64,000 nucleotides of DNA from Basidiobolus meristosporus CBS 931.73 (Eukaryota > Fungi > Basidiobolomycota): positions 88,523 to 152,522 of the forward strand of contig MCFE01000153.1 in the NCBI GenBank assembly GCA_002104905.1, in the 5' to 3' direction. The notes under the pieces were generated by a model. The model did no database searches. It saw nothing but the letters and a program-made list of their open reading frames with translations, and had not been told where the DNA came from. The position numbers and the translations under genes are program-made. How positions within the stretch are numbered: position 1 is the first letter of the stretch; each line of letters opens with the position of its first letter. Of this stretch, positions 1-64,000 are shown piece after piece.

Positions 1-125
1 TACTAGCTTTATAAGAGGACAATCTTATTGTGGCCACCAGTAACCTGGAAGCATTAGAAGAGACAAAGTCCAGCCCATTGAAGGTGTTCAAGATGTCCAT
101 TCTGGGAAAACTTGGTTACTACTAA
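1..125 (+). pseudogene. Ty1/copia reverse transcriptase fragment
   Basis: Translates as ..LYEDNLIVATSNLEALEETKS.., matching the YVDD region of the copia copy at 15489-15701 (LYVDDLTIATNNLETLEETKS). Confidence 0.6.
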
Positions 126-436
126 AGAATGTTATTGCTAACTAAGGAAGACAAAGATGACCATTCTATATCATTTTTGTGGATCTGAATCCCTAAACAG
201 ATGTGGCTCAGGTGGGAGCAGGCCATCCCCGCTCAGAGTTGAGCAAAAACCTTTTTTTTGGCCATGTTTTATGTGTTGCAGTCACAGCAAATGAGGATAA
301 TCCCAACCAGGCATTAATAACAAAACTCTAACTTAGAGAGATCATTTCTTTTGCCGCATATAGAGTCTAAATAATGGTAGTAACTGTTACTGAGCCTAAT
401 ATGGACATACAGGGAAGTTGTCAAAGTGAATTAGAC

Positions 437-806
437 TGTTGTCCAGAATTACAAAACTCCAGATCTGCTTCAAATATTTTACTAGTCTTGAAGATATTGG
501 AAGTGATTGGGAGAACAAGTAGATTATGTGGTTTTCACTTAATGACTTAATGAATGTAAAAGTAGTATATTTTCTTTTACATGGTCTTGGCATAACAACC
601 ATGTAGAATAGGCTTAAGAAGGTCCCAAGAGCATGTGTACAAAGTTTGGGGCTGTTTGAACAATGTTGGGGATTTTCATGTTCTGAGTACCTATTTTAAA
701 TAAATCCCAACAAGGTATTTGGTCAGTATTCTCTGAGATTTGAAGGTAACAATCTACATGACTAAGTTGGGTGAATAGCTTTGTGGAATTGCAAATTCTT
801 GCAACA
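437..806 (-). repeat. copia LTR (3' LTR of element B; left part divergent)
   Basis: TGTTG...CAACA termini; homologous to the 349-bp LTRs at 1223, 14672 and 54804; followed by CTCCC (PPT on minus). Confidence 0.75.
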
Positions 807-1222
807 CTCCCATGTAACCAAATGCTCATACTGACTAGTCTTAATTTTGACCTAAGATATTCAAACTTGTCTCTAGCTAATGGTTGGGAAAATATGTCTG
901 CATCATTTCATTGGGAGGACAGTAAGCTACATTAACTATGTTATTCTCTATATCATCACATATAAAATGATGTCTAATATCCATGTGCTTAGTTCTAGCA
1001 TGAAAAGTTGAATTTCTACCTAATATAGGTCCTTAATTATCTTTAAATAAAGTAAAAGCCATTCTCAACATAAGCCTAAGTCCTTAAGGAGCTTCCTTAA
1101 CCACATTGCTTCTTTTGCAGCTTCACGGGCTGCCATATACTCTTCCACTATGGTAGAAAGTGCTATGGTTGGTTACTTTCTCCAATTCCATGAAATTGCT
1201 CCTTTACACTAAAGAAAAATGT

Positions 1223-1571
1223 TGTTGTAAGAGTCTTGGAGATATTGAAAGTGATTGGGAAAACAAGTAGATTATGTGGTTTTCACTTAATGATTTATTG
1301 AATGTAAAAGTAGTATTTGTACTTTTACCTGGTCTTGGCATAACAAACATGTAGGATAGGTTAAGGAAGGTCCCAAGAACATGTGTGCAAAGAATGGGGC
1401 TGTTTGGACAACTTTGAGAATTTTTATGTTCTGGGTACCTGGTATTTTGGTGAAAGTTTTCTAAGTAAATCCCAACAAGGAACTTGGTCAGTATTCTTTA
1501 GGATTTGAGGGTAATGATCTAAGTGACTAAGTTAGGTGAATATTTAGGTAGAATTACAAACTTTTACAACA
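1223..1571 (-). repeat. copia LTR (3' LTR of A)
   Basis: TGTTGTAAGAG...TTTTACAACA, 349 bp. Confidence 0.9.
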
Positions 1572-2331
1572 GAATGTTCATCAAGAAATAGTAAAGCTTT
1601 TGCTTCAAGAGGGAGCAATTGTTGTGGTTCTAGCATGGGAAGTTGGATTCCTACCTAACACAATACATCCTTGATTATCTTGAAATAAGGTAATAGGCAT
1701 TTTTTGACATAGACCTAAATCTGTAAGAAGCTTTCTTAACAACATTGCTTCTTTTGTAGCTTCACAGGCTGCCATATATTCTGCCTCTTTGGTACAAAGT
1801 GCTACAGTTGGTTGCTTTCTTGAATTCCCTGAAATTGCCCCTTTACAGTAAAGAAAGGTGTATCCTGTGGTGCATCTTCTGTCTTCCAAATTTTGTCCCC
1901 AATCAGCATCAGAGTATCCCACAAGATCCTGTTCTGAATCCTTATAGGTGTATCCTAAGCAAATATCAGCAGTTCCTTTTAGGTATCTAAAGATTTGCTT
2001 AACTGCTGTAATATGATCAGATCCATAGTTCTAATTATGTTGGCTGACAACTCCCACTGAATATGAGATATCTGGACGTGATCCAAGCATGATAAACATC
2101 AGACTGCCAATTTTGGACTGATAAGGACAGTCAGGGATTTCAGATGGCACCAAGCTCTCTTGATTTAGTTGAGTTTTGACCAAGTCAAGGTTTGTCTCCA
2201 TTGGAGTAGTTGCTGGTTTACAGTCTTCCATTTAGTACTTCTTAGTATATCTTGAATATACTTGGATTGGCTTAAGGTAATAGTCTGGGTACTTCTGTCT
2301 ATGGACAACTTAATCACTAGACTTGTTCTGT

Positions 2332-3135
2332 TGTGGTAGGGTAAACATACCTCCCACAGACAAGTTTACTCATATAGTTGTTATGATATACTTATCCATA
2401 TTTTATCTTATCAGTATTATCCCATACTTCTATTGCCAATATTATCAGTATTATCCCCATATGATGTTTACCCTGATTAGTTATTAGCATTAGTTATCCC
2501 AGATGTTATTCAGCTTTGTGATCAGTATATGTATCTACATAAGGCAAGTACCCGCGTTAGCACCCGTGACACATGACCTAAGTCTGTGCTACCATCCCTA
2601 CCATTTCAATACCATATATGGTATTTTTATGTTGCACAGGTTTCAGACTACTGATTCTTGATTGGTTGAGAGTGCTGTGCCTTTTAGAACCTTCCAGGAG
2701 ATTCTTGGCATATTTTTAGCTCATAGTGATGTCATCAAGAATTCCACTGATACCTAGAATCTTCTAGAGCCTTGTCATTAGTAATCACTTGGCAATCAGG
2801 AAAAGTATTTAAGGGAAAGCAACCCCTCATCAATAAATCATCCCTTCTATCAGTAACACTTCTCCCTTATTGATTAGCAGTTGATCACTGCACCTGCCTT
2901 CAACAGTACATCTCAGACCTGCAATCAAGGAGCTTTTCAGGGTAGTGCCCAAGACACACAGAGGCTTTTGGAGACACTTGGAGCACCTAGGAAGCTAGAG
3001 AAGCAGGAGCTTTTACCATAGTGGCATATTGACAAAGACACCAGCAGTTTAAACACAGAGGTTATTGCACCCATCAGACACCTCACACACCTTGAGTTGT
3101 GTAGCTTCTCCCAGGAGTACCTCTACACCACCACA
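2332..3135 (+). repeat. 5' LTR of Ty3/gypsy-like element 1
   Basis: TGTGGT...ACCACA termini, followed after 4 nt by a PBS and then gag. Confidence 0.7.
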
Positions 3136-3139
3136 TATT

Positions 3140-3157
3140 TGGCACCCAACGTGGGGC
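3140..3157 (+). promoter_or_regulatory. Primer-binding site (tRNA-Lys1,2 type)
   Basis: TGGCACCCAACGTGGGGC, one mismatch to the known Lys1,2 PBS TGGCGCCCAACGTGGGGC. Confidence 0.8.
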
Positions 3158-3209
3158 GTTTGACTGAACTGCCCCTAGAAGACTTAAGAACAAACAAATT
3201 ATCAAGACC

Positions 3210-4364
3210 ATGGATCTACCTTTACCAGGAATGCAAGGAACCCCTTTCTTTGATGGAACTAAATTCAAAGCTTTCATCAAGAGGTGGGAGCTTTTCTGCA
3301 GAGCCCACAAAATACCTGAGGCCATTATGGCTGAAGAGATGCCCCCTTACAGCACTGATGAGATCATGCTCTCATTATATGAAAGAAATGATGTGCTGAC
3401 AAATTGGACCCTCTTGAAGAGCTACTTGATTGATGAATATGGAGGGAGACAAGTTGACTACACACTTCAAGACTTGGAGAACTTTGCTTACAGCAAGTTT
3501 AAGCTGCTACCATTGAAAGAATACTTGAGTGGCCTTGAGCAAATTGGAGAATCACTGAAAGCTCAAGGAGTTACCACTGATCTCACTTTATCTGCCTATC
3601 TTCTCAGAGCACTACCAGAAGACCTGGTGAGAAGGATTGAAAACAACCCTACTGTGAAAGCTATGAGTTCACTGCCTGCATTTCAGTTAGCTAAGCAGAT
3701 TCTACTTGCCCCTGAAGAAACCTCACCAATCAGAAAGCTTCTTTCAAGCTCAGCACAAAACCAAGATAGCCAAGACTTTTTTAATCCCAGTAATCAAAGC
3801 ACTCAAATTCAGGAGCTGACACAGCAACTAGAGAAACTCTCTTTGCTACTTGCCAGCAAAGCATATGGGCAGAAGCCAGTAGAGAAAGAAGTCATATATA
3901 CATGCATGTGGTGTGACTCTGCCAGCCATTCCAAGAGAAATTGCCAAGAGCTTCAGTCATTACTATCCACAGGTGATGTCCTATATAGTCCTCAGGGATA
4001 TATAGTCAGTAAGCATGGTGACAAATTATCCACAGCATTTGGACAAGGAGGAATGAGAGCTCACTACAAGCAAATCACCTCTCACACAAGAAAGGTGCAC
4101 CTCCATGAAGAAGAAGATCCTGACTACTTTGATCCAGCTGAAGTTCTGAACTTTGACTATGAGGACCCCAGAGAGGCCCAAGATCATATAGCTTCAATTT
4201 ATGCATCAAAGAGACACCATCCTATATATAGATTCATATACAGTGGATCTGAGATATGTGTGATGCCTCTGGAGGCTTGGAAACAACTACCTTGCAAAGA
4301 CCTATTGCCCATAGATACCAATATCAATTGGAGCATGAAGGATGCCAACTCAGGGCAATCATAG
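3210..4364 (+). CDS. Ty3/gypsy-like Gag with CCHC knuckle and start of a degenerate aspartic protease
   Basis: 384-aa ORF directly after LTR and PBS; CMWCDSASHSKRNC (Cx2Cx4Hx4C); FIYSGSEIC resembles a mutated DSG protease motif. The element is truncated near 4660 with no RT. Confidence 0.75.
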   Translation: MDLPLPGMQGTPFFDGTKFKAFIKRWELFCRAHKIPEAIMAEEMPPYSTDEIMLSLYERNDVLTNWTLLKSYLIDEYGGRQVDYTLQDLENFAYSKFKLLPLKEYLSGLEQIGESLKAQGVTTDLTLSAYLLRALPEDLVRRIENNPTVKAMSSLPAFQLAKQILLAPEETSPIRKLLSSSAQNQDSQDFFNPSNQSTQIQELTQQLEKLSLLLASKAYGQKPVEKEVIYTCMWCDSASHSKRNCQELQSLLSTGDVLYSPQGYIVSKHGDKLSTAFGQGGMRAHYKQITSHTRKVHLHEEEDPDYFDPAEVLNFDYEDPREAQDHIASIYASKRHHPIYRFIYSGSEICVMPLEAWKQLPCKDLLPIDTNINWSMKDANSGQS

Positions 4365-6918
4365 CTTTTAGGAATTATTCACAGCTTCCCACTCATCATT
4401 GAAGGAATACCCCATGAGATCCCAGTATTCATTTGTGCAAAGGCTAACTTTGAATTACTTCTTGGAAGACCATGGGAGGTGAAAGCAAGACAACTGCAGT
4501 GAACTACCCAGATGGTTCAGCATGGTATACTATATACTCAGAGAGCCCAGGACTAACAGCAACCTTCTGTGGTGTGGACTCAAACAATATCCAATCAATG
4601 ACATCATGTAGATTTCTATCCCAAGAAAGGACAGGTGGCTTCATTGAGGAAGACTGAGAGAGCACTTTGTTCTCCAAACTTACAGTGGTAAGCTAAAAAG
4701 TTCCCTTAGTTCTTCTGTGCTCTTACACATCCTGCATAGCATTGATCCACAAAAAAACGTCAAAAAATGGATTTTCTCCTGCATCATAGGTGAAACACAG
4801 GGGCTGCTTTGCATGAAGATGCAGATCCATGTTTCACACTCTGTGGCCAAGTATAGGCTCACTTGGCCTCTCTGGCACACTATGGCATCATTTGGCACTC
4901 ATGGCTCAATGTGGCACTATCCAACAGAACAAGTCTACCAAGTAGTAACTGAGTTCTCCTAGATTGGACATCTTGAACTCCTTAGAAAGGCTGAATTTAG
5001 TCTCTTCCAATGTTTCTAAGTTATTGGTGACTATAATAAGATCACCCACACAAGATTCAAAATAAGAATCTATCTTGCAATTCCCGGCTCTTGGTGATTG
5101 TTTGAGACCATATAGTGACTTTTTCAGCTTGCTGACCAAATGGGGGCTATCTTGGCCAATGAACCTATCAGGCTGGTCCATGTACATGTCCTCATCAAGT
5201 TCTCTATGCAAAAATGCGGTTTGCATCCATTTGATGAATAAAAAACTTATATTTTGCTGCAGTAGCCAATATTAATCTGATGGAGTTAAACTTGGCTACC
5301 GGTGCAAAGGTCTCAAGTCCTTTGTTTGAGAGTATCCTTGGCCACAAGCCTTGCTTTGAATCTTTCAATTGTATCATCAGCCTTGTAATTTGTCCCAAAG
5401 ACCCATCTACATCCAATTGATTTTTGGTTTATTGGTAATTTGACTAAGTCCCAAGTTTGATTTTCCATCTGGGCCTGATATTCCTCAGTCATTGCAGATC
5501 TCAAAAACTTTGTCTGAGGGCTATCTAGGGCCTCTTTTACAGTCTGGGGCTCATCAATATGGACTGAATAGGCATAGGCTAAGTTTGTACCCTCATTGAT
5601 ATAGTAATTTGGGCTATTTCTTGTCCAATTGGATCTCCAGACATTTGATACTGGAATGCTCACTTCTGGGATATTCCTAGGCACTGATTCTGGTTGAGCC
5701 ATGGTTGTAGAGTCCTCTGGAGTGAAAACATTTTCTTTGTTTTGCTCTGATTCAATCCTGATAATTGGTGGATTTGAGATCCAATATTGTCATCATCTCA
5801 TGTCATTTTTGGTGAAAACTTTGAACTTTCATCAAACAACACATCCCTGGACTTGATTAGCTTCTTTGCTTTGGTACTGTAGAGTTAGTATGCTTTACAC
5901 TCATTGCAGTAGCCCAAAAATATGCATTTTACACTTTTTGGCTCAAATTTTGACTGATTTCTGGTCAGTTTCTTGGCATATGCTATATACCCAAGTATTT
6001 TCAGATGTTCTACACTTGGTCTGTATCCATACCATGCTTCTAAGGTAGTAGAATCACAAAGTATTCTGTTATAACTCCTATTTTTAAGACATACAGAAGT
6101 GGCAACTGATTCCACCCAACAATCATTGGATAATTTTTGATCATTAATCATAGATCTTGCCATATCAATTATTGATCTGTTAGCACATTCTGCTACTCCA
6201 TTTTGCTGTGTGGAGTATGGTACAGTAGTCCCTTGCCTTATCCCATGAATTTTGCAGAAGTGGATGAAGGGTTTTGAGGTATATTCACCACCATTGTGAG
6301 AGCATATTTTCTTGATTTTTTCACCAGTTTCTCTCTCCACCATGTTTTAAGCTCCCCGAACTTAGACAGAGCTTCTTCCTTTCTCTCCATGAAGTAGACC
6401 CATGTGCTTCTTTTACAATCATCAATAAGGGTGATGAAATACTTCATCCCACCTAAGGATAAATTTTGCACAGGTCTGCACAGATCTATGTGAGTCAGAT
6501 CTAATTTTTTCTTAGTTTTGATTAACCCAGAGCTCTTGAACGGTTGTCTGGCTTGTTTCCCATATATGCAGGCTTCACAGTGCTCCAAATTAACTAGTGG
6601 ATCAATTTTTACTACAGAAATTAGCTTATCTTTCATCATTTTGCACAAATAATCAATATTGATGCGTCCAAATTTCCAGTGACAATGTATTGATGTTTCT
6701 GCACTCACGTTACTTATATTGGCTTCCAGATATGATGGAATACAAGTCAACTTATACAGTTTCCTATTTCTGATACCCAAAGCAATATGAGAGCCATTTT
6801 GATCAGTGATCTTGCATCCAGAACTGTCAAAGCTGAAACTGAGCCCTTCTGGTGTGGCCTTGCTTACAGATAGTAGGTTCTTGGCTATTTCTGGTACATA
6901 GAATACTTTGTTAAAGGT

Positions 6919-7291
6919 TGTGAGTAGTAAATGCAGTACCCACTCTTTGCCCAAGAGTTCTCCCCAGAGTCCTACCAAAAGTCCCCCAGTATCCTCCCAA
7001 TGATTCCCCCATGCACCCTCCCTCCTATCCTACCCTTATCTAGTTAGAACACCTACCATAACAGGAAGGTGTTCACACCCCTATTTTATAACACATTGAC
7101 TATTATCTAAGCCCCCCCCCAAGTGATATATATATGTACCCAATCAAACCAAGACAGAGAGATTTTGGTATGGCATAAACACAAGTCTTTATTACCTTGC
7201 TACCTTCTATTGGAAGCTATTCTGAACTAAGTGGTACTGACTTGACCTACAAGCTCTCCCACTCACCAAGTACAGTCAGTAATAACCCACA
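6919..7291 (+). repeat. gypsy 2 5' LTR
   Basis: TGTGAG...CCCACA; direct repeat of 13260-13632. Confidence 0.95.
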
Positions 7292-7379
7292 TATTTGGTG
7301 CTGTCTCTGCGGAAATAAGCACAAGTGAGGTAATGACTACTACAATCAAACTAAAACATACAAGGAAAGAGAGAGAAAG

Positions 7380-8995
7380 CCCTTGAGTGGTTTGATAAGT
7401 TTGAGAGAGTTAAGGTTAATGCAGGATGGGACAACAATAAGAAAGTAAGGGAGTTTGCAAGATATATGGATTGGAGGATGCAGTTAAAGACAACTGGGAT
7501 GCACTAGAAGAAGCCTACGAGGCACGCTTTCTATATGCCAAAGGATACCACTACAAAGCCCTTCTACTGTCCTCATGGAAGAAAATCAGAGAGAGCTATG
7601 AAGCCTACACTGAACTGTTTCTCCAACAAGTTTGATGTCTCCTAAAGGACAAAATTGCCAAACAACAGCTCATATGGTATTACATCATGGGCTTAGACAA
7701 CAAAATAAGACGTAGAGCATCAAAAGAACAACAGGGATGTAAAACACTGCAAGAGCTTATTGAACAAGTACAAGGGGCCATCTTGCCATGGGGGCTACCC
7801 TATAGTGATCCAAATGATTGAAGGACAGGTATCCCCTGTAAGAAAGGAAAAATTGCCTCCCTGAAAGACCGTGAGTTAGAGGAGTTACAGCAAAAGGTCC
7901 AAGAACTCTTGATCAACAATGTCCAAGAAGCCCCAAAGAAGGTGATAAACTCTGGGTAGCTGTTGTAGATCTAAAGGCCCAGGTACAAGCCCTGACCCAA
8001 CAGATGGAACAACCACGACAACAGTATCTGTGTTATGTGTGTGGAGAAGTAGGTCACCGGGCCCACAAATGTGAAAAATGGTATGGATGAGAAGCTGTAC
8101 TGGACACATAAGAGAAGAAGGCATCAAAAGACAGAGTCCCTTGCCAGGAGGCCAACAGGACTCAGTCAATCTAAGCTCTCTGGTCAGGACAGTCAAAGTG
8201 CGGAAGAAGAAGCGTCAACATAATTCTTCTAGAGAGGAGGCAAAGGAACCTGTAGTAGAGGTTCTGTCAAAAGGAAAGAGCACAGAATTAGGTGAAGAAG
8301 TACGGAATGAGCCTTGGGAAGAAGTGTTAAAGCAAACAAAGAATGCTAGCATGTCTTCCCATGGCCTATTCCCCATAATGAAGGTACTAGAGCAAACCAA
8401 GGAAACCCTCCCAATAACCAATTTACTGGGACTTGCCCCGGCTCTAGTCAAGGAACTGATAGAGGGATTGAAGGAGATAATAATCCTTCATGTCATCCAG
8501 ATGGACCTGCAAAAACCAAATAAAGGTACATACTTAAAGGTACGTATAGAGAATAAGGAGATTCTTGCCCTTATTGACACAGGATCCTCTACGTTGATCA
8601 TGTCAGAGTCATTAGCAAAACGTCTAAAATTAGACATAGTCCCCAACAACACCATTCAAGTACGGCTAGCAAATGACCAACTGGACACAATAGTAGGCAT
8701 GGTGCCTAATTGCCCCATCCAGCTAGGCAACTTGATAATACACCAAGATGTCATGGTTCTACCTGTTGCAGCCAACAACTTACTCATTGGCAAGAGTTGG
8801 TTTATCCAACATAAGATGGATATACTTTACAGTGCATCTAAACTCAGGTGGGATACCAAGAGTATCCCACTGATTTATATCACCAATGAGAGCAAGGTGC
8901 GTAGCAACAGTGTGATGATCAAAGAGGTGAAACCATTGCAGTCTCCAATCATCACACAAAATGTGATAAAAATACCACCTACTAGTAAACGGTGA
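7380..8995 (+). pseudogene. gypsy 2 gag-protease (frameshifted)
   Basis: CYVCGEVGHRAHKC knuckle at 8031-8072; LIDTGSS protease motif in ORF 8078-8995. The start is approximate. Confidence 0.85.
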
Positions 8996-8999
8996 TCTC

Positions 9000-11900
9000 A
9001 TTAGAGACACCAATAGCTTATTCAACAAGCGGAAGAATGATAACCACAGCAAAGGCATCCCAGCAACTGGAAGGAATCTCAATCCCTAAGGTATGGTTTC
9101 CACCAAAATTTGAAACGCAAAGTGTGAGGTGCTTAGTGGTCAACAACAAGTGACACATGGTGACATTGCCTAGAGGAGTGTCATTGTTAAACCTAGAGGA
9201 AGTTGATGGAATCAACCAAGGACCACCTACAAACACGGAACCAGAAGAATAACTCCCTAAACTAGATGTGGACCCTGGTCTACCGCCTATGTTATGAGAC
9301 AAGTTCCTAGAAGGAATACGCCCACTTGCCCAAGTATTCTCTAAGAACTAAGTAATTAGTCATATACCTGGGGTATATCACCAAATCCACCTTACCAACA
9401 AATACCCCATCAAGCAAAAAGCCTATAGGAACTTGGAAATTGACATGGACTATATCAAAGAGATGATTGAAACTTTATTGAAAGACAACAGCTTTACAGA
9501 GAGCCAGTCTTTGTGGGCCTCCCCCATAGTGATAGTCCCAAAGAAAGAGAGAAAGCAACGCTTTTGCATTGACTACCAAAAATTGAACGCCATCACCCAG
9601 AAGGATGTGTATCCACAACTGCAAATAGACAACCTGTTGGACAGATTAATTGGAGCTAAATATTTTAGTTCTCTTGACTTAATCTCTGGGTATTGGCAAG
9701 TAGAAGTAACCCCGGAAGATTGACCCAAAGCCACTTTTATATCACTGTTTGGATTATACAAATGGAACCAACTACCCTTTGGCTTGTGCAATGCCCCCGC
9801 TGTGTTCCAATAGATGATTGACAAAGTGATAGGAAATCTATAATGGGAATGTGCTCTTGTGTATCTGGACAACATCACAATATATTCCCCCAATGTAGAA
9901 GAACATATACACAACGTTCAATGTATCCAGACAGCCCTCCTTGAGAACCAACCCAAACTACATCCCATGAAGTGCCATTTCCTGTATACAAAATTGTTGT
10001 TCCTGGGCCACAAGATCTTGGCAGATGGAATATACCCCTCTACTTCACTCTTGAAAGCCATTCAAGATACACCCACACCAAAGGATATTAATGTAGTGTT
10101 GGGATTCCTAGGATTAGCCAGCTACTATTGCCGCTTTGTCAGAAACTTTGCAACAATAGCAGCCCCCCTATACAAATTGACGCAAAAAGATCAGTGTTTT
10201 ATATAGTCAGAGCCTCAAAAGAGAGCATTTGATCAGTTGAAACATTCCCTGACGTCACCGCCAGTGTTACGTTTTCCCAATTGGGATGCAAGATTTTTTA
10301 TTAACTGTGATAGAAGTCTCACTGGTGTAGGTGCTGTACTGGGACAATACCACCAACCCAGCAAATTCCACCCAATCGGTTATGTGAGCCGTTTGTTAAA
10401 CAAACACAGGCATCACTACCCTGTTACCAAGATAGAATGTCTGGCTGTTGTTTATTCAATTAAACAATTCCATACATACATACATGATTGCCAATTCACA
10501 ATAGTAACAGACCACAGCGCACTGGTCTGGCTGATGAATACTAAAGACTTTATGGGTCAACTAGCACATTGGGCCCTCCAACTACAAGAATACAACTTCA
10601 AAATAACTCACTGTGCTGGCAAGAAACACCAAGATGCAGACTTCCTCAGTTGCTATGCTGTTTGCCAAGTATGCGTCAGCAATGACTACAAAGACGTAAT
10701 CTGCTTTAAAAGAAGAGGGAAGTATCCCAAACATGTTGTTACAAACAAGCAGAAGCGAGACTTTTGAAAGAAATGGTGTCAGTACAAAGTACAAGAAAAC
10801 CAATTAGGGCTCCTCCAAGGACAGTTCAGAGTTGAGGTACCCCCAATAACTGCCCACAAAGAAATCATACAAGAAAGACATATGTCATTAGGATACGCTA
10901 ACCCTCTAACAACATACAAGATGTTAAGAAAGATGTTTTATTGGAAAAAAATGATGACCACAGTTGTGAATACGCTACAAAGATGCTCCACCTGCAAAAG
11001 ATTTAACCAAAGTCAAAAGATAGGGACAACCGCACCAATACCGCTTGACCTACCCTTCTATTGGGTAGGGATTGACTTTGTTGGGCCCTTTTTGAAAACA
11101 AAGAAAGGAGAACAATACATAATAATTGCTACCAATTATTTCTCACAGTGGGTAGAAGCCCAAGCCATCCAAAATAAAGACCAGAAGACAACCGCCCAAT
11201 TCATTCTGGAACACCTCATCTGCTGGCATGGATATCCTCAGATACTCCTGTCCAACAATGGTGGCTCCTTCCTGAACAACACCGTGGCCCACTTGTGCAA
11301 AATGATGGGCGTGAAACAGGTCTTCACAGTCGCGTATCCCCCCCAGACCAATGGATTAACCAAGAGGATGGACCAGACGTGTTGCTGCATACTAGAGAAG
11401 CTCCACTGGGAACTACCCCAATCATGGGCCAATCTACTCCCACTGACACTCCTAGCAATGCGTACAATACCAAATAAAATGACAGGTTTCTCCCTGTACA
11501 AAGTGTTGTACGTACAAAGGCCCAAGTGGTGTAAAGAAGTTGAATTGGCAATGGAAGGTATTCCCTTGACAACACATAACAACTATGTAGAAAGGTTGAT
11601 ACACCATATTGCCCACCTATACATAAAAGTATTTGAAAATGTCAACAAGCACCTTCCCTCTCCACCCAAAAATGAGAAACTAATGGGACAAAAGTGGAAA
11701 CCAGGCGATAAAGTGTGGTACAATCAAACTGTTGCAGGCCTCAAGTTTTGCCCATGATATACACCCCAATGGATTGGCCCTTGCACTGTCATTAGCTTGG
11801 ACCATGGTCCAAAGTACACCAATACCCTGAACAACAGACAATCTGCAATGTAGCACCAGCCCATCTGAAACCATTTAATGATGATCCACCAATCATCACT
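9000..11900 (+). pseudogene. gypsy 2 pol: RT, RNase H, integrase (disrupted)
   Basis: WASPIVIVPKK, RFCIDYQKLN, YLDN (YLDD equivalent), FLGLASYY, FTIVTDHSAL, integrase GIDFVGP...PQTNG..RM; several stops and frameshifts. Confidence 0.9.
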
Positions 11901-12008
11901 GAAACCAAAGTGTGATTAAACAATTATCAGGACAAGGATAGAGGAAGACACAGGATACATACAAAGTTTATTAAAGGAGATTTTAGTTGATATAGGCACA
12001 TATGATAT

Positions 12009-13214
12009 GTGCAAGGAAGTTTGCCCAAAGGGAAGAATAAAAGAATGCATATGGAAAGCGCCAAAGGAAACAGTTCACCCAAAACTGGCAATACCCCTCC
12101 CACCAGCAAGAACCAAGAGGATATCAACAACAAAACTGACCTGCAAGTGTTGAAAGATATGGTACAAGTGTTATGTGCAACAAGAGCCACCTAGGAAGAG
12201 TTGTTTGCTGGAGCAGTCACGTTGATACAAGACACAATCAGAGAGGGACAAGACAAGCTACCCACACCAATACAAAGCATGGAGATACTACCTAAGAAGA
12301 CCGTGTACCACCTAAGAGGAGGTTCCTTGATCATTAAGGAGTAGGACGCCACACTGATTCCCATATCCATACTGGACACAGTCAGACAGAAGACACAAGG
12401 AATCAACTGTTGCGCCCTCACAAGACCTTGAGAGCCCCCCTGTTTTGTTGCATACTTGCCATTGATAGGTACCACGGTTGTTGAGGTATATGCAGACCTG
12501 GTACAAGCAGCAAGAGCACCAGAAGTAGAACTCCCAATCAAGGGACTCCTCCAAGAAATTTGCAAACATCTCAAACAGCATTTCCAAGAAGGAACCATCT
12601 TAGAGAAGATACGCCAACAGATTAAATACACGGGCCAGTTAACCCATGCAATCCACCAAGTTGCTGTGTTACAACTATTACAGTGGTTTACCATAGGACA
12701 ACTCAGGAACCAGTACAAAGTCCAACTCCAAGAAGCCAAAGAAACCACTGCAGACTCTGTAGAAACCATGAGGCAAGTACAAAAGCGCCTCAATTGTGCC
12801 ACAGTTTCTACAGAAGAACTACAATATGTCTCAGAAGAAGCAAAAACTTGTTACCAACAATGGGTGACTGCTAACCAAGTGTACACCCTCTTGAAAAGGT
12901 CCCCCACCATCATATTGAACACAAAAAGGACAAACCCCAACAACATTTGCAAGATAAAGAAGCAAGACTTTATCATGCTATTGCACCTTTTCTTGTTCTC
13001 TGACCCTCCCAAGGAACTTACCCAGAACCCTATGGTTTGCCAACTATTTGGCTCTGTGGAAAACATCCCTCAAGCAACGCAAGCCGCACCCCACTCTGCT
13101 GCCAAATGGTATCAGGTATTTGCCTGCAACCCCCTTGCAAGTGACAACCAGCAATGGTACTATGGTGACTCCCCATGCTCCGTGAACAAAATTGACCCTG
13201 TAGAAGCAAGTTAG
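12009..13214 (+). pseudogene. gypsy 2 additional ORF3 (about 400 codons, three in-frame stops), function unknown
   Basis: ORFs 12009-12194 and 12456-13214 are in the same frame, separated only by TAG, TAG and TGA stops; located between integrase and the 3' LTR. Confidence 0.65.
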
Positions 13215-13259
13215 TCAAAAGAACTTCAAGGACAAAGCTCCCTCTTAACCCCTGGGATA

Positions 13260-13632
13260 TGTGAGTACTAAATGCAGTACCCACTCATTGCCCAACAGTT
13301 CTCCCCAGAGTCCTACCAAAAGTCCCCCAGTATCCTCCCAATGATTCCCCCATGCACCCTCCCTCCTATCCTACCCTTATCTAGTTAGAACACTTACCAT
13401 AACAGGAAGGTGTTCACACCCCTATTTTATAACACATTGACTATTATCTAAGCCCCCCCCCAAGTGATATATATATGTACCCAATTGAACCAAGACAGAG
13501 AGATTTTGGTATGGAATAAACACAAGTCTTTATTACCTTGCTACCTTCTATTGGAAGCTATTCTGAACTAAGTGGTACTGACTTGACCTACAAGCTCTCC
13601 CACTCACCAAGTACAGTCAGTAATAACCCACA
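13260..13632 (+). repeat. gypsy 2 3' LTR
   Basis: Direct repeat of 6919-7291. Confidence 0.95.
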
Positions 13633-14658
13633 AAGGTCAGTGTATGGCTTCCTTCACCGTTTCTTAGGTTTACTTAGATAGTTCCTTCTCCCACTGCATC
13701 AAGTGTTCTATTGTCACCCATGAAAACCTTCTTGATTTGAATTTCTTGATATTGGGTTAAAAGTTCTTTTTGTGTGTAAAGTGTTGCAATGCTCCAGAGT
13801 CAATATACCACATCTGAGAATCCTTGTTTGTGGTCAGATTTAGTGCAGATATGAATAGTCTATCCTCAGTTGTTGCAGCATTTCCATATTCAGGCTTTTT
13901 CTGCTGACTATCTTTCTTTTTGAAGCACTGGTCTGATGTGTGTCCTTTCCTTTTGCAGTAGTTGCAAGACAGGTTGCTGTGCCTTTGTAAGGTCTTGGGT
14001 ACCTCCGTTGTTGGTTATCATTGCTTATTAACGCATTTTCTTATTCCTTCTTATTGGTGCTTGATTTTCTTAATTGTTCATCCAGGGGCCTTCAATACAC
14101 AAAATTTAAGGTAAAATCTTCAGTTCTGGACTCTAGGGCTGATACAAGACCCAGCAACTCATCTGTCAGGCTATTCAGGATGGTAACTATCACATCCTCA
14201 TCAGTAGTTGGTATGCCCACAGATTCCATTTCATCTACCATCAGGGTAACTCTGTTAATTAGATTTTTCATTTCTTCTCCTGGCAGCATCTTTGTAGTAA
14301 AGAATTTTTGTCTCAGATACGTTTTCTTAGCAGCTGAACATGACTGGTAGGTGTCTTCTAATGCCTTCCAGGCATTCTTTGCCATTTTTGCTCTTCAGCA
14401 TTGAATTAGCAATTTGTCTTTAACATTAAGGCATATGCAGTTAAAGGCACTTTGTTCTTTCTACTGGTACTTTAAGGCTTCCTCTCCCACATCTTTAGGA
14501 GGGCATTCTTCTCCCATGACAATATCTCAAAGGCCTCCTTCTTGCAGCAGCATTTTCATCTTCACCTTCCACACTTGGTAGTTAGATCCATCCAACTTTT
14601 CAGCAGAGGGAGAAATTCCAGTAATAGCAGTAGTAGATATTGCAGAGAGTGACAGCTT

Positions 14659-14671
14659 GGGGCTCATAACC
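14659..14671 (-). promoter_or_regulatory. copia A PBS, half-tRNA-iMet type
   Basis: GGTTATGAGCCCC immediately after the LTR's CAACA; same type as the Ty5 and Drosophila copia PBS, which pair with the tRNA-iMet anticodon arm. Confidence 0.85.
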
Positions 14672-15020
14672 TGTTGTAAGAGTCTTGGAGATATTGGATG
14701 TGATTGGGTGAACAAGTAGATTATGTGATTTTAACATAATGATTTATTGAATGTAAAAGTAGTATTTATTCCTTTACCTGGTCTTGGCATTACAAACATG
14801 TAGAATATGTTAAGGAAGGTCCCAAGAGCATGTATGCAAAGATTGGGGCTGTTTGGACAACTTTGAGAATTTTCATGTTCTGGGTACCTGGTATTTTGGT
14901 GAAAATATTCCAAGTAAATCCCAACAAGGAATTTGGTCAGTATTCTCTAGGATTTGAAGGTAATGATCTAAGTGACTAAGTTAGGTGAATATTTAGATGG
15001 AATTATGAATTTTTACAACA
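14672..15020 (-). repeat. copia LTR (5' LTR of A)
   Basis: 349 bp, TGTTG...CAACA, PBS adjacent. Confidence 0.9.
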
Positions 15021-18000
15021 GGTGTAACCTGTGGTGGATCTTCAGTCTTCCAAGTTTTGCCCCCAATCAGCATCAGAGTATCCCACAAGATCCTGTTCTG
15101 AATTCCTATAGGTGTATCCTAAGCAGATATCAGCAGTTCCTTCTAGGTATCCAAAAATTCTCTTAATTGCTGCAATATGATCTTATCCATAGTTCTGAAT
15201 ATGCTGACTGACAACTCCCACTGAATATGAGATATCTGAACATTTTCTAAGCATGCTATACATCAGACTGCCAGCCATAGATTAATAAGGAAAGTCAGGG
15301 CTTTCAGATGGCACAAAGCTCTCTTGATTTGGTAGAGTTTTGACCAAGTTGAGATTTTTCTCCATTGGGGTAGTGGCCAGTTTACAGTCTTCCATTTGGT
15401 ACTTCTTTAGTATATCTTGAATATACTTGGATTGGCTTAGGGTGATAGTCTGGGTACTTCTGTCTATGGAGAACTTTATCCCTAAGTATTAACTGAGATT
15501 TCCTAGATTGGACATCTTGAACTCCTTAGATAGGCTGGATTTAGTCTCTTCCAATGTTTCCAAGTTATTGGTGGCTATAGTAAGATCATCCACATATAGA
15601 GCTAATAGAGCTGGATTTGCTAAATCTGGCCTATAGTATATACTATAGTCAGCATTACTCCTTTGAGGCTCAAGTATTTCAAATAAGAATCTATGATGCA
15701 ATTCAAGGCTCTTTGTGATTGTTTGAGTCTATATTCAAAAATGCAGTTTTTGCATCCATTTGATGAATAAAAAACTTATATTTGGCAGCAATAGCCAATA
15801 TTAATCTGATGGAGCTACACTTAGCTACCAGTGCAAAGGTCTCAGTATGGTCAAGTCCTTTTGTTTGCAAGTATCCTTTGGCCACAAGTCTTGCTTTGTA
15901 TCTTTCAATTGTATCATCAGCCTTGTATTTTGTCTTAAAGACCCATCTGCATCCAATTGATTTTCAGTTGATTGGTAATTTGAACCAAGTCCCAAGTTTG
16001 CTTTGCCATTAGGGCCAGATATTCCTCAGTCATTGTAGATATCCAAAACCTTGCTGGAGGGCTATTTAGGGCTTCTTTTACAGTCTGGGGCTCAACATTA
16101 TGGACTGAATAGGCATAGGCTAAGTTTCTACCCTCATTGATGTAGTTATTTAGGCTATTTCTTGTCTGGTGGGACCTCTGAGCATTTGATTATGAAATGG
16201 TCACTACTGGGATATTTCTGGGCACTGATTTAGGCTTAACAACAATTGAAAAGTCCCCTGGAGTGACAAAACTCTCATTGTTTTGCTCTGATTCATTCCT
16301 GACAATTGGTAGACTTGAGAGTAGATTTTTGTCATCATCTGATGTCATTTTTTGTGAAAACTTGGAATATTCATCAAATAACACATCCATGGACTTTATC
16401 AGCTTCTTTGCTTTGGCATTATAGAGTCTGTATGCTTTACTCTCATTGCAGTAGCCTAAGAATATGCATTTTACACTTTTTGGCTGAAATCTTGACTGAT
16501 TTCCAGGCAGTCCTTGGCATATGCTGTACACCCAAATATTCTTAGATGCTCTGCACTTGCTCTGTATCCTTACCATGCTGCAAATGGAGTAGAGTCACAT
16601 AGTATACTGCTAGAATTCCTATTTTTAAGATATACAGCTGTGGCAGCTGATTATGCCCAAAAATTGTAGGATAATTTTTGATCATGGATCATAGATCTTG
16701 CCATATCAATTATTGATCTGTTTGCACATTCTGCTACTCTATTTTGCTGTGGGGAGTATGGTACAGTAGTCTCTTGCTTTATCCTATGAATTTTGCAGAA
16801 GTGGAAGAAGAGTTTTGAGGTATATTCTCCACCATTGTGAGGGTGTGTTTTCTTGATTATTTCACCAGTTTTTCTCTCCACCATGGCTTTAAGCTCTCTG
16901 AGCTTAGACAGAGCTTCTTCCTTTCTCTCCATGAGTTAGACCCATGTGCATCTTGTATAATCATCAATAAAAGAGACTAAATACTTCATCCTGCTTGAGG
17001 ATAATTTTGCATTGGTCCACACAGATCTGAGTAAATTAGTTCTATTTTTTTCTTAATTTTGATTAACCCAGAGCTCTTGGATGGTTGTCTGGCTTGTTTC
17101 CCATATATGCAGGCTTCAAAGTGCACCAAATTAGCTGAGGGATCAACTTTTATTCTGGAAATTAGCTGATATTTGATCATTGTGCAAACATTATCAAAAT
17201 TGATGTGTCCCAATCTCCTGTGCCAAAGCATTGGTGATTCTGCATTCAAGTTATTTATATTGGCTTCTGGATATGATGGAATACAAGTCAACTTATACAT
17301 ATTCTTATTTCTGATACGCAAAGCAATATGAGCACCATTTTGATCAGTGATCTTGCATCCAGAATTGTCAAAGCTGAAACTGAGTCCTTCTGTTGTGGCC
17401 TTGCTTACAGATAGTAGGTTCTTGGCTATTTCTGATACATAGAGCACTTCTTTGAAGGCCAGTGTATGGCTTCCTTTACTGCTTCTAAGGTTTACCTGGA
17501 GAGTTCCTTCTCCCACTGCATCAAGTGTTCTATTGTCACCCATGAAAGTCTTTTTAATTGGAATTTCTGGATATTTGGTAAAAAGCTCTTTTTGGTGTGT
17601 AAAGTGTTGAGATGCTCTAGAGTCAATATACCACATATAAGAATCCTTATCTGTGGTCATATTTAGTGCAGATATGAGTAGTCTACCTTCAGCTGTGGCA
17701 GCATTTCTATATTCAGGCTTTTTCTGCTGACTATCTCTCTTTTTCAAGCACTGGTCTCATGTATGTCCTTTCATTTTGCAGTAGTTGCAAAACAGGTTGC
17801 TATTGCCTTTAGAAGGTCTTGAGCATCTTCTTTGTTGGCTATCATTACTTATTGAAGCATTTTCTTCTTTCTTCTTATAGGCTCTTGACTTTCTTAATTC
17901 TTCATCCAGAAGCCTACCATATATGTAATTTAAGGTCAAATCTTTAGTTCTAGACTCTAGGGCTGATACAAGGCCCTGAAACTTGTCTGTCAGGCTATTC

Positions 18001-18481
18001 AGGATAGTCACTATCACATCCTCACCAGCAGTTGGTACACCCACAGATTCCATCTCATCCTCCAGCAGGGTGATTCTGATAGTTAGATTTTTCATTTCTT
18101 CTTCTGGCAGCATCTTTGTAGTAAGGAATTTTTGTCTAAGATACATTTTCTTGGTAGCTGAAAATGACTGGTGGGTGTCTTCTAATGCCTTTCAGGCACT
18201 CTTTGCTGTTTTTGCTCTTGAGCACTGAATTAGCAATTTGACTTTAACATTAAGGCAAATGCAGTTAGAGGTACTGTGTTCTTTCTTCCGGTACTATAAG
18301 GATTCCTCTCCCACATTTTTAGGAGGGCATTATTCACTCATGACAATATCCCAAAGGCCTCTTTCTTGTAGCAGCATCTCCATCTTCACCTTCACACTTA
18401 ATAGTTAGATCCATCCAACTTTTCAGCAGAGGGAAAAATTCCAGTAATAGCAGTAGTAGACATTGCACAGAGTGACAGCTT

Positions 18482-18494
18482 GGGGCTCATAACC
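18482..18494 (-). promoter_or_regulatory. copia B PBS, half-tRNA-iMet type
   Basis: Identical GGTTATGAGCCCC next to the LTR. Confidence 0.85.
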
Positions 18495-18841
18495 TGTTGT
18501 AAGAGTCTTGGAGATATTGGAAGTGATTGGGTGAGCAAGTAGATTATGTGGTTTTCACTAAATCATTTATTGAATGGAAAAGTAATATTTATACTTTTAC
18601 ATGGTATTGTCATAAACCATGTAAAATAGGTTTAGAAAGGTCCCAAGAACATGCGTGCAAAGTTTGGGGCTGTTTGAACAATGTTGAGAATTTTCATAAT
18701 CTGGGTAACTGATATTTTGATGAAAATACTCCGAGTAAATCCCAACAAGGATTTTGGTCGGTATTCTCTGAGATTTGAAGGTAATGATCAAAGTGACTAA
18801 GCTAGGTGAATACTTAGGTGGAATTACAAATGTTTACAACA
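18495..18841 (-). repeat. copia LTR (5' LTR of B)
   Basis: TGTTG...CAACA; homologous to the other copia LTRs. Confidence 0.9.
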
Positions 18842-19211
18842 GTAAATGACAAAACCTTGACTTGCCCAAATGTGGGTCAATTTTGCTCAAATGAGATGCA
18901 TTGGATAGCTCAGAGGCTATATATCACTACTACAATCTGACAATCAGACCCAGCTCATTAGTCAAGCCTGTACAACTGATTAAAGTCAATGATTAGTATT
19001 ACATCAGATGAATCAGATTTTTAGGCATACAATTAAGTAGATATGCACATTGAATTACAAGTTACTTCTTCAATTAAGTTAAACACAAATGTATACACTA
19101 TTGGACAATACATTAATCTGGTATGCAACACATTTAAATTTTATATGCTTATTCCACATTGCACACTCTCACTATGTATTTATTACCCATGAATATTTTG
19201 TTAAGTGGGAG

Positions 19212-19564
19212 TGTTGCAATTAGTAAGTTGTCACCTAGATATTCATGCTAACTTAGTCACATAGATCTTACTCTTTGATTAGCACTCTGTCCTGACCAAA
19301 TTTCTTGTTGGGGTTTACTTGGAATTTTTTTCACCAAATTATCAAGTACCCAGATTATGATCTTTCTCAAAGTGGTCCAAAAGCCCCCAAACCTTGCACA
19401 CATATTCTTGAGACCTACCTTAACAAACTCTACATGTTTGTTTGCTCTACTTTATCAAAAGCATAAATACCATACTTTTGATAATCAATAAATCTTCAAG
19501 TGAATAACATGTAAATCCTCTAGTGCTCCACATCACTTCCAATACTCCTCAGAATATTGCAACA
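19212..19564 (+). repeat. Diverged copia LTR, opposite orientation
   Basis: GTGGGAG (PPT) then TGTTG...CAACA; reverse-complement homology to the LTR family. Confidence 0.7.
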
Positions 19565-19939
19565 GTTTTCCCTTAATAAGCTTGGGGCTTTATTCCCCTT
19601 CACACTAGAGTGGGGACAAAACCCACGCATTCCTAGTAAGCTTTTGCCAGTGGCTATAGATCCTAGTGAAAACCCCACACAAAAACACTTGAAATGAGTC
19701 AATCATATTTCTCCTAAAGACCAATATGCTGCAGATATTGTAACTACCACAAGGAAAAGAAATTATGAAAAGGCCAGCCAAATACCATTGTAATATCAGC
19801 TGAGCTCCAAGCTTCTCAAAACCAGCAATTCTTGGTATCTCAGGTACTAGCTGTTGGGCAGAGAAGCAGGCATATTTTCCAAGAGAAGACTGTTACCAAA
19901 AGATCAGGTATCTGCCACACAAGGAATACCAGAGTTGTC

Positions 19940-20112
19940 CAAAGGCCTCCAGACTTTGCACACATGCACTTGGAGCCATGCTTCACATACTAAGCTTGTT
20001 TGGACTGCCAAGACCATGTAATAGTACACATACCGCTTTTACACAAAATAAGTGATTGGGTGAAAACCACATGATCTACTTGTTCTCCCAATATCTCCGA
20101 AACTCTTACAGC
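19940..20112 (+). repeat. copia LTR fragment, opposite orientation
   Basis: ..gaaaaccacatgatctacttgttctcccaatatctccgaaactcttacagca is the reverse complement of the LTR end. The left boundary is approximate. Confidence 0.6.
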
Positions 20113-20654
20113 ACCTAACAAACCTAAAGAGGCGAAGTTGAGCGGTCTATCATACGGAACTTGGTGGTGTTGGCAAATACAATTGAGTGATGTTCATGAT
20201 ACACCTCTCCCCCCCCCGCCGCCATAGTCTACACCATCAGGAGGTTGGCGATGGCGAGGTGATTACCGGTGCCGGGAATGGACATCTCCGCCAAGTTTGA
20301 TTGAGGGCTTCGTACTAGGGTACAACCAACCAGGCGATGCCCGGTGGCTGCGCCCAGTGGCCCATGACTAGCCGGGGATCAGGAAGAAGGTCGCAATGAA
20401 CCGCTCGTGCACAGTACCATCGGAACGGTGGATGCGGAGTGGATGGGCCGAAATTGGGTACCTGAATTTCCAGGAGGTTCCTACCCCATTGCGCCATTCG
20501 ATCTGGATGAGAATTAGCGAACTTTTTTCGAGAACCATCTGAAGTTGAAGGGTGGGGGGGAGTTGGATGGGATGATGTCACCCGATCGAGTGGGGGTGGC
20601 CGGGGGATATATCTACTGGTTGGTGGATCGAGGAAACGGGCGATATTTTTCAAC

Positions 20655-21518
20655 ATGAGTTCACCTTCGACCAACATGGACCTCCCGAAACCCGGCGCGC
20701 TGAAGGGGGAGGCCACCGCGGCCGGTGGGGAGGAGAAAGCCCCGGTGAAAGAGATGCAGCCCTCGGGTCCAAGCTGGTTGCGGGACGTATACCTTCGACC
20801 GGTACCCAAGATCGTGTTGGTTTACCTGGGCACGGCCTTGGTCGGGAGTCTGCTGCACCCGCTATTTCACCCCACCGAAACCTACTTCGCCGACAAGAGG
20901 AACGGGCTCAACCAGGTTTTCGTGAAGTATGGCTGGGGTTGGACCTCGGCCCTTTACCTTCTCTTCGTGACGTTCGTGTTTGCGAGGGGCGAACCGCAGA
21001 AGGCCGCCCCGTTCTGGACCCGTTGGTTCTTGGCCACCTCGTACTGGTACGTGTTGACGCAGTGGTTTTTGGGCCCCTCCGTGTCCGACCGAGTCTTCAC
21101 CCTCTCCGGAGGGGCGTGCACCGTGCCCGAGGTTTATGACTCGTTCACCTGTAAGCGGTTGGGAGGAGTGTGGGCTGGCGGGCACGACAGCTCGGGTCAC
21201 TGCATGCTTCTCATCCATGCGTCGCTGTTTCTGTGGGAGGAACTGCGAGCGGGCTGGTTCGACGCCAATTGGGACAAGCGGGTTAAAAGCAAGCCGACGT
21301 TCGTGGTGCTTCGTCTCGCGGTGCTAGGGCTGTTCGTGCTCTGGTGGTGGATGCTCCTCATGACGAACCTGTTTTTCCACAGCCTCCCCGAAAAGATAAG
21401 CGGGGTGACTCTGGGGGTGGCTTACTGGTACCTCGGCTACGGGTATCTCTTCCCGACGACCGCTTTCCCCGGTATCCCCCAGGCCAACCTGCACACGTTG
21501 GATGGGGAGAGCTGCTGA
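20655..21518 (+). CDS. SCS3: FIT family protein (fat-storage-inducing transmembrane protein / acyl-CoA diphosphatase)
   Basis: 287 aa, multiple TM segments, NQVFVKYGWGWT, GGHDSSGHCMLLIHASLFLWEE and TNLFFHSLPEK motifs typical of Scs3/FIT2. Confidence 0.88.
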   Translation: MSSPSTNMDLPKPGALKGEATAAGGEEKAPVKEMQPSGPSWLRDVYLRPVPKIVLVYLGTALVGSLLHPLFHPTETYFADKRNGLNQVFVKYGWGWTSALYLLFVTFVFARGEPQKAAPFWTRWFLATSYWYVLTQWFLGPSVSDRVFTLSGGACTVPEVYDSFTCKRLGGVWAGGHDSSGHCMLLIHASLFLWEELRAGWFDANWDKRVKSKPTFVVLRLAVLGLFVLWWWMLLMTNLFFHSLPEKISGVTLGVAYWYLGYGYLFPTTAFPGIPQANLHTLDGESC

Positions 21519-22039
21519 CCCAGCTCACTTCAGCCCTACATTGGAAGTCAGCCTGCATAGAGATCGCATCCCTAGAATTTGATCCACCCGAGGGTGGGGA
21601 TCGTTTTTGTCCACCACCACCGATACCAGAGGTGGCTCGTACTTCGTATCCATTAATATACCTTTCCCTATTTCCCTATACATCCCACCCCCCCCACTCA
21701 CCCCCTCCAAGCAACATAATAAATTCATTCGGGTTCGGCCATTCTTTACACACCATTTGAAAGGGGTGCGGAGGGGATTCCAAGGAAACAACTTTATTTG
21801 AATAGCTTCGTCTTGATGGGCTTGGCGACATCATCTATCCACCATGCTCGCGAGGAGAATGGTGGTCGAAGGGCGATAGATATAGTAAACGGTGCTGGGT
21901 ACGATGAGAGCTGGGTAGGAACGCGAGGGGGGATTCGTAGGGGGTGGGATTAAATACTTACGGGCCACTTGATGTCTCAGTGATTAAAGGGATTCAGACG
22001 TTGGCCGACTCGGGGAAGCGAGTGGTTGGGCGAGGAGGT

Positions 22040-23729
22040 TTACTCGGTTTTCTTGGGGTGTTTGATCCGAAGGCACCAGATATCAAAGAACGCGCAAACA
22101 TCGGCGATCACCGCCAGTGCGAAATGGGCATAGGCGGCGATGGAGTAAACGAGGGCCACAATGATGTATGCGAATTCGTATTTCAGTGGGAGGATCGGCT
22201 CTCTGGAGAGGTGAGCGGGTGGGTTAGCAAGGTGATGGAGAGCACGGGGGATACGGCCACACCGTTACCTGTTGAAGTAGGCTGGCAGAGAGGCGTTGAG
22301 AGCTCCCAAGATCAATGGGATGAAGATACGATGGAAGTAGGGGAAGGGTGCCTTGGTCACATGGGCGAGGATCATTCGGCCAACCATATAACCAAAGGAG
22401 CAACCACAATAGATCATGAAGGGAGTCAAGTGCTCAGTAACGATGCTTGGGGAGGCATTGAGCCACGCGTACACCAATCCCACGCTTCCAGCAAATGGAA
22501 GAAGGCCAAGCAGGGCTTTGGCTGGAGACTGGTTATTCTTCTTGGAGGTCTTGATGACGGTCACGATACTAAAGACGGAGGAGCGGTCAGTAGATGGTCC
22601 ACCGATCGATCCAAGTGGTCAGCGGGTCAATCCCTACCTGCTAAGAACATTCGCGCCCAGTACGACCAGAGATAGTAGGTTGAAAGCCTGATTCGTGGGG
22701 AAATCGGGGATCCAAGTGAGCGAGCCAGGGGCAAGGCCAAGAAGTTGACGGAGGGAGCGCTTCCAGAAGGAGGAGCCGCCTTCTATTTGGTGTATCCACC
22801 ATTAGACCGGCGCTCTCGAATCAGCACAAGGGCAAAACTTACCAACGAAGCCGGTCAGTCCAAACAGCCCCACTAGCAATACAATCCCTTCGACCGGGCC
22901 GCTGAAATAGCCCAGATAGAGCGTTCCTGTGTGGTACTCTTCCCAAGTGGAGAGGTAGAAATTGCTGGTTGCTGCGTAAGGTGGGTTAGCAAGGGGAGGG
23001 AAGGGACCAGCATCCATGCGGCATCGACCTACCAGCGAGAAACGAGACCAGCGTCCACCATGATTGGCCAACGCCGAGTACAGACGAGCAGATGACAGTT
23101 CCAAACTACAGACAGAATGCGTTAGTTCTCGACAAATAGCGAGCGAGCGGGCATCCACCGATCGTCCATACCGCAGTATTCAGAGCGTCACATCCTGGAG
23201 AAAGGGACAGTCAGTAGGTGTCGATGAACAAGCTAGACCGATTCATAAAAATAACTACCGTGGTCGAACATCTCGCCCAATGGGCCAGAGGTGCCGGTCC
23301 GACGTGCCTGCTTCCCATCGATGGCGTCGAGAGACGCGTAAACCCACAGGCCCACGGCATAACTAGGGGCAAGTTAGAAAGGCTTCGTCGGGGGGGGGGG
23401 AGGGGTACAAGCACAAGCCCTACCTGACGTACACCCAACCAGGCACCGGTTCGCTCAACGTGGGATCCAGTATGATGACAGTAAAGAAATTCACCACAAC
23501 GCACAGAAAGCCAATCAGGGTGATGAGATTTGGCCTAGAGAATGCAGGTTGGATGAGGGCTCGCGGAAGAAAGATGGCTGCTTATCACTTACGCCATCCA
23601 CAGAGGGAAAAGCTTCACCAGCGCGCTCCAGTAGTGCTGCAAGACATATTTCGACAAGAGGGACTTGTCCACCCCGCTGTACTTGTATTTCGACAGGTTG
23701 CTCAGATACTTCTGCTGTATGTAGGTCAT
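22040..23729 (-). CDS. Choline/ethanolamine phosphotransferase (CDP-alcohol phosphatidyltransferase, CPT1/EPT1 type), multi-exon
   Basis: N-terminal [20 protein letters not shown]; signature [25 protein letters not shown] at about 23245-23320; C-terminal [14 protein letters not shown]; GT-AG introns. CPT1 and EPT1 cannot be told apart by eye. Confidence 0.9.
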
Positions 23730-24562
23730 TTCAGGGGCACCAAGGGATTCTTGTGTGGGTTAATAAAACGTTTATGTTAGGTTAGTGGGGTTTTAGTGTG
23801 GGTGTGGCTAGGCAAGCGTGCGCAGCGGGATGTCTGAGCCAGCCGGCCTTAAAAGCAGAACCTCAGCCTCCCCTTGAGGTGAGTTTTCGTTGCCGTAAGG
23901 GGCAAAGAATGGCCAAAATTGCACCTGAAGGCCAGCACCCAATCAGGGCCCCAGGCTGAGGAGCGCGTGATACAATTAGATCATTCATTGTTCCAAGAAA
24001 GGAGTCATCTCATCAAGCACTCAACGTCTCCACTCCACTGAGCACCCAAAATGAAGTTGATCTTGGGATATTGCAAATTAATTTCGGACAGCCGATTGAC
24101 GTAGCATTTCCGAATGGTAACCGGCGATTCCATACAAGGAGAATTTCTGTACGCTGATGGAAATGATATCAAATGACTGCATGGACGGCAAGATTACTGG
24201 CATGCTGGCATGCTCCACCCCAATTCACCGGGATCATGCATGTGCTTCAACCAAAGGTGCATCCTCACCCAGATGCAACCCAAATCCACCGCCGAGCAGG
24301 CCTGAAGAAGCGGGCTTCTTATCCCGCGGCGGTGCTCAGCCGGTGAGATTGGCTGTTCCGCCGCAACCGACCAGCACGATCGTGGTGGATGCGTCGAGGG
24401 TCCATTGACTATCATTTATTTATTTGTATATTAGCGTGGACTGAACGGCAGAGATGAGTAAGGATAAGGTGGATTGAGCGGTATCACGGTTGTATTTACA
24501 CTAGCGAGCCATAGCCGACGAGTAAGCCGCGGGGTTAGACCCATGTGGGACTCGAGGAGTAG

Positions 24563-25547
24563 CTAAATATGCAGTGCATTCATCGCCTCCCAGTCTTCGG
24601 CTGCGTTGGTGCCGTTTTTAGGGGAGGGGAGGGGGTCCATTTTCTCCAGCTCGCGGCATATCAGCGTATGTACAACCAAGTCCAGATCTCGGTTGATCAC
24701 GGCAAGGATTTTCTACAATGAAGCTTGGTTACTGCTGGATGCTACGTGCGGTCGCTGTCGCTGTCGCATTCGTTACCTTGAACTTCGTATCTATCTTGGA
24801 AACGACTTCCGCCAACGGGGATCTGTAAAACTCCGGAATCCCCTCCATCAGCTTCGTATAAACAACCACCATGATGTCGCAGAATGTGTGCAGGATCTGT
24901 AGGTAGTCGGGCTCGAAGGGCTAGAGGGAGCCACCCGGTTAACTCTTGACAGGCCAGCCGAGGAGGAACTTCACAGTGGCTTACCGTGGTTCTAACGTCG
25001 AGGTGGATATATTCACCCGTCTCCTGAAAGTTCGTGTTGAAAAACACCTGCTCCCCGGTGAACTTCGATTTCCGGAAAAAATTGCGCTAGAGGAAAGGAA
25101 AGGTCAGCCTAGTTGGGAGGGTTCGGCACGCCGCCGGGGCTAGAAACCTTTTTTGTTTTGCTCCCGTCGCTGACGAAGTGCTCGTACTCGTGTATTATTT
25201 GATGGAGCGCTTTGACGTAATCAGGAGTGGTTGTGATTTCAAGTATGGGCCCGAGGCTGGTGCCTAATATGAAGATCTTTTGGGACCTAGAGGGTGTACG
25301 TTTGGTGAGGTCCTTTGGTGGCTGTAGAATGCGACGGACAACACAGGTGTGGGTACCTCTTTCGAAGCCTTTTGTTGTTGTAGAAGCGACTGAGATCTTC
25401 CTCGGAGAGCAGGATAGTGTTGAAGTAGTGGGCCCCGCCGTTGTGAACCCTTTGCAGGTATGCGAACGTGGAGATTCGCTTGTGGATGAGATCTCTCAAA
25501 GCCTCGAGAGTGCTGGTTTCTTTTGGTGAAGAGGGCGAGGAATCCAT
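24563..25547 (-). CDS. Conserved fungal hypothetical protein, multi-exon
   Basis: Spliceable exons: ..LRDLIHKRISTFAYLQRVHNGGAHYFNTILL.., ..NFFILGTSLGPILE.., ..PFEPDYLQILHTFCDIMVVVYTKL.., ending ..MNALHI*. It resembles an uncharacterised fungal family, recalled from memory and not searched. Confidence 0.65.
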
Positions 25548-26352
25548 AATGAACAGGCTGCAACGGAGGTATGTATGTCAATTGGTACCATTCCTCGAGA
25601 CACAATCCCTGCGGTTATAATCCAATTTAATTAAATGAGGTTTATCGTTTCCATTGGGTTAGCGCGTTCAAGGCGAGGCAATGGGATGTTGCACACGGTT
25701 GTTTCCCGATGTGAAAAACATCCTATTTCAGGCCACCAAGGCCGTTTCTGAGAAATGCCCACCAATTCCCCCAAGAATAGGCATTGGTCGCTGTTCAACT
25801 AGGTAATAGATGTTGGTGTAACATCAGTGATATTAAAAATCCATCATAAAGATGTTGCCTTGAGGCACTCGGTCACCGTGAACCTGATTGGCATCGAGCC
25901 CAGCATTGCTGAGCTCCAACGGCGCGCCCTCGTTTACTATGTATGCTCACCATGTAGAGTAGTATACCATCCGCGTGTCCAATAGCATGCAGCCTGGCGA
26001 GACTGAAGTCACCAAACCCTGCGCGGGATAGCCATCCCGGATATGTATGGGAAATTGAGCATCAGCTCGAGTGGCTTGTGTACCAGTTGGCTGCTTTTAC
26101 ATTGATCCCATTTATTTTGGAATGGACCTCTAAAACCAAATCCCGGTGGGTGACAAGCAAGATGGGCGCGCAAGAAGAATGGCAAATATTGAAACTTACA
26201 TTCAAACTGACATACATGGTATAAAGGATGTGAAGTAATTTATAAATGAAAGAAAAGAGCGAGCTGTACAATAAAAAAGCTGATTTTCGCTATCCAACAT
26301 GGAAGAGATGGGGATTTGATTTGTTCGGTTAACTGAAGGCCTCGCTGGGTAA

Positions 26353-28479
26353 CTATTCTTCAGGCACGGTCTCTCGGGCTTGAGCGAAGAACAAGCGTAA
26401 TTCATTGGCGCCAATGTTTTCAAGCTGGTATTGGTTACCTGGTTCGGGGTCAATTGATGGATTCATGTTGCTTCGTACACATGTTTACTTCTTACCTCTG
26501 GGCACATGGAATTGTCCTCCGGTAGAGATGATAAAGCTTGATTCGTGGATGGTAACCCGGCACGAGCCGGATATCACGTAGAAAACCTGCCAGTTTGTGG
26601 TAAGAACTCACTGCAGCCACATGGCTCGTCGAATCTGGGGCTTACCATGGCGTTGTCGTAGGAGTTTCTTTTCGGCTTTTTGCCATTCACATGGATCTTG
26701 ATGATTCCGGAGGACATGAAGGCAGCTTCACCAAATGTCTTTTCGAACTCGAATGACTGGTTCTTCACTGGTTTGGTCGAAACCATATCTTTTGTCAAAC
26801 CAATAGCTAATTCACAGATATGGGAGTCAGTAAGAAGCCAAGCGCTATGTACGAACTAGGCTTACCTTGCTTGACGTCTTCGCCGGTATACCAATCACGG
26901 ACGGTGATCTCTTCGATTGGTTTGTCATCGTATATGTCGTCGTCGTCATCCTCCTCCACATCGATTCTCCGACCTTTCTTGGCCGCTGGCCTTCTTTTGG
27001 CCTTCTTCGGATGCAGGAATTGCTCCTCTGGGACAGTGACAATCTCCTTCACCACTGGCACGACATTTTGTCCTGGGACACCAACGATCAGTATGGGTGC
27101 CTATTTCCTTGTCCAAATCTGTAGTTACCTGATTTTCGGCGGCCGTAAACAATTCGTTCATTTCGCCAGTAATCAAGCGGCTTGACCCTGGTTCTTCCGC
27201 TGCGTCGAACACCCTCCTCTTCACTCAGGATCCTGGGGCTGACTTTCTTGATCACTAAATATTCAACATGCGCGTTAGAGGGATTTCATTGCTAAGTCGG
27301 GTGTAATCAAAGTACCCTGCTTGGGGGCAGCTTGCTTGGGAGCGGGTTTCTTCTTAGCGTCGCCCGAGGCTAGGTCATGAATTGAGTTAGGTTGTATCGC
27401 AGTAGGAATGGACTGGGGGATTACCTCTGCCTGAGCTGACGGCTTTCTTTGGGGATGGCTTTGAGTATAGGGGGGATGACTGCTCCAGGCTTTCGTTCAT
27501 ATCGTTTTCTGAGAGAACCTCGTCTACCTCTTCGTTCAGTTCTTGCGGAATACTTCTGGAACCTCGGTTTGACAGCGGACTGGCCGACAGCGATGAGTTG
27601 TCCAAAACGGAATCGAGTTCGGTGTCTCTATCCATTGGGCTTGGTTCCAGCATGGGCATAGAGTCGTCGGCGTCGGGGATAGTGGCTTCCTCCATCGAGT
27701 ATTCTTGTTCGGCCGGCGATTCTACGCGACGGCTTTGATACTTCGACCTCTGGTTATTCTTCCGGCTCGAGGAGTTCGGAGTGCTAGAGATCATAGGCTT
27801 TCTGATGGGTGAAGCGGTGATTTTGCTGGCGCTCTTCCTATTGATAGCACCGATATCTGGGGATTCCATGCTCTCCTCAAAGATATGTCGCGTTCTCTTA
27901 GCCGAGTAGACATTTCGGGTCACCGACTTTGGTACGGGGGTGTTCTCGGAACGATTGCTGTTGATGGAAATTACTAAAAGGGGAGGGGGTTACTTCTCAT
28001 GCATCGAAATGTTAGCCGAGCTTGGCGATTACCTGAAGATTGATCAAGGTAGGCAGCAGGACTGACTCCGCTTCCTATTTTGCTTGGAGATTAGTATCTG
28101 TCTCAAGAGGATCTACTCTATCAAAGAAGGCTACGCACCAACTGACAATTCCATATCCGCGGATTCTTCAAAGGTGGTCTCCAGTTCCGAGCGCTCCATA
28201 TCGATATTTTGACTCTGGGTGTTAAGCTTTGTGGGGAGTTGCTCATCCTCCGAAGAAGAGGCAAAGAAATCATCCACGTTGTCTAGCCCGTCTTCATCTT
28301 GTAAGATATTCTTTCTGATAAGAACTCCGGTTTTTCTGAGAGGTTGAGGAAGGGGGATTGGTTTCAGGGAATGGACGGACACGCTTAAACACGCTCGACA
28401 CTTACCTTCCGCGAACGCCGATGTCTGTGAACTGGTTGTCACGCTTATGACGCTTTTCCCTAGGCTTGACGGAGTTCAT
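26353..28479 (-). CDS. MIF2: Centromere protein C (CENP-C/Mif2/Cnp3), multi-exon
   Basis: Mif2_N-like GR|KTGVLIRKNILQDEDGLDNVDDFF; CENP-C motif GVRRSGRTRVKPLDYWRNERIVY (about 27150-27215); C-terminal cupin (FEKTF.., FHVPRG..NQYQLENIGANELRLFFAQA). Confidence 0.92.
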
Positions 28480-29712
28480 GTCTCAACGAGGATTTGGACT
28501 GACAGAGTGTAGTAATTTGGAGGGATTACAGGCTAGAATAAAAAGGAATTGCACTGAACCAAGGAGTGAAGGAGGCAACAGTGTTGGGGGTGGTGGGGGA
28601 CAAAAATTGTTCTATGCTGAAAGCACAAGTTGTAATTCAAAACAAGACCAGGAAGTCACCGCGTCCAGGTGCGTCAGGAATTTGTAGTCACTTATTTTGA
28701 TCGTGATTGTATTGGACCAACTGGAGGAGAAAACATAATGTAAATAAAGCATACGATTGGTGAAGAGCCAGAGTCCTTTTCATAGGGATTGTTGGTGGTG
28801 AAATGAGGGGATTTTTTCCGACCATTTCGATTATCATCAGATTTCTCGGATTCATTTCGCGCTTGAGCTACTCACCGCTGCCGCTGGTACTTGCTTCGAC
28901 TGTCGCCCGCACAGCATTTCCCCTTGTGCGAATCGACGGCCGGATGACTCTGGTAACGATCCACCGAATTCTCACCCCACATGGAATGCGATTAACAGAT
29001 TCTCCCAAATTACCTGACAAACGGGTACGTGCTGGCGTAAGCCATCCCTGGAGTGGACACGCCTGCTTGGAATAGCTGCCCCATCACAAGGCCATGCATA
29101 GGAACAATGAATCATTGGTGTGTAAGGCAGCTACAGGTTTGGTGGGCTCACCATTGGTGAAGTTTCTGCTCTTTCACACCAATGCAATATTATTGTGGAT
29201 GGTATCGTCCACCTCCGCCTTTAAACAGGATATGGCGATGTGATGGAGGTTGTGCTAGGTGGAGGCAACATTGAAAGGATCACTCCATCTACAACACGGA
29301 GATTCGTGTATTATCCCTTTCGCTCGTTGAGATAAGGTGGCTGTGGCGACGCAAAATCAGACACAAAGCGTTCTTGATCGATTATTCGAAACAATCATAT
29401 CGCAAGGCGGGGTAGGGTTGCCTAATGAATCAATCAAAGAAGCGGTGCTAGCCAACATGATAACCAGTTCTGAACGAACAAACACCCGGTTCCTGCGATG
29501 CCAGAGATAGCTTCAATGGTTGGCGAGACCAGAGTTGTGCAGGAGAAAATGGCAGATTCTGGTTCCTGAAATGCATTGTCAAAATTTATTTTAGGATTGG
29601 GCAATGGAATTTATCACAAATGCACGGTGTGATGGGGAGGAATGGAATGTTGTTCGGATTCAATTGCAATGTTGATGCAATTGCAAGAATCTAAATGCGC
29701 TACACACTGGCT

Positions 29713-31201
29713 TTATAACATCCACTTCTTGAACGCCTCGACCTCCCTTTGTCTAGCATCCTTGAGAGATTGAGTGTCCGTAGTGGCATTGGTGCCCAGA
29801 TCCGTACAGTGAGAACCTTTGGTGATGACTACCAGAGGGCTAGATGGTTTGTCGTGACGTTTAGGTGCATTGGGGGAGTTCACAGAAAGCTTCCTCCAGG
29901 GGTCGATTTGACCGTCGGTATAGAAAATTTTGGGAGTACGTACATGCCAGCCATGATGCTGTCGGTTAAACTTGGTGATCTCTGGGGTCATTTTTTTTCC
30001 GAATATCTTCTCACAAGCGTTGACCTGCTGTCTTAGATCACAATACTTGGAGCGAATTCTTGGGAGCGGCTCGCGGGGTGCGGTCTGGAAATACCCAAGC
30101 TCAATGCATGTTTGCCAGTACCAGCTCTTCGTGTCATCGTGTGACAGATTCTTGTTCATGCCTTCGTAATCGTAGAAGTGAAGGGAGTCCGGCCCCTCGA
30201 TTTGGTCTTTAATGTATTGAGCCCAGATATTAAGCTTATCTTGGACAGTCTTGGCGGTGTCAAAAGGCTGGCAAAAAGTGTCAATGGGGTCTACTTTGGC
30301 TGGCCTGTAGTATTGTACAAGCCCAGAGAGGATATCGGTGTAAGCAAAGGCAAAATCGGCATTGTCGGTAATGTTCTGAAGCCCAAAGGTAGTCTTAAGG
30401 TTAGCGATTTGCTCCTCGTCTCTCTCATCCAAGATTCCGTCTATATGCTTGGTAACCTCGTGAAGGTGCTTTGCACAGGGAAGCGCTTCGGTTAGCGCCA
30501 AGTCGTATTCGTAGAAGTCTGCTTTGGCTTGAACTGGGCCTGAGGATGCGAGTGCAGCATGAATTAGTTCTGGGTACTTTTGGCGGCCCCAAGAAGCTTG
30601 TGCTCCAGCGTAGGAGCCGCCAACAAGAGCCCATTTGGTCTTAGGGGAAACACCTTCGTGAGTGAACTTTCGAATGAAGTTGGCGAAATCAGCCAGGCCT
30701 TGGTCGACGGTAAGAAATCGCAAATCTTCCGGGGTGGACTGTGGGGTCGGAAGAGATTTCCCGTAGTAACGATGCTCCAGCCCTACAATCATACCGTTAG
30801 TGGCCTCGGCAAGGTTACGAAGCTGACCGCCGCCAACAGGTCTTGCAGCACCTTCTCCTGGGGAGTAAACTGAAACACCTAGTTAGTTAGGGTGCTGTGG
30901 ATTATGACTCAAGTGACTTACGAAATACTGGGCCCCCAGGCTTGAAGTAGGTGGTGTTCAAGAAATAGCGTTGCTGAAATACAGTTGTGTTTTTGCTGAA
31001 GTGGTCCACCTGTTGGTCGAACCAGTGCTCCGGTAGAGCGCTGGGGTCAGCCGCTAAAATGCCAGGGATGCTCTGAATCCAATCCTCACCCTCCAGTTGC
31101 GCGTGGTGTCTTTTGATATGCACAGCATTACCAACACTAAGCAAATGGAACGAGCCGAATACTGTCAGGCAAGCCTTCACCCACATTGATTTATATAGCA
31201 T
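29713..31201 (-). CDS. Secreted serine carboxypeptidase, family S28, 2 exons
   Basis: Signal peptide, WFDQQVDHF, LEHRYYGKS, nucleophile GGSYAG, SSGPV, WQTCIELGYFQ, HCTDL. Confidence 0.92.
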
Positions 31202-32614
31202 GAGTAGTTAGTTTGACAACGAGCGCGCATTCAGGGTACTTATACTTCACTCATCTGGCATTGCTTGCATCACCCAATATCAAATCCTCGTAACTAATCT
31301 TTGATCTCAATCAAGTACAACAGTCACCAACCAATGGCACATCACCTCCAATCCGGTCTAATCTATCGTGTAGGCAATCTCTCTGCATGCCGAAAATTAA
31401 AATACTGAGCAATTGAGAATACATACTATAACGTCCCTTGGGCGACGGCTGATTTTGGCTAAATTGGCCATATATCTCACGTCACAAGCCCAGCTCGATA
31501 TTCACGTGGTACACAGGTGTCTAACGTGTTGACTAATATAACTATGTCCTTGGACTAAATGACCAAGACCGCGGCTGTTCAGTGGGGTAATGTACGAATT
31601 GTATCTGAAGCTTGAGACAAGGGATAGCCAAGGTGTTGGTATGCGACACGGGCGACAGGATCATGGATTCCGGTCTTCTAGGAACCTTCCAGGATCACTT
31701 GGGTATGTCTGCGGGATACGCTTACAGGAAAACTGTGAACTCGTTTGAATACATGTGCCGTGTCTGGGATCTCTACTCCACTCCACACCACTCCATAGAC
31801 CCACGCATCGACCGATGCAATTGGAGTACTGATCCTAGCTTGACATGCAATGACGAATATGAATCAAACTCATTTCTCGGATTTTCCTGGTGGGTTTCCC
31901 GTTCTCTAGTGGTTCAGTTGCCCTTTGTAACGCATCCAGATCTCTTGGCAACCCCCGTATATAGGTTCTGTGCCGGTGATACGAGTCGACTGCGTGTTCT
32001 TTCTGTAGTTAGCCCCTACTTACTGGTGAACGCAACGTAGGACAGTTGAAGGGCGAGCATGCAAATCCATTTTCTTATTTGATTTGAAATTCGACAGGAG
32101 GCTATGGGGAAAGCCTAGCATATTGGGACATGGCGATCACGAAGCCTTTGTTAGCCTCGATTGTGCGTCAGTGAAATAGCTAGTTGGCATATCGGATGGG
32201 TTGTTCAAATTGCAGTTTATCATTTGTCATTAGATTTTTCTTCACTGAGTTTCGGTCAGACGTGGTAGGGCTAGTTCTTCTACGAGGAGGGCTATCTGCA
32301 GCTCTCACCTACCACATATCCATCGCAGCAACCACTAAGAACGACCTTGTGAGTTCTAGTGTAATGCCTTTGCGGCTCTGAGATCAGGAGTGCTTTCTTA
32401 GCGTACATACAGCAAGCGCAATCCAACTATGCGATTGGCTTTATCCTGGTCAAGCTAATTTGTGCCGATCTATCCCTATCCTGTGATTGAATGGTTGTTT
32501 GGCGCGACAAATCCAGGTCGTCCACATACGATTGTTCTACATTTACGAATACGTATTTGTTTATTTATTTACGAAGTTGCTTTCTAGGCAACACTTTCTT
32601 CCTGAAAAAAAAAA

Positions 32615-34536
32615 TTAGGCGGATTTGGAAGAGTTGTAAAATCCTTGAAGGAGCTGGTAGAGGCCATAAGCTCCCGGGTCGGGTACGCGATACTTGGGAT
32701 CCTTATAAGGCTGTTCATCCTCGCCATGGCCAACATATGTGGCGCGGCCACGAAGTGGGATCATGTCAATGGTGGAGTCTACTGCGGAGCTAGCCTCCTT
32801 GACGGCGGCTTCGAAGGAGTTCTCCTGGGCGAATTTCTCTACGAAAGGAATCAGAACGTCCATGAGGGTACGGTGGCCAACTCTGGCAGTGGTGTACTTC
32901 TGTAAGCTGGCTAGGGCGGAGTTTAAATAAGTCCCCCATTGCTTAACGGCATAAAGATCGGCCGAGTTTGATGTTCTGAACGCGTTGGCCAGAGCATCCA
33001 AGAAGATGCAATACAAACCGCCAGAGGTACCGCCCATGGTTTGCTCGACGATCTCGCTGATCTTCATGATAGTAGCAGCGGGGTTTTGATCATCGAACGG
33101 AATCTGATCGGCTTCGATGGCTTTCTTGATAGCACTGGCACCTCCCTTCAGGGTCAAGCCGCAATCACCGTCACCCCAGATTGTGTCGTAAGCAGTGATC
33201 TTGGGCTCTTCTTTGATAGCGGCTTCGCAAGCGGCGATAATAGCCGGTTTCCAAGCTTTGACAAGATATCCGTCCTTGGTAGTAGTTGTTTCAGTCTTGT
33301 CCGATCCAGAGGCAGCCCTCTCAATGAAATCCTCGCTGACAGACCAAGGTTTGCCCTTGGAGCCCATCAGGTTGCTCCATCCAGCTACTTCAACTGGATA
33401 ATCCAACCATGTGAGGAGATCTTTCTCCGACTCGGTAGGAACAGCCAGGAGGGTGAGTGACACGCCTTGCATATCCAAAGCGGTCATGAAATGGCCGGAA
33501 TAAAGTCGAAGAACTTCGAAAGACTTGGATTCTGTTATTACAATGGTGGATTAGTGGCCATATCCTTGCCTTAGAAGTAAGCATAGAGCATTACCCAAAT
33601 ATTCAACAGCGTCTTTGCTGACAATGCCCATCTCTAGAGCAGTAGATCCACCAAGGTTGTTCACCAGCAAGATAACCTTCTTGTTGGCAAATTTCCCTTT
33701 CATTGGGTTAGACTCGAGGATTTTATCAATGATAAGCTTGACAAGATTCTTGGAGGTAGAGAGCTGGGCAGTCTGATAGCCGGGTTCTCCGTGGATACCT
33801 ACGAACCGACTTAATCAGGTCGTTACTCATAACAAAGGTTTACTCGAGTTGACTTACCCATTCCTAATTCAATCTCGTGGCCCTTAAATTGTCGAGCTTC
33901 GTTCGCGGTGCCAGGTACGGTGCAGGGTCTGAGCGCGACTCCGATGGTACCGACGTTGCTAACAACGGTTTCAGCGGCAGCCTTGACTTGCTCGAAAGTT
34001 CCGCCAAGAGCGGCAGCAGCACCTGCACATTTGTGAACCAAAACGGTGCCAGCCAAGCCACGTCTACCTACGGCCGAGTCTTCACCACCTCCGACGCCAA
34101 CATCGTCTCCTACTACAAGCAACTCAATTTTTTCGGCCAAACCTTCGGCACGAGCTCTCTCCAAGGCTCTGCCAAAGTTGATGATGTCACCAGTGTAGTT
34201 CTTCACTACGACCAGAGTGCCGTGTTTGGCGGAAGCAACATTACGCAAGCAGCTTAAAACCTGAGTGGCAGAGGGGGAGGCAAATACATTACCAGCCACA
34301 GCGGCGGTCAGCATTCCCTTGCCTACCAAGCCAGCATGAGAAGGTTCATGTCCAGAGCCACCGCCACAAATGACGGTTACCTGGGAATCGCGCAATTGAG
34401 CGGCTTGCTCGGAATAGACAACCTTGTGATCCAAATCCAAGCGAAGATGTGGGTGCACTTGGCAAAGGCCCTGGAGTGACTCGGCAACGAGCGAGTCGGC
34501 CTCGTTCATCAAGTGCTTAGAAGCGGGTGTGGTCAT
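32615..34536 (-). CDS. DAK1: Dihydroxyacetone kinase (DhaK+DhaL fusion), multi-exon
   Basis: GGGSGHEP, KNYTGD, GRRGLAGT, GDGDCG, MGGTSGGLY, RTLMDVL, GRATY and DPGA motifs. The likely start is MTTPASKHL at 34536; the ORF track extends it to 34575. Confidence 0.93.
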
Positions 34537-34989
34537 AACGTGAAGAAGTTTCGCAGCAACCTCATGCCAGTGCACGTATATATCTAGATCGTCGGCCCGA
34601 TCACCATCAAATCAGGTGGTTCACGAAACGTCCCTACCATTTCTGACATTCAGTGTATATTTGAATATTCTAGAGCCATTAAGGGCGGCCTAATCGTGCG
34701 TTGAATCCGATAGAAAATAGCGATTTGTAGTTCGTGGATAAATAGGTGATACTGTAACTCTATTCTGCATGCTTTTCCATAACCGAATTATCGATAAGTC
34801 TGGTCACAATGTCGACAAATAGGGCACCTTAATATATATTTCTGGAAAGCTTCCCATGGTTAAGACTTGACGGGAATATTATGCGCCCTTGAGGCAGAGA
34901 CATCACACCCCTCAGTGTCACCATGACCGTGAGATACACCCATCAAGAGCACTTCCCACTAGCCGCCAGCTCGCCGGTTAGCTACAGAT

Positions 34990-36010
34990 ACGCTTGACTA
35001 CTTGCGAATTGGTGGTCTCCAGCTGAGGATCTTCTCCAGCCTAGATCCAGGCTGATATCGAGTTTGATCTACCACGATTGTTGTGGGTTTGATCCAATCC
35101 GTACAGGAGTATTGGGCTAGATTCAATCTTTTATCGTCAGACACTTACGCAATGTATATCTGCTATGCTCGAATTTCCAGATGCTGCTTTCGGCACTTCT
35201 ATTGGTATGCTCCAGTCTCCCACGAAAATAAAAACATTCATGTAGCCCAGCATGTATCTTCATATGTGCTGTAGCACTGAGCCGATTGTTTTGGTGTCTT
35301 GCAGTTACTATATACGAATGCGGGCGGGTTTTGCGCATCGTCTACGTCAGATGGCCAAGGTAATTTGCGTGGGCTGGATTACAATTCTGAAAGCTGATTC
35401 AGCTAGTTTTGGGTTGACAGTTTCATGTGTTTCAGAGCGTTGGAATGTTACTATGCGGTCCGTGTGGCCAGATGGATGTGAGGTTCTGAAATGGCTAATA
35501 GAAACGGGCTCCAGTATGTGTTTCACCAGCGCCATTCCAATTTAGTACCAAGAGGGGTTCTGTCTCACTTCGAAGCAACCCAGACCCAACCGTGGCGTAG
35601 AAATACTTGACATAAAGCTAGAGGCCTATTGATAGGTTGAGGAGGATCGCTGAAATGTCGACACTTCCATAATCATGGTGCTTCCTGTGACAGGTGTTCC
35701 GCCTATTCATTTCAATTGTGTTGCAGAGCCTAGCTCCGCGCTTCAAATTCCGGGATTAGTAAGGGCTACCTGCATCATCCCAGCTCTGGTGATTTGTGGG
35801 GGACCGTATTCCCAAGGAATCAACAAATAGCTGCAAATGGGAGGGGTCTGTGCCAGAATCAGACCGAGAAAGAACGGATCAAATGCAGTGGCCACTGAAT
35901 CAAAAGATCCACATCGGTGTTAGACGTCCGTCTTAAAAGGAAACATCTGGATTTCACCGACTCCAACACAATGTGCTTTGCGAATAATTGTCCATGTAAC
36001 ATCATCACTT
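34990..36010 (-). CDS. Putative multi-exon gene of unknown function
   Basis: Several open segments with plausible GT-AG ends (..VKHILEPVSISHFRTSHPSGHTDRIVTFQRSE.., ..KIHAGLHECFYFRGRLEHTNRSAESSIWKFEH..). No family recognised; boundaries approximate. Confidence 0.3.
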
Positions 36011-36830
36011 GGAATGGGTACCGTGTCCGTAATGAGCACGTTGCCTCAGAACTATGCTTTGCCCCGGAATCTTGCCAAACAACCAGTCATGTATCACTGA
36101 TGATATCATCGCCAGTTTTCCACACACACTCGTAGATCGAAACGTCTCCTTGGCTACAACAAATGATCGGCCACATCAATGCTCCTTTACTGCCCATTTT
36201 CAAGCTGAATCTACGCGATGCCGTGACCATAGTGTAATGTTCAGCCAGCGAGGGGGTTCGGGACATCTAAAGACAACGCCATCATGCTGTGCGAGAAGGC
36301 TGTATATACCGGATTTAGCCTGATATTGCTTGTTGCTCAATGCCACTCCCGTTGTGGGTCAGTGCTTCTGACCTGTCAGGTGACAAAGCAGTAGCAGATG
36401 CTGAGCACCAGCTCTCACAATGGCTTGCTAACATGGACCGTGGTCCCACGTCTGGCTCCTGCTCAGATGACCATTCTTGGATGATTTCAAACCGGGGTGA
36501 TCCGAGTTGAAGAACTGTTGGGTGTGGTATTGGTTGTATACAATTTTATCCAGCGATTGATAAAGTCAAGCAAGTAAATCAAATAGCAATGAGGCAATCG
36601 ATGAAATATCAAGATATTACATGTATAAGGGCGTGGTAAGCTGCCTATACTGGTTCATAAAAGTCAGAAAATATACATCAGCGGACGCTGGATGGGAGCT
36701 TCAGAAAGCGTTGATACGGCAGCTTTGCCAAAGTGTTCCTTGCCAGGTAGATTACACCTCTCAATAGAAAAACAGATCCTTCTCACCGCTCCTCAGAGCG
36801 TTAAACATGTGGGGCCATTATTACAAGTAG

Positions 36831-37893
36831 TTAGTTTTTTCGGAAGCACTCCAACTCCGCATCATCCCAGCTAAAGAACTTCCCATGGTGCTGGCGCGGA
36901 ACCCCGTCAGTCCCAAGCTTGGCCAGAACAAAGCCCACTTCGTCTGGCCTCACCAAGATATTGTTCCGCTTCATGGATATAAATCCATTGAAATCATTTC
37001 GTGACATATGTTTGGATCCTGAAGAAATGCTTTAGTAAGGCTTCTGCGAAAGTAACGCATAATTATTGGCAATGTTTACCCGTCTCCCGAACCAATTTTT
37101 GGAAATCTGTATCAACTGCACCCGGATGTATCGCTGTGCATCGAACCTCGGGCTCTTCGATGGCTAACCCGTAGGTGAACATGTTAAGTGCAGCCTTGGA
37201 GCTGTTCGCAAGAATATTCAAAGATGCCTAGTGAGATTATGCTCTGCTGCTTTATGTGGTTATCACTCACCAGCAATATGCTCCCCAGCCAGGAAAAGCG
37301 ATCATGGCTGCTCCGGAGCTGACCATTATACAGCTCCCTCGAGATTTTCTCAGTTCTGGTAAGGCCTTTTGCACTAGACTGACGACAGAAAAGAAATTCA
37401 ACTCGAATAATCTGAGGAACGCTTCGCTGTCAGTATTGTTCCCATTCAACGTAAGGACACGGACATGTCTCGTTTCTTACCTTCTCCATTCCACCTCCTC
37501 GATGTCGCATAAAGTTTTGATAGGATCAATCATTCTACATCGGATAGAATACTACGTTAACATATGCTATATATATATATATGTATATATACGTTGGCCG
37601 TATGCGCTGCCGAAAAATACTAACCCAGCATTCAATATTATACTATTAATTTTGGTGTGCTTTTTCACGGCGTAGTTGACTACTTTCTCCACATCTTTTT
37701 CCAGTAGCAGATCAGCTACCACATAAGAGAAATGCTCGGACTGACTGGTTTCCTCTTTCAGGGTGGCTAATAGGTGTTCCGAACGCGCAACACCGACCAC
37801 GAAGGCCCCTTGTTCTAGGGCTTCCAAGGCCACTGCTCTCCCAATTCCACGAGAAGCCCCTGTAATGATGATTACTGGAGCCGGGGTTGACAT
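36831..37893 (-). CDS. Short-chain dehydrogenase/reductase (IRC24/YIR035C-like), multi-exon
   Basis: IITGASRGIG, LNAG, MVSSGAA, spliced catalytic YxxxK (AYC|SSKAALNM), HPGAVDT, ending GKFFSWDDAELECFRKN*. Confidence 0.88.
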
Positions 37894-38631
37894 GCTTAGA
37901 GGCGCCTGAATCAACTATCCCAAGACAATGTCGCAAACCAAAGCAGGGCCAGTAGAACGTAGGGCAATCTATGAAAGTATGATGTTGCAGTTGATACGAA
38001 GCTCGGCAAGCTTTAGAGGAGCTTGGATAGGTGTAGGCAGCTCAACTGAGTTGGTAAAAGAGCCTTCAAAGGCATTCTGCCTAGATAAATGAAATATGAT
38101 GGCTCCCCTACCCCACCTCGTCCTCTCTACCACCTCATAGTTTGCTTACCTGTGACACTTGCTAGCCATGAGCCGGTGCTGTGATTTGCACGATGTCCCA
38201 TCGAATACGAATGAATGATGTCATAGTTCCAGTTCGGCAATATCTAGTTGAGTATCCAGTCAAAAAGGAAACTTAAATTTGAGCGGTGGTGGAGGTAATA
38301 TGGACGAATGACTAATAGTTCAGCATTCGCTTCCAAATGGTAATCAGATCGACCAAGATAGATCTTATGGATATGCTGCCGTGCAGGTCTCAAACGAAAT
38401 CGAGATAATCCATGAACACATTTGTGTAGCATTTTACACAAGGTTTGACTACATCGCTGGATTCAAGACGCTCACCACGAATCAGAGCAGTCAAAGCGGT
38501 TCGTCTTGCCATGCATCCAGCATTCATCCAGTAGAGGGGGCTTACGTTAAAATATATAAGGAATCCTTGATGGATACCATGATGAAGACCGCAATAGCGT
38601 CATAGCGTCTTTTCGATTGACCAGGATTCAG

Positions 38632-39000
38632 TCACGGGTTGTTGCGGGCATTTGAGCGGTTGGAGAACTCAGGGCTCCGAATTGTAGATGGCTCGGGAGC
38701 ATACTTTAGCGGAGCTTCTGATGGAATTAGTGGCTATGTTGACGTAAATTGCATCACACTTACTGTCCACATCTTGCGCAACTGAGGTTAGAGTCGCTGG
38801 TGAATCTTGAAACACCCTTAACCCCAGGCAGATGAGAGAGCTGGGTCTATCAAACATGCTATTACTATATGTGATGTCAGTCAAGGGGTCAGCGTACAGT
38901 GGATGAGGGGAATGCTCGCTTATTAGACTCACGAAATGGCCCCTGGGTGGGCTTGCATACATCGTCGGTCAACCTTACTGGCTTTGTCTTCAACAGCCTA
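38632..39000 (-). CDS. 3' exons of an unidentified spliced gene (may extend to about 40.8 kb)
   Basis: Three exons join in frame through GT-AG introns (AVEDKASKVDRRCMQAHPGAI|SNSMFDRPSS..DVD|KAPLKYAPEP..NARNNP*). Upstream exons unresolved. Confidence 0.35.
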
Positions 39001-41205
39001 AAACGCGCACAACACGTGGTGAATACCACGCTTATTTATCCTCTCTGAATCTATGTCACAGTTGTAATAGTAACATTTATAAACCAGCCCTGGAAATTGG
39101 CTTAAATCTGCACAGCATGAATGGCTGCACCCAACTAGTAAATAAATGTATATATTTGTATACATAACAGTCGATAGATTGGAGGCAACACGACCAAATA
39201 AATAGAGCCTTTTCAAATGGTTTGGTGTAGGTAACTAAGCGAGTGTTCTGGACTCTGGCACATATGCATATCTAGTATTTGCGGTGGATACTGGCTCGGT
39301 TGAGACAAGGTTTGCAACAGCAACTATGGGCCTCTGGTCATGAAACGGAACGTGTTGATGGGTGTGTCTCTTAATCACACAATGGTGCTCTGATGAATCG
39401 TTGATATGTTAGAGTTCTTTCAAACCGTCGCAATGCCCCAGGCTTATTGTGTGTACCTTTCAGTCTCCTTGCTGATAACCTCTTTATTCACTTACAGATC
39501 GCTTATAGTTACTATGAAGTATTTTAAAGTCAAATCGCTCACGTGGACACTAGCCATTGGGTAATTTCCAAGCATCCTAACTGCTGTAGCAGTTTTGCAG
39601 CCTACTTGGCTAGAGTGTCATCGTATAGTGTTGAGCACCAAGCCTCCCTTTGTACTTAAGCCAAGGAAAATGAACACACAAGCCGTTCAAGAAGCTCCCA
39701 CGTTACGCATATAATACTTTCTCTGAACATTAATTATCTGGTAAGATCGTAACATGAACTTTGGCGAATATAGTATATCCTTGGTGTTAATTCCTAACAG
39801 TTATCAGCAGTGGCTTGAGGTAACGTCGGAAATCTTGTCATGCTAGATGCTATCTTATGTATACCCTCCAGGTGGGTTAACCTGAGAGTCTCAGTTAATT
39901 GAATGAGTTATCACCCTCGACGCACATATAGAGACACCAGGTCATAGAATATTCCGTTTGGGCATCAACACCATGCTTCATCATATTATCCTCATTGTGT
40001 GCGTGCTCATTTAGGGGGCATTATTGTGCGTTGAATTGGTCAAGAGGCAGCTACTGCTCCTCGTAATAGCACCAAGTACGGAGGTTCATGGTAGCGATGC
40101 TCAATAAATCTTGGAGGCTATTCTAGTTGAATGATGGGTTTGGATAGTAGGATCAAGAGTTGTCACTCTATATTCCAACTACTACATGCTCGCGACGAAG
40201 TGAAGTACAAACAGATCTTCAGGGAATCCTAGCTCGATCTTAGATGAGCATCAGGCTTTAGTTGTGTAGGTGTTGGTGAACTTCAAGATTTATTGATTCT
40301 TGTGACACGTTTCACGGCAATCGATGAATGCAAGATTATGGCAATATGCAGTTGCTACATGAGCTGTTTTTCTTTGACCGTGAGTTCACCGAAAAATCTA
40401 CCGGCAGTTGACTGTGAGGCACACAGTAGGCCAGCTCCAAAGGCACATACTTTACGCGTTACCCAATGTGGAGCCTGCGTGATAACCTCCTCAGAAATAC
40501 GCCTTTCATCGTTTGGGAAGGGTAATCTGGAGAGGCGTTCATAACTTATACAAAGGTACAAGATGTTATTAAATGAGCTGCAAGATGCACGCCGTTCAAC
40601 AGCAAGGGTTATAAGGGCTGGAATGGGGTAAAAATCGTGCAATATACAGCATCTTCATCCTCTGGCTTATAACTCCACCCAGAAAGTGATATAAGAATTA
40701 TGTCAGAAAATAATATGCGGGGAATCACACACATTGGTATATTGCTTTTCTCTTCCGATATGCATAGGGCCATGAACATCGAACATTCAATCGTGGTTCT
40801 GAGGATTAAACGAAACACCAGCACATATTACTACTACTATTTCTTGATCCTTAGTTCACGTGGTTGCCAGAGTAGTAGCCACCAACTCGCCAAATGAGCT
40901 CGGTCTTGGCTGTGCCTATCAACAGTAAATACGATCGATTTGTATGCAAGTACATGCAACGATACTAATCTGTTTGGCAATCCATCTGGATTGATGATCA
41001 CGGATTGTCGAGATTTAGGTTCTTGGCGTTAGACTATATATTCTGTCTTGCCTGTGCCGACTCCCATATCGAAACCGGTTATTTCTCTCAGGATTTGGCT
41101 GATCCATAATACCAAACTTGGTACATTTACATGGTATGTTGGATTTATCTTGTCATTCATACTAGCCATGATTCCTTTGCTCATTCTATGTTTTGCAGAA
41201 ACAGA

Positions 41206-44200
41206 ATGAGGCATATTTTGGCCCAGTCGGAGCAGAAATCGTTGCTAGAGGCTTTGGTTCCGTCCATTGACCGAGCCGATGAGCTCTCTGTGCTGCCCAT
41301 CATAATGGCCGCAAACATGTGTATCCTTGTATACCGATATACGAATACGCAGGATTTCACCCTTGATTTCTCGCATTCAGAGGCCCGAGATGAACCATTG
41401 CAAATCGTAATTTCTTTACGTCCCGATATGTCTGCTGCAGAACTGTTGCAATTGATTGAAGAGAGAGTGATGGTATCTCATCAAAGCAGGCTGCCTCCCA
41501 TCTCAGGTTTAGCCATCAGCCTGCATGCTGTGGATTCTGCCTACGACGAAAGCACAAACTCAGAGATACGGATGCATATCAGCTCACACAAGGATGCTCA
41601 TGAACAGGTGGTTAGTACTGTAGATGTGAGCAAGTCGTTATTAAGCAAGTGCAGTGGGGAGTCCAGCATTATAGGCCATTGGAGCACGCTACTGGAGCAT
41701 CTTGCGCTACAGCCTGATTTTCCTGTTTCACGGATTAGTATCCTCTCTCCTTCCGAAATGGAGCTTGTGACTTCGGCTGCTTGGTCATCTACCCCAGCAA
41801 TTACTGATTCACAGGTCCCGGCGCATCAGAATACCTCTGCAGATGAGATGTATCTTCATACCATATTTGAGAATACCGCTCACAAGTATCCAAATCACAC
41901 AGCAATACTATACGAAGACCAAACAGGCCAGGATAAAGCCTACACTTATCAGGAGATTGACAACGCTTCCTCTCGACTGGCCAAGCACATCAGCGATCAT
42001 TACATTACTGGACCTGGGAAGTTCATTGGCCTCTTGATGCCACAAGTACCAACAGCATATATAGCAATGCTTGCTATTCTCAAGACTGGATCGGCCTACG
42101 TTCCCATAGATCCTTCATATCCTTTAGAGCGCGTAGAATATATACTAAGAGATTCTAATGCTGAACTTCTTCTTTCTGAGAAAGCAACCGTTGAACGGCA
42201 ACTCGGCCAAGATTTAACCTGTCAAGTGTTATATGTAGACGGTTGGCTAGCCGACAAAGCCTCTCTCAACGAGTGCTTCAAACTACCATCTGGAGCGCTT
42301 CAAATGTCAGATGCTGCTTACATGATATACACTAGTGGAACTACTGGGCGGCCAAAAGGTCTGTCTTGTTACGCTTTACAGAGTTCGTCGAATTGCTGAC
42401 CATAGAGCCCTTGTACTGTAGGCGTTGTTATCGAGCATCGAAATGTGGTAAACCTCGTGAGGGCGGAGAGTGTCGTTTTCAATATGAAGACAGAAGATAG
42501 GGTGTATCAGCAGTTCTCTCTTGCATTCGATGCCTCTATCGAAGAGATATGGCTACCATTCATGGTCGGAGGTACACTTGTTCCAGCTGCACAGAAGCCA
42601 GGGCCAGGGCTCTCAGAGATTTTGGAATATAAAGGTGTGACAGTTTTGAGTTGCGTGCCTACTTTACTTGCTATGCTGTCAGAAGATGAGAAGCTGCAGA
42701 GTCTACGGTTACTAATTCTGGGGGGAGAAGCTTGTCCGAAATCATTGGTGCAACGATTTGGTGTTGGATGCCAAATCGTGAACAGCTATGGTCCGACTGA
42801 AACAACTGTAAGTGAACAATCTTGCATGAGTTAGTCTTGAGCTAATAAATAGCTTGTTATAGGTGGTCGCCACATGGAAAGTATGTAGTCCAACAGACGA
42901 CGTTGTTACAATTGGACATCCTATGCCTGGATATTCGGCATTCATTCTATCAGAATATGACCAGCTTCAACCCATAGGAGTCGCAGGAGAGCTGGTCATC
43001 GGAGGTTCCGGTGTCACGCGGGGATACCACAATCTACCCGAGTTTACAAAAAAGAAATTCATTCAACACAGTTTATTGTCCCCCGTAGGGCAACTATACA
43101 AAACGGGTGATCTTGCTCGCTATAACCAAGCCGGGGAAATTGAATATCTAGGTCGCATCGACACGCAAGTCAAGCTACGTGGTTACAGAATTGAGCTCTC
43201 TGAGGTGCATTGTTTTATTGTGTGAATCTAGTAACCCACTAACAATTATCTGTAGGTTGAATCCGCACTGCAACGCTGCAGTGGTGTAAAGGTTGCGGTG
43301 GTTGATATTCATGTAGATTCATACAATGTGGAGCATTTAATCGCCTATATCACCACAAGTACGAAAGAAAGCCTCGTCAATACCCAGGCTATAAAGGAGG
43401 AGCTTCTTAAAACTGTGCCAAACTTCATGGTTCCCTCAATCTTTCAGATTGTGCGAGATTTGCCAACACTGCCAAGCGGAAAGATAGATCGCAAACACTT
43501 ACCAAAAGTGATGGCTGGAACTCTAGTGACCGCAGAAGATGCATCAAAAAAGGTCGTTGCCCCTCGAACGCCCACCGAGACTAAACTCGTAGATATCTGG
43601 TCGCGCTTTTTCAAAAGCAACGCTATATCAGTCACGGATAACTTTTTCTCTCTTGGTGGACATTCTCTCTTGGCTGCTATGCTAGTCTCAGAATTGCGCA
43701 AAAGTGAAAATACCAAGGGTATCTCAATGGGGCACATCTATCAGTACTCTATACTCGAAAGTTTGGCCAACTTCATTGACACCTGTATCGGGCCAACGAG
43801 TGATCGGTCACCAACAGCCCACAGATCACCCATGAACAGTGGGACCGACCCGGGAAATGGAGATATTGAGAAGCTAAATAACTTGGATAGGGCGAAGTTC
43901 CCTCCTATACTTGGCTATGTTCAATCCTTTGCTCTATTACTTTGCCAGTTCGTTGCCATCTTTAGCGTGCTTCTCATTACTACACTGCCAGTATCAGTGT
44001 TATACTTGTTATACAAGTTTACCAATGTGCCAATAATAGTCGTGGTTTTCGTCTTTGCCTTGGACTTTTGCTGGATGCCCTTAATCGCAGTAATCGTGAA
44101 ATGGCTACTGATTGGCAAGTATCGCCCTGGGAAGTGGCCTCTTTGGGGATGCTACTACTGGCGCTGGTGGGTTGTCCAGAGTGTTGTGAGGGTGCTCAAA

Positions 44201-46417
44201 TTATACCTTCTCGAAGGGTCTCCGCTCCTGAATATCTTCTACAATCTTATGGGCGCCAAGGTTCACATGACGGCTTATGTTGGAACACGACACATAGGCT
44301 GTTATGATCTCCTTACTATCGAAGCCGGAGCGTCAGTGGGCTTGAATGCATACATGTACGGATACAAGGTTGAGAATGGGTGGCTTATCATAGGATCCGG
44401 GATTCGTGTGGGTTCTGGTGCACGGGTAGGGAACAAGTCGAATCTAGGCCTTAGTTCCGAGCTCCAAGATGGCGCTGATCTTGATGATTTATCTGTACTT
44501 CAAGACAAGCAAGTAATCAAAAAAAACGAAAGATGGGCTGGGTCCCCGGCTAAATTCATATCAAACGTGGAGGAGAGTGAACAGGCCACCACGTCTCATG
44601 TTGCCACATGGCTTTTTTGTTTTCTGTATTTCATCATTGCTCTGGTAGTGAACACTACTTTTGGGCTGTTGGCATCCTTGACTGGTTGGTGGCCTCGGCA
44701 TTTTATCTAATCGTCAATATGTCTGACAAGGTTTTAATCAGGTATCCTGGTGTTGGAAGTGGTCCCTATTCTACTGCCTACATTCAATCCTTATATTAGT
44801 GTGATTGTAGCTACTCCGTTTGTGACTACGGTGGCGATGATGCTTTTCTGTCTTGGGATAGTCATACTGAAGCTGATCATTCTTCCAAAGATATCTCCAG
44901 GAGAATATAAGCTGCAGAGCTTCTTCTATCTACGCAAATGGTAATCGGCTGGTGTCCTTGAGGTGGTGCTTTGCCATTTTTAAACATATTTCAATTTCAG
45001 GTGCTTGGATATATTGATGCAGATCTCTCTTGAAGTCGTGAATTCCGTCTATGGAACACTGTACGCACCTCACTGGCTACGCGCCCTCGGAGCCAAAATC
45101 GGTAAAACTTCGGAAGTCTCCACAGTTACATATATCTCCCCGAACCTTCTCAGGGTAGGGAGTGGATGCTTCCTCGCGGATTCTGTCGTGGTTGGTCCTC
45201 CACGGATCCGCTATGGAAAGATAACGCTTGACTATTCCACGATAGATGAGAGGTCTTTTGTTGGGAACGGAGCGCTGTTTCCTGCAGGCATTGTGATGGG
45301 TAAAGGCCGTATACCTCAATGCTATTGATTTTGAGTTAAACTGGATCTACATTTAGGAAGGGATTGCCTTCTTGGTGTGCTATCAACTCCTGATCATGAT
45401 GTGAGAGCTCTGGCTGATAATACCTCATGGCTTGGGTCGCCAGCCATGTTTCTCCCAAATCGGCAAGTGGCTACTACAAGCTGGCCCAAAGAACGTACTT
45501 ATGCACCCACAAACGGTTTGTATGTTGCCCGCTATCTAATAGAGTTATGGAGGGTATTCCTGCCGAACATGGTCAATATCACAACATTTGTGGTCCTGGT
45601 AGTGGTACTAGAGATTATATATGAGGGAACTTCTGATCGGGATGTTTTACCAGTCCCAGATGAGTTCTTGATGACAGACGGGTTGCTTCTCAACTTATCG
45701 CATGGTGCCTTGGTCGGCTCTTTCGTACTTGTATTTTTGATTGTGAACGGGCTTTTAGCAATAGGGGCCTGCTGCTTTGTTTTGCTTGCGAAATGGATAC
45801 TGATAGGTACTTACGCTGCTCGTGAGGCACCGCTTTGGAGTTCTTTCGTGTGGAGGTACAGCCTAGCCAGATTCGCACATTTGACACTGCTTTTTCCATG
45901 AACGATGCTTTAATGTCGGCTACATAGGACAGAGCTAGTGACCGCCTTACATGAGGGGATCGCTAGTAGACAACTCCTTCAAAGTTTGCGCGGCACCCCC
46001 TTTGTGAGCTTTTGGTTCAGGTTGCTTGGATGTCATATTGGGAAGCGTGTATGGATGGACACTCTGCAAATTACGGAGCATGATTTGATTCATATCGAGG
46101 ATGATGTCAGTATCGGTGCGGATACTATACTGCAGGTAAGTTGTTATCATCACTTCACCCATAAACGCGTCTTTCCCCATTCACTCCACCCCCTTGATCC
46201 TTAGACGCATTTATTTGAAGATCGTATTATGAAGATGGACCATTTGGTGATTGGCCGCCGATCCAATATTGGTGCCTCCTCTGTCATATTGTATGGAACA
46301 ACTTTGGAGGAGGATGTTTCCATAGGTTCTCTCTCCCTTGTAATGAAGGGGGAAACTTTGCCAACACATACCACATGGAATGGAATCCCATTGCAACACG
46401 CAAGGGATGGCTCGTAA
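41206..46417 (+). CDS. Single-module NRPS-like enzyme of the epsilon-poly-L-lysine synthetase (Pls) type: partial C-like segment, A, T, membrane segments and three tandem C-terminal repeats; about 8 introns
   Basis: A motifs YTSGTTGRPKG, FDASIEEIW, NSYGPTE, GELVIGG..RGY, YKTGDL, GRIDTQVKLRGYRIEL, PSGKIDR; PCP NFFSLGGHSLL; three left-handed beta-helix/acetyltransferase-like repeats separated by TM pairs, ending QTHLFEDRIMK..KGETLP..WNGIP. A further 5' exon is possible. Confidence 0.9.
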
Positions 46418-46762
46418 AAATTCATCAGCATTGGATGTATACCACATGGACGCCCACCATAGGCACTTCTAGAGCATATTTATCATATCATTGCATTACC
46501 TATCAAATATAAAGCCTATCTTTGCATTATTCGAGGTTTCCGCCCTTTTCTGCTTCACCCTAACGGAAAGCTAACTAGAAATAGATGGCAAAGTGCAGCC
46601 AATGCACCTGGGGGTATGTGGCCCTACATAGTATTCTTTCCACCATAGAGGACGAGCAATCTTTTAAATGCTCATAAATAATATAGTGTAATGTCGGTTT
46701 AATTCGATGTAGTTTATCAAAATTTCAGCAAAAATACGAAACCATCACCCAAAAAATTAATT

Positions 46763-48631
46763 AAAATTGGCCATCAGCTCAATCACCATATCTATCTGCG
46801 CTTGATCGTGGCAGCTCCAGCTGGAATCCACAATGGCTGATATGGAATCAATTCCACAATCCATCCTCTGGAATAGGCCGCTTCCGTCACAGACATCCCC
46901 CAAGAGATCGCCTTCGTCACAGTCCATTGCCTCCCACTCTGAGATCAGGGCATTCAATGAGTCGAAGAGTGCATCCTGCGCATGGCCTAGCTCTGCAACA
47001 ACGAACGTTATCAAACAATCGCAAATACAAGCGAGAATAGGTGAGCCGTACCATCAATCATATGAAGGAGACTCTCCTCCTTACTGCTGGTTGCCAGAAT
47101 CAAGATATATCGGTAGTCATCCTCGTGAATGGCCCCGCAAAAGCTAGAATCCATCCCTGAAGAGGCACTGATCAGATTGGACACTGTTCTGATCAAGCGC
47201 AGGCTAACAGCGAAGCGACGCTTAGTAGTGCGAGTGAAGGGCATGATTGTTGATGCTGTCCCAAACATCAGACAGAGGGTATTTATGGCCCTTCGACAGC
47301 AACTGCGTAGGCGTTGAAGACAGGTTTGTGATAGTATCCTACCATGACATTATTATGCCTGGGGGGGGGGGACAAAAACATAACCAAGTCGACGTGAAAT
47401 CAGGAGAGATGTGTGGTCACCTGGTTAAGCAAGGGGTAAATATCCAGATACAATAGCGTTATCATATTATTTGCTGTGTATCCTGGGGTTAGGGTTCAGC
47501 TCAGCATCAAGCAAGTGTAATTGGGCGTTTTACAGTAGTAAGAGCAGAGTTAGGTTGAGCTTGGGTTACTATCCTCATGCACCCACGAGATATTATGGCG
47601 ATTAATTGTCGCATAAACAACTTGGAGTTCTCCTCTGGCTATTTTCACGTTCTTCACCTTCAGTAATTATTAGTTGAAGAAAATATCTTTCCCAGCATCT
47701 CTGGTATGATAGTATGCGTAGACACTCGCTAATTTGTAGTTTCCTAGTTATGTGAAGCACCTCGAGCATCAGTTGATTGCTTAAAATAATAATAATTATT
47801 ATGCTCTAAGTATCCGATTATCATAGTAGGGCTTACTAGTCTCCACTTCTTTCCTCGAAGTACACCAATTTATTGGTAGTTACTGGATTAGTTGATATAG
47901 GCCGGCTGTATAACAATGGATCACAAACAACAATAGGATCGAACTGCGTCTAGATTTTAACCTCTTGCTTAACCAGGTGACCACACATCTCTCCTGATTT
48001 CACGTCGACTTGGTTATGTTTTTGTCCCCCCCCAGGCATAATAATGTCATGGTAGGATACTATCACAAACCTGTCTTCAACGCCTACGCAGTTGCTGTCG
48101 AAGGGCCATAAATACCCTCTGTCTGATGTTTGGGACAGCATCAACAACCATGCCCTTCACTCGCACTACTAAGCGTCGCTTCGCTGTAAGCCTGCGCTTG
48201 ATCAGAACAGTGTCCAATCTGATCAGTGCCTCTTCAGGGATGGATTCTAGCTTTTGCGGGGCCATTCACGAGGATGACTACCGATATATCTTGATTCTGG
48301 CAACCAGCAGTAAGGAGGAGAGTCTCCTTCATATGATTGATGGTACGGCTCACCTATTCTCGCTTGTATTTGCGATTGTTTGATAACGTTCGTTGTTGCA
48401 GAGCTAGGCCATGCGCAGGATGCACTCTTCGACTCATTGAATGCCCTGATCTCAGAGTGGGAGGCAATGGACTGTGACGAAGGCGATCTCTTGGGGGATG
48501 TCTGTGACGGAAGCGGCCTATTCCAGAGGATGGATTGTGGAATTGATTCCATATCAGCCATTGTGGATTCCAGCTGGAGCTGCCACGATCAAGCGCAGAT
48601 AGATATGGTGATCGAACTGATGGCCAATTTT
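46763..48631. repeat. Long inverted repeat: arms 46763-47433 and 47964-48631, 530-bp spacer
   Basis: The arms are reverse complements differing by a few substitutions and a G-run length. The ORF track shows mirrored near-identical ORFs. Each arm holds a spliced reading frame pointing outward. Confidence 0.95.
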
Positions 48632-51600
48632 GACTGAATCTGCGATGAGTAATTTTGTATAATTTTTGACATTTATATACTCGCCAATAAATCCACCTAC
48701 AAACAATTGCGAAATTGGGTTATTGTCGACTAAATCACCCAAGCCACCATTTCAAGTTGCTTTTGTTTACTACTTCCACCATGGTTATTTTGTATCGAAC
48801 CAAGATGCAAACACTTCACGAACTTGTTTTGTCATACTTGCTTGCGTGATATGAGCCTAGGTCCTGATAACTCGAAAATCCGACTCTTGGTCCGTCTAAG
48901 GCTATCCATAAGAAGAAAACTGTTAAGCAGTTAGCAAGGGCCCTTGCCACACGTTACACACAAAAAGCTAATGAGCAACCACATTCTTTGAAGCACAATC
49001 CCTACGCACTAATACTTAGCCGGTTAGTTGAAAAATTGCTTCTTTCGGGGAAACGAATCCATATGAAATGAAAGATACTGCTCAGTATAATGCTTACTTG
49101 AGCGGAATAGATTGTTAGCATCTACTGCTGAATCTGGATGTTATTGCTACTATATATGATGGGATAGCTGATTTGGAAAACATGAACTAAGAGGCTTGTT
49201 GGTTTTTTGTCAATCGGACTATTCAGTTGACTTGTCTACACTTTGGACTGCAAGACGACTTCCTTTGGGTTACCAAGTGGTATTCAGCATGTTTTATTGA
49301 CAATACTTGAATCGACCTGCTTCCACATAAGGAAGCTACGTGCTCTGCAATTTCCTTGGCTAATCTTGGTACTGGATGAGAGAGCACAATCAGCAGTTGT
49401 CATAGTTGTACTAGCCTTGGAACTTGTGTTGCAAATTCAGGTTGCTGCAATAGACCGTGGCTCCTGAAGGTGCGCATCTTCTGGTCCTGACCGAAATAGT
49501 CTTCACACATTTTTACTCGGAAGCATAAGCAGCCATCCTACAGAGGGCAATTATAAGTGTAGCAGTTCGGAAAAGCATCGGTAGAGTTCTGATATTCTTT
49601 GTGAAGTAACGAGGGTAAAATTCACTCTTATATTCCAACTGACATGACCAGGATTCTAGATAGAAATGGGGTCCAGTGGAATGAATATTGCGCAGCAATG
49701 TGTTCGTCTGTCTGCCATATTATACAAAGCCATGGAACTTCCCTTCCATATGTAACAAGACCACGGGTTAAGTGGCACAGGCTGGACCGTATAGTCTTTG
49801 TAAGAAGCCAAGAGTACATCAGTTGATGGTAAAGGTATAATGTATTAGGCCAATATTTAATTCTAATGGGAGCTCAAATAGCCACTGTAAATTCCACTGC
49901 CATTTGCATTGGTGCGTTGTAGTTACTGGTTATAGCAGAGGAGCTACTCTAAGCATACTGGAAGTACTAGGCAACACTTGATCACATATCTGCTCGCATC
50001 AATGGGTAAAGATTTGACCTTATTTCTTCAGAGAGCTTTCATTCTTGATGTCAAGGTCATCAATTATGTGATCTTATTTGGCAAATTTCATGTACACCAG
50101 CTAATGACTTCGGACAATTTTTAAAGACTTGATCTCCATAAGTTGCTCTACAAGGAAAATCCTTTATTTTGACTCTATTTCAAGCAATGAGTGTCAAGCA
50201 AGTAGTGCAGCTGATTCATAGTGACAATTACGGAGCTGTCCAAGCTGAGAAAGCCTGACTTTTGATATGATTCTGGAGTAGTCTATGAATTTAGCTAGAT
50301 TGGCAATGCCTGTGAAAAAGCCCAAAGAGACTTGATGAATAATTAATTTTGTTGAGTCATACACTAAACAATGGGTTCAGCACATTATTTCCATATTTCT
50401 CAGACCAAAATCAAGAGTAAGCACCAGTCCGTTGGACTACAAACACAAACTGATCAGGGAAGTGATATGCTTGATGATATTAATAAACAAATTTGGGACA
50501 TTGAAATAATAGGTACTTTGGTAACTCAGCAATCAGCGGACGCTTCCAGGGGCCAATACTACCTAATTACTTGACAGATAGGGACCTAGGTGATTTGTCC
50601 CACAAGCTCAATGCCAAGCTAAGGGCATGTTTTGACCACATCGACGTTTGCTCACTGAAAACAGTACCACAGACCCGAACTTTTTCTCTAAGAAATCTCA
50701 ACAATCGATGGTGACAAGCCATCATACATGTCCAAAAGTACAGCTAAAATCCAGAATCAAACTCTTGAATCGGCCAACATGGGTCAAAATACAAGCCTAC
50801 CGGGGTACTTCCATTGTCAACACTAATTTTCTAATAGTAATACTTTCCCCTGACTTGGGATTATCGCGTTGTTTGTACATTACGCTATTATTAGATATGG
50901 CTAACCCGGATGAAAGGTTGTAGCTAAGAGTTCTTGATCCAATCCACGAGCAAACTGGAAAGGCTATGGTAGTCCGCACTCAGGACGTTAGTGTTTTCCT
51001 GAGCCTGCCTGATACATTAACAGGTAGTTGACCAACTTCAGGCTTAAAAAAGCTAAATACTCACAAGGTGGTTATGTTCTGGCACTCACTTGCAGGAGAA
51101 GTCTTAGTATCTGCCATCTTGACTAGCAGTTGTGTTGTTGGTGGGGCTGATCGACCCTTTCTTATGATATGTGGTTTGCGAATTGAAAGTCATCCTGCAA
51201 ATGCCCGGGCGAGATTGTTTTCGAAGCTGCGCCAGCTAGCGGACTTTGAACATACGACATTTTCAAATTGGCCAGTATTGGCTGCCGTATTCAACTTGAC
51301 CAAGAGTCCTTGCAAAAACTAACTCGTTTGTAAATGCAGCCGTTCATTATTTGGTCGTAGCGCTCTCATTGATAATATCGGTGCAGTGGAGGGTAACTAG
51401 CATTGATTAGCCTTGTTCAAAGTCGATGCAATGTTTGTGGCTTGGAATAATGCGGCTTATCAACATGAATTAGGTTTGGAATATAAATAGCTCGAAGGAT
51501 GAATATTTACCGACCAATCAATGGAGTTAAACGTCTATCCCTTTATAGTATAGGCCTATTTGCCATGGGATGCATTTGGAAGAACTTTGTTGCGAGAGCT

Positions 51601-51696
51601 ATGACCTAAAAGTGAGTCCCAACATTCAGCTGTAAGGGAGTTCTATAAGAGTGCCTTGCCTCTTAGTAGGTCGCCTCGTTTTTCCCTGCACGCACT

Positions 51697-52936
51697 ATGG
51701 CCTTCATGAAGGTATGGCATTTTCTGGTCTTTTCTTGGATTCCGACTAATCTTCTTGATCTAGATTGGTGTGCTATTGCTGATGATCTATTCCGGCAGCC
51801 AGATCACTGCCGCCAGCAAAATGTGTACCTCAAAGTACTCTCCATGCTATTTCAGAGGCGTTGGCTGTGGCTCTGGTGAGTACTGCTTTGCCATCAATTG
51901 TTTATCGGACAAAAGTCTTCCAAACACCTGTTATCCTGCACCTTCGTGTGTCAGCTTCAAAGACAACTTCACAAACGCTACCGATCTTGTCATGGCATCC
52001 ACGTTCGATGGCAACCCGAATTCAGGCCCTAGATGGATGAGCCAATGGAAGAAAAACTATGCTTCCATTGAGGACGGCCAACTCGTATTAGGAATGAAAT
52101 CTTCGGGTAAAAAACACAACGGCAATTTAGTTGGCTTTGGTAGCACTGTGGTTTCCGTTAGATGGATGTTATACGGGAACGTTACTGCTCGAGTTAAATC
52201 AGCTTCTGTCACTGGTGGTGTTGTGTCGTCATTCATCATCAAGAATCCCGAAGGGGATGAGATTGACTTCGAATGGGTTGGTGGAAACCCCAATATGGTT
52301 CAAACTGACTACTACTACGATGGTATTAAGAAGTATATGCACGACGGAAGAGAAGTCTATGGACACGCCAAGAATGCGTCAGTTGGGAGCGATACTTCTG
52401 CTGGCTTCAACGAATATATGATTCAATGGGAAGAAGAACTTATCAACTTCTGGGTCAACAAGAAGATAGTCAGAACTGTTCTTAAGAAAGATACTTACAA
52501 CCATACGACCAAAACTTTTCAATATCCTGCGAGGCCAGCGCCTGTTCAACTTTCAATTTGGGACTCTAATGAGCAAGGTAAATACACTATTGATTGGGCT
52601 GGTGGGCCTACTGATTGGAGCAAACCGAATACCGAGTATAAAGTCTACTTCGAATCTATTGATATGCAATGTAAGCACAGTGAGAATCTTCCTTGGGATC
52701 CGCCCAAGATCCCTACCCTGACTTCTACTTCTATGCCAGCATCAAAATCCCCCACTTCTACAGTTGAAGCTTCTCTTATGTCCTCTTCAACTTATTCTAC
52801 TATATACAGCCCTCCTACCCATATCTCCAATTCTAAGACACATCCTACAGCTGATAAGAGCGTCGGTTCTGCACAAAAATTCAACTCTATCTTCATGTGT
52901 GCTACATTGTTGTTCACATATAATGCACTTAGCTGA
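51697..52936 (+). CDS. GH16 Crh/Utr2-like cell-wall transglycosylase, probably GPI-anchored, 2 exons
   Basis: MAFMK|IGVLLLM signal peptide, Cys-rich N-terminal module, catalytic DEIDFEWVG, QLSIWD, WAGGPTDW, Ser/Thr-rich stalk, hydrophobic tail. Confidence 0.9.
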
Positions 52937-54109
52937 ATCCCATTCTTAACATTATTCGGCGGTTTAATTCAAATAAAATCGCTTTTCGCTATAGAATAGT
53001 ATACCAGTATTATCTATCATGTTGTAGAAGATATGCACGCCCTATTGGACAACTATTGCTAGAATATTCATAACGAAATGGGCAAAATTTCTGCTATACT
53101 ACCGTACCCAAGGCTGTCGTTGTTGTAGAAGCCGATCCCCAACTTATTTCATCGGTGACAAAGATTCCACAGTACAGATAGCTGATGCTTACCATCATCA
53201 AGATCACCCATGGTAAGGTCCAAGTGACTTCGCTGCACAAATGCGCAGTATTCGACTCGGAGTTCTATTTCAACCAATACTGATGATTCTGCACTGATAT
53301 TTGTATCAATTTATTCCTAGGTATCCGAAAGTCCCAAGATTACGTCCAATCTCCATCTCCACTTAGGGTACCTCTATTGACTGGGAACTACTAGAAGACT
53401 AGTATGAATCCGAGGCCATACGCCCATTTTCTGATATTTTTATTCATTTCTAATGAAAGAGGCTACACACTAAGCGGAAAAGCCTCAAGACTCATCATTT
53501 TCTTGGATGTCACAAATGCAATATGGCTGATACTATTCAGGCTAGCAAACAGATAAGGACAACTAGATTAGGCTTATCCACCAAAAAAACCTTGAGACAG
53601 ATTAAAAAGTCCTGGGTTATAAATACTCCCTAAATTTTTGGTAAACCTAATCGCGATTTATGATGAACCCCTGACTTATTATTATCACCGTATAGTGTTC
53701 CAATCTATTTTTGGCAGCATTCCATTTTCAAAAACCATTTAACAGCATGTATCAATCTCGAGATAATAGAATCAATATGGCATTAAAGGGCATTTGTTAT
53801 GGTTGCCGAGAACACGGACTGGGACTATCTGATTGCATGATTGGCTATTTGGATAGAATGTAAATATGTAGAGTTGATTGATGTAATACTCGTTCTTTTT
53901 TGCTGTAACAAAGTTCGATAGGCCAATAGAATATGCATTGCAGAGCATGAATCATGCACCTAGATTTTCGATGGTTTTTTTGTCTAATCCAAATCAATAT
54001 CTGACTTGGTAATCAATGGAAATAATGCGTTGAAACAATTATCCATATGTAATAGCTAAAGCTTCATTGCCTAAAATGAAGCCCTGCGAGACATCTAGAT
54101 ATTGATTCG

Positions 54110-54800
54110 GTTGTAAGAGTTCTGGAGATATCGGATGTAACTGGGAGAACAAGTAGATAAAGTTGTTTTCACTTGATATTGCCAGCATATAGAAATGGAA
54201 ATTCTATTTTTACATGCCCTTGGTAAAAAAAACCGGTAGAATATATTTATAAAGGTCCCAAAAACAGTTGTGCAAAGGTTGAGGGCCTTCGGACAAAATA
54301 TTCTTAGTAAAACCTAATAAGGAGTGTAGGTAAATATGTTATAAATTTCGTAATTACACCTAAGTATTCACCTAGCTTAGTCACTTAGATAATTGCCTAC
54401 AAATCTTAGAGAATTCTGACCAAATTTCTTTGCGAAATGAGTCCTTCTGCTGTGGACTTGCTTACAGATAGCAGGTTCTTGGCTATTTCTAGTACATAGA
54501 GTATTTCTTGAAAGGCCAGTGTATGGCTTCTACACTGCTTCTAAGGTTTACTTGGATAGTTCTGTCTCCAACTGCTTCAAGTGCTCTATTGGTTATAAGA
54601 GTCTTGGAGATATTGGAAGTGATTGGGAGAACAAGTAGATTATGTTGTTTTCACTTATTGATTTATTGAATATAAAAGTAGTATCAATACTTTTACCCAC
54701 TCTTAGCAGAGCAAGCACATAGAGCATATTTAGTGAGGTCCCTAGAGCATGTCTGCAAAGTTTGGGGCTGCCTGGACAGTCTTAAGAGATTTGATGTTCT
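54110..54800 (-). repeat. Degraded copia LTR copies and an internal fragment
   Basis: Two partial LTR-like segments (about 54110-54420 and 54590-54800) around a fragment homologous to 17390-17530. Confidence 0.7.
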
Positions 54801-54803
54801 GGG

Positions 54804-55880
54804 TGTTGTAAGAGTCTTGGAGATATTGGAAGTGATTTGGAGAACAAGTAGATTATGTGGTTTTCACTTAATGATTTATTGAATGTAAAAGTAGTATTTA
54901 TACTTTTACCTGGTCTTAGCATTACAAACACGTAGAATAGGTTAAAGAAGGTCCCAAGAACATGTGTGCAAAGTTTGGGTCTGTTTGGACAACTTTGAGA
55001 ATTTTCATATTCTGGGTACCTGGTATTTTGGTGAAAATATTCCAAGTAAATCCCAACAAGGAATTTGGTCAGTATTCTCTAGGATTTGAGGGTAATGATC
55101 AAAGTGACTAAGTTAGGTGAATATTTAGGTGGAATTACAAATTTTTACAACACTCCCACCAAGCTAAATGTTCATACTGACTAGTCCTAATTTTGGCCTA
55201 AGATATTCAAACTTGTCTCTAGCTAATGGTTTGGGAAATATGTCTGCAATCATTTCATCTGTAGGACAGTAAACTAAGCTAACTAAGTTATTCTCTATAC
55301 CTTCATGTATGAAATGATGGCTAATATCTATGTGCTTAGTTCTGGCATGAAAAGTTGGATTTCTACCTAATTGTATACGTCCTTGATTATCTTGAAATAA
55401 AGTAATAGGCATTGTTTGACATAGGCCTAAATCTGTAAAAAGCTTTCTTAACCACATTGCTTCTTTTGTAGCTTCACAGGCTGCCATATACTCTGCCTCT
55501 GTGGTGGAAAGTACTACAGTTGGTTGCTTTCTTGAATTCCATCAAATTGCTCCTTTACAGTAAAGAAAGGTGTATCCTGTGGTGGATCTTCTGTCTTCCA
55601 AATTTTGTCCCCAATCAGCATCAGAGTATCCCACAAGATCCTGTTCTGAATCATTATAAGTATATCTTAAGCAGATATCAGCAGTTCCTTTTAGGTATCT
55701 AAAAATCTGCTTAACTGCTGCAATATGATCAGATCCATAGTTCTGATTATGTTGGCTGACAACTCCCACTGAATATGAGATATCTGGACGTGTTCCAAGC
55801 ATGATATACATCAGACTGCCAACCATAGATTGATAAGGAAAGTCAGGGCTTTCAGATGGCACCAAGCTCTCTAGATTTAG
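54804..55880 (-). mobile_element. 3' end of a copia (3' LTR 54804-55152, PPT, RNase H, RT C-terminus), truncated at the start of the telomeric array
   Basis: 349-bp LTR; YSDADW and ARTKHIDISHHFIHE motifs. Homology to the copy at about 2150 stops at 55880, where TTAGGG begins. Confidence 0.9.
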
Positions 55881-55885
55881 AGTTA

Positions 55886-55932
55886 GGGGAGGGGGAGACA
55901 GTCACCAACAGGTGAAATCTTTATTTCAGTTT
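55886..55932 (-). mobile_element. Telomeric LINE copy L1 (3'-terminal 45 bp only)
   Basis: ttagggg-a-ggggg-agacagtcaccaacaggtgaaatctttatttcagtt followed by tgggttaggg. Confidence 0.85.
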
Positions 55933-55938
55933 GGGTTA

Positions 55939-56313
55939 GGGGGGGAGACAGTCACCAACAGGTGGAATCTTTATTTCAGTTGAGACAAAGAAGCCAGCAC
56001 TACTGTTGTAGCTTTGATACAAGAGTGTGTAGCTGAGGGGAATTTGTAGGTAAGTCAATAAGAAGTGATGATAGCACTTCAGTGCTCAAGACACTGTTCA
56101 GTGGGAAGGGAGGCAGCAAGAGAGGTAAGTATGACTTGTGAACAACATTAATGAGTGGAATGTGATAAGGATTGATATTCATCATAAAGCAAGTGTGCTG
56201 CTGCAGATATTGCTGCCAAAGGTCTGTCAAGTACTTCAGGTAGGCCAGCTTGGGTTTTTCTGACTGCAGAATATAGTGAGTAAACTTCTTGACTTCAGGA
56301 TCTCCAAGTATAG
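55939..56313 (-). mobile_element. Telomeric LINE copy L2 (5'-truncated, about 375 bp, more diverged)
   Basis: Homologous to 56317-56695 with several substitutions; ends at ..agtatagtt|aggg. Confidence 0.9.
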
Positions 56314-56377
56314 TTAGGGGGGGAGACAGTCACCAACAGGTGAAATCTTTATTTCAGTTGAAACAAAGAAGCCAGCG

Positions 56378-59146
56378 CTACTGTTGTAGCTTTGATACAA
56401 GAGTGTGTAGCTGTGGGGAATTTGTAGGTAAGTTAATAAGAAGTGATGATAGCTCTTCAGTGCTCAAGACACTGTTCAGTGGGAAGGGGGGTAGCAAGAG
56501 AGGTAAGAATGACTTGTGAACAACATTAATGAGGGGAATGTGATAAGGATTGATATTCATCATAAAGGGAGTGTGCTGCTGCAGATATTGCTGGCAAAGG
56601 TCTGTCAAGTACTTCAGGTAGGCCAGCTTGGGTTTTTCTGACTGTAGAATATAGTGAGCAAACTTCTTGACTTCAGGATCTCCAAGTATAGTTCTCCAGC
56701 AGGAGCCAGGTGTTGTGTGGTGTGTTCTCTTCCAGGCCTTAATCAGTGGGTTGTTGCAGTTGTGAAGTCTGAGGTATAATCTGGTTCTAAGGTAGAGAAG
56801 TCTGATCTTATAGGGCATAAACCCAAAAGCACCAAGAATAGCATGTCTGTAGGGGCATTCAGGCAAATGAGGCACCAAGGAGGTAATGCACCATACTGCA
56901 AACTTGTCAAGCTTAGTGCAGTCTCTAGAAGTAAGAGAGAGAAGTGGTAAGCCAAATTCCAGGACAGGGAAGACAAACTGCTTGAGTAGAAGGAGGCAGC
57001 TGGGAGCTGAAGTTGTAGGAGAAGTAACAGCCAGTAGCTTGTGGAGTGCCTGTCTTGCCAGGAGAATTCTCTTCTTCAGGTGTGCTCCAGAGTCTATTCC
57101 AGTAGGAAGGAAAGGAAAGCCAAGATATGTAGCAGAAACCTGAGCAGGTAGAGTGGTGTTCTCCAAGGTGATGGGAGAGCCCAAAGGTACTGACTTTGCA
57201 ATGGAAAGCTGGAGATTATTCTTCTGCAGATACTGGTGGATGGTCTGGGAGTCCTGTTGCACATTGGAGGAGGATATTCTGATGTCATCAGCAAAGAGAG
57301 TAACCAGGCAGTCAGCTGAGAGTCTTGGGAAATCATTCAGAAAGATGGCAAACAGTATAGGACCAAGCACAGAGCCTAGAACAACTCCATTAGGAACTGA
57401 GAACACTGGTGATTGCTCACTTGGGTGCAGAATTCTTGCTTGTGGATCCAGAAACAGAGACCTGACAAGCAGGGTGAGAGAGGTACTGGAGAAGCATTGC
57501 AACTTGGACCAAAGCAGATTTCTGTCAACTGAATCAAAGGCCTTAGTAATATCAAACAGAACAGAGGGATACTTGCACTGGAGAGAGTGATCTTGGCTAA
57601 GTATGACTGCATATTACAAGGAGAGGCCAGGAGCAAAGCCAAACTGTGCTGGGTGAAACTTGAGGGAGTCAGAGTAGAGCTCTTGAGCAAGCAGAAGCTC
57701 AAACACCTTTCTGCAGGTGGGCAGCAGAGATATTGGCCTGTAGGAGCTAGGATCCAGGTGCTTTCCTTTACCCTTGTACAATGGCAGAAAATTTGCAAAG
57801 GACCATTCCTCAGGAGTAGAAAGCTGGGCTGAGCATTGCTGAAACAGTGGAAGCAGAAGTGCAGACATGGCCTTGGTACTAGTCTTCAGAAGCTCATAAG
57901 AGATTGTGTCCACACCTGGAGCAGTAGAGTTGGGAAGCCTCTTGAGCACATTATGGATTCTCCTTTGATCAAGTGCAAGTGGGATGGGCAGAGTCTTGAA
58001 GTCAGGATGAAAGCCAGGAGTTGAGTACTGCTTTGTAGAGAAGAAGATGTTAGCCAGCTGTTTTGTTGAAGGTAACTTCCTGGAAGAGGGCCTCATTGCC
58101 CTGTAGAGTCTTGATACTGTTCTTGTTATAGAGTTGGAAGATTGCAGAGGCAAAGAACTCATAATATGATCTCAGAGCTGAGTATGCAGAGTGTGGTGAA
58201 TTGCCTTGGAGTGGTGTATTGCTGTCAGGAGGAGTTTCTCTGTTTTTGGGTTAGGGAAACTCAGGTAGCTTTGTTGCATGGCTGAAACAATGGATTCCCA
58301 TTTTCTTGAGGTAACAGCAGTAGTCTTGCATGGCAGTGAGAGGGAGGCAGACACCAGAATCAGATGCTTCACAAAGAGCCAGGCATAGTTGAGATCATCT
58401 GGCAGAGAAAGTAGCAAACTGGCAAGCTTCAAGTAGTTCCCAAAGTATTTCTTCTGATTCTTGGTAGCTTTGTGGGTGAGCACAGTAAGTTTTGGCAGCT
58501 TCTTCTTCACAACTGGTAGCATAGAAAGGGACCAGGCTGGGTGGTCAGAGGCTCTCAAGGATCCTAGCTCAGCTCCAGAGAATTGCTGGACTTCATTCAC
58601 AAAGTAGAGGGCAGCAGCAGAAGGGCAGATCCAGTCAACACATCTTTTCTCAGATTGAGCACCTAGTGCTAGCAGATGGCTTTCTCTCAGGAAGTTCAGT
58701 AGGAATGTAGACCTTGGCTTCATTCTTGCAGTCAGAGTAGTCTTGTTCTCAGGATGGTGAATGTTGAGATCTCCAAGCAAGATAACAGGTGTTGATATAG
58801 ATTGCTGGTATTGCTGAACTTTCTGGCATATAACTTGCACTTCCTGAAGGGCAAGACTTGGAGGCAGATAGCAGAGCACCAGACTGATAGTTGGCAACTG
58901 GAGAGCAGCACAGTAAGGGGAGTAAAGAGGAACACAGAGCTGAGGAGTATTGATGGTAGAAGAGATGAAGCAGATAGAGGAGGTATTCTTTGTTCTAGGA
59001 GTAGAAAAGCAATATAGATTAGTCAAAAGTATAGAGGGTAGCTGGACATCAATCAAACACAGGAGGGAAAATCTTGAAAGAAGTCTCTCTAGAGTTGGTC
59101 TTGATGGCTGTATGCTGTTGCAGTTAAGCAACAGAACTTCAGGTAG
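56378..59146 (-). pseudogene. LINE ORF2: apurinic endonuclease plus reverse transcriptase, no RNase H; two premature stops
   Basis: One reading frame with stops at 58172 (TGA) and 57614 (TAA). APE motifs LNCNS, CYLPP, GDLN, VDW, SDH; RT motifs SYRPISLL, QFGF, FDITKAFDSVD, GSVLGPILF, FADD. Confidence 0.92.
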
Positions 59147-60654
59147 TCAGGCAGAGGTTGTAGCTTCTTCAGAGGCAGCATTGACAATGTGACCTGCAGA
59201 GTCCCAGAGCTCTTCAAATGGTGCCTCACTTAAGTCAGCAAGGAGGGAAATGGCATTATTCTTGAGGAAGTATGCCACATCATAGGAGGGGGCTTGTCTC
59301 TTGATGGCAGCAAAGAAAGACAGAATGGCAACATGAGCTGGAGGCTTGTTGAACAGTAGAGAGTCAGAGGAATCAGATTCTTCAGGCACTATCTTGAAGT
59401 CAGTTTTCAGCCAGTTAAGGTTCTTCTCCACAAAGGCAACAAATGGGTCAGCAATGTTTTGGTCTAGGATAACCTCCAGAATCTTCCCTTTTCTCCAGGC
59501 CAGGTTAACAATTCTTGAGAGCTGAATATTGCATGCCTTGAGTGCTTTCCTGATGTTGGAAATGGGAGTCCAGGGAACTTGCTTCAAGTACACCACAGTC
59601 CGGGTAGAAGCTGGTGGTAGGTTTGCTGGGGGCTTGTAAGTCCTTCTGTGTGGCAATGGAGCTGCAGTAGTCAGATTGGAGTCCACATTCTCAGTAGAGG
59701 GTTTTCTTGATGTATCTTGCTGAATGGTACTGGAGCTGGATGTGCTGATAATTCTTGCTAGAACCTTGCCTGCTTAAGTCTGAGGTATAGCTGAGGTGAC
59801 TGTAGAGGTGGTGGCAGCTGGTGCAGGTGGAGAGGCAGAAACTGAAGCAGGAACTGAGGTCACCTGGGAGAAGGCTGTAGAAGCAGGTTTTCCGGGAGGA
59901 ACAGAGTTCACTATCCAGTTGTTCTGTAAAACACTGGAGTAGCTTTTCTGTGGAACAGAATCTTGCTCTTGAACAGGAACAGAAGCAGGAGGCTGGGGCT
60001 GAGCAGTAGTGGTAAGGCAGTGGCACTCCAAGGAAGCTTTTTGCAAGGCATCTCTGGCAGTTTTCAGGGCAGTATTGGCTTCATTCTTGAGCTTCTTGCA
60101 TTGGGCATCCAGTCTTTTGTTTTCAATAGCCAGGGCAGTATTGGCAGCCTCTAAATCACAATTCTCTTCTCAATTGCAAGGAATCTCTGAAGAAATGCAT
60201 CAGTAGAAGTGCTGGCATCTGGGAGAGCAGTGGCAGGAATAGACTCCATTGACAGTGGGCTTCTTGGAGGCAAGGAAAGTGGACTGGCAGATTCAGGCAC
60301 AAAAGGAGATATTCTGGAAGGAGGAGAAGGAGTATCCAAGGCAGTAACAGAGGCAATTCTTGTTGGTGAAGCAGCAGCAGGGGAGGCAAGTCTGTTGAGA
60401 AACTGGGCAGGAGAGAGTGCTTGAGGAGAGGGAGTCTTCAGCTTGCCAAGCATGTCTTCCATCAGAGTGATACCAATATTCCTGGTGCATTTGCAGAGAA
60501 AAGTAAGCTTCCTGAGTCTGCCAGCTCTTCCATTCCTTCTGATAGTTCCTTTGTTTCCACAGTTGGGGCAAGAAATCTTCTTGACAGACTTGTCAAAGCA
60601 ATCAAGAACCTTCCTTTCAGGTGTAGTGGGCTCCTGTTGAGGTTTTGGTGGCAT
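59147..60654 (-). pseudogene. LINE ORF1 (about 500 aa): Cys-rich zinc-ribbon-like motif, Pro/Ser-rich region, coiled coil, RRM-like C-terminal domain
   Basis: MPPKPQQ start at 60654; CPNCGNK...FLCKC; 1-bp frameshift near 60155 (RIV|DLEAANTAL..); in-frame TAA at 59774; ends TTSA-TGA at 59147. Confidence 0.8.
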
Positions 60655-60779
60655 ATCCAGAGTTTCAGCTTCAAATTTCAATTTTTGAGATTTTTGGGTG
60701 ATTTTTGATGGGCGGGATCCAAATTAGGGTTAGGGTTGCGCGCTGTGACTGCTTTTTATGATCGCAAGGTCAGAACCTA

Positions 60780-61033
60780 GGAAAAAATAAAAATAGTTAG
60801 TAAAGGTGATTTAATGGATGGATGGATGGATTTGGAGTCATATTCAATCAAAAAATCAAATTGTTGACTAATTTAAAGAGGGGAAAAAATAAAAATAGTT
60901 AGTAAAGGTGATTTAATGGATGGATGGATGGATTCGGAGTCAGATTCAATCAAAAAATCAAATCGTTGACTAATTTAAAGAGGGAAAAAATAAAAATAGT
61001 TAGTAAAGGTGATTTAATGGATGGATGGATGGG
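60780..61033. repeat. About 102-bp tandem repeat (about 2.5 copies) containing (GGAT)n, between telomeric seeds
   Basis: Units start at about 60781, 60883 and 60984; flanked by (TTAGGG)2 at 60724-60735 and TTAGGG at 61034. Confidence 0.9.
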
Positions 61034-61041
61034 TTAGGGTA

Positions 61042-61568
61042 GGGGGGGAGGAAAGTCACCAAGTGGTGAAATCTTTATTTACTTATGACAAGTATCTAAA
61101 GAAGCCAAGTTAATCTGAAGTTATTCCTAGAAAGCTAGGTCTGAGAGATATCTTCCTGGTAAGCCAGGTCTGAGAGTTGAGAAGCTGAGTGGTACTATAA
61201 TTCCTAGTTAGCTAGGTCTGAGAGAGGTTTCCTGGAAAGCCAGGCCTGAGAAGTGAGAATCTGAATATATCTGAGCTAAGTTATACTGGTTTGCGGTAGC
61301 TGAATTGTGGCCGGAACGGCCAGTAGACTGGGGGAACTGAAATGAATTTCTGGGCGATCACTGGCCAAATTTACTAGGCAAATCTGGCCAATTAGCATTT
61401 CAAGGATTTCAGCCAATCAGAGCCTTTACTTTGCCCGATGGTTGATCAAGCCATCTCCCAATGAGCACACATCAATTTATTAATCAAATTTCTGCTGGAT
61501 CCAGGATTTGAACCCACAACCATGGGTATGGAAGGGTTAGGGATAACCACAAGGCTAAGTGTTCTTGG
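61042..61568 (-). mobile_element. Telomeric tRNA-derived SINE copy S1 (about 527 bp)
   Basis: A-box-like TAGCCTTGTGG (61557-61547) and B box GGTTCAAATCC (61514-61504) at tRNA spacing; non-coding body; 3' tail shared with the LINE; TTAGGG on both sides. Confidence 0.8.
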
Positions 61569-61571
61569 TTA

Positions 61572-62030
61572 GGGGGGATGATCATCACCAAAGGGTGAAA
61601 TCTTTATTCAAATAATAAATAAAGAAGCCAAGTTTGCATATGAATATCTGAGATGCAGGAAGCCTACAAGATAAACTTGGACTTTGCTGTATCCCAAATA
61701 TCCTCAATATCAAAGTCTAGAGGAGAGTGTAGCAAGACTGCTTGTTCACTGTAGTATTTCTTGAGGAAGTTTGTGACTTGAAGGGAAGGAGAGTTTTTCA
61801 ACAAGCTGGTAAATCTTTTGAGGAGTTCTTTTTCCAGAGAGAATGGCACAAAGAGTGGAATGTCCAAATGATGTCTGAATATATGCTCTGAGAGCTCCCA
61901 ATCCAGCATATTTTTGACTTCTTCTGTAAAATCTTCAACAATATCTTTGTCAAGAATAACTTCCAAGAGATCCATGGCAATGTACTGAATGTTAATAATC
62001 TTAGGCATATAAATACCTAGGTCCTTGAGG
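61572..62030 (-). mobile_element. 5'-truncated ORF1-only telomeric element (HeT-A-like), third family
   Basis: Encodes about 122 aa homologous to the LINE ORF1 C-terminus. TAG at 61664 is followed by about 90 nt of UTR and the shared 3' terminus, with no ORF2. Confidence 0.75.
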
Positions 62031-62032
62031 TA

Positions 62033-62910
62033 GGGGGGGAGACAGTCACCAACAGGTGAAATCTTTATTTCAATTGAAACAAAGAAGCCAGCGCTACTGT
62101 TGTAGCTTTGATACAAGAGTGTGTAGCTGAGGGGAATTAGTAGGTAAGTTAATAAGAAGTGATGATAGTTCTTCAGTGCTCAAGACACTGTTCAGTGGGA
62201 AGGGGGGTAGCAAGAGAGGTAAGAATGACTTGTGAACAACATTAATCAGGGGAATGTGATAAGGATTGATATTCATCATAAAGGGAGTGTGCTGCTGCAG
62301 ATATTGCTGCCAAAGGTCTGTCAAGTACTTCAGGTAGGCCAGCTTGGGTTTTTCTGACTGCAGAATAAATTCAGCAAACTTCTTGACTTCAGGATCTCCA
62401 AGTATAGTTCTCCAGCAGGAACCAGGTGTTGTGTGGTGTGTTCTCTTCCAGGCCTTAATCAGTGGGTTGTTGCAGTTGTGAAGTCTGAGGTATAATCTGG
62501 TTCTAAGGTAGAGAAGTCTGATCTCATAGGGCATAAACCCAAAAGCACCAAGAATAGCATGTCTGTAGGGGCATTCAGGCAAATGAGGCACCAAGGAGGT
62601 AATGCACCATACTGCAAACTTGTCAAGCTTAGTGCAGTCTCTAGAAGTAAGAGAGAGAAGTGGTAAGCCAAATTCCAGGACAGGGAAGACAAACTGCTTG
62701 AGTAGAAGAAGGCAGCTGGGAGCTGAAGTTGTAGGAGGAGTAACAGCCAGTAGCTTGTGGAGTGCCTGTCTTGCTAGGATGATTCTCTTCTTCAGGTGTG
62801 CTCCAGAGTCTAGTCCAGTAGGAAGGAAAGGAAAACCAAGATATGTAGCAGAAACCTGAGCAGGTAGAGTGGAGTTCTCCAAGTTGATGGGAGAGCCCAA
62901 AGGTACTGTC
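62033..62910 (-). mobile_element. Telomeric LINE copy L4 (5'-truncated, about 880 bp)
   Basis: Nearly identical to 56317-57195; capped by variant telomeric repeats at 62912-62940. Confidence 0.93.
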
Positions 62911-62940
62911 TTTAGGGGTTAGGGTTAGGGTTAGGGGTTA

Positions 62941-63465
62941 GGGGGGAGGAAAGTCACCAAGTGGTGAAATCTTTATTTACTTATGACAAGTATCTAAAGA
63001 AGCCAAGTTAATCTGAAGTAATTCATAGAAAGCTAGGTCTGAGAGATATCTTCCTGGTAAGCCAGGTCTGAGGGTTGAGAAGCTGAGTGGTACTATATTT
63101 CCTAGTTAGCTAGGTCTGAGAGAGGTTTCCTGGAAAGCCAGGCCTGAGAAGTGAGAATCTGAATATATCTGAGCTAAGTTATACTGGTTTGCGGTAACTG
63201 GATTGTGGCCAGAAAGGCCAGTAGACTGGGGGAACTGAGAGGAATTTCTGGGCAATCACTGGCCAAATTTACTAGGCAAATCTGGCCAAATAGCATTTCA
63301 AGGATTTCAGCCAATCAGAGCCTTTACTTTGCCCGATGGTTGATCAGGCCATCTCCCAATGAGCACACATCAATTTATTAATCAAATTTTGCTGGATCCA
63401 GGATTTGAACCCACAACCATGGGTATGGAAGGGTTAGGGATAACCACAAGGCTAAGTGTTCTTGG
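62941..63465 (-). mobile_element. Telomeric SINE copy S2 (about 525 bp)
   Basis: About 97% identical to S1 by eye, same 5' and 3' ends; B box 63401-63411, A box 63444-63454. Confidence 0.8.
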
Positions 63466-63468
63466 TTA

Positions 63469-63720
63469 GGGGGGAGACAGTCACCAATAGGTGAAATCTT
63501 TATTTCAGTTGAAACAAAGAAGCCAGCGCTACTGTTGTAGCTTTGATACAAGAGTGTGCAGCTGAGGGGAATTTGTAGGTAAGTTAATAAGAAGTGATGA
63601 TAGTTCTTCAGTGCTCAAGACACTGTTCAGTGGGAAGGGGGGTAGCAAGAGAGGTAAGAATGACTTGTGAACAACATTGATGAGGGGAATGTGATAAGGA
63701 TTGATATTCATCATAAAGGG
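63469..63720 (-). mobile_element. Telomeric LINE copy L5 (5'-truncated, about 250 bp)
   Basis: Matches the LINE 3' end; ends ..cataaaggg|ttaggg. Confidence 0.9.
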
Positions 63721-63723
63721 TTA

Positions 63724-63762
63724 GGGGGAGGAACGTCACCAAGTGGTGAAATCTTTATTTAC
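63724..63762 (-). mobile_element. Telomeric SINE copy S3 (3'-terminal 39 bp)
   Basis: gggggaggaacgtcaccaagtggtgaaatctttatttac, the SINE-type tail, directly abutting the telomere. Confidence 0.85.
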
Positions 63763-64000
63763 TTAGGGTTAGGGTTAGGGTTAGGGTTAGGGTTAGGGTT
63801 AGGGTTAGGGTTAGGGTTAGGGTTAGGGTTAGGGTTAGGGTTAGGGTTAGGGTTAGGGTTAGGGTTAGGGTTAGGGTTAGGGTTAGGGTTAGGGTTAGGG
63901 TTAGGGTTAGGGTTAGGGTTAGGGTTAGGGTTAGGGTTAGGGTTAGGGTTAGGGTTAGGGTTAGGGTTAGGGTTAGGGTTAGGGTTAGGGTTAGGGTTAG
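63763..64000 (+). repeat. Telomere (TTAGGG)n, about 39 perfect repeats to the window end
   Basis: Uninterrupted TTAGGG array. Confidence 0.99.

Follow-up and report, generated by a model that had tools for sequence, protein, structure and literature searches.

How do retroelements come to lie stacked, one behind the other and in a single orientation, at the end of a chromosome that also carries telomeric repeats? Telomere-specialised retrotransposons are central to ideas on the relationship between telomerase and retroelements. The known cases in insects are APE-type LINEs with poly(A); in rotifers, fungi and protists the elements have telomere-like ends and either lack an endonuclease or are of the REL type. 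The locus described here comprises 64,000 nucleotides of Basidiobolus meristosporus CBS 931.73 (contig C428:88523-152522), in the following called the window, with base 64000 being the contig end. The stretch 55883-63765 is occupied by nine non-LTR copies on one strand, namely five LINE copies, three SINE copies and one gag-only element (Table 1), in accordance with a preliminary description of this DNA. In a repeat-family search of the window one 41-nt 3' block was found to be common to nine tails on the same strand, which are located at 55891, 55941, 56319, 62035 and 63470 (LINE type), at 61045, 62943 and 63725 (SINE type) and at 61574 (gag-only type). The matches to RVT_1 and Exo_endo_phos (Pfam) lie on the minus strand. 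It was verified that each of the nine 3' ends begins at (T)TAGGG plus a run of 5-7 G, which stands upstream of every tail; LINE copy 1 carries TTAGGGGAGGGGG. Between the copies zero to four further telomeric units are present, the longest tract being 62914-62937, and the array runs into the true telomere, as had been proposed.

Table 1. Features of the terminal array in the window.
Feature	Coordinates	Strand	Basis or remark
Truncated Ty1/copia-like element, last non-array DNA	55164..55878	-	ORFs 55164-55487 and 55542-55865 read as copia-type pol
LINE copy 1, 3'-terminal ~49 nt alone (tail TTAGGGGAGGGGG + hairpin)	55883..55931	-	sequence, tail family
LINE copy 2, ~380-nt 3' fragment	55936..56315	-	median identity to full-length copies 95.6%
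LINE copy 3, near full length (4.7 kb), frame disruptions	56314..61032	-	ORFs, Pfam, repeats
LINE copy 3, RT	56378-58162	-	
LINE copy 3, APE	58172-59131	-	
LINE copy 3, ORF1 pieces	59147-60681	-	
LINE copy 3, internal (TTAGGG)2	60724-60735		
LINE copy 3, 5' UTR with 102-bp monomers	60780-61030		repeat search
Lone TTAGGG unit between LINE 5' end and SINE tail	61034..61039	+	sequence
SINE copy 1, full length (529 nt), no ORF, LINE-like 3' tail	61040..61568	-	repeat families
Gag-only element, 5'-truncated, 462 nt	61569..62030	-	ORF 61664-62029
LINE copy 4, 0.88-kb 3' fragment	62031..62913	-	98.2% identity
Interstitial telomeric tract, ~4 units	62914..62937	+	sequence
SINE copy 2, full length	62938..63465	-	repeat families
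LINE copy 5, 255-nt 3' fragment	63466..63720	-	98.4% identity
SINE copy 3, 3'-terminal 45 nt	63721..63765	-	tail family
Terminal (TTAGGG)n, 238 bp, up to contig end	63763..64000	+	12-mer: 41 matches vs 0 expected

On its proximal side the array adjoins a copia-like element, whose identity is a reading of the translations, as its ORFs gave no Pfam match at E<=0.01. Other copies of this repeat run beyond the position corresponding to 55878 into different sequence (33-39 read-derived contigs), and the element was therefore cut off here and not interrupted. Further copia-like and Ty3-like fragments occur in the same window, and comparison of the whole window with Rfam matched no family. That base 64000 is the contig end agrees with the record of an S28 peptidase gene, 100% identical, on a contig of 152,522 bp.

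With a pattern search for exact tails, 720 LINE, 440 SINE and about 52 gag-only tails were identified in the genome. TAGGG with zero to five additional G precedes 607 of the 720 LINE tails; among the 113 others, sampled loci displayed near-variants, like G-runs of 10, CTAGGG or an interrupted G-run. Part of the 720 tails were placed, and no placed copy is farther than about 20 kb from a contig end. On contigs C1, C2 and C25 the tails are 0.3-18 kb away from (TTAGGG)n on the same contig, and on the ~20-kb contigs C21-C23 the tracts are found at ~19.8-20.0 kb and the tails within the last ~3 kb. Of 30 loci that contain a full-length LINE, about 16 meet (TTAGGG)n within 1.5 kb. The strand bias of the tails (666:54) runs parallel to that of the telomere tracts (5358:56), with reverse-strand copies near contig starts, so that the fixed polarity at TTAGGG holds genome-wide, and the same build of the stacks recurs at hundreds of chromosome ends. 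The copies are also ordered by age: the median identity of LINE fragments is 94.0% on the proximal side of a full-length copy and 98.85% on the distal side (Mann-Whitney p=3e-4), and proximal fragments are thus older than distal ones.

As 1366 contigs are involved and the telomere tracts are almost all right-hand, which resembles an assembler convention, the stacks might be thought to result from a long-read assembler that collapsed or chained repeats at contig ends. We regard this as extremely unlikely, since the same grammar was found on 30 independent contigs with different unique flanks and truncation points, the same junction types occur in short-read-derived contigs of runs X1 and X2, and these are also seen in other samples and in an assembly of B. 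ranarum.

The coexistence with telomerase that had been assumed could be corroborated by a TERT RNA-binding domain above the Pfam cut-off (40.5 and 34.7 bits). The designation of the elements as "capping" was overstated, because every assembled end seen is capped by (TTAGGG)n, in tracts of about 40 units, and not by an element.

The autonomous LINE is 4.6-4.8 kb long and encodes an ORF1 of 502 aa and, behind an in-frame UGA that is conserved as UGA-CUA, an ORF2 whose 922 aa include the APE and RT domains. Both ORFs are open in most of 30 fetched full-length copies; the long copy in the window (copy 3) is disrupted in frame, unlike most others. Its segment 60736-61032, which had been taken for a spacer, is the LINE's own 5' UTR, identical in 27 of 27 other copies, and consists of 102-bp tandem repeats following an internal TTAGGGTTAGGG; an invariant (CCCTAA)2 is part of the LINE 5' UTR. 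The RT of ORF2 was recognised as RVT_1 (Pfam, E=2.6e-25), with L1 ORF2p as best sequence match among PDB structures. According to Pfam and PDB matches ORF2 comprises the N-terminal APE and the RT, with no RNase H, no REL nuclease and nothing C-terminal. The APE region had no sequence match in the PDB and its fold is visible only in the predicted structure (pLDDT 80), for which the R1Bm and TRAS1 endonucleases and APE1 are the best structural matches (Z 20.7-20.9, rmsd 2.6-2.8 Å, ~192-195 residues). The APE motifs N, D in place of the usual E, Y-x-PP, GDLN-x-H and SDH are kept in lineages which are only 48-62% identical. For ORF1, Pfam revealed no zf-CCHC, and weak coiled-coil-like matches as well as a weak N-terminal Zn-ribbon-like match were obtained. 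The nearest RT matches outside the family in a database search were arthropod APE-LINEs with at most 32% identity; the ESM Atlas returned generic APE-RT clusters only, and the Pfam architectures of the neighbours were uninformative on the RT clade.

The SINE-like element (0.53 kb, 529 nt) contains no ORF of at least 80 aa. Its tail has 78% identity to the LINE tail over 41 nt with the same hairpin, its 5' end carries box A-like (TTAGCCTTGTGG) and box B-like (GGTTCAAATCC) motifs, and an internal CCCTAACCC is located close to the 5' end. The label SINE is accordingly upheld by size, missing ORF, common tail and box motifs, but a tRNA was recognised neither by Rfam nor by ARAGORN. A tRNA origin of the head gained no support, as ARAGORN detected nothing on the sense strand (window, and isolated head with relaxed thresholds) and Rfam nothing at E<=10. 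The gag-only element is about 1 kb long with a single ORF1-like gene; its ORF 61664-62029 is homologous to the C-terminal domain of the LINE ORF1, and no RT follows downstream.

All three families end in one 3' module, which on the RNA level would read AAUAAA, a 5-bp hairpin (UCACC-loop-GGUGA), a spacer of 7-9 nt, 5-7 C and UAA. Covariation in the hairpin is limited to one compensatory pair. Owing to this common module all three families may serve as templates for the LINE's RT, which fits the earlier view of an autonomous LINE with two non-autonomous partners. Among 79 junctions sampled at 30 chromosome ends, 67 consist of TTA and the G-run, seven of TA, four of A and one of none of these bases. 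In all 79 the sense strand ends in the C-run and TAA without an A-run, and neither poly(A) nor target-site duplications were found at the copies. In 57 of the 79 no further telomeric unit lies upstream, and LINE truncation points pass directly into the G-run of a SINE with just A, TA or TTA between them (many junctions, independent read-derived contigs). The read depth of the element in read-derived contigs falls about 10-fold from 3' to 5', and the 5' ends of the elements start with CC(C). The element was found in no RNA run, and the RNA 3' end itself is a putative one, deduced solely from the DNA junctions. With AAUAAA ~35 nt upstream of the tail, polyadenylation of the transcripts is possible, in which case initiation at CCCUAA would have to be internal.

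Taken together, we consider it probable, with a likelihood of roughly 0.7, that the three families form a telomere-specialised non-LTR consortium, which is added by successive target-primed reverse transcription (TPRT) from the G-strand 3' end paired to the C-run/CCCUAA of the RNA, with telomerase re-capping the product. Either a G-strand 3' terminus that closes with TTAGGG or an eroded terminus that has a few homologous bases would pair with the CCCUAA end of the RNA. Extension by the RT would yield a cDNA that represents the new G strand, with the 3' end of the element on the centromere side and its 5' end pointing outward, and telomerase would then add TTAGGG onto the new end. Repetition of this cycle would build up a unidirectional stack in which the youngest copies lie farthest out. 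Template jumping in a single burst was rejected as the sole source of the stacks, being opposed by the age gradient from proximal to distal; it may add some junctions.

The primer may be the natural end or a nick made by the APE; a nick of the TRAS/SART type is possible because the conserved APE domain has kept its catalytic motifs. The conservation of the APE across lineages counts against end-priming, which alone would not need it. In its strict form the nicking model holds that the APE cuts the G strand at a fixed site inside duplex repeats and that ordinary endonuclease-dependent TPRT follows, the natural 3' end being uninvolved. Orientation and TTAGGG junction are as a G-strand nick would yield, APE fold and motifs are kept in spite of the divergence of the lineages, and the predicted structure has the R1Bm and TRAS1 endonucleases among its best matches; that match, however, is tied with APE1 and therefore silent on specificity. 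Moreover, random nicks in tracts of ~40 units should result in insertions flanked on either side by long interstitial tracts, whereas most junctions have no unit beyond the tail-pairing one, some only TA or A, and truncated copies adjoin the next tail directly. The strict order of old proximal and young distal copies also suits terminal addition better, and we judge nicking within the repeats to be unlikely, albeit worth keeping in mind.

An accumulation without targeting, in which LINEs and SINEs are tolerated in subtelomeres and the arrays become spread and homogenised through break-induced replication or through recombination between ends, appears very improbable. Transposons are common in subtelomeres, as the copia-like and Ty3-like fragments in the window illustrate, and blocks could be copied by recombination between ends. 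Against this stand the lack of poly(A) and target-site duplications, the predominance of tails on TAGGG with uniform polarity relative to the telomere, and the variation of truncation points and element order between ends. In addition, diverged lineages and a second species have kept the telomere-complementary tail: in LINE relatives from other samples, with 48-80% protein identity, hairpin and C-run-TAACCC tail recur and the copies are stacked in the same manner, and a gag-only element of B. ranarum shares both tail and stacking.

Terminal addition by the consortium can be compared with several known systems. TRAS1 and SART1 of Bombyx mori (R1 clade) are likewise APE and RT containing LINEs that exist alongside telomerase, insert only into telomeric repeats and have a fixed orientation; the sense strand of TRAS is the C-rich strand, as in the Basidiobolus LINE, and the predicted fold of the Basidiobolus APE is close to the TRAS1 and R1Bm endonucleases (1WDU, Z 20.7; 2EI9, Z 20.9). 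TRAS/SART elements, however, end in poly(A) and lie inside long TTAGG tracts, whereas in Basidiobolus the end is a C-run and UAA, the junctions usually contain at most one unit, ORF1 is without detected CCHC knuckles, and SINE-like and gag-only partners are present. With HeT-A, TART and TAHRE of Drosophila the arrays share the terminal head-to-tail arrangement, 3' ends on the centromere side, 5' truncations, youngest copies outermost, repeats in the 5' UTR and an autonomous element with a gag-only partner of the same 3' end. Drosophila has no telomerase, no short repeats and oligo(A) junctions, in contrast to the TERT, the (TTAGGG)n and the non-coding SINE-like third member in Basidiobolus. 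Athena/Coprina elements of rotifers, basidiomycetes and others share the telomere-complementary 3' end; Gladyshev and Arkhipova in 2007 reportedly described these 3' ends as the reverse complement of the telomeric repeat and thought them to anneal to G-overhangs, in organisms with telomerase and also in fungi. These elements have a Penelope-like RT and no endonuclease, in contrast to the LINE-type RT and the conserved N-terminal APE of Basidiobolus.

The fungal elements MoTeR, FoTeR and Cnl1 are also non-LTR elements bound to telomere repeats, carry tandem repeats in their 5' region and have many copies truncated at the 5' end; they cluster with CRE/SLACS in the CRE clade and possess a C-terminal REL (PD-(D/E)XK) endonuclease with a CCHC motif (PMC12857005). 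The Basidiobolus LINE has an N-terminal APE and no REL domain, so that the distinction from MoTeR drawn in the preliminary description is correct and the system differs from these known fungal telomeric elements. Cnl1 was considered as a fungal precedent of the APE type and discarded, as it is placed with MoTeR in the REL-endonuclease group (PMC12857005). Hebe from Adineta vaga (jockey clade) is an APE and RT containing LINE enriched at chromosome ends and chained with telomeric elements, but it ends in poly(A), is not as a rule located on telomeric repeats and has no 5' truncations (PMC2861651). In the literature no paper was found which describes the telomere-tailed LINE, SINE and gag-only system of Basidiobolus.

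A further, more tentative idea is that of a two-layer telomere, which we rate as rather doubtful. Telomerase would provide the cap, and the APE-LINE and its dependants would perform telomerase-like end extension and break healing with the CCCUAA tail as alignment template; the CC(C) at the 5' ends and the (CCCTAA)2 of the UTR would apparently be built for hand-over to telomerase. Such a system might represent an extant transitional state between telomeres maintained by telomerase only and those of the Drosophila type.

The Basidiobolus system unites an APE-LINE and a telomere-complementary tail with gag-only and SINE-like partners and TERT, in a fungus whose assembly includes several hundred chromosome ends. 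As the elements are young, abundant and mostly intact, the system should be experimentally tractable in a culturable fungus. The question whether the RT of a LINE can prime on the G-strand end of a chromosome by base pairing, like telomerase, thus becomes testable, and, if the elements are end-primed, the role of their APE domain would be the question that follows.

The distal part of the window (55000-64000) was read directly and with a repeat finder, and on this basis an array was defined in which a 41-nt block occurs nine times on a single strand. The blocks are the tails of a LINE, a SINE and a gag-only element, all with their 3' ends toward the centromere. Ahead of each of the nine stands (T)TAGGG with a G-run, zero to four extra telomeric units separate the copies, and from 63763 pure (TTAGGG)n runs to the end of the window, whose last base (64000) is also the contig end. 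The counts and coordinates of the preliminary description for this array were all borne out. The long LINE copy matches RVT_1 and Exo_endo_phos on the minus strand. Up to about 53 kb the window carries ordinary genes (FIT, peptidase S28, DAK, an AMP-binding/PP-binding enzyme, GH16). The AMP-binding and phosphopantetheine-binding ORFs (NRPS-like; 41131-44710, +) lie about 11 kb and the GH16 gene (51770-52936) 3 kb from the array. LTR-retrotransposon fragments (8078-11757, +; 16986-17747, -; aspartyl protease, integrase; Pol_BBD/gag_pre-integrase) are placed in the AT-richer first 20 kb.

Tails, telomere-like motifs and further features of the elements (window positions, or locus and position)
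Feature	Position	Strand	Remark
Tail type 1 (LINE)	55891, 55941, 56319, 62035, 63470	one strand	five copies
Tail type 2 (SINE)	61045, 62943, 63725	one strand	three copies
Tail type 3 (gag-only)	61574	same strand	one copy
Invariant (CCCTAA)2 in LINE 5' UTR	60724-60735
CCCTAACCC in SINE head	61533-61541
CCCTAACCC within ORF2, codons FPNP	L033:3568 and 5636		L033, diverged LINE relative; same motif in the B. meristosporus LINE
UGA-CUA (or UGA-CUC) between ORF1 and ORF2	L002:4327-4335	-	L002, B. meristosporus locus; kept across four lineages 48-80% identical
Tandemly repeated 5' UTR of gag-only element	L038:1-220		L038, B. ranarum locus

On the sense strand, the tail of all families comprises AAUAAA, GAUU, a 5-bp stem with a free loop of 4-5 nt, a spacer of 7-9 nt, 5-7 C and UAA. 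The stem is conserved and the loops are variable; because a compensatory change was found in one pair only, the hairpin is plausible but not proven. Further tail variants, including GATGATAA-CCACC/TCACC types and a 5-nt-loop type, occur in arrays at other B. meristosporus loci (L010:~894, L024:~624, L002:~1485, L017:~495), and thus more than three families or subfamilies participate.

Within the B. meristosporus assembly (89.49 Mb, 1366 contigs) an exact 18-mer of the LINE tail matched 720 times (666 forward, 54 reverse), and TAGGG with zero to five additional G precedes 607 of these tails; SINE tails number 440 and gag-only tails about 52. In a sample of 79 junctions from 30 chromosome ends, the junction reads TTA plus G-run in 67 cases, TA in seven, A in four and none of these in one, with no further telomeric unit upstream in 57. 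At about 16 of the 30 loci, no more than 1.5 kb separates the LINE 5' end from (TTAGGG)n. Judged by pattern positions, tails on contigs C1, C2 and C25 lie 0.3-18 kb from terminal tracts, on the roughly 20-kb contigs C21-C23 they fall within the last 3 kb or so, with tracts at about 19.8-20.0 kb, and reverse-strand tails are situated near contig starts. A 60-nt telomeric pattern gave 5358 forward versus 56 reverse matches in the whole genome. Together with the bias of the LINE tails, this indicates that nearly all telomere-bearing contigs have their telomere at the right end, and that the 89 Mb contain no fewer than a few hundred telomere-bearing contig ends. A convention of the assembler, a large number of small chromosomes or copies left uncollapsed could account for this.

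The anatomy of the LINE was deduced from 30 full-length copies on other contigs (98-99% identical), most of which have two open frames; the window's own long copy has several breaks. ORF1 (502 aa) comprises an N-terminal CxxC...CxC motif, a coiled coil and a C-terminal domain. In ORF2 (922 aa; RVT_1, E=2.6e-25) neither an RNase H nor a REL domain was found. Its N-terminus matches APE weakly by sequence; an AlphaFold model of this region (pLDDT 80) superposes on the endonucleases of R1Bm (Z 20.9, rmsd 2.6 A, 192-195 residues) and TRAS1 (Z 20.7) and on human APE1 (Z 20.7). When aligned with canonical LINE endonucleases, family members just 48-62% identical retain the catalytic motifs N, Y-x-PP, GDLN-x-H and SDH, and the usual catalytic E is replaced by D, likewise conserved within the family. 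Both ORFs share one frame, and in 30 of 30 copies just one UGA, with CUA as the next codon, separates them; UGA CUA or UGA CUC also stands there in three diverged relatives (L031, L032, L033). As ORF2 lacks an early AUG in B. meristosporus, we infer from the sequence that readthrough of the UGA is the likely route to its translation, making ORF1-UGA-ORF2 a candidate for programmed stop-codon readthrough that would yield an ORF1-ORF2 fusion. One correction concerns the 102-bp tandem repeats (60780-61030) and TTAGGGTTAGGG (60724-60735), which are parts of the LINE 5' UTR; all 27 of the other copies compared carry identical sequence beyond the start of ORF1. This UTR consists of 1-3.5 tandem 102-bp units, at a boundary of which full-length copies start, and is reminiscent of mouse L1 promoter monomers.

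The gag-only copy in the window spans 61569-62030; a domain that it encodes shares 29% identity with the C-terminal domain of LINE ORF1 (E=2e-11), and its ORF ends 90 nt ahead of the tail, which leaves no room for an RT downstream. Searched without a profile, a set of 1.8 billion proteins yielded a 269-aa relative. The contig of this relative is part of an assembly that also includes a gene named for B. ranarum; on it the element is complete in about 1.2 kb, with a tandem-repeat 5' UTR, one ORF and a tail with hairpin, C-run and TAACC, beyond which unique DNA follows. A copy of about 0.97 kb is present in the B. meristosporus locus L013. The SINE (529 nt, without ORF) has box A-like and box B-like motifs and the internal CCCTAACCC close to its 5' end; neither ARAGORN nor Rfam called a tRNA in its head.

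LINE relatives in other samples share 48-80% protein identity, and their contigs show the same terminal hairpin, C-run and CCCTAA units in head-to-tail stacks. MoTeR, FoTeR and Cnl1 are REL-type elements of the CRE clade (PMC12857005), whereas the Basidiobolus LINE has an APE and no REL domain; Hebe, also an APE-LINE, ends in poly(A) (PMC2861651). A telomere-specific SINE is absent from a review of telomeric retrotransposons, and literature searches on telomeric retrotransposons in Basidiobolus or Zoopagomycota turned up nothing relevant.

For LINE fragments that lie centromere-proximal to a full-length copy, the median identity to the full-length set is 94.0%, versus 98.85% for those on the telomere side (Mann-Whitney p=3e-4), which indicates that arrays grow outward. 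The innermost junction of the window cuts a copia-like repeat that runs on into other sequence in 33-39 read-derived contigs; this chromosome end therefore arose from truncation and healing, not from insertion. In the same read set, the LINE 3' end is covered about 10-fold more deeply than the 5' end, and many junctions lead from various LINE truncation points straight to the SINE G-run, with no more than A, TA or TTA intervening.

We regard as established the telomeric target, polarity, tail, outward age order and intactness of RT and APE. TERT is likewise present: its RNA-binding domain was found in the B. meristosporus genome, a check that the preliminary description had proposed. In the mechanism we propose, a G-strand 3' end would base-pair with CCCUAA of the element RNA, and the RT would copy the C-run and then the remaining RNA; the product, TTAGGG+GGGG+element, would match the observed junction exactly. 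Telomerase would re-cap the new end afterwards, and template jumping by the RT may add some junctions. The conserved APE speaks for an alternative, in which it would nick the G strand in long duplex telomeric tracts as in TRAS/SART; we consider this rather unlikely. The interstitial tracts are very short compared with the terminal ones, which comprise about 40 units, and truncated copies adjoin the next tail directly. Both observations favor growth by addition to chromosome ends that are very short or eroded over random nicking in long duplex tracts. One junction in a diverged relative uses the ORF2-internal CCCTAACCC, exactly where the truncated copy starts, and such telomere-like motifs inside the elements may serve as seeds for re-capping or re-priming.
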